Shown one piece after another: positions 1 to 64,000 of a stretch of DNA of 64,000 nucleotides (position 1 is its first letter; every line of letters starts with the position of its first letter). This DNA comes from Okamejei kenojei (taxonomy: Eukaryota). The DNA is taken from assembly GCA_035221665.1 (NCBI GenBank), contig JAVHYY010000483.1, positions 1-64,000 on the forward strand. Direction: 5' to 3'. Below the pieces are notes generated by a model. That model was given only the letters and a program-made list of their open reading frames with translations, did not search any database and had not been told where the DNA came from. Made by a program: the position numbers and the translations under genes.

Positions 1-447
1 CTTAGAGAGCAGAGTATTCATCCCTCAATCGGGCCGGCCTCTCCACTGCCCGCCGGCACGAGTGCATGGACGCCTTCGGGCCCTGGTCCCCGAAGCTGAT
101 CGGCGAGAGAGAGCGCCGAGAGCGGCTGGCGTGCCGGGGAAACCTTACCGAACCTTCCAGAAACCTTCCAGGATCCCGCGCACCGGTAACGGCCGGCCCT
201 GGCGCCCTACTACGTCACGGCTTCTTCAACGCCCGTGTCGAGGCGGCAAGGCCAAACTCGACCTACCTCCCCCATGAGAGGTGCAGGGGAACCTTCTGCC
301 TCACCTGGAAAGGACCACATGGGGCCTTGGATAAGATAAGTGCCAATTAGGTGGAGCCGGTCGGCTTTCCACGATCGCATCTCTAAACTAAACGTAAAAC
401 ACACAAAAGGGTCCTTTAATACTGCAGCGTACATTTTATTTATGTGA

Positions 448-1127
448 TGTGAGGGAATAAAGTGATTAACCCTATTAAAGAAAGTTTTAAAGAGAATTCA
501 AACAGAGAGTGGGCTGGAGTGAGGAGGCAGATTCCTTGACAGGGGCAAAAATGTGTATGAAAATTGCCAGACACATCTTGAGGCCTTGAGTAAGATTGAG
601 ATAGCTTTGTCTCGCTCAGAGAATGGCGGGTGATGTAGAAGAAATCCCATCAGTGGAAAGGAGTGATGGATGGGACCTAGTTCACTCTTGCTAAGCTTTA
701 CAGTGCTGATATAGAAAAACCTGAGAGGGTTCACTAGCGAGGTGAGAATCAGTGGGCCCCAGGTCATGAGCAAATGAGCATGCTTAATAGAAAAATAATG
801 ATTAAGTCAACACACCCCTGGTCATGTAAGTTGCTCTTGTACCATGAACATGCAATGTATGATGTGGGAGGTCGAGGGGATGTTCGGTGGGTTGTACCTA
901 CCAGATTGTGTACCTCCGACCTCTGATTTGGAGAGAAGGTCCCGGGTAGGAGAACATGAAATGTAAGATTCTTGAGTTATAAAAGGGGATGATCCTCCTC
1001 GCTTCAGAGGTGTCTCGAGTATGGAATGAGGCCCCGGTCTGCAGACTGTAAATAAAGGAAATCTCTCCTTGCTTCTGGATTTAGTCTGTTGAGTATTTAT
1101 TGTGTGCATAATTCGGGTTATCTCACA
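448..1127 (+). repeat. ERV 5' LTR
   Basis: Starts TGTGAGGG and ends TCTCACA; TATAAAAGGGG at ~978; AATAAA at ~1052; followed by the PBS. Confidence 0.88.
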
Positions 1128-1130
1128 AAT

Positions 1131-1149
1131 TGGGGGCTCGGTCCGCGAT
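1131..1149 (+). other. Retroviral primer-binding site, tRNA-Pro type
   Basis: TGGGGGCTCGGTCCGCGAT versus canonical PBS-Pro TGGGGGCTCGTCCGGGAT, 3 nt after the LTR end. Confidence 0.85.
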
Positions 1150-4100
1150 CGCCCACTCGGCCCGCTTGGTGGAGGCAAGGAAAGAAGGGGATGGTTGCAC
1201 CCTGCTGGTATTTCCAGCAGTCTCTGATCTCCTTGGCTTGCCATCAGCAGTCTTGAGCGAGTGATATAGCTGGAAAAGACTCCGACAGCAAGGAGGGGGT
1301 GTAAGGTAAATACGTACGGTACGGTCGAGTGATTCTTGTGCAACAGGACCCAGGTAAGAAAAACGACTATTAAGTATTGCGTGGGCTGGATCGGGGTTTC
1401 GTCCTATGGACGGGAATATTCCGACAGGTAATGGAGAACCGGAATGGTATAGGATAAGGGTAGGGGAACCGGGACGGGATGAGGTCTACTGATATGGAGA
1501 CTAACATTCCCGCCCGATAGTCGTTGGGGCGAATGTTGGATTGGGTGAAGGGAAAAACACCCGGGGTAAAATGAGTCAAGGAAACTATGTGCCTCTCACC
1601 GTATGGCGGGGTGAGGAACTTTAAAAAAGGAGATGATAAATAGGTTTATTGGGAAGACCCCTTGGGACTGGTCTCGACAAATAGATCAGTTACTAGGGCT
1701 CAAAAACGTTTTTTTTGAAAATATTAAGTTGTTTCCAAACAATCTCATTGAAGTAAGAATGGAACTAATGTAAACCGGTTTTGTCTTGAATGAGGAAGTT
1801 TGTATATGCGATAGGTTTGTTTGCTGTGGCGCCACATGTTGTAAGGATTGTGTGTGTGTTCCTTTAAGGACGTGTAAAGGCTCAATGAGGGGAGGTGGTT
1901 ATTGTAAGGTAAACGGGGTAGGATTGAATCACATCGCCACCTTACAAACAAGGGGACAGTGGAAAATTGTAGTTGCTTGGCTTCTATAGATTTCTTTTCA
2001 GTACAGGTATTTGGCAAATTGTTAGTCGTTAGGTATTTGAGGGGCAAATGGTTTGTAACAAAATTAGAAATAAGTTAATTGCTCTGAACAGACAGAGCTT
2101 TTATGGTTTGTTTTGATATACATTTCTGGTTGGAGCAGGGTATTAAATTAATGGGGCCCAGAAATACAAAAAGGAGTTGGCAGCCATGACTGTCGAATTA
2201 ACGGGGAAGGTCTAGTTTACTCAGAGAAAGTCAGGATGGTCAGACAGCAGGAGAAGGGTTTGCAGGCTGATGCGCCCGACTTGAAATAACTAAACACGGG
2301 GAAGGAAGAAAAAGTATGAGAGATTAGGGAGATAAGATCAAGGGAATTAGAGATAAGGCCACGTTCCCAGGGGGGGACAGATATTTCGACGGGCTCTTTG
2401 AAATCAGCAGAACAAGGACGAACTTGACCACCCCACCCCCCAACCCCACCCACCACACGGACAGTTTGTTTTACAAAGGTTAGGAAAATGTCCAGCAGTC
2501 ATTGGGGATAGGACCCTTGATATGAATTGCAGAGGCAAAGCAGTTGTTGAAGGTTAATTTTGTAACAAAATCATGGCCAGATATTAGAAAGAACTTGGAA
2601 AAAAAATGGAAAGATTGGAATGAAAAACCCATTGAATCAGTTGTTAAACAGAGTCTCTCAAAAGTATATATGTAAGACGGGTGAGGAGAGAGAAACAGAA
2701 GGAAAGGCAAAAATGATGTTGCAAAGCAGTACAGCAAGTAGATTGGAGGACGAGGACTGGGGGAATGGATAGAGACCGAAGTCTTGGGTCCCCGCGGAGA
2801 ACAAGGAACACGGATCAGGAGTGTGGTTACATGGGCCACCCTGGTGTATTTTCATTGTAAAGAGGCAGGGTCATTTCAAGAGGGGAATGGTCCCCTAAAG
2901 CGACGACGGGAGGTGCGTCGGTACCGCAACCTACCAGGGAGGAAAGGAATAGCATAGGGGAGGCTGGGGTTGCCGCTCCCTGGGGTCGTATGGGTATATC
3001 ACACGGGAGGAAGGAACCTTTGGTTAAATTTGAAATTAGGGACCCCAGGAGAGGTTATGATACTCTTTACATGGTAGATTCGGGAGCAGAAAGATCGAGT
3101 ATATAACTAGGTTCACAGTGGAATTTGTGATTGGGCTTAAAAAAAAACAGGTATAGTATCTCAGGGATAGAAGGGAGAGAGGAGTGATGAATTACCACGT
3201 AGGTAGAAGAGGGTGGTAGATGGTATAATATGAGGATCGAGAAGTCAGTGGAAGATTTTAAAAGGACAGGTGTATAAATTTGCAATACGGAGGATAAACT
3301 TATCTGAGAGTAAGTCAGTGAGTTTTCGAATGAGAAAGAAGACAGATCAGAAAGGATTAAAGTGGAAAGCAGAGGGATGAATGATGAGGTACTGCCTTTA
3401 GAGAAACGAAATGAGCGTGTTGAAAAAGCAAAAAGACAATGTTGTCAGTAATATCCAACAAGACCTTGTTGAAGTCTGGAATAAGGATGCACCGACAACA
3501 CAGGGAGTCCTCATGACAGAGCCAAAACACCGGGGCCAGAGATATTCCTGCCATTAATAAATGTATTTGGGAGAGTGTTTTTTCAAATGCCCTGCGGGTG
3601 TGCGAAATAAATCCTGGATTTGAGGCCAGACAAGGCTAGTAGGAGATAGGTAATGGATAAGTGTCTGTTGGGGATGTGAAAGGTACCGATAATAGGAATT
3701 AATATATAATAATAATAAAAATAATACATAATACTTAAATATTGATGATTTAATCCGATCTTAATAATAATATTAGATAGATGGTGTAACATAGCTATGG
3801 TAAAAAGAACCATTAAGAAGAGGTATTAAATACACCTAGGCTAGGATGCGGCAACAAAAAAAAAAATATAAGGGGGGGGCGTTTTTATATAGCGCACGTG
3901 TTCTTTATATCAGATGCTTGTTGGCAGCAGTTTTGGAAGGTGTTGATTTAGTATGTGAATGATTGTTGTTTGTTCCACAAGTAGGGAGCAACGGAGAAAG
4001 AGACTTTTAGTATCTGGAAAAAGATGTCACAGTGGCAAGGATCAAGGAAGAAGTTTGTGTTTGTCAGCAGCAGTAGAATAGTTGAACAGTAATATCTAAA

Positions 4101-4719
4101 GAATAAAAGCTATAGCGCAGGATCAAATTGGAAGCTTGCCTGCAATCCTTGCTTATCTCAATTGGCAGAAAATTAAAGGCTTTAAGAGCAGCATAAATTG
4201 TACATGGAGTCTCATATTTTGGAGCGTAGGGGAAACAGAAAGCTTTGAGAAAAGCAACGATACCCCATCAAAGTTAGCAGTGTCCCCCTATGAATGTTGT
4301 TTTGTTACCTTATTTGAAAGGATAGAAGGAAATATACACACCATAGAGGGCAGATGTATTCTCAGGGGAACTATTTACTGGCTGTTATCTCGTTCCGCTT
4401 ACAGATTTAAAACGAAGGATTATAGGCTCAAAGCACGCCACTTAACTTTCCAATTACTGCTGTAAAGGCCCGGCACTGGTATTCTGGCAAAAATTAGGAA
4501 GGAGTGAGAAACTCCAAGCCCAGGTGACTGGACCGTACGCTAGTATTACTGGGACAACCGAGACAGCAATACGAATAAAGAAAAAGGTGGGACCCACGCG
4601 ATCTGGGTTAAAGTACCCGTCGCTCCACCTGTTCCTGAGAGGAGGAACATGGACGGTGAAGCAGGGAAGGAAATCCCCAACAGTAATTTAAAAAATTAAC
4701 AACAATGAATGAATAGACT

Positions 4720-6600
4720 GACAGTATGAAAGGAGACAGTCGGGTATTGTTTGCTATTTGTATTTAATTGATGAAAAGGTATTAATAATTGTGATAAATT
4801 GATATCATCCTTATTCTAATACATATGGTAGATAACCACAACATTTACCTATCATTCCCCATGTGAACAAAGCATGCCAGACCGAAAGAATAGAATCATA
4901 TGTAAAGAGGGGGAAAGGAGTAATTGATGGCAGGAAAATAGGGGGTAAATAGGGAAGTTTGGGGCCGTTTTACTGCCCAAGGGGAGAGAGATGGGTTTGT
5001 GTACAGTTAGTTTTCCCTTACTCAGATCATAAAAGGGGCAATAGATAAGACGAAGGAGAAGTAGTGAAAGAGATAACTAAGGTAGTATTTCACGAAGCCT
5101 CCCCCTCCCCCACATACTCAGCACAAGTGCACCAGACAGACCTGTAACGAAGAAATCAAGAAGCAGATCGAAATCCCTGAAGAAAAAAAAAAAAAAAAAA
5201 CCGTTTGTGGACTTGGCCACCATATACCTGGGACACTCTGAATGTGAACTAAACCTGTTGGGTCTGCGGAGACCGCTGATTGAATTCACAGCTGGCCATA
5301 GAGAGGATCTATTTAGTGAAAATATGTGGTGAACCTTGATGGGGTTGAACCTGAACAATTGGACAAGACCCGAGATCCCCAGGTATAGGGTCCTTGACAA
5401 GATGCTCCTGTCGGGACAGAGTGTATCGCTAGGCCCTGGGCCAAAGGAATGCCGTCCTAGTAGGCAGCAGCCCTGCCCAGCGCATCGTCACCCAGTGGCC
5501 AAATCATTCCCGAGTGAGGTGGCCAGAGGATCCAAAATTGGTATCTAACTACGAAATAGAAAAACTGCACTATTCCGGATGAGATTGAATGGAGTGGAAT
5601 CAGCCGTACTATGGAACTGCACCGGGAATACCCTTATCAGGGGAACCCAGGTATTGCGAGATATATGGAGACAAGGTTGCCTCTAGTGGTACCCGCCCCT
5701 AAGGACTTGTATATGGATAACCGGATACAAGTCATACGCGGTGTTACCAAAGAATTGAGTGGGACTTGTTTTTACTGGACTGTACAACCAGGGATTCTTC
5801 CTGTTAAACCCAAAGAGGCATTCCGATAGGAACACCTTATTTTATGAAACCTATATCGGAAAAAGAGGAAAATAACATTGGAGAATGAGGTGGTACGATG
5901 ATGAAGTGGCACCAGCAAGAATCAACACATACCACGGACCAGCCACTTTGGCACAAGATGGATACCTGGGGCTACCGACCCACATATATATGATTAAACC
6001 GGATCCAAATAGAGGCTACAGGCAGTACTGGAGTAATTAACTAACCAAACTCGGGGGCGATGGAGATGCCAGTCAAGAAGCAGCAGACGCAAATAGAGCA
6101 GCCATATACCAAGAACAGGTTAGCCCTAGATTACCTCCGGCCAGAAGAAGGTAGGGGTATGCGGGAAATTCAACCTACACCTCTCTAATTGCTGTTTGAA
6201 CATCGATGTATAATGGAACCGGCAGTTGATAGGACATATCAGAAGGGATCCGGAAGTTGCGCATGTTCCAATACAAAAGTGTGAATTCTGAATTATGGGG
6301 AACCCCAAGGAGGGATTCTATCCTCGGGAGGAACATGGTTGGAGAAACGGTGGACTTGTGTTTCTAAGTGCAGTGGCTGGACCTGATCATCATCCCCTGT
6401 TGTATCCCATGTTTTTATGGAACGTTATTACCAGAAGTATAAGTCAGATGCAGGCTTAGTCATGCAATGGGAGAGAACAGGGAAATACCAGAAAATAATG
6501 ATAATGTGACCAGGGGAAGTTTATGATTTACAGGAGTAGAAGGTTAGGACGAGTTACTCAGTTCGAATCGAAGGAACTAAAAAATGAGGGTTTAAATCAA
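4720..6600 (+). pseudogene. env: ERV env remnant (frameshifted)
   Basis: Reading across frameshifts gives WYDDE..PARI...GPAT.AQDG..GYR.., RLQAVLE, AAIYQNRLALDYL (immunosuppressive domain), GVCGKFNL..NCCLNID (CX6CC-type motif) and AHVPIQK, the pattern of ERV3/HERV-I-like envelopes. The 5' boundary is approximate. Confidence 0.8.
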
Positions 6601-6631
6601 GTGTATGCTAGCAAAAGAAAAAGGTAGGTAT

Positions 6632-7279
6632 TGTGAGGGATAAAGTGGATTGAAACCCCTATTAAAGAAAGCGAGTTTTAAAGAGAATTCAAACAGAGAG
6701 GGCTGGAGAGGAGTAATTCTTACAGCAGTGTCTGAAAATTGCAGACCCCTCCATGAGGCCTTGAGTAAGAAGAGAATAGCTTTGTCTCGCTAGAGAAGGG
6801 GTGGATGTAAGAGAAATCCCTGTCAGTGGAAAGGAGTGATGGATGGGACCACCTAGTCACATAACATAGCTTTAGTGCTGATATAGGAAAACTGGAGGGT
6901 TCACTAGGAGGTGAGCAAAAGTTGGCCAGTCAGAGCAATTGGAGCATGCGGTTATAGAAAAAATGAATATTACAACACACCCCTGGTCCAAGTAATTTGC
7001 TTCATTACCATGAACATGCAATGTATGATTTGGGAGTGTCCCGAGGAGGATGTACGGTGGGTTGTGCCTACAATAGTGCACCTCCGACTCTGATTGGAAG
7101 CAGAGGTTCCGGAGAGAAATTAATGTAAGATTTTGTGTATAAAAGGGGCTGATCTCCCCTGGCTTCAGTGTGTCTCGAGTTGGAGAAGGCACCCGTCTCA
7201 GACTCGTAAAATAAAGAAATCTCTTGCTTCCAGGATTTAGTCTTTGAGTATTTATTGTGAGCATAAAGGGTATCTCACA
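6632..7279 (+). repeat. ERV 3' LTR
   Basis: Homologous to 448-1127; preceded by the PPT AAAAGAAAAAGGTAGG. Confidence 0.88.
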
Positions 7280-7281
7280 CA

Positions 7282-7682
7282 TGGATATCCCTCAAAGACT
7301 AAATTCTTGGACAGCAAGAAGTTCTGTAATTTCCTCAAGAGTCCTGCAGACCCGGGTGCCTCTCCAAGTCGAGACATCACTGAAGCCAAAGAAGTCATCC
7401 CCCTGTGAGATATGCTTATGCTCACAATTAATGCTCAAAGAATAAATCCTGGAAGCAAGAGTTCTTTATTCCTCACGCTACTGCAGACCCGGGTGCCTCC
7501 CAATCGAGACCACACCGAAGCCAGAGAGATCATCCCCCTTTATTACACAAGAATCTTACATTCAACATCCCCTCCGATAACCCTTCTCCAATCAGGGTCC
7601 GAGGTGCAACAATCTTTAAGGTACATATCCCCTCGCAACCTCCCAATCATACCATCCGCATGTTCAAACATGTCATTGGTAA
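7282..7682 (-). repeat. Two partial inverted copies of the LTR 3' (R/U5) end
   Basis: ~7282-7403 and 7404-7682 are reverse complements of the LTR end (TGTGAGAT...GCTCAAAG...CCTGGAAGCAAGA). Confidence 0.75.
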
Positions 7683-8339
7683 TGTGAGATACCCTTTATG
7701 CTCACAATTAATGCTCAAAGACTAAATCCTGGAAGCAAGAGATTCTTTATTTTAACGAGGTCTGCAGACCCGGGTGCCTCTCCAAGTCGAGACAACACCC
7801 GAAGCCAGAGATATCATCCCCTTTATACACAAATTTTACATTCACCCCCCTCGCGGACCCTTCTCCAATCAGGGTCTGAGGTGCACAATCTGTAGGTACA
7901 ATCCCTCCGTACATCCCCTCGCACCTCCCATATGCATACATCGCTGTTCAAACATGTTCATGGTAAATTAGCAGTTTCTGACCAGGGTGTGTTGTAATAT
8001 TCATTTATTCTATTAAGCCATGCTCAGTTGCTTCATGACCTGCTAGTTTTACTCACCTCCCTAGTGAACCCTCTCATTCACTCCTATATCAGTACTAAAG
8101 CTAAGCTATATGGACAAGGTCCCATCGATCACTCCCTTCCACTGATAGGGATCTTCTCTACATCCACCCCCATCTATTCTACCTGCTATACAATGCTAAT
8201 ACTTCTTACTCAAGGACTCAAGGATGGGTCTGGCAACCTTCAGACACCGCTGTGTCAGAACCCTCTCTCCAGCCCCTCTCAGTTCGAATTCTCTTTAAAA
8301 CTCCTTACTTAATGGGGTTTAATCACATTATCCCTCACA
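7683..8339 (-). repeat. Full-length LTR in inverted orientation (same strand as the WA transcript)
   Basis: Reverse complement of 6632-7279, from TGTGAGAT (7683) to CCCTCACA (8339). Confidence 0.85.
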
Positions 8340-8358
8340 ATTATAAGAAAAACCGGTT

Positions 8359-8428
8359 CTATTTTGCATTTCCCTGTTTCAGGCCTTCGATTTTCATAAT
8401 CCTATGAACAGGGATTTCAGCCACGTTC
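8359..8428 (-). CDS. WA: WA exon 5, cytoplasmic tail [23 protein letters not shown]
   Basis: Strong polypyrimidine tract plus TGCAG acceptor; phase 2 matches exon 4; stop TAG at 8361-8359. Confidence 0.65.
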
Positions 8429-11400
8429 CTGCAGAAAATATCAAAAAGCAAAAGAGAAAACCAGGTTAGTAACGGAGCTGAACCACCGACCCGCAGTCCT
8501 GTCACGCATTTTGGTAGAGTCATGGATGAAGCTAGTCGGAGGAAAGACGCAGACTATTTTCTAAATGGGGAGCGAATCCAGAAATCGGACGTGCAAAGGG
8601 AATGCTGGTGCAGGATTCCCAAGAAAGGATAATCTGTAAGTTGAATTGGTAAAGAAAGCAAACTCAATGCTGGCATTTATATCAAGAGGGCTTGTACACA
8701 AAAATGGATGTAATGCAAAGGACATTGATTATCACAAACACCGATTGTAGTGAAATTTGACTTACCAATGCAGCACACGAATAAAGATAATGCACCACAT
8801 TACAGAATTTAACACTAAACATAAAAAAATCCCCCCACAATGGTTCCCACTGAAGGCAGCAAAGTCCAGTCCCGTCCCCAGTTCACCCATAGTCGGGCCA
8901 ACTGGGGCCTCCGCAGTCGCTGCGACGGCAGGCCGATGCCTGAGGCCCTCCCGCCGGACGGGGAAGCTCTGAGCGTCGGGTGAAACCCATCCTCAACCAC
9001 TTGGAATTCCCCCCAAGCCCGAGCTGCGACGGGCCACCTCGTCGTCAGGTCCCCAGTCTCCGGGCGTGTGAAAGCTCAGCTCCTCCCGCGGCGGAGGCGT
9101 CCGAAGCCACTCCGCGGCCCACCGCGCTGCGACCCAGACGTAGCCTCGCGCCGCCGCCAGCCTTGGTCCCCGGGAGGAACGCTACTCCAGACTGCCGGTG
9201 GCCGCGAGGAATGGGCAAAAAACGCGGCTTGGAGAAAAGCCACATTTCCGACCGGGTAGGTACTGAGAAAAATAGTTTCCCCCTTCCCCACCCCCCACAT
9301 AAAAAGACTAAACGACCTCGAAAACACACACTTTAACTAACTAAAACGTTTTTTTAAAGGGTGAAAAGACTAACAGCTGCTGGCAGGGCAGCCACACTCA
9401 ACGGCACCCCTTATAGATGCTGAGGCTCTATAAGGCGCTGGTCAGGCCGCACTCGGAGAATTGTGAGCAGTTTTGGGCCCCGTATCTGAGGAAGGAAAGT
9501 CGCCGGCTCTGGAGAGGGTCCAGGGGAGGTTTACAAGATCGATCCCCAGGAACGAGCGGGTTAATCTATGAACGGATGCTTGAAAATTCGAAGGTAGACA
9601 AAATTGCTGGAGAAACTGTGGCCTACGATGAGCGTTTATCGGACACTGAGGCCTGTTGGAGGGGGGACCTACATTGAAACTACTAGAAAATGGGCGGACA
9701 TTCTGGGGGTGGGGCCTGCTTTGAGAGGTGGGGGGACAATCCCCCCCCCATGTTTTGTAACCCGGACTTTATCGGACGCTTTCTAAGGGCTGAATCGGCC
9801 CGTTTGCGGGGCCTTTCATCGCCCGGCGCGGCTTGAAGTCAAACCGCTGCACCGAGGCGATCGAGGCTCCCGGTGTTGAAGCCCCCGTCGGCCGATGAAA
9901 GACCCCCGCGAACGGGACATTCGGGTGGGCGAAGCCGCTGTTGCTTGGAGTTCGGAGTCGGTCGCTGACCCGTCAAGCACCTGAATGCCTCGCGAGTTGT
10001 GTGTGTCGCGCATGCTTGCGCTCGGAAATCGCCTAGAAATTGTGGCCCCCTCCCCCATCCCCCCCCCACGTTTGATAGCGATATCCGTGCCTGTACAGAC
10101 TGTGGCGGCCCCGGATAGAGACGGATGTGAGATGATGTTTCCACTAGTGGGAGAGTACTAGGACCAGAAGGGCACACACGCCTCAGATTAAAGGACGTGC
10201 TTTTTTAGGAAGAGACGAGGAGGAATTCCCGTCAGCCAGAGGCGGGCGAATCTTGTGGGATGGGACTTCTTTGCTCTTCTGTGGAGGCCTCAATCAGTGG
10301 CTATCTTGAAGGCAGAGATAGACAATTCTATTCTTGATTAGTACGGGTGTCAGGGGTGACGAGGAGAAGGCAGGGGAATGGGGTTGGGAGGGAGAGATAG
10401 ATCAGCCAAGATTGAATGATGGAGTAGACTTGATGGGCCAAATGGCCTAATTCTGCTTATGGCCTTTTGACCTTACCTTTTGTGTATCTGTCTGCCCAGG
10501 TACAAAGTTACCAGTAGTCCAAGGACTCCCACGATAACTCCGACCACACAGACAGTGATCCCTGAGATGGGTGTTGGAGTCGACTGATCTGCAGAATAAA
10601 TCAAGGTGGCAAATTAATTCCTTATTACTTGCGGTCTGCATACCATTTGTCTTTTATGTTCCTGGGTATCCATCATCTCCAAGGACCTTAAGTGGGGGGG
10701 TGGGTGGGGGGGGAGAGAGAGGGGTAGAGCGGGGAGAGAGAGAAGAGAGGATGAGANNNNNNNNNNNNNNNNNNNNNNNNNNNNNNNNNNNNNNNNNNNN
10801 NNNNNNNNNNNNNNNNNNNNNNNNNNNNNNNNNNNNNNNNNNNNNNNNNNNNNNNNNNNNNNNNNNNNNNNNNNNNNNNNNNNNNNNNNNNNNNNNNNNN
10901 NNNNNNNNNNNNNNNNNNNNNNNNNNNNNNNNNNNNNNNNNNNNNNNNNNNNNNNNNNNNNNNNNNNNNNNNNNNNNNNNNNNGGGAGGTAATTGGGAAA
11001 TTCAACGTTTTTAACTTTTTCCGTCTTCGGTATAACCAGCGTCTGCAGTTCGTTTGTACAGACTTGATGGGACATTGGTGGCTTCACCTCACACTAAACG
11101 TTATTCACTTATCATGTATCTGTGCGCTGTAAACGGCTCGATTGTAATCGTGCATTGTCTTTCCGCCGGCTGGTTAGCACGCAACAAAAGCTTTTCGCTG
11201 TTCCTCGGTACACGGGACAGCAAAACAAAAACAAAACAGTTTTTGGCGGCCGCACGCGCATGGGCACACTCACACACACACATGCGCGAGGCTTCGGAGG
11301 CTCAATCCAGCGCTAAATGCAGCTCAACTCTGCCTGTCCCGCCGGGTTAACCTACAGCCCTGCCTGGACTGAAGGGACACCAGCGCTGCTTCTCCGCGCT

Positions 11401-14400
11401 GCCCATATTTCCCGCAAGCCCGGGCAGGTTCACCTGGCGGGACAGGCAGAGTTGAGCTGGGTTTAGCTTTGGCTGTGGGGCCTGGGGAGTACAGCTCGCG
11501 TCTGATTCCCGACCTCTCTGGCCACCCGTGGGAGGGGTGGGGACGGGACGCGGGACAGCGCCGGAGACCCGGCCGGGATCGATCCTGGCTGCGGATGAGG
11601 CGCAGGTCTGCGCCCCTCCAATCACCGCGCTAAATCGTCATGTCCCGCCCCCATTGCCTGCTGAGAGATGTCCCCCCATCTCTCAAAACATGGGGTGGGG
11701 GGGGACATATCCCCTCTGGCCCCTCCCCCCACGTTTCCCGCCCCTGATTTACAAACAAACCGAACCGCTTACCAAGCGAGAGGGTCAAGGCTTCATCAAG
11801 GCTGACGTGAGCTACAAGGCAGCTGAAGGTGTCCCCGCGTCGGGGCTCGATCCGGATGTACTTCAGGATGTTGAAGGTCCAGTCTGTCTCGACCAGCAGT
11901 GGGGACGAGTGGACGGGGCCGGAGAAACGCTGGCCGTTGACCAGGAATTGTAGCTCAATCTCAAAAGGGTAGAACCTCTCGGCATAACAGTACAGGGTGT
12001 TGGGTCTCTGTGGGACGTAGTCCTCTTCTGTGTAGATGTGGACGATCGGTTTCTCTGCAACAGAGGTGAGACTTTAACAAGAGGAATCGAATATAGGAGT
12101 CCTTCTGCAGTTGTACAGGGCCCTAGTGAGACCACAGCCGGAGTATTGTGTGAAGTTTTGGCCTGTTGGCCTTCATAACAAGAGGAGTTGAGTATAGGAG
12201 CAAAGAGGTCCTTCTGCAGTTGTACAGGGCCCTAGTGAGACCACACCTGGAGTATTGTGTGCAGTTTTGGCCTGTTGGCCTTCATAACAAGAGGAGTTGA
12301 GTATAGGAGCAGAGAGGTCCTTCTGCAGTTGTACAGGGCCCTGGTGAGACCACACCTGGAGTATTGTGTGCAGTTTTGGCCTGTTGGCCTTCATAACAAG
12401 AGGAGTTGAGTATAGGAGCAAAGAGGTCCTTCTGCAGTTGTACAGGGCCCTAGTGAGACCACACCTGGAGTATTGCGTGCAGTTTTGGTCCCCTAATTTG
12501 AGGAAGGACATTCTTGCTATTGAGGGAGCCCAGCGTAGGTTCACCAGGTTAATTCCCGGGATGGCGGGACTGTCATACGCTGAGAGAATGGAGCGGCTGG
12601 GCTTGTACACTCTGGAGTTTAGAAGGATGAGAGGGGATCTCATTGAAACATATAAGATTGTTAAGGGCTTGGACACGCTAGAGGCAGGAAACATGTTCCC
12701 GATGTTGGGGGAGTCCAGAACCAGGGGCCACACACACACAAGTTTAAGAATAAGGGGTCGGCCATTTAGAACGGAGACGAGGAAACACTTTTTCTCACAG
12801 AGAGTGGTGAGTCTGTGGAATTCTCTGCCTCAGAGAGCGGTGGAGGCCGGTTCTCTGGATGCTTTCAAGAGAGAGAATTAAATAGAACTCTTAGAGATAG
12901 CGGAGTCTGGGGGATATGAGGAGAAGGCAGGAACGGGATGCTGATTGCGGATTAACAAGTTTATCGGGAAGGCCGGCTCTATCCTGGGGGCGGAGTTGGA
13001 GCTGGAGTTGGATTTACGGGGAGTGGCCTCGGAGGGGAGGATGCTCCTCAAACTGCGGAGCATCCTGGAACAGTGCAGCTCACCCCCCTCCGTGACACGC
13101 TGGTCAACCTGAGGAGCACCTTCAGCAACAGACTGGTCCCCACCGAGATGCAGCGCAGAACGCCACAGGAGATCCACAGGAGATGCTGGAGCAACTCAGC
13201 GGGTGAGTCAGCATCTACGGAGCGAAGGAATGGGTGACGTTTGTCCTGGGGCCTCCTCCATTGTCAGAGTGAGGCCCAGCGTATATTGGAGGAGCAGCAC
13301 CTCATATTTCGCTTAAGTAGTTTGCACGAACATTGACTTCTCTAACTTCAGATAGCCCTTGCTCACCCTCTCTCTCCATCCCCTCCCTCTTCCCCGATCC
13401 CCCCCACTAGTCTTACCGTCCCGACTAAATTCTTTTCTGTGTCCCGTCCCTTCCCCTGACACCAGTCTGAAGGAGGGTCTCGACCCGAAACATCGCCCAT
13501 TCCTTCTCTCCATAGATGCTGCCTCGCCCGCTGAGTTACTCCAGCATTTTGTGTCTGTCTTCCCACCGTGGGGTAGACTGAGACTGACTCTCCAACCCCC
13601 CCCCCCCCTCCGGCCCATCCGGCCCTTCCAGCCAGCACCGCCATTCACTGTGATCACGGCTGATCATCCCCAATCAGTTCCCCGTTCCTGCCTTCTCCCC
13701 ATATCCCCTGACTCCGCTATCTTTAAGAGCCCTATCTAGCTCTCTCTTGAAAGTATCCAGAGAACCGGCCTCCACCGCCCTCTGAGGCAGAGAATTCCAC
13801 AGACTCACCACTCTCTGTGAGAAAAAGTGTTTCCTCGTCTCCGTTCTAAATGGCTTACTCCTTATTCTTAAACTGTGTGTGTGCCCCTGGTTCTGGACTC
13901 CCCCAACATCGGGAACATGTTTCCTGCCTCTAGCGTGTCCAAGCCCTTAACAATCTTATATGTTTCAATGAGATTCCCTCTCATCCTTCTAAACTCCAGA
14001 GTGTACAAGCCCGGCCGCTCCATTCTCTCAGCGTATGACAGTCCCGCCATCCCGGGAATTAACCTGGTGAACCTACGCTGGGCTCCCTCAATAGCAAGAA
14101 TGTCCTTCCTCAAATTAGGGGACCAAAACTGCACACAATACTCCAGGTGTGGTCTCACCAGGGCCCTGTACAACTGCAGAAGGACCTCTTTGCTCCTATA
14201 TTCGATTCCTCTTGTTATAAAGGCCAACATGCCATTGGCTTTCTTCACTGCCTGCTGTACCTGCATGCTTACTTTCATAGACTGATGTACAAGGACCCCC
14301 AGATCCCGTTGTACGTCCCCTTTTCCCAACGTGCCGTGTTGAGATTGATGCCGCCTCACCCGCCGAGCTTCTCCAGCACTTATTGACGACATTCCTTTGG

Positions 14401-17400
14401 TTTAGTTATGTTTCATTCGCAAGGAGAGGAAGGAGAAACATAGAAAATAGGTGCAGGAGGAGGCCATTCGGCCCTTCGAGCCACCACCGCCATTCATTGT
14501 GATCATGGCTGATCGTCCGCTATCAATAACCCGTGCCTGCCTTCTCCCCATATCCCTCGACTCCACCAGCCCCTAGAGCTCTATCCAACTCTCTCTTAAA
14601 TCCATCCAGTGATTTGGCCTCCACTGCCCTCTGTGGCAGGGAATTCCACAAATTCACAACTCTCTGGGTGAAAAAGTTTTTTCTCACCTCAGTCTTAAAT
14701 GTCCTCCCCTTTATTCTAAGACTGTGTGTGGCCCCTGGTCCTGGACTCGCCCAAGATTGGGGACGGAGAAGAGGCAGCCTCTGCTTCCCTCGCACGCCGA
14801 CTTACTGCCGCCGATGGGTTGGTCCTTGGCGCCGGCCGTCAGCTCGCTCAGGTCGCCCCGGAGCTGGGCCTGGAAGCCCTCGGCCCTCCGCGCAAAGTAG
14901 GCCACCTCCGCCTCGCCCAGCTCCGCCCTCCCGTCCGTGGCCTGGCCGTTCACGAAGAAGGCGCGCGCCTCGTGGTCGTAGGCGAGGAACGGCACGGCGT
15001 TCACGCTGAGGATGTCCAGAGTCTTCCCCGAGCCCGACGAGCCCCGGGCGTAGACAAAATGCTCAGACACCGTCTTGATCTCTGGTGGGGGCGGGAGAAC
15101 ATGGGAGAAGAGAGTCAACAGTGTTAGTCAAGTCAAAGGTGCTGGAGAAACTGAACGGGTGAGGCAGCAACTATGGAGCAAAGGAAATGCTGGTCCCCTA
15201 ATATGAGGGAGGACATTCTTGCTATTGAGGGAGCCCAGCGTAGGTTCACCAGGTTAATTCCCGGGATGGCGGGACTGTCATACGCTGAGAGAATGGAGCG
15301 GCTGGGCTTGTACACTCTGGAGTTTAGAAGGATGAGAGGATATCTCATTGAAACATATAAGATTGTTAAGGGTTTGGACACGCTAGAGGCAGGAAGCATA
15401 TTCCCGATGTTGGGGGAGTCCAGAACCAGGGGCCACAGTTTAAGAATAAGGAGTAAGCCATTTAGAAACATAGAAACATAGACAATAGGTGCGGGAGTAG
15501 GCCATTCGGCCCTTCGAGCCTGCACCGCCATTCAATATGATCATGGCTGATCATCCAACTCAGTATCCCGTACCTGCCTTCTCTCCATACCCCCTGATCC
15601 CTTTAGCCACAAGGACCACATCTAACTCCCTCTTAAATATAGCCAATGAACTGGCCTTAACTACCTTCTGTGGCAGAGAATTCCACAGATTCACCACTCT
15701 CTGTGTGAAAAATGTTTTTCTCATCTCGGTCCTCAAAGACTTTCCCCCTTATACTTAAACTGTGACCCCTTGTTCTGGACTTCCCCAACATCGGGAACAA
15801 TCTTCCTGCATCTAGCCTGTCCAACCCCTTAAGAATGTTGTACGTTTCTATAAGATCCCCCCTCAATCTTCTAAATTCTAGCGAGCACAAGCCGAGTCTA
15901 TCCAGTCTTTCTTCATATGGAAGTCCTGCCATCCCAGGAATCAGTCTGGTGAACCTTCTCTGCACTCCTTCGGAGATCTCGGAGAAAACCCGCGGGGGGA
16001 ACGTGCTAACTCCTCGCAGACCGCACGATCTTCCTGTCCAACAACTTAAGAAATTTGTTGGTCTCTATGAGATCCCCCCTCAATCTTAGGGGGGGGGGGA
16101 TCTCATAGAAGGGTGAAAGGTCAATAGAAGGATGTTCTTTAAAGAAGGAGATGAGGAGGAATTTCTGTAGAGAATCTCTGGAATTAATACATTAATTTTC
16201 ACACTGAATTAATGCACATTATTGCACTATTAATTAATAATAATAATATATGTTGTCGTTGCACAGAGGTAAAACGAGATTTGATATGCAGCTTCCATCC
16301 GATGTAATAACCTAATTAACTAAAAATTTAGACACACAGAGAAACAAGATTTTTAAAAAAACAGTATAAAGTGCAAATATATCTGTGCCGGGTTGTTGCG
16401 CGATGTGACCATCTCAGGGAGACAGTTCACGTGGGGGGCACTCGGCAGGGCCGGTTCAGAGCAGCTATAGCTCTTGGGGGTGAAGCTGTTCCCAAGTCTG
16501 GAGGTGCGGGCGTAGAAGGCCTTGTAACGTCTGCCGGAAGGTAGGAGTTCGAACAGACTATTGCAAGGGTGTGAGGAGTCTTTGCGAATGCTGACGGCCT
16601 TCCCGAGGCACCGTGTAGTGTAGATGACAGTGCGATAATAACAATAACAGTCTAAGTAATTCAGAGCTTGTCGATTCTAGTGTATAATAGCCTGATGGCT
16701 CTACAGAAGAAGCTGTTCCTGAACCTGGACCTTACGGTTTTCAAGTTCCTGCACCTCCAACGAAAGGTAGAAAGAGTACTTATTAAATGTGCATAAATGC
16801 TCAATAAACGTAAGACACACTTTAATACAATTTAAACTTTTACACAGATTATACTACTCAAAAACTAAATTAAATAAATTCTTCCCCAACTTGTGATCAA
16901 TGCCAGTTTCAGGAAGCTGCGAGAGCGCACTCATTCACCTTTTGTACCAAAATTCAAAGGTTTTGGATTGAAAACCTTTGAAGGTTCACAAAATTGTTAA
17001 AAAATAAAAATGACACCAAAGCCAGAATGGATTATTTTTGGAATGACAGAAGGTAGTCCGGAATTAAATGTGTATCAAAAGAATCTATTTGATTACGACT
17101 TAATAATAGGATAAAAAGCTAATCTTAAAATTCTGGGAAAATGCTCCCACAGCAACTTTAAATATGTGGATTTCAACTATGTTTGAAACACTACAATCTG
17201 GAAGATATGAGACTCTGCCTGGCAGAAAAATCAGATTGTTTCTATCAGACGTGGTCTGTATTCATAGAATTACTACAAAGATAGGCTGCAAAAATACCTC
17301 GGGTCTTGGTGTGGGGGGGGGGATGAAAAACTGATTCCTGGGATGGCAGGACTTCCATATGAAGAAAGACTGGATAGACTCGGCTTGTACTCGCTGGAAT

Positions 17401-20400
17401 TTAGGAGATTGAGGGGGGATCTTGTAGAGACTTACAAAATTCTTCAGGGGTTGGACAGGCTAGATGCGGGAAGATTGTTCCCGATGTTGGGGAAGTCCAG
17501 AACAAGGGGTCACACAGTTTAAGGATAAGGGGGAAGTCTTTTAGGACTGAGATGAGAAGATCTTTTTTCACACAGAGAGAGTGGTGAATCTGTGGAATTC
17601 TCTGCCACAGAAGGTAGTTGAGGCCAGGTCATTGGCTATATTTAAGAGGGAGTTGGATGTGGCCCTTGTGGCTAAAGGGATCAGGGTATGGAGAGAAGGC
17701 AGGTACGGGATACTGAGTTGGATGATCAGCCGTGATCATATTGAATGGCGGTGCAGGCTCGAAGGGCCGAATGGCCTCCTCCTGCACCTATTTTCTATGA
17801 TTCTATCAAGTTGGTAGATTCATTTTGCGTGATCGATATAATATAGTAACTGGCTTTTTTCTTTTTTTTTCTCTCTTTTTTCTTTTTGGTTTCTTGGATC
17901 TATCTTTTAATTCCCTTTCTCTAATTCTTTAACCAAGGGTTTTTTTTCCCCCTTTGGCACGTTCTTTCACTTTCACAACTCTTTTCACCTACTTTCACTC
18001 TTTTTATATATTTTTTTCTTAAAAGCCATAAAATTTTGATTGTAAAAATATTTTTTTAAAAAGAAGTGGGGGCCCCTGGTGAAGCTGGTGGCCTTTTCGA
18101 GGCTGCGGCTCCTGGTAAATCCCTTCGATGGGTGGGGGAGGGCAGAACCCGTGATGGGCTGGGCTGCCAGCGTTCACAACTTTTTGTCACCAAACCCGCA
18201 GTGAAACACGAGGGAGGAGAGCGAAAAGGCAATCCGCAGATGTTGGAAACCTGAGGTAAAACTGAAGAACGAGTGCTAAACGAGAGGTCATCCTTCTCGG
18301 CCCCTCGGACTCAATCAAAATGATAGCAGGCAGCCTTGGAAGCCTGACCCCACTACTCAAACCTCACGTCAAAAAACCTTGGTGTGATATTTGACTCAGC
18401 AATGAAATTTGACAAACAAGACAAACAAGTCGGCTTGTACTCGCTGGAATTTAGAAGATTGAGGGGGGATCTCATAGAGACTTACAACATTCTTAAGGGG
18501 TTGGACAGGCTAGATGCAGGAAGATTGTTCCCGATGTTGGGGAACTCTAGAACAAGGGGTCACACAGTTTAAGGATAAGGGGGAAGTCTTTTAGGACCGA
18601 GATGAGAAAAACATTTTTTCACACAGAGAGTGGTGAATCTGTGGAATTCTCTGCCGCAGAAGGTGGTTGAGGCCAGTTCGTTGGCTATATTTAAGAGGGA
18701 GTTAGATGTGGCTAAGGCGATCAGGGGGTATGGAGAGAAGGCAGGTACGGGATACTGAGTTGGATGATCAGCCATGATCATATTGAATGGCGGTGCAGGC
18801 TCGAAGGGCCGAATGGCCTCCTCCTGCACCTATTGTCTATGTTTCTAAGTCAATGCCATGGTAAAAGCTAGCTTCTTTCAGCTTCGGACGATAGCTAAAA
18901 TTAAACAATTCCTCCAGTTTGATGACCTCGAAAATATCATCCATACATTTATCTCCGCCCGCCTCGATTATTGCAACTCCCTCTACACTGGCATCAGCCG
19001 ATCTTCCCTGTCCTGCCTGCAACTGGTCCAAAACGCCGCAGCGAGACTCCTGACGGGCACCCGAAAAAGGGACCACATCACCCCGATCCCGGCCTCTCTC
19101 CACTGGCTCCCCGTGCCGTTCCAAATACATTAAAAGACCCTCCTCTTTGTCTACAAAGCCCTCAATGGGCTTGCCCCCACCTACATTAAAAGTCTGCTCA
19201 CCCACCACACCACCTCCAGGTCCCTCAGATCGGCCGACTTGGTGTTACTGAACATAGAAACATAGAAAATAGGTGCAGGAGTAGAGGCCATTCGGCCCTT
19301 CGAGCCTGCACCGCCATTCAATATGATCACGGCTGATCATCCAACTCAGTATCCCGTACCTGCCTTCTCTCCGTACTCCCAGATCCCTTTAGCCACAAGG
19401 GCCACATCTAACTCCCTCTTAAATATAGCCAATGAACTGGCCTCAACTACCTTCTGTGGCAGAGAATTCCACAGACTCACCACTCTCTGTGTGAAAAATG
19501 TTTTCCTCATCTCGGTCCTAAAGGAATTTCACCTTATCCTTAAACTGTGTGACCCCTTGTTCTGGACCTCCCCAACATCGGGAACAATCTTCCTGCATCT
19601 AGCCTGTCCAACCCCTTAAGAATTTTGTAAGTCTCTATAAGATCCCCCCTCAATCTTCTAAATTCCAGCGAGTACAAGCCGAGTCTATCCAGTCTTTACT
19701 CATCTGAAAGCCCTGCCATCCCAGGAATCAGTCTGGTGAACCTTCTCTGTACCCCCTCTATGGCAAGAATGTCTTTTCTCAGATTTGGAGACCAAAACTG
19801 TACGCAGTACTCCAGGTGTGGTCATCCGGCGGTCTAGGCTTAAGCTCAGGGGCGACCGACCGAGCCTTTGCAGCTGCAGCTCCTAAACTGTGGAACAGCA
19901 GCCCTCTTCCCATCGGAACTGCCCCCTCCATCGACTCTTTTAAGTCGAGACTTAAAACTCATCTTTACTCTCAAGCCTTTCTTGACGTCCTCTGAGCGAG
20001 GTCTGTATGTATATATGTATGTAGTTTGTTTGTTTACACTATTCTTATAACAAATGTGAAGCACTTTGGCCAACGAGAGTTGTTTTTTAAATGTGCTATA
20101 GAAATAAATGTGTCTAGACTTGAATTAAAAAAATACAAGGGAGAAAAATAAGACACACAGCCGCTGTGAACAGCACACAAACAAACTTTTTTCACTGCAT
20201 CAGTACTCGTAATAATAATAAACTGATAAATAGTTAGCAGCTGGGCTTATATACTCTGGCATTTAGAAGGATGAGAGGGGATCTTATTGAAACATATAAG
20301 ATTATTAAGGTAGACAAAAGTGCTGGAGAAACTCAGCGGGTGCAGCAGCATCTACGGAGCGAAGGAAATAGGCCGAAACCCTTCTTCAGGCTCTTTATTA

Positions 20401-20664
20401 AGGGTTTGGACACGCTAGAGGCAGCACCTCTACTCCTGCACCTTTTGTCTATTGCCTATACCATTAACCTGCTGAGGCAAAGTATGTCTGAAGAAGGGTC
20501 ACAACCCGAAACGTCACCCATTCTCTCCAGCGATGCAGCCTGTCCCCGCTGAGTTACGCCAGCATTTTGCGCCCTACCCTTTGGTGTAAAACCTCCTACT
20601 CACCAATCTCTGCCACGGCTGCAGCCAGAGACAGCAGGACCGTTAGCGAGCCTCGGGGACCCAT
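8359..20664 (-). CDS. WA: MHC W-category alpha chain (class II-like architecture, beta2m-like alpha2); join complement(20604-20664,14806-15081,11773-12054,10477-10588,8359-8428), 266 aa
   Basis: Five exons with GT-AG boundaries and matching phases (1,1,1,2); total 801 nt, open to TAG. Leader, groove domain, Ig-C1, CP/TM with CxxGxxxGxxG, and cytoplasmic tail. Confidence 0.88.
10477..10588 (-). CDS. WA: WA exon 4, connecting peptide + transmembrane ([37 protein letters not shown])
   Basis: TGCAG acceptor and GTAAGG donor; MHC class II alpha TM signature CxxGxxxGxxG. Confidence 0.88.
11773..12054 (-). CDS. WA: WA exon 3, alpha2 Ig-C1 domain, beta2-microglobulin-like
   Basis: 282-nt phase 1-1 exon, not present in this frame in the ORF track: [93 protein letters not shown]; contains C...FYP...CxVxH. 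Confidence 0.93.
12075..12950 (+). mobile_element. CR1-clade LINE (HER1-like) 3' fragment with 109-bp tandem duplications
   Basis: RT C-terminus [19 protein letters not shown]...WNSLP; unit starts at 12160, 12269 and 12378. Confidence 0.9.
13610..14330 (-). mobile_element. CR1-clade LINE 3' fragment
   Basis: ORF 13868-14392 ([12 protein letters not shown]...VRPHLEYC) plus the typical 3'UTR. Confidence 0.9.
14806..15081 (-). CDS. WA: WA exon 2, alpha1 groove domain ([14 protein letters not shown]...[14 protein letters not shown]...KDQPIGG)
   Basis: 276-nt phase 1-1 exon, CCAG acceptor and GTAAGT donor; [11 protein letters not shown] resembles class I alpha1 YVDDTQFVRFD; no Cys. Confidence 0.85.
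15190..15970. mobile_element. Two CR1 LINE fragments, tail to tail
   Basis: + fragment 15190-15470 and - fragment 15465-15970. Confidence 0.8.
16870..17290 (+). mobile_element. L1-clade LINE ORF2 3' remnant
   Basis: Degenerate Cys-rich C-terminus (FPTCDQC...H.F...KIQRFW); similar to 30500-31160. Confidence 0.55.
18280..20110 (+). mobile_element. L2-clade LINE 3' fragment interrupted by two CR1 insertions (~18430-18847 +, ~19252-19824 -)
   Basis: KNLGVIFDS...[10 protein letters not shown]...[12 protein letters not shown]...HITP.L.SLHWLPV; the L2 sequence resumes after each insertion. Confidence 0.85.
20604..20664 (-). CDS. WA: WA exon 1, signal peptide [20 protein letters not shown]
   Basis: ATG at 20664, hydrophobic core, phase-1 donor G|GTGAGT at 20604; lies in non-repeat sequence. 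Confidence 0.8.
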
Positions 20665-21980
20665 GTTCCAGAGCAAACTGTCTCCCCGGAGACTTGTACA
20701 GAGGAGCTCCTGTTAACGAACTTTGCGAAGAGTTTTTGCAGGTGCAGGCTCAACCCAATAACCTGTATAATTGAAGTTCCATGCATTTCACAAGCAATGT
20801 TAATTGCTAGGGTGTGTGCCAAACCAAAATTGGCCCAGGTTCAAATTCATCAAACATTGCCTCCAGGAACTTCCCCAGAATGTACGTCACTATTTTTATG
20901 AAGAGGACATTGTTGTCTTTCGAAAATCAATGTCTATTTGCAGTTCCTCATGTCTCCCATTCCTTCTCGCCAATTGTGAAACTGCTTGCGGTTCACCTCA
21001 GCGAGCGACTGTCTCTGTCACACGCATATTGTGAGAAAAAAAAATGCTTCTCCGTGGTGCTTTGGGTTTGGACACACGCTAGAGGCAGGAACCGCGGTCC
21101 CCGGTGTTGGGGGAAGTCCAGAACCGGGGGCCACTCACAGTTTAGGAATAAGGGGTCCGCCATTTGGAACGGAGACGAGGAAACACTCCTCCACCCAGAG
21201 AGTTGCGAGTCTGTGGCCATTTCGGACTGAGACGAGGAGAAACTTTTCCGCCCAGGGAGTTGTGAGTCGGTGGAATTCTCTGCCTCAGAGGGCGGTGGAG
21301 GCCGCTTCTCTGGATGCTTTCAAGAGAGAGCTAGATAGGGCTCTTAAAGGCAGCGGAGTCAGGGGATATGGGGAGAAGGCAGGAACGGGGATGATCAGCC
21401 GTGATCACATCAAAATGGCGGTGCTGGCTCGAAGGGCCGAATGGCCTCTACTCCTGCACCTATTGTCTATTGTCTATTTAATATCGCGGCGAGATTATTT
21501 CCTTCTGTTGCTGTAAAGTGTTGCCAAATCCCCGATTAGCAACAAGAGCTGCTGCCAAAGCCCCGGGTTCGATCCTGGCCGCGGGCTGCTGCCTGTACGT
21601 TCTTCCCCGTGACCGCGTGGGTTTTCTCCGGGTGCTCCGGTTTCCCCCCCGCACCCCAATGACGCACAGGTTTGCAGGCGAGTTGACGTTGCGGAATTGT
21701 AAATTGCCCCTGGTGTGCGTGGTGCAGTGTCAGTGGGCAAGGATCGCTGGTCGGCTCGGACATAGTAGGCCGGAGGTCCTGTTTCTGCGCTTTCCCCTCA
21801 CCGCCCCACCCACAGGAAGGAGATAAATGATCCCGCACAGATTAATTTTGAAAACAAGCTGGTGCCTGTTTCCAGAGGGTGGAGTCGGATAGATTGCTTG
21901 CATCTGAACCTCCCGCCTCAGTTCATTCACTCTCCCAGACGATTCAGACGGATCGAGAACCCTTTGCTTCCCCGGAAAAG
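20665..21980. promoter_or_regulatory. Putative bidirectional promoter region between the divergent WA and WB start codons (1316 bp; contains a CR1 3' fragment ~21062-21478 and a SINE ~21560-21790)
   Basis: Position between two divergent ATGs; no transcription data. Confidence 0.5.
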
Positions 21981-22053
21981 ATGAGAGTGACGCTCCTGGC
22001 CATTCTTCATGCATTTGTTTCAATCGCAGAAGCGCTTGCCAGCAACCAAAGTG
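21981..22053 (+). CDS. WB: WB exon 1, signal peptide [24 protein letters not shown]
   Basis: AAGATG start, hydrophobic leader, phase-1 donor G|GTAAGT. Confidence 0.82.
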
Positions 22054-25000
22054 GTAAGTTGCTCATTTGTTTACTCTGCGCGCCGTCTACCCTTCCAGGG
22101 CGGCGGGGTGACGCAGCGGGTAGAGTCGCCGCCTCGTAGCGCCGGAGATCCTGGGTTCGATCCTGACCACGGGCGCTCTCTTGTACGGGAGTTTGCACGC
22201 TCTCTCCCCCCCCAGGGCCGCGTGGGTTGTCTCCGGGTGCCCCCGGTTTCCTCCCAACACCCCAAAAGATGAACAGATCTGCAGCTTAATTGGCTTTGGT
22301 ACATAGAAACATAGAAGATAGAAACATAGAAACATTTAGGTGCAGGAGTAGTCCATTCAGCCCTTCGAGCCTGCACCGCCATTCAATATGATCATGGCTG
22401 ATCATCCAACTCAGTATCCCGTACCTGCCTTCTCTCCATACCCTCTGATCCCCTTAGCCACAAGGGCCACATCCAACTCACTCTTAAATATAGCCAATGA
22501 ACTGGCCTCAACTACCCTCTGTGGCAGAGAGTTCCAGAGACTCACCACTCTCTGTGTGAAAAAAGTCTTTCTCATCTCGGTCTTAAAGGATTTCCCCCTT
22601 ATCCTTAAGCTGTGACCCCTGACCCCTTGTCCTGGACTTCCCCAACATCGGAACAATCTTCCTGCATCTAGCCTGTCCAACCCCTTAAGAATTTTGTAAG
22701 TTTCTATAAGATCCCCTCTTAATCTCCTAAATTCCAGAGAGTATAAACCGAGTCTATCCAGTCTTTCTTCATAAGACAGTCCTGACATCCCAGGAATCAG
22801 TCTGGTGAACCTTCTCTGCACTCCCTCTATGGCAATAATGTCCTTCCTCAGATTTGGAGACCAAAACTGCACGCAATACTCCAGGTGTGGTCTCACCAAG
22901 ACCCTGTACAACTGAAGTAGAACCTCCCTGCTCCTGTACTCAAAAGATAGGTGCAGGAGGAGGCCATTCGGCCCTTCGAGCCAGCACCGCCATTCATTGT
23001 GATCATGGCTGATCGTCCGCTATCAATAACCCGTGCCTGCCTTCTCCCCATATCCCTTGACTCCACTAGCCCCTAAAGCTCTCTTAAATCCATCCAGTGA
23101 CTTGGCCTCCGCTGCCCTCTGTGGCAGGGAATTCCATAAATTCACAATTCTCTGGGTGAAAAAGTTTTTTCTCACCTCAGTCTTAAATGACCTCCCTTTT
23201 ATTCTAAGACTGTGTGGCCCCTGGTTCAGGCACGGGTTATTGATTGGGGACGATCAGCCATGATCACAATGAATGGCGGTGCTGGCTTAAAGGCCCAATG
23301 GCCTCTTCCTGCACCTATTTTCTGTGTTTCTATGCACTTTCTGGGAAGGCCAGCGCGAGATAGGATCTCGGCGTTGGACACTCTGTCTAAGAAAATAAGT
23401 CAAACTCAAGTACAGTAGATATAGCAAAAGGAAAAATACCTAGTATCTTTATTTCATATTGAGCTAGACAATATTACCTAGACAGAATGCAAATAAAGCT
23501 TCTCGCGTATCGTGACAATCACAAACCATTACCACGTTTTGTATGAGAGAGAATGGGTGATGCTTCTCCCCTCTCCCATCAGGACGGACATTCTTGCTAT
23601 TGAGGGAGTGCAGCGTAGGTTCACCAGGTTAATTCCCGGGATGGCGGGACTGTCATACGCTGAGAGAATGGAGCGGCTGGGCTTGTACGCTCTGGAGTTT
23701 AGAAGTATGAGAGGGGATCTTATTGACACATATAATATTATTAAGGGTTTGGATATGGGGAGAAGGCAGGAACGGGGTACTGATTGTGGATGATCAGCCG
23801 TGATCACATTGAATGGCGGTGCTGGCTCGAAGGGCCGAAAGGCCTACTCCTGCACCTATTGTCTATTGTCTGTTGTTTTGGGTCGAGACCCTTCTTCAGA
23901 CTGGAGTAAGGTCTCGAGGGCCAATTAACCTACAAACCTGTATGTATTCAAAACCAATTTCAGTTTAGAGACACAGCGCCGAAACAGTGATCCCCCGTTC
24001 ACACACTAGTTCTATATTATCCCACCTTCTCATTCCACTCCCAACACACTCGGGGACAATTTACAATCTTTACCAAAGCCAATTAACCTACACACCCGCA
24101 CGTCTTGGGGGCGCGGGAGAAAACCCACGCGGGTCACGGGGAAAACTGCGGAGAGAGGTCTCGACCCGAAACGTCACCCGTTCCTTCTCTCCAGAGACGC
24201 TGCCTGTCCCGCTGAGTTACTCCAGCACTTTGTGTCTTATCTCCGGTGCAAACCGGCATCTGCAGATCCTTCCTACGCCAGGTTTTGTTTAACCTGCATT
24301 CCCCTGGCAGTTGTAGCAAAGGTTTGCACCGTATCTTCTCACACCGTATCTCCCACATAAGAGATTAGTATACAAACTTAAAGCACACGGTATTGGGGGT
24401 TCAGTATTGATGTGGATAGAGAACTGGCTGGCAGACAGGAAGCAAAGGGTAGGATTAAACGGGTCATTTTCAGAATGGCAGGCAGTGACTAGTGGGGTAC
24501 CGCAAGGCCCAGTGCTGGGACCCCAGCTATTTACAATATATATTAATAATTTGGACGAGGGAATTGAATGCAACATCTCTAAGTTTGCGGATGACACTAA
24601 GCTGGGAGGCAGTGTTAACTGTGAGGAGGATGCTAGGAGGCTGCAAGGTGACTTGGATAGGCTGGGTGAGTGGGCAAATGCATGGCAGATGCAGTATAAT
24701 GTGGATAAATGTGAGGTTATCCACTTTGGGGGAAAAAACAGGAGGGTAGACTATTATCTGAATGGTGGCCGATTAGGAAAAGGGGAGATGCAACAAGACC
24801 TGGGCGTCATGGTACACCAGTCATTGAAAGTAGGCATGCAGGTGCAGCAGGCAGTGAAGAAAGCGAATGGTATGTTAGCATTCATAGCGAAAGGATTTGA
24901 GTATAGGAGCAGGGAGGTTCTACTGCAGTTGTACAGGGTTTTGGTGAGACCACACCTGGAGTATTGCGTACAGTTTTGGTCTCCAAATCTGAGAAAATAC

Positions 25001-28000
25001 ATTCTTGCCATAGAGGGGGTACAGAGAAGGTTCACCAGACTGATTCCTGGGATGGCAGGACTTTCATATGAGGAAAGACTGGATAGACTCGGCTTGTACT
25101 CGCTGGAAATTAGAAGACTGAGGGGGGATCTTATAGAAACTTACAAAATTCTTAAGGGGTTGGATAGGTTAGGTGCAGGAAGATTGCTCTCGATGTTGGG
25201 GAAGTCCAGAACAAGAGGTCACAGTCTAAGGATAAGGGGAAGTCCTTTAGGACCGAGATGAGGAAAACAGAGAGTGGTGAGTCTCTGGAATTCTCTGCCA
25301 CAGAAGGTAGTTGAGGCCAGTTCATTGGCTATATTTAAGAGGGAGTTAGATGCGGCCCTTGTGGCTAAAGGGATCAGGGGGTATGGAGAGAAGGCAGGTA
25401 CAGGATACTGAGTTGGATGATCAGCCATGATCATATTGAATGGCGGTGCAGGCTCGAAGGGCCGAATGGCCTCCTCCTGCACCTATTGTCTATGTTTCTA
25501 CGTTTCTATCTTGTAGGTATAGCAACAAGAATTAAAACAAATATCAGTCCACCTGGACTTACCTGATCCCCCGGTTGCCAAACACTTAATTTTCCCTGGA
25601 GAATGGAATCATAATGAATGAATAAATTAATATGTTTATTGGCCAAGTATTCACATACAAGGAATTTGCCTTGGAGCTCCGCCCGCAAGTGACAACATGA
25701 CATACAGTGAGAGTTACGAATGACACATTAAACATTAAACATTAATAATTAAAACATTATTGATTAAACATGTGAATTAAATAAAATGCGAGAGCAAAAG
25801 GAGGCTACAGATTTTTGGTTATTGACAATAGACAATAGGTGCAGGAGTAGAGGCCATTTGGCCCTTCGAGCCAGCACCGCCATTCAATGTGATCACGGCT
25901 GATTATCCCCAATCAGTTCCCCGTTCCTGCCTTCTCCCCATATCCCCTGACTCCGCTATCTTTAAGAGCCCTATCTAGCTCTCTCTTGAAAACATCCAGA
26001 GAACCGGCCTCCACCGCCCTCTGAGGCAGAGAATTCCACAGACTCGCCACTCTCTGTGAGGAAAAGTGTTTCCTCGTCTCCGTTCTAAATGGCCGACCCC
26101 TTATTCTTAAACTGTGTGTGTGTGGCCCCTGGTTCTGGACTCCCCCAACATCGGGAACATGTTTCCTGCCTCTAGCGTGTCCAAACCTTTAATAATCTTA
26201 CTCATGGGGAAAAAAAGCTGTTTTTATGTCCGGCGGCTGCGGCAGCTTTGACAGTTCGGAGTTGCCTTCCAGAGGGAAGTGATTCAAAGAGTTTGTGGCC
26301 AGGGTGAGAGGGGTCAGAGATGATCTTGCCCGCTCGCTTCCTGGCCCTTGCAGTGTACAGTTCATCAATGGAGGGAAGGTTGCAGCCAATAACTGTCTCT
26401 GCTGATCGGACGATTCGCTGCAGCCTCCGGGTGTCGTGCTTGGTGGCTGAGCCAAACCAGACCGTGACGGAGAAGGTGAGGACAGACTCCACGATGGCCG
26501 TGTAGAATTGGACCATCATTGCCTGTGGCAGATTGTGTTTCCTCAGCTGCTGCAGGAAGTACATCCTCTGTTGTCATACTATAATCATTATAATCATACT
26601 TTATTAACCATCTATAGAAACATAGACAATAGGTGCAGGAGGAGGCCATTCGGCCCTTCGAGCCTGCACCGCCATTTGATATGATCATGGCTGATCATCC
26701 AACTCAGTATCCCGTACCTGCCTTCTCTCCATACCCCCTGATCCCTTTAGCCACAAGGTCCACATCCAACTCCCTCTTAAATATAGCCAATGAACTGGCC
26801 TCAACTACCTTCTGTCGCAGAGAATTCCACAGACTCACCACTCTCTGTGTTAAAAAAAAAAAAAAATTCTCATCTCGGTCCTAAAAGACTTCCCCCTTAT
26901 CCTTAAACTGTGTGACCCCTTGTCCTGGACTTCCCCAACAATCTTCCTGCATCTAGCCTGTCCAACCCCTTAAGAATTTTGTACGTCTCTATGAGATCCC
27001 CCCTCAATCTTCTAAATTCTAGCGAGTACAAGCCAAGTCTATCTTTCGTCATATGAATCCCAGGAATCAGTCTGGTGAACCTTCTCTGTACTCCCTCTAT
27101 GGCAAGAATGTCTTTCCTCAGATTAGGAGACCAAAACTGTACGCAATACTCCAGGTGTGGTCTCACTCTCACCAAGGCCCTGTACAAATGCAGTGGAACC
27201 TCCCTGCTCTTACACTCAAATCCTTTTGCTATGAAAAAAATTGCTATGTTGCAAACATACGAGGAATTTGATTTGCCCTACAGTCAAACCAATAAAAAGC
27301 AGCAGGACACACACAAAATACATTTTAACATGAACAGCCATCACAGTGACTCCTCCGAATTCCTCACTGCGATGGAAGGTGAAAAAATGTTCGTTCTCTT
27401 CCCGTCTTTGCCCTCCAGTGGTCGGGGGCCTCTGACCTTCCGTTGACGGGATGATCAAACTCCTGCATCGGGGAGGGAACCTCAGCTCCCCCCCAGCCGG
27501 GCGATCTGACCCTGGGTTCGGGCCGGTCGACCGTCGTGCGGTTTTGGAGCTTCCCGACGTCGGGTCTCAACCCGAGACTGCGAGCTCCCCGACGTTAAAG
27601 TCCCAGGCAAGGGATCGCAGGCTCCGGTGGTGAGTTCACGCTCCCGCGGCGAGGCTTAAAGTCAGTTAGGCCGCAGAACGACCGGAGATGCAACCCGGAA
27701 AACAATCGCCTCTCCGGCAAGTTGAGAGATTGAAAAAACGTTTCACCCGAAAAAAGTTTTCTCCGGGTGCCCCGGTTTCCTCCCACACCCCAAAAGATGA
27801 ACAGATTTGCAGCTTAATTGGCTTTGGTACAATGGGTGCTGGAGGAGGCCATTCGGCCCTTCGAGCCAGCACCGCCATTCATTGTGATGATGGCTGATCG
27901 TCCGCTATCAATAACCCGTGCCTGCCTTCTCCCCATATCCCTCGACTCCACCAGCCCCTAGAGCTCTATCTAACTCTCTCTTAAATCCATCCTGTGACTT

Positions 28001-31000
28001 GGCCCCCACTGCCCTCTGTGGCAAGGAATTCCACCAATTCACAACTCTCTGGGTGAAAAAGCGTTTTCTCACCTCAGTCTTAAATGACCTCCCCTTTATT
28101 CTAAGACTGTGTGTGGCCCCTGGACAGTCCCGAGCGAGGCCTCCAGCTCCGCGATGTTAGGCCGCAGAGCGACCGGAGTTACGGCCCCGAAAACAATCGC
28201 CTCTCCGGCAAGGGGAAAGATCGAAAACAAGATTCACCCGACCCCCCCACCACCCCCCACATAAAATAAACCAGAGAACATTAAAACAAACTTTTAAAAA
28301 CACACTAAAAAGAACAAAATAAAAAGGAAAAGACAGTCAGACTGTTGGCGAGGCAGCCATCGAAGCGCCACCTGGTGGTAATTAGGTGACATTTCAGGTC
28401 GCGAGGTCTATCTTCGGTTTAAACCTGCAGTTGCTTCCTACGTTTTAATTCCCCTTCCCATTCCCAACACTGACCTTTCTGTCCCGGGCCTCCTCCACTG
28501 TCAGAGTGAGGCCAAACGCAAATTGGCAACACGGCATCTCATATTTCGTGGTAGGAACATTGACTTCTCTAACTTTCGGCAGCCCTTGCTTTCCCTCTCT
28601 CCCCATCCCCTCCCCCTTTCCCTGTTCTCCCACCAGTCTTACTGTCTCCGACTACATTCCATCTCTGTCGCGCCCACTCCCCTGACATCAGTCTGAAGAT
28701 GCTGCCTGTCCCGCTGAGTTACTCCAGCATTTTGCGTCTACCTTTAGTTCCCGAGCTCCGTTTGTCAACTGTCCCGAGGTACGGTGAAAAGCTTCTGTGC
28801 CTGCTAATCAGCCAACCAACATAGAAAATAGGTGCAGGAGTAGGCCATTTGGCCCTTCGAGCCAGCACCGCCACTCAATGTGTTCATGGCTGATCGTCCC
28901 CAATCAGTACCCCGTTCCTGCCTTCTCCCCACATCCCCTGACTCCGCTATCTTTAAGAGCCCTATCTAGCTCTCTCTTGAAAACATCCAGAGAACCGGCC
29001 TCCACCGCCCTCTGAGGCAGAGAATTCCACACTCACCACTCTCTGTGAGGAAAAAGTGTTTCCTCGTCTCCATCCTAAATGGCAAACCCCCATTTCTTAA
29101 ACTGGGGCCCCTGGTTCTGCACTCCCTCAACATCGGGAACATGTTTCCTGCCTCTAGCATGTCCAAGCACCTGACAATCTTATATGTTTCAATGAGATGC
29201 CCTCTCATCCTTCTAAACTCCAGAGTGTACAAACTCAGCCGCTCCATTATCTCAGCGTATGACACTCCCGCCATCCCGGGAATTAACCTTGTAAACCTAC
29301 GCTGCACTCCCTCAATAGCAAAAATGTCCTTCCTCAAATTAGGAGACCAAAACTGCACACAATACTCCAGGTGTGGTCTCACCAGGGCCCTGTACAACTG
29401 CAGAAGGACCTCTTTGCTCCTATACTCAACTCCTCTTGTTATGAAGGCCAACAGCCCAAAACTGCACACAATACTCCAGGTGTGGTCTCACCGGGGCCCT
29501 GTACAACTGCAGAAGGACCTCTTTGCTCCTATACTCAACTCCTCTTGTTATGAAGGCCAACAGGCCAAAACTGCACACAATACTCCAGGTGTGGTATCAC
29601 CAGGGCTCTGTACATCTACAGAAGGACCTCTTTGCTCCTATATTCGATTCCTTTAGCTATAAAGGCCAACATGCCATTCGCTTTCTTCACTGCCTGCTGT
29701 ACCTGCATGCTTACTTCCATGGTCTGATGTACAAGGGCCTCCAGATCCCCTTTTCAAACTTGACGCCATTTAGATAGTAATCTGCCTTCCTGTTTTTGCT
29801 ACCAAAATGGATAACTTTTGGCTTTGTCGCAGGCCTGCATGTTATGCACCAGTTCTGCGGCTGCAGCCTGCGCGGTCAGCAGACGGCCGTGTCTTGGGTG
29901 GACGGCTACGACGGAGAGACCGTCCTGTACTACCAGCTGGCCAACAAGTCGTTCGTCGCCACCCAGCCTCGGGCCCAGTCGCTGGTGAACGGACGCAACG
30001 CCAACCTCCAGTTCGTGGAGTCTGTCCCTCAGCTGGTGTCCAACCTGTGCGACAGAATCAAACGCCTAGCTGCCCTCACCAACGTCACCCGGGAAAGGAG
30101 AGGTCAGTGTCCTAAGATCACCAAAGGTCATCGTTGTACGGAGCAGAATTAGGCCATTGGGCCTAAATCCTGCCTTCTCCCCATAGCCTCTGACACCCAT
30201 ACTTGTTAAATATATTTTTATTATAGAAACATATTTATGAAAATTACAATGTTTTACATAAACGAAAATACATCATTATATACTTTCATAATATTAATAA
30301 TATTGATATTGTTAGTAATATTAAAATTTAGGACTGTATGCTTCTATACGCTTTTTTAATTATTTTTTATAAAGTGGGAAAAGATAGAGATAAATAATGA
30401 AGAAAATATGAAAGCGAATGGAGTATTAATCATTAATCCGTCATTGGAGATATAGGCATGATTTATTATATATATTTCTTCATCCATTCTAATATTCAGG
30501 CCTCAGTCAAGCCCTCGTACCGAGCCGTTATGACTCTGTAAATATTCAATATATGGAGACCATATCCCTCTGAAGAGATCCAACCTGTCCATTAAGACAA
30601 GCCTCATCTCTCCAGATGAAGTGTCTCCGACATTTCTGTATTCCACATTTTGATTGTAGGGGATGTAGGGCCTTTCCAAAATTTTAATATTAATTTTTTC
30701 CCAATTATTAACCCATAAATCAATAAAATTTCATTTGATTTGTTGTTACTAATTGTTCTGTTTCCAGTATTCCTAGTATTATTAGCTTTGAATCGGGTAT
30801 CAAAGTTATATTAACAACATTCGAAATTATCCTAAATATTTCAATCCAAAATTTTGTAATTTTTTATACAGTTTGTAAATGAATGTGACAAATTGGCTTC
30901 TAAATGTTGACATTTATCACATATAGGAGATACTTTTGGGAACATATTATGTAATTTGGATTTTGAATAATATAGGCTATGTAATATTTTAAACTGTATA

Positions 31001-34000
31001 AGAGAGTGTTTAGCATTTAGCGAACAATGATGTATATGTTGTAAACTATCATCCCATACTTCTGGTCTGATAGTTTGGCATAATTCATTTTCCCAAGATT
31101 GTCTATGTATTTCTGTTGATGGAACATCACCTTCCAATAAGATGTTATATATGTATGAATATACAAAAGTCATCGTTGTACGGAGCAGAATTAGGCCATT
31201 GGGCCTATCAAGTCCACTCTGCCTTTCAAACATGGCTGATCTATCTCTCCCTCCTCAGTCTGAATAGACAATAGACAATAAACGACGGACAATAGGTGCA
31301 GGAGTAGGCCGTTCGGCCCTTCGAGCCAGCACGGCCATTCATTGTGATCATCCCCAATCAGTAACCCATTCCTGCCTTCTCCCCGTATCCCCTGACTCCG
31401 CTATCTTTAAGAGCCCTATCTAGCTCTCTCTTGAAACTATCCAGAGAAGTGGCCTCCACCGCCCTCTTGAGGCAGAGAATTCCACAGGGTCGCCACTGTG
31501 AGAAAAAGTGTTTCCTCGTCTCCCCAATCAGTACCCCCGTTCCTGCCTTCTCCCCATATCCCCTGACTCCGCTATCTTTAAGAGCCCTATCTAGCTCTCT
31601 CTTGAAACTATCCAGAGAACCGGCCTCCACATTCCACAGACTCACAACTCTCTGGGCGAAAAAGTGTTTCCTCGCCTCCGTTCGAAATGGCTGACCCCTT
31701 ATTCATAAACTGTGTGTGGCCCCTGGCTCTGGACTCCCCCAACATCTGGAACATGTTTCCTGCCTCTAGCGTGTCCAAACCCTTAACAATCTTATGTGTT
31801 TCTATGAGATCCCCTCTCATCCTTCTAAACTCCAGAGTGTACAAGAAGGGTCTCGACCCGAAACGTCACCTGTTTCCTTCGCTCCATAGATGCTGCCTCA
31901 CCCGCTGAGTTTCTCCAGCATTTTTGTCTATCTATCTCTCCCTCCGAACCCCATTCTTCCACATAACCCCCGACACCCGTACTAATCAAGAATCTATCTA
32001 ACTCTAGCCTTAAAAATATCCACTGACGGCCTCCATAGCCGTCCATGCACTGTTATCATAACTTCATCACTGATAGGATCAGAAATTAGGCCATTCGACC
32101 CATCGTGTCCACTCCGCCATTCAATCACGGCTGATCTATCTCTCCCTCCTAACCCCATTCTCCTGCCTTCTCCCCATAAACCTCTGACACCCGCACTGAT
32201 CAACAATCTATCTAACTCTGGAATTCTCTGCCTCAGAAGGCAGTGGAGGCCAATTCACTGGATGTTTGCAAGAGAGAGGGAGATTTAGCTCTTAGGGCTG
32301 ACGGAATCAAGGGATATGGGGAGAAAGCAGGAACGGGGTACTGATTGGGGATGATCAGCCGTGGATCAGATTGAATGGCGGTGCTGGCTCGAAGGGACGA
32401 ATGGCCTACTCCTGCACCTATTGTCTATGTTTCTACGTGTCTCTAATCCAGGCTGCTTTCAACCTGTGCCCCGCTCCCCAATTTGTTTGTGCAGCTCCCA
32501 CCTACACCAGGGCTTACACCCGGAGGAGGCTGGCACAAGGCTACCTGGTGTGCCAAGCGAGTGGGTTCTTCCCCCGCGAGGTCAACGTGAGCTGGGTCAG
32601 AGACGGAGAGGAGGTGGTGGAGAGGGGGCAGGAGACGGTCGACGTCGTCCCTCGTAGCGACGGGACCTTCCAGTTCCGGGGCGTGCGCCCGCTAAACGGC
32701 GATGGCGGGAAGTACGTCTGTCAAGTGGAACACGAGGCCATCAAGGGGAAGCTCTTCATACCTCTGGGTAAGAGATACATATACGTGAAAAGATCGCAGC
32801 GGGCCGTGAATCGACACAAAGTGCTGAAGGTAGACGCAAAAAAGCCTGGAGTTAAGGGCCCGTCACACTTGCATGCGATTGCGTGCGTTTGGCGCGACGA
32901 AACGGAAGCGGAGTTCACGGGAAGTTCCCGTTAAGTACGCGCTACCTACGCGCTAAGTTCGCGCTAAGTTCGCTCGTGACGTCATTTGCAACGTGCTTAC
33001 CAACCAGCTGGGCAGGAGGCGGGCCAACCGGGCGTCACACGGCGTCGGTGGGTGACGTCATCACGCAACGCCATGCCGGGCGGTGACATCATCGCGCAAC
33101 GCCACGCGTTAGGCGTAAGCCGTCAGGACGCTGCGTACGACGTCAGGACGCTGCGTACGCCCGCAATGCGCCTGCGTGCCGGCAGGCCGTTGGCGAGCGA
33201 AGATTCCGGCCACTGCCAGGATTTCGGTAGCCCCACGCGTTGTCGAGACCGGCCCCGCGACAACTCCGCGCTTCCAAGTGGGACCGGCCATACGGTGCCC
33301 GCGCGCCTCAAGCGACCACGAGGTAATTTGCGAGCCCAGCTCGCGTAAGTGGGACAGGCCCTTAACTCAATGGGACAGGCAGCATCTCAGGAGAGAAGGA
33401 ATGGGTGGCGTTTCAATAGACAATGGACAATAGGTGCAGGAGTCGGCCATTTGGCCCTTCGAGCCAGCACCGCCATACTGTAGGCGGTGATAGAAACATA
33501 GAAACATAGAAAATAAATGCAGGAGGAGGCCATTCAGCCCATCGAGCCAGCACCGCCATTCATTGTGATCATGGCTGATCGCCCCCCTATCAATAACCCG
33601 TGCCTGCCTTCTCCCCATATCCCTTGACTCCACTAGCCCCTAGAGTTCTATCTAACTCTCTCTTAAACCCATCCAGTGACTTGGCCTCCACTGCCCTCTG
33701 TGGCAGGGAATTCCACAAATTCACAACTCTCTGGGTGGAAATGTTTTTTCTCACCTCAGTCTTAAATGGCTTCCCCTTTATTCTAAGACTGTGTGGCCCC
33801 TGGTTCTGGACTCGCCCAACATTGGGAACCTTTTTCCTGCATCTAGCTTGTATAATCCTTTTATCCTTTTATAATTTCATATGTTTCTACAAGATCCCCC
33901 CTCATCCTTCTAAACTCCAGTGAATACAAGCCTAGTCTTTTCAATCTTTCCTCATATGACAGTCCCGCCATCCCAGGGATCAATCAGGTGAACCTACGCT

Positions 34001-37000
34001 GCACTGCCTCAATCACAAGGATGTCCTTCCTCAAATTAGGAGACCAAAACTGTACACAGATGTGGTCTCACCAGAGCCCTATACAACTGGAGAAGAACCT
34101 CTTTACTCCAGTACTGAAATCCTCTAGTTATGAAGGCCAACGTGCCATTAGCTTTCTTGCTGTACCTGCACGCCAACTTTCAGTGACCGGTGTACAAGGA
34201 CGCCCAGGTCTCGCTGCACCTCCCCCTTACCTAACCTGGAGCGATATAGAACAAATGAATGAAAGATATGCAAAAAAGTAAGGATGAGAAAGGAAACGGG
34301 CCATTGTTAGCCGATCGCTAGGTGTGAACGAGAAACTGGTGCGACTTGGGTGGGGGAGGGATCTCACTGAATGGCCTAGTCCTGCACCTATTGTCCATTA
34401 CCTCCCAACTCCAATACTCTGACTGAAGAAGGCCAAAGTGCCAGATGTCTCTGACCAACCTATCCAAATTGTGGGCCGAATTGAAGGGTGTATTTCCCTT
34501 GCTGTATCTCAAAACTCTAAAAGAATAGATACCCGGACTTCACAAAGTGTCTTCTCTGCAGAACGCAACCTGGCAGTGTCGAATGAAGCTTTGATCGTCG
34601 TTGGAAGTGTGGTGGGATTACTAGGAATCTCTGCAGCGGTGGTCACCATGGTGATTCATTGCTGGCTCTCATATGGTAAGTTAAGTCTACTATCTAAATG
34701 GCGTCAAGTTGGGAAAAACGGAAGTACAACGGGATCTGGGGGTCCTTGTACATCAGTCTATGAAAGTAAGCATGCAGGTACAGCAGGCAGTGAAGAAAAC
34801 AATTGCCATGTTGGCCTTTATAACAGGAGGAATCAAATATAGGAGCAAAGAGGTCCTGCAGTTGTACAGGGCGCTTGTGAGACCATACCTGGAGTATTGT
34901 GTGAGACCACATCTGGAGTATTGTGTGCAGCTTTGGCCTGTTGGCCTTCACAACAAGAGGAGTTGAGTATTGGAGCAAAGAGGCCCTTCTGCAGTTGTAC
35001 AGGGCCCTGGTGAGACCACACCTGGAGTATTGTGTGCAGTTTTGGCCTGTTGGCCTTCACAACAAGAGGAGTTGAGTATTGGAGCAAAGAGGCCCTCCTG
35101 CAGTTATACAGGGCCCTGGTGAGACCACACCTGGAGTATTGTGTGCAGTTTTGGCCTGTTGGCCTTCATAACAAGAGGAGTTGAGTATTGGAGCAAAGAG
35201 GCCCTTCTGCAGTTGTACGGGGCCCTGGTGAGACCACACCTGGAGTATTGTGTGCAGTTTTGGTCCCCTAATTTGAGGAAGGACATTCTTGCTATTGAGG
35301 GAGCCCAGCGTAGGTTCACCAGGTTAATTCCCGGGATGGCGGGACTGTCATATGCTGAGAGAATGGAGCGGCTGGGCTTGTACACTCTGGAGTATAGAAG
35401 GATGAGAGGGAATCTCATTGAAACATATAAGATTGTTAAGGGCTTGGACACGCTAGAGGCAGGAAACATGTGCCCGGCGTTGAGGGAGTCCAGAACCAGG
35501 GGCCACACACAGTTTAAGAATAAGGAGAAAGTCATTTAGAACGCAGATGAGGAAAAACCTTTTCTCACAGAGAGTGGTGAGTGTGGAATTCTCTTATTCT
35601 CATTCCTATTCTTATTGTTAAACTGTGGCCCCTGGTTCTGGACTCCCCCAACATTGAGAACATGTTTCCTGCCTCTAGCGTGTCCAAACCATTAATAATC
35701 TTTTATGTTTCATAAGATCCCCTCCCATCCTTTTAAATTCCAGAGTGTACAAGTCCAGCCGCTCCATTCTCTCAGCGTATGACAGTCCCGCCATCCCGGG
35801 AATTAACCTGGTGAACCTACGCTGCGCTGCCTCAATAGCAAGAATGTCCTTCCTCAAATTAGCTGACCAAAACTGCACACACTACTCCAGGTGTAGTCTC
35901 ACCAGGGCCCTGTACAACTGCAGAAGGGCCTCTTTGCTCCTATACTAAACTCCTCTTGTTATGAAGGCCAACAGGCCAAAACTGCACAATACTCCAGGTG
36001 AGGTCAATACTCCAGGTGAGGTCTCACAACTGCAGAAGGGCCTCTTTGCTCCTATACTCAACTCCTCTTGTTATGAAGGCCAACAGGCCAAAACTGCACA
36101 CAATACTCCAGGTGTGGTCTCACCAGGGCCCTGTACAACTGCAGAAGGGCCTCTTTGCTCCTATACTCAACTCCTCTTGTTATGAAGGCCAACAGGCCAA
36201 AACTGCACACAATACTCCAGGTGTGGTCTCACCAGGGCCCTGTACAACTGCAGAAGGGCCTCTTTGCTCCTATACTCAACTCCTCTTGTTATGAAGGCCA
36301 ACAGGCCATTGGCTTTCTTCACCGCCTGCTGTACCCGCATGCTTACTTGATGTGGAGTGAATTTATAGAGGTGTATAAGACCATGAGGGGAACAGACCGG
36401 GTAGACGCACAGTTCTTTTACCCAGAGTAGGGGAATTAAGATCTAGACGTCATACTGTAGGTTTAATGTGAGGGGGGAAAGATTTAATAGGAACTTGAGG
36501 AGCTTGTTTCAATATTGATGCGAAACATGTCATCTCTCCATTCCTTTGCACAGGTGGAAAGAAGTCAGACCTTACTCCAACAGGTGAGCGAAAAGTCTCA
36601 ATAGCTTTTGTATAATGTAGACATAAGCATAATGTACCACCCCCTCTCCCATCAGGCAAGAGGTACAGAAACATAGACAATAGGTGCAGGAGGAGGTCAT
36701 TCGGCCCTTCGAGCCAGCACCACCATTCATTGTGATCATGGCTGATCGTCCCCTATCAATAACCCGTGCCTGCCTTCTCCCCATATCCCTTGACTCCACT
36801 AGCCCCTGGAGCTCTATCTAACTCTCTCTTAAATCCATCCAGTGACTTGGCCTCCACTGCCCTCTGTGGCAGGGAATTCCACAAATTCACAACTCTCTGG
36901 GTGGAAAAGTTTTTTTCTCACCTCAGTCTTAAATGGCCTCCCCTTTATTCTAAGACTGTGTGGCCCCTGGTTCTGGACTCGCCCAACATCGGGAACATTT

Positions 37001-40000
37001 TTCCTGCATCTAGCTTGTCCAGTTCTTTTATAATTTTATATGTTTCTATAAGATCCCCCCTCTTCCTTCTAAACTCCAGTGAATACAAGCCTAGTCTTTT
37101 CAATCTTCCCTCATATGACAGTCCCGCCATCCCAGGGATCAATCTGGTGAACCTACGCTGCACTGCCTCAATCACAAGGATGTTCTTCCTCAAATTAGGG
37201 GACCTAAACTGTACGCAATACTCCAGATGTGGTCTCACCAGGGCCCAATACAACTGCAGAAGAACCTCTTTACTCCTGTACTGAAATCCTCTTGTTATGA
37301 AGGCCAACGTTCCATTCGCTTTCTTCACTGCCTGCTGTACCTGCACGCCAACTGGTGTACAAGGACACCCAGGTCTCGCTGTGCCTCCCCCTTACCTAAC
37401 CTAACCCCATTGAGATAATAATCTGCCCCCTTGTTTTTGCCACCAAAGTGGATAACCTCTCATTTATCTATATTATACTGCATCTGCCACGCATCTGCCC
37501 ACTCACTCAACCTGTCCAGGTCCCCCTGCAACCTCCTAACATCCTCTTCACCGTGACAGCAATAAATTAAATGCAATACAATGTGACTTTGCTCTTTCCA
37601 CAGTCGGCTTCAACAAGGAGACTGGGTTATGCCGAACCTACACTTGCAGTGGGAGTCTGCACTCCAACACTTCCAACAGTTCAAATTCCAGCGGAGATTC
37701 AGGTACTACGAGACGCAGGAATACAATTAGGTATGGGTGACGTTTCGGGTCGAGACCCTTCTTCAGACCCGAAACGTCGCCTATTTCCTTCGCTCCATAG
37801 ATGCTGCCCCACCCGCTGAGTTTCTCCGGGATATTTTTGTCTGGAGCGGCTGGGCTTGTACACTCTGGTGTTTCGAAGGATGCGAGGGGATCTTATTGAA
37901 ACATATAAGCTTATGAAGGGATTTGGACACGCCAGAGGCAGGAAACATGTCCCCGATGTTGGGGGAGTCCAGAACCAGGGGCCGCACACACACAGTTTAA
38001 GAACAAGGGGTCGGCCATTTAGAACGGAGGTGAGGAAATAGTCACTCTAATTGATGACCGAGTCAGAAGGTGATCTGTAAGAAAGAACTGCAGATGCTGG
38101 AAAAATCGAAGGCAGAGAAAAGTGCTGGAGTAACTCAGCGGGTGAGGCAGCATCCATGGAGCGAAGGAATCGGCGACGTTTCAGGACGACACCCTTCATC
38201 CCCCACTCCCCCCCCCCCCACTCTCACATCAGTCTCAAGAAGAGTCTCGACCCGAAACGTCGCCTATTTCCTTTGCTCCACAAAGAATTCCACGGACTCG
38301 CAACTCTCTGTGAGAAAAAGTGTTTCCTCGTCCCCATTCTAAATGGCCGACCCCTTATTCTTAAACTGTGTGTGTGTGTGGCCCCTGGTTCTGGACTCCC
38401 CTTCTTCTTCTTTCGTGTGGCGTTGCACAGCCTAAAGTTGTCGGACAACTTGTTCTATTTGATCTTCCGTTTGTGCACTGTGTGTCGAGTCGATTGCATT
38501 CGTCGAAACAGGGCGGGCCACGTGAAGGTCGCAGTCTTCCACCCCTGGACTCCCCCAACATCGGGAACATGTTTCCTGCCTCTGGCGCGTCCGAACCCTT
38601 AACAATCTTATATGTTTCAATGAGATCTCCTCTCATCCTTCTAAACTCCAGAGTGGACAAGCCCAGCCGCTCCATTCTCTCAGCGTATGACAGTCCCGCC
38701 ATCCCGGGAATTAACCTGGTGAACCTACGCTGCACTCCCTCAATAGCAAGAATGTCCTTCCTCAAATTAGGGGACCAAAACTGCACACAATACTCCAGGT
38801 GTGGTCTCACCAGGGCCCTGTACAACTGCAGAAGGACCTCTTTACTCCTATACTCAACTTTTCTTGTTATGAAGGCCAACAGCCCAAAACTGCACACAAT
38901 ACTCCAGGTGTGGTCTCACCGGGGCCCTGTACAACTGCAGAAGGGCCTCTTTGCTCCTGTGCTCATCTCCTCTTGAGTCAACATGCCATTCGCTTCCTTC
39001 ACTGCCTTGCACTAAACATTATTCCCTTAACATGTATCTGTACGCTGTAAACAGCTCGATTGTGATCGTGTATAGTCTTTCCGCTGACTGGTTAGCACGT
39101 AACAAAAGCTTCTAACTGTACCTCGGTAAAAACTACAGGCCCACTGCGACATCTACAGAGACAGTCTCCGTATCTAGAATCAGGAATTGAAAGGGGCAAG
39201 GCAGTCCTTTTCCTGAGAGGTTATTAACAAAGATAATAATTCCCGCACCTTATTTGCCGCTGTCGATAGACTGACAAACCCCTCGTCATCAGTCCCTCCT
39301 GAGCTCCCGTCCAGCGAGTCGTGCAATGACTTTGCAGATTTCTTCGCTGGTACAATTCTGAAGATAAGACAAACCATGTGTAGCTCCACCTCAGGGAACG
39401 TGGCCTTGTCACTTATGCACTCCAGATTCACTAACGAATCGACCACATTTTGAACTTTTAGACTGTGCATCTCTGACTGAAACTGTTCAGCAGCTAAAGT
39501 CCGCTACCTGCTGCCTTGATCTGCTGCCCACAAGCTTCTTTAAAAATATTTTTAACAGTGTTGCACCAGAAGTGCTGAACATAGCAAACACTTCCCTTCA
39601 ATTGGGGCATTTTCCCAAAGCCTTAAAAACTGCAGCGATCAAACCCCGATTGAAGAAGCCTAATCTGGATGCCTCAAAGCAGCTACAGGCCCATATCTAA
39701 TTTAGCATTTCTAGCAAAGATCATTGAACGGGTAGTTTACCAACAAATTTACTGCTTTATGATCCAAAACAATATTTTTAATGTTTTCCAGCCGGGATTT
39801 TGGCCACATCACAGCACTGAGACTACACTTACTAAGGTCCTAAACGACCTACATCTAAACAGTTTTAAAGAAGGAACTGCAGATGCTGGAGAATCGAGGG
39901 TTACACAAAAAGCTGGAGAAACTCAGCGGGTGCAGCAGCATCTAAGGAGCGAAGGAGATAGGCGACGTTTCGGGTCGAGACCCTTCTTCAGACTGTGTTC

Positions 40001-42706
40001 CCTTTATCACCGATACTTTTTTGCATATCTTTCACTCATTGTTCCTTATCTCTCCACATCACCGTCTATATCTCTCGTTTCCCTGATCCCTGACCAGTCT
40101 GAAGAAGGGTCTCGACCCGAAACGTCGCCTATCTCCTTCGCTCCTTAGATGCTGCTGCACCCGCTGAGTTTCTCCAGCTCTTTGTGTCCCCTACATCTAA
40201 ACAGTGATGCATCAAAAGCTTCAGTTTTGGTACTTCTAGACCTCAGTGCTGCTTTTGATACGGTGGACCATAACACACTGCTTGACCGACTGGAGAAGTG
40301 GGTAGGGCTCTCTGGTTCTGTGCTGGACTTGGTTCAAATCCTACTTGAAAGGTCGGGATTATTTTGTTTCCCCTGGCGATTATGAATCAGAACGTACAAA
40401 ACTCACATGCGGGGTTCCTCAGGGCTCCATGCTTGGACCCATTTTGTTCAATATTTACATGCTCCCCCCTAGCTCAGATCATAGAGTATTTTAACACATC
40501 CTGCCAGACTTATGCCGGTGACACACAACTTTATATCGCAGTGTTACCACACGACCATAGTCCCCTACACTCACTGAGTCAGTGTGTCAAACAATTGCAA
40601 TGAGTGGATGAACCAGAACCTCCTCCAGCTCAATGCAAATAAGACAGAAATTACTGTCTTTGGTCCCAAAAATACAAGGCTAGAGGTGAGTGCTCAACTT
40701 GACTCAATCGCACTGAAAACTACAGACCTTGGTGTAGTTATGGACTCGGATTTGAATTTTAACAGCCATATAAACACCATTACCAAATCTGCCTATTACC
40801 ATCTAAAAAACATTGCAAGAATCAAGGGATTTCTGTCCAAAGAAGATACTGAAAAACTTGCTCATGCATATATCTTCAGTCGGTTAGATTACTGTAATGG
40901 GATCTTTACGGGTCTCAGTAAAAAATCAATGAAACAACTGCAGCTTGTCCAGAATGCCACTGACCAACACCAAGAAAATGGACCACATTGCACCTGTCCT
41001 TAAATCTTTGCACTGGCTCCCTGTGCGAACAAGGATAGACTGTAAAATTCTGTTACTGGCCTACAAGGCACTGAATGGTCTGGGTCCAAAATACATCTCT
41101 GACCTTCTTGTTGTGTATGAGGCACCTAGACTCCTCGGGTCCTCAGGGACAGGTTTACTCTGCGTTCCCAGGGTCAGAACTAAAAAGGCTGAGGCAGCGT
41201 TGAGTTTTTATGCTCCAACACATGTGGAACACGCTCCCTGAACACCTGAGGTGTGTGCAGACTGTAAGCTCATTTAAATCAGGCCTAAAAACACTGTTGT
41301 TTACTGTAGCTTTTCCATAACCCAACATGCAGGTAATCTTAACCTTCAAATCTTATCCCTTTTATGTGCTTTTAAAATTGTTTTATTGTTTTAGTGACTT
41401 TGTTTTACTATTCATGCATTTGTCTTATAGCTTGTTTTGTAATTTTTGATTATTGGCCTGTGTTGTGTGGCTGTTCTGCTGCCTTTTTATTATGTTATTC
41501 TTTTGTTTCTTTTGTAAAGCACTATGAATTGCTGCATGTAGGAATGGTGCTAGATAAATAAATTTGCCTTGCCTTGCCTAGGAGTGAACGGGTCCTTTTC
41601 AGAATGGCAGGCAGTGGCGAGTGGAGTGCCGCAAGGCTCGGTGTTGGGGCCGCAACTGTTTACCATATATATATATATATATTAATGATTTGGAAGAGGG
41701 AATTAGGAGCAACACTAGCAAGTTTGCAGATGACACAAAGCTGGGTGGCAGTGTGAACTGCGAAGAGGATGTTAGGAGGTTGCAGGGGGACCTGGACAGG
41801 TTGAGTGAGCGGGCAGATGCGTGGCAGATGCAGTATAATATAGATAATGTGAGGTTATCCACTGGCAGCAAAAACAAGGGGGAAGATTATTATCTCGATG
41901 GGGTTAGGTTAGGTAAGGGGGAGGTACAGCGAGACCTTGTACACCAGTCACTGAAAGTTGGCGTGCAGGTACAGCAGGCAGTGAAGAAAGCTAATTGGCC
42001 TTCATAACAAGAGGATTTCAGTACAGGAGTAAAGAGGTTCTTCTGCAGTTGTATAGGACTCTGGTGAGACCACATCTGGAGTATTGTGTACAGTTTGGGT
42101 CTCCTAATTTGAGGAAGGACATCCTTGTGATTGAGGCAGTGCAGCGTAGGTTCACGAGATTGATCCCTGGGATGGCGGGACTGTCATATGAGGAAAGATT
42201 GAAAAGATTAGGCTTGTATTCATTGGAGTTTAGTAGGATGAGGGGGGATCTTATAGAAACATAAAATTATAAAAGGACTGGACAAGCTAGATGCAGGAAA
42301 AATGTTCCCAATGTTGGGTGAGTCCAGAACCAGGGGCCACAGTCTTAGAATAAAGGGGAGGTCATTTAAAACTGAGGTGAGAAAAAACCTTTTTACCCAG
42401 AGAGTTGTGAATTTATGGAATTCCCTGCCACAGAGGGCAGTGGAGGCCAAGTCACTGGATGGATTTAAGAGAGAGTTAGATAGAGCTCTAGGGGCTAGTG
42501 GAGTCGAGGGATATGGGGAGAAGGCAGGCACGGGTTATTGATTGGGGACGATCAGCCATGATCACAATGAATGGCGGTGCTGGCTCGAAGGGCCGAATGG
42601 CCTCCTCCTGCACCTATTGTCTATGTTTCTGTGACAATAAACTAAACTGAACTTGCTCTTTATGTTTTCTTTTACAGCTGATGGATTGACTAAATCTTCG
42701 GCGTAA
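21981..42706 (+). CDS. WB: MHC W-category beta chain (class I alpha2/alpha3-like domains in a class II beta architecture); join(21981-22053,29833-30102,32495-32767,34562-34675,37604-37702,42678-42706), 285 aa
   Basis: Six exons, all introns phase 1 and GT-AG; total 858 nt, open to TAA. Confidence 0.88.
22098..22300 (+). mobile_element. tRNA-derived SINE (HE1/V-SINE type) in WB intron 1
   Basis: A/B-box-like head (GGTTCGATCC) followed by the V-domain-like GGAGTTTGCACG...GTGGGTT.TCTCCGGGTGC.CCGGTTTCCTCCCA. Confidence 0.75.
22300..22945 (-). mobile_element. CR1-clade LINE 3' fragment
   Basis: ORF 22411-22911; (CTATGTTT)n tail. Confidence 0.9.
24350..25505 (+). mobile_element. CR1-clade LINE (HER1-like), longest RT fragment in the window
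   Basis: 284-aa ORF with SGVPQG.VLGP.LF.IYIN and FADDTKL; 3'UTR and microsatellite tail. Confidence 0.95.
26200..26565 (-). mobile_element. Rex1/Babar-type LINE 3' fragment
   Basis: [12 protein letters not shown]...[18 protein letters not shown]...SHPGH.LF..LPSG. Confidence 0.8.
28820..29815 (-). mobile_element. CR1-clade LINE fragment with 109-bp duplications, ending ~17 nt before the WB beta1 exon
   Basis: ORF 28966-29469 and repeated units. Confidence 0.88.
29833..30102 (+). CDS. WB: WB exon 2, beta1 groove domain ([11 protein letters not shown]...DGYDGE...NLCDRIKRL...)
   Basis: 270-nt phase 1-1 exon; G.H......GC, YDG and a helical Cys, as in class I alpha2 and class II beta1; N-glycosylation sequons NKS and NVT. 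Confidence 0.92.
30500..31160 (-). mobile_element. L1-clade LINE ORF2 3' remnant
   Basis: SWENEL...[14 protein letters not shown]...SPICDKC....ANLSHSF..C. Confidence 0.75.
32495..32767 (+). CDS. WB: WB exon 3, beta2 Ig-C1 domain ([21 protein letters not shown]...[10 protein letters not shown]...YVCQVEH)
   Basis: 273-nt phase 1-1 exon; canonical C1-set motifs; class I alpha3-like P..DGTFQ. Confidence 0.93.
32856..33361. mobile_element. MITE with terminal inverted repeats (PIF/Harbinger-like)
   Basis: TTAA-GGGCCCGTCACACTT...AAGTGGGACAGGCCC-TTAA; inserted into a Penelope-derived repeat. Related ends occur at ~48372 and 57364-58047. Confidence 0.7.
34562..34675 (+). CDS. WB: WB exon 4, CP/TM ([38 protein letters not shown])
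   Basis: 114-nt phase 1-1 exon; hydrophobic helix with GxxxGxxG; GTAAGT donor. Confidence 0.87.
34685..36350. mobile_element. Tail-to-tail CR1 LINE pair, each with 109-bp tandem arrays
   Basis: + copy 34685-35590 and - copy 35615-36350. Confidence 0.85.
36667..37550 (-). mobile_element. CR1-clade LINE 3' fragment
   Basis: ORF 36945-37346 plus 3'UTR. Confidence 0.9.
37604..37702 (+). CDS. WB: WB exon 5, cytoplasmic ([33 protein letters not shown])
   Basis: CTTTCCACAG acceptor; 99-nt phase 1-1 open exon in a unique island between LINEs; Ser-rich like MHC class I tails. Confidence 0.7.
39120..41580 (+). mobile_element. L2-clade LINE RT fragment (interrupted at 39864-40189)
   Basis: [57 protein letters not shown]; (TTGCC)n tail. 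Confidence 0.9.
39864..40189. mobile_element. Penelope-derived fold-back insertion flanked by a 16-bp direct duplication
   Basis: CCTACATCTAAACAGT at 39848-39863 and 40190-40205; internal ~85-bp inverted repeats. Confidence 0.75.
41580..42630 (+). mobile_element. CR1-clade LINE RT 3' fragment
   Basis: [11 protein letters not shown]...VRPHLEYC...WNSLP and 3'UTR. Confidence 0.9.
42678..42706 (+). CDS. WB: WB exon 6, cytoplasmic end ADGLTKSSA*
   Basis: TTTTCTTTTACAG acceptor, phase 1, TAA followed directly by a G|GTACG donor (suggests a separate 3'UTR exon). Confidence 0.6.
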
Positions 42707-45009
42707 GGTACGATCGGTCAATTTTATTCTTGCTATTGAGGGAGCCCAGCGTAGGTTCACCAGGTTAATTCCCAGGATGGCGGGACTGTCAATCGCTGAG
42801 AGAATGGAGCGGCTGGGCTTGTACACTCTGGAGTTTAGAAGGATGAGAGGGAATCTTATTGAAACATATAAGATTATTAAAGGTGGAGGCAGGAAACATG
42901 TCCCCGATGTTGGGGGAGTCCAGAACCAGGGGCCACACACACACACAGTTTAAGAATAAGGGGTCGGCCGTTTAGAACGGAGACGAGGAAACACTTTTTC
43001 ACACAGGCTGTGGAATTCTCTGCCTCAGAGGCCGGTTCTCGGGATACTTTCAAGGGCGAGCTAGTTAGATCTCTTAAAGATAGCGGAGTCAGGGGATATG
43101 GGGAGAAGGCAGGAACGGGGTGGTGATTGGAGATGATCAGCCAAGATCACATTGAATGGCGGTGCTGGCTCGAAGGGCCGAATGACCTCTACTCTTGCAC
43201 CTATTGTCTATTATCCATTGGGCACAACTTGTCCTGTAATCTGGGATGGGGGGGAATTCCCAAATGTGGTCAGTTGGGATATTTTTTTCAGAAGTTAGTC
43301 TGAACTAACTTCAGGCAGCCCCGACATTCCCTCTCTCTCTCTATCCCTCGGTATAAACCAGCCTCTGGAGTTATTTTATATATATGGTGTGGTGTGGTGT
43401 GGTGGCATTATGTTTTTATTATTTTTTTAGCTGCGTATATGTGGGGATCTTATTGAAACATGGGGTGGGGAAAACCGTGTAATCTCTTCCCTGTACGGGG
43501 GGACCCGACCTTTTTCCCTGTCGGGTCTCCGGTGTCATTGGGCCTAACATTGTGGAGCCGGCGTTAACCTCCCAGCCGGGAACCAGCCTGAGGGCTCCAT
43601 TCGCGGACCGATTTCGGAACGGGAAGAGCCGTGGTGGCGCGCGGCTGCGACCCGACATGACTTCGGAGCTTCGGAGGCCCGGTGGACGGGAACATCGGGA
43701 GCTGGTGGGAGACCGCTTTTCGGGAACTTCTCCCGCCGGGGGCCTAACATCGCCCGGCGCGGCTTAAACGGCCACGGGACTAACCATCGCCCGCCGGGGG
43801 GGGGGCTTTAACAACGGGAGCCCCAGTTCGCCTCGACGCTGCAGCTGGACTGCTGGACCGCGGGAGAAGAACAAGGGGAAGAGATAAGACTTTTGCCTTC
43901 CATCACAGTGAGGAGGTGTTGGAGATTCACTGGGATGGATGTTTGTGTAAATTGTGTTAAGTGTGTGTCTTGGTTTTTTTTGTAATGTTAAGACTGTAAA
44001 AAATGCAATTTCGTTCAGACCAAGATGAATGACAATAAAAGGCATTCTATTCTATTCATAGAATCATAGAAAATAGGTGCAGGAGTAGGCCATTCGGCCC
44101 TTCGAGCCTGCACCGTTATTCAATATGATCACGGCTGATCATCCAACTCAGTATCCCGTACCTGCCTTCTCTCTATACCACCTGATCTCTTTAGCCGCAA
44201 GGGCCACATCTAACTCCCTCTTAAATATAGCCAATGAACTGGCCTCAACTACCTTCTGTGGCAAAGAATTCCACAGACTCACCAATCTCTGTGTGAAAAA
44301 TTATCTTCTCAGCTCGGTCCTAAAAGACTTCCCCCTTATCCTTAAACTGTGTGACCCCTTGTTCTGGACCTCCCCAACATCGGGAACAATCTTCCTGCAT
44401 CTAGCCTGTCCAACCCCTTAAGGATTTTGTAAGTCTCTATAAGATCCGCCCTCAATCTCCTAAATTCCAGCGAGTACAAGCCGAGTCTATCCAGTCTTTC
44501 TTCATATGGAAGTCCTGCCATCCCAGGAATCAGTCTGGTGAACCTTCTCTGTACTCCCTCTATGGCAAGAATATTCTATATATATATGTATATACTAGAC
44601 CAAGGGGGACCCGTTGGGTCCCATTCTCACACGGGAGGCCTGGTCCCGTGTGAGAATGCGCTGATGTTGTATAATTTGTAAATTGTAAATAACTTGTAAA
44701 AAATAAGATAATTGTGAATGCATCTCACTCTCCCTCTTCAGTTCCCATATTCCCCTCTTCCATTATCCTCCCTCTCCCCACCCTCCTCTGCCTCCTCCCA
44801 TCGCCCCTCCCTCCCTTCCCCTGTTTCCGCTCTGTATCTCTAAGGTCTAAATCGGTCTGAATCGAGCTGAAAACTCAAAATCATTCCATGATATGTTCAT
44901 TCGAAAAGATGCGGGATCGGTTTGGACTTTAGATTTTTCAACTGCAGCCATTCAAGGTCAATCTAAAGCATTTAACTCTTTGTTCACAGAACACACCGTT
45001 GGACTCGGG

Positions 45010-64000: not shown

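Follow-up and report, generated by a model that had tools for sequence, protein, structure and literature searches.

Anatomy of a head-to-head pair of W-category-type MHC genes in the skate Okamejei kenojei

An immunoglobulin (Ig) exon of Okamejei kenojei has the place of a beta2 domain of an MHC class II beta chain, and at its interface positions it carries residues of a class I alpha3 domain. Does this exon belong to a class I gene, to a class II gene or to something else, and with which chain would its product pair? It lies in a stretch of 64,000 nucleotides (positions 1 to 64,000 of contig JAVHYY010000483.1, assembly GCA_035221665.1; hereafter the window). An earlier note, made from the letters of the window, had proposed that the gene of this exon and an alpha-chain gene encode partners held together by a class I-like interface.

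Two complete genes on opposite strands

The exon was 273 bp long, flanked by an AG acceptor and a GT donor, in phase 1 at both ends, and encoded an Ig C1-set domain (32495-32767, plus strand; Pfam C1-set, E 1.5e-13). The decapeptide quoted in the earlier note was in frame at 32644-32673, with the codon of Pro57 at 32650-32652 and that of Gly61 at 32662-32664; the domain thus had the class I alpha3-type Pro and Gly and lacked the class II beta Trp, as had been claimed. Its last residue, Leu, was encoded at 32764-32766. A second C1-set exon (12054-11773, minus strand; Pfam C1-set, E 1.6e-16) encoded Tyr8 at 12034, Phe37 at 11947-11945, Leu55 at 11899 and Trp61 at 11881-11879. This Trp61, in a DWTF motif, was the Trp that had been assigned, correctly, to the alpha chain.

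To find the remaining exons, ray and shark relatives were used as tblastn queries; the splice sites were taken from the sequence itself. As listed in Table 1, the beta2 exon was the third of seven coding exons of a plus-strand gene (WB, 21981-42706, 295 aa), and the second C1 exon was the third of five coding exons of a minus-strand gene (WA, 20664-8359, 266 aa). All ten introns of the two genes (10/10) were GT-AG, and neither frame contained an internal stop. Both chains began with a leader, followed by a single membrane-distal domain and a single C1 domain, and closed with a transmembrane helix and a tail. The distal domains of both chains (alpha1 and beta1) were unrecognised by Pfam; the beta1 family profile aligned to class I alpha2, and the WB beta1 exon had a single genomic match in its own assembly. 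WA and WB were arranged head to head, their start codons facing away from each other across 1316 bp. In a simple motif scan of this spacer, run with no control for chance, four CCAAT boxes were detected, whereas ISRE, X1 and kB gave no match.

Table 1. Coding exons of WA and WB and the spacer between them (window coordinates).
Feature	Position	Strand	Evidence or marks
WA exon 1, leader	20604..20664	-	tblastn, splice sites and frame, spliced contig
WA exon 2, alpha1 membrane-distal domain	14806..15081	-	tblastn, frame, contig; no Cys, Ile at position 30
WA exon 3, alpha2 C1-set domain	11773..12054	-	Tyr8, Phe37, Leu55, Val57, Trp61; last residue Leu
WA exon 4, connecting peptide and transmembrane helix	10477..10588	-	Cys and 3/4 class II alpha glycines
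WA exon 5, cytoplasmic tail and stop	8359..8428	-	tblastn, frame, contig
Spacer between the divergent WA and WB start codons	20665..21980	.	1316 bp; putative shared promoter region
WB exon 1, leader	21981..22053	+	tblastn with skate orthologue P0001; GT donor, frame
WB exon 2, beta1 membrane-distal domain	29833..30102	+	His6, Cys10, Cys12, Gly32, Gly35, Thr37 (numbering of Okamura et al.)
WB exon 3, beta2 Ig C1-set domain	32495..32767	+	Pfam, frame; joined to beta1 in a contig
WB exon 4, connecting peptide and transmembrane helix with GxxxG	34562..34675	+	tblastn, frame
WB exon 5, short cytoplasmic exon (predicted)	36554..36583	+	weak tblastn match, AG/GT and phase
WB exon 6, Ser/Asn-rich cytoplasmic exon	37604..37702	+	lies as one block in a public contig
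WB exon 7, final coding exon, with stop	42678..42706	+	9/10 residues as at the end of P0001

Spliced forms were present among public contigs. A 934-nt contig (run X9) joined all five WA exons at the modelled boundaries, an 814-nt contig (run X6) joined four of them, and a 339-nt contig (run X6) joined WB beta1 to beta2, the only WB junction seen joined. X6 and X9 represent one sample and the four runs one study; their type as RNA runs was guessed, and no holder of the beta2 exon was on record as RNA. The contigs differed from the window by a few percent, and among the exonic differences checked 4/9 in WB and 7/11 in WA changed a residue. Tyr8, Phe37, Leu55, Trp61, Pro57 and Gly61 were untouched among the differences listed.

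The gene models bear directly on the reading that the exon belongs to an MHC class I-type gene. Such an origin would suit the best MHC matches in the PDB, which were class I alpha3 and beta2-microglobulin (beta2m), and the NCBI name of the closest skate protein ('class I ... -like'). However, a class I heavy chain has three ectodomains and a soluble beta2m partner, whereas each chain here had two ectodomains and a transmembrane exon. Only one membrane-distal exon was found upstream of beta2, full-length orthologues also had two ectodomains, and the alpha gene had a distal domain, a transmembrane helix and a tail of its own; separate beta2m-like and class I-like alpha3 exons were found on another contig (C30). 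The class I origin, to which we assign practically no probability, is refuted by the contig in which five alpha exons are spliced together and by the order leader, beta1, beta2 in the beta gene.

Further features of WB were recorded. Compared with three batoid orthologues, beta2 was one residue longer after the C-strand, at a GAG-rich run (32602-32625). The beta tail (37604-37702 and 42678-42706) was rich in Ser and Asn, contained two Cys and closed with a short motif that its ray and shark orthologues have conserved, possibly a signalling or sorting element. The beta1 domain contained a Cys-x-Cys (29856-29864), and both of these Cys and the helix Cys were invariant in 8/8 orthologues. The first Cys would be unpaired, at the equivalent of class I position 99, which we take to be groove-facing; it was also present in a nurse shark class I row.

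Placement in the W category

W-category MHC molecules were described by Okamura et al. (2021, PNAS; PMC8713811, excerpts of text and datasets) as chains that combine the shape of class II with the interface residues of class I, and were proposed as a link between class II and class I. According to these excerpts, the marks of alpha2 are Trp61 (the namesake), Leu55, Phe/Tyr57, Tyr8 and loss of Trp37, those of beta2 are Pro57 and absence of Trp61 (mostly Gly), and shark WA/WB pairs lie head to head. The skate pair had the class II-type architecture (in each chain a leader, a single distal domain and a single C1 domain, then connecting peptide, transmembrane and cytoplasmic parts), Trp61, Leu55, Tyr8 and Phe37 (Phe/Leu replacing Trp) in alpha2, Pro57 and Gly61 in beta2, and the head-to-head arrangement. 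Leu55 is shared by 6/8 of the published rows of the DS5-like subgroup. At position 57 of alpha2 Val was found; the published DS5-like rows have 7 Val, 1 Ile and in 0/8 cases Phe or Tyr, so this mark is non-discriminating for the subgroup. Class II-type transmembrane glycines (motifs as given in the available part of PMC13399432) were present in both chains, in beta as GxxxG and in alpha as Cys with 3/4 Gly, the last Gly being replaced by Thr as in the bullhead DS5-like row.

Could the two genes be a divergent, non-classical pair of conventional class II (DM-like or teleost-type) which independently acquired residues like those of class I? The class II domain layout and the transmembrane glycines would fit, most relatives are named 'class II-like' in databases, and Pro57 occurs in 8/30 of the class II beta rows listed in Dataset S2 of PMC8713811 (32 in the file), all 8 non-classical (0/13 classical rows). 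However, Trp61 is kept in 30/30 of these rows, where the skate beta2 had Gly, and the listed class II alpha rows keep Trp37 and lack Trp61, both of which were reversed here (Phe37, Trp61). Moreover, both domains fell into supported clades with proteins matching published W rows. This origin is largely refuted already, and we regard it as extremely improbable.

The decapeptide alone was not specific. Pro and Gly were found together in 6/32 hand-picked C1 domains of the same genome (five class I-like, one Ig-constant-like), and Gly61 is not fixed in the Nds5L subgroup of WB, position 61 in the four published rows being Lys, Arg, Ser or Gly. Because Pro with Gly, and Pro57 by itself, occur elsewhere and position 61 varies, the decapeptide is not diagnostic by itself; the signal lies in the combination of the alpha-chain pattern with a beta chain that has the class II shape and lacks the Trp.

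The closest relatives of both chains were from skates. WA alpha2 was 90% identical to P0005 (Leucoraja), whose domain reads as the published row 'little skate WA DS5 like', and 68% identical to P0009, which reads as 'houndshark WA DS5 n1'; WB beta2 was 81% identical to an Amblyraja protein, and the domain of a further relative, P0129, reads as 'cloudy catshark WB Nds5L 159K' (P0005, P0009 and P0129 were matched to the published rows by eye). A maximum-likelihood tree was built from 37 C1 domains. Besides the 2 of the window it comprised 18 homologues and 17 own-genome domains out of the 32 above, the last labelled from motifs and not from database names; no conventional class II beta row was available for it. 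The beta2 domain was placed in a 10-row clade (99/96) with P0129 and a bullhead-shark protein close to a published Nds5L row, and alpha2 in a 10-row clade (96/89) with P0005 and P0009. WA rows and a beta2m-like row were grouped at 97/73, below the tool's mark, in a tree with one IIA-like row only. Tyr8 and Trp61 were kept in 10/10 aligned alpha2 rows and Pro57 in 8/8 aligned beta2 orthologues. The constancy of Pro57, with the absence of the Trp61 that all the listed class II beta rows have, speaks against a chance pattern. In PDB searches alpha2 matched best to beta2m stretches, and the top 60 matches of the beta-family profile included no class II chain, consisting of Ig and of chains of class I type. 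A search of 1.8 billion proteins returned mostly multi-Ig proteins and added two members of the subgroup.

The membrane-distal residues were those of the subgroup. Ile30 was found in alpha1 and Gly32, Gly35 and Thr37 in beta1, against a W consensus of Val30, Ala32, Gly35 and Asp37. The little skate DS5-like row also has Ile30, and the three Nds5L beta1 rows returned have Ala, Gly and Ala at position 32, with Gly35, His6 and Thr37 (excerpts of PMC8713811). His6 and Thr37 were present in 7/7 aligned beta1 sequences; a further member, P0129, departs at both. Judged from these alignments, the distal residues appear to fit the subgroup, and the category consensus only in part.

That both C1 domains end in Leu, as the earlier note had it, was confirmed for WA alpha2 and WB beta2. 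As a peculiarity of this locus the terminal Leu was rejected, being common to the published subgroup rows and to shark and skate beta2m: the last residue is Leu or Met in 8/8 DS5-like rows, Leu or Phe in 4/4 Nds5L rows, and Leu in the nurse shark and little skate beta2m rows. It is Trp in the remaining rows seen, 10 from shark/skate WA and 10 from WB.

The skate pair thus resembled the published WA DS5-like and WB Nds5L chains in class II layout, head-to-head order, Ser-rich beta tail, the alpha2 set Tyr8/Phe37/Leu55/Trp61, a beta2 with Pro57 and without Trp61, and the subgroup residues Val57, His6, Thr37 and a last residue other than Trp. It differed from the published material in its source: Datasets S1-S3 of PMC8713811, in the rows available, include a little-skate WA DS5-like row but no WB Nds5L row from a skate or ray. 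In elasmobranchs, multi-copy WA and WB genes have been reported outside the MHC (Verissimo et al. 2023, MBE; PMC10751288, in part), the sawfish having three WA and three WB on a chromosome of 3,864,382 bp. Sawfish orthologues of both skate chains (P0003, P0006 and P0017) were found on a sequence of 3,864,382 bp, the same size as this W-gene chromosome. In the skate assembly the three W loci found were on separate small contigs (66.7, 32.8 and 123.6 kb).

The exon is therefore, very probably, the beta2 exon of an intact WB gene (Nds5L) lying head to head with an intact WA gene (DS5-like), whose products are likely to form a non-classical alpha/beta heterodimer at the cell surface.

Surroundings and other MHC loci in the assembly

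The contig bearing the pair was 66.7 kb long and yielded no further C1 exon; sequence repeated within the window amounted to 44% of its length. A decayed stretch at about 2700-7300 of the window, with many stops in all frames, is presumably retrovirus-like, with a motif resembling a protease near 3050 and a segment resembling an envelope near 6100.

Elsewhere, a second W beta gene of DS1-like type was found on contig C1003 (L007, G000:C1003:16496-16711, minus strand). It had Ala57, as against Pro57 in 8/8 of the published DS1 rows seen, little skate included; the difference could be allelic, could have arisen in the lineage or could be an error of the assembly. No partner C1 exon was detected in the scanned stretch of C1003. 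A WA alpha2 exon of DS10-like type, with Tyr8, Leu37, Phe57 and Trp61, was located on contig C1028 (L012, G000:C1028:76134-76391, plus strand). This contig measures 123.6 kb, and no C1 exon of a partner was seen in its first 120 kb.

Exons resembling those of class I, IIA and beta2m were found on contig C30. One class I-like alpha3 exon there (L055, G000:C30:4656887-4657051) lost its frame after a DGTY motif, compared with the near-identical L002 and L005. A class II alpha-like exon lay near 1.32 Mb (G000:C30). A scan of the surrounding 200 kb, about 100 kb to each side, found this exon alone and no C1 exon of class II beta. When a motif pattern for a conventional class II beta gene was run over the assembly, neither of its two matches scored as a C1 domain, and Pfam MHC_II_beta had no match anywhere in the assembly. 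These negative results may be due to an assembly gap or to limited search sensitivity.

Interface, pairing and role

Like class I (HLA-A2), the pair had Pro57 and Gly61 in the alpha3 equivalent, Gly35, and, in the beta2m equivalent, Tyr8, Leu55 and Trp61 with loss of Trp37. Unlike HLA-A2, it would consist of two membrane-anchored chains of two domains each, and the class I-type residues Phe57, Gln6, Ala32 and Asp37 were not kept. In alpha2 Phe/Tyr57 was replaced by Val, and in beta1 Gln6 by His, Ala32 by Gly and Asp37 by Thr, with Gly35 retained. Because four class I-type residues named by Okamura et al. were replaced, the class I-like interface is degenerate in the DS5-like/Nds5L subgroup. 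From conventional class II alpha/beta pairs, which it resembled in domain and exon organisation, paired genes and the Cys/Gly motifs of the transmembrane helices, it differed in lacking beta2 Trp61 and alpha2 Trp37 and in having alpha2 Trp61.

The earlier note had also supposed that the alpha-chain Trp and the beta-chain Gly face each other reciprocally across alpha2 and beta2. This did not hold. In class I the Trp of beta2m packs under the alpha2 sheet (here beta1) and the Gly of alpha3 faces the platform, so that the two residues belong to two different interfaces, and only Tyr8-Pro57 links the Ig domains (PMC8713811, excerpts). Of the class I-like pairing proposed for the two genes, a class II-shaped pair with class I-like interface residues stands, and the reciprocal Trp/Gly contact falls.

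By analogy with class I and class II structures and with the salamander WA/WB chains, for which co-dependent surface expression was demonstrated experimentally (PMC8713811, excerpts), the following assembly may be envisaged. WA and WB, sharing a short spacer, would be co-expressed, and the chains would probably co-assemble through the class II-type transmembrane glycines and a common alpha1/beta1 sheet. The alpha2 domain would probably take the place of beta2m: its Trp61 would lie beneath the sheet of beta1, and its Tyr8 would form a hydrogen bond with Pro57 of beta2, a domain that lacks the class II Trp anchor. A complex prediction for the isolated alpha2 and beta2 domains, run without alignments, scored 0.01 and carries no weight for or against the pairing. 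A single-chain model of orthologue P0001 had the expected secondary structure (pLDDT 61, pTM 0.36), and its Foldseek matches were a mixture of class I and class II, at an rmsd above 8 A, so that the model does not tell the two classes apart. No structure of a close relative was found in the PDB searches, and a search by title and abstract start, with most subscription journals outside its range, found no structure or mutagenesis paper on W molecules.

The receiving beta1 residues being changed, the chains might still be W chains and yet lack a class I-like interface, or pair with other W chains of the genome. Val57, His6, Gly32 and Thr37 in place of class I-type residues and the lack of a close relative in the PDB searches are in keeping with this, and cross-pairing is possible because the genome holds another WA (DS10-like, on C1028) and another WB (DS1-like, on C1003). 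However, Tyr8 and Trp61 in 10/10 alpha2 rows, Pro57 in 8/8 beta2 rows, the tight head-to-head linkage and a terminal Trp missing from both partners, among the shark W rows seen only in these subgroups, argue that the two chains belong together. We consider another interface or another partner highly improbable, and retain the DS5-like/Nds5L heterodimer.

The function of W molecules is not known, according to the available part of Kaufman's commentary (PMC8812513), and W subgroups are reported to have neither complete peptide-anchor sets nor high polymorphism (PMC8713811, excerpts). Since, in addition, alpha1 had Glu at the class I Tyr7 position, a non-classical role is the best guess, and WA/WB is most likely a non-classical display molecule or a receptor ligand rather than a classical peptide presenter. 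A bolder view, which we hold to be rather doubtful, is that DS5-like/Nds5L forms a structurally distinct W subfamily, kept by sharks and rays alike, whose two chains changed together and which displays a dedicated non-peptide ligand. The Trp61 pocket would have been remodelled (Val57, His6, Thr37), the two Ig domains would each have lost their terminal Trp, and beta1 would carry, beside its disulfide Cys, a further invariant Cys on the would-be groove floor.

The residue pattern that drew attention to this exon is the published hallmark of the W category, in print since 2021, and was rediscovered by the earlier note rather than newly found. The only gain is a complete gene model of a skate WA DS5-like/WB Nds5L pair; databases mislabel the beta chain of the subgroup as class I or class II, and this locus adds a correctly annotated pair. 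It leaves the published picture unchanged and provides useful material for work on structure or ligands; if DS5-like/Nds5L were indeed a distinct subfamily, the intact, spliced skate pair would be a ready test case for the first structure of a W-category molecule.
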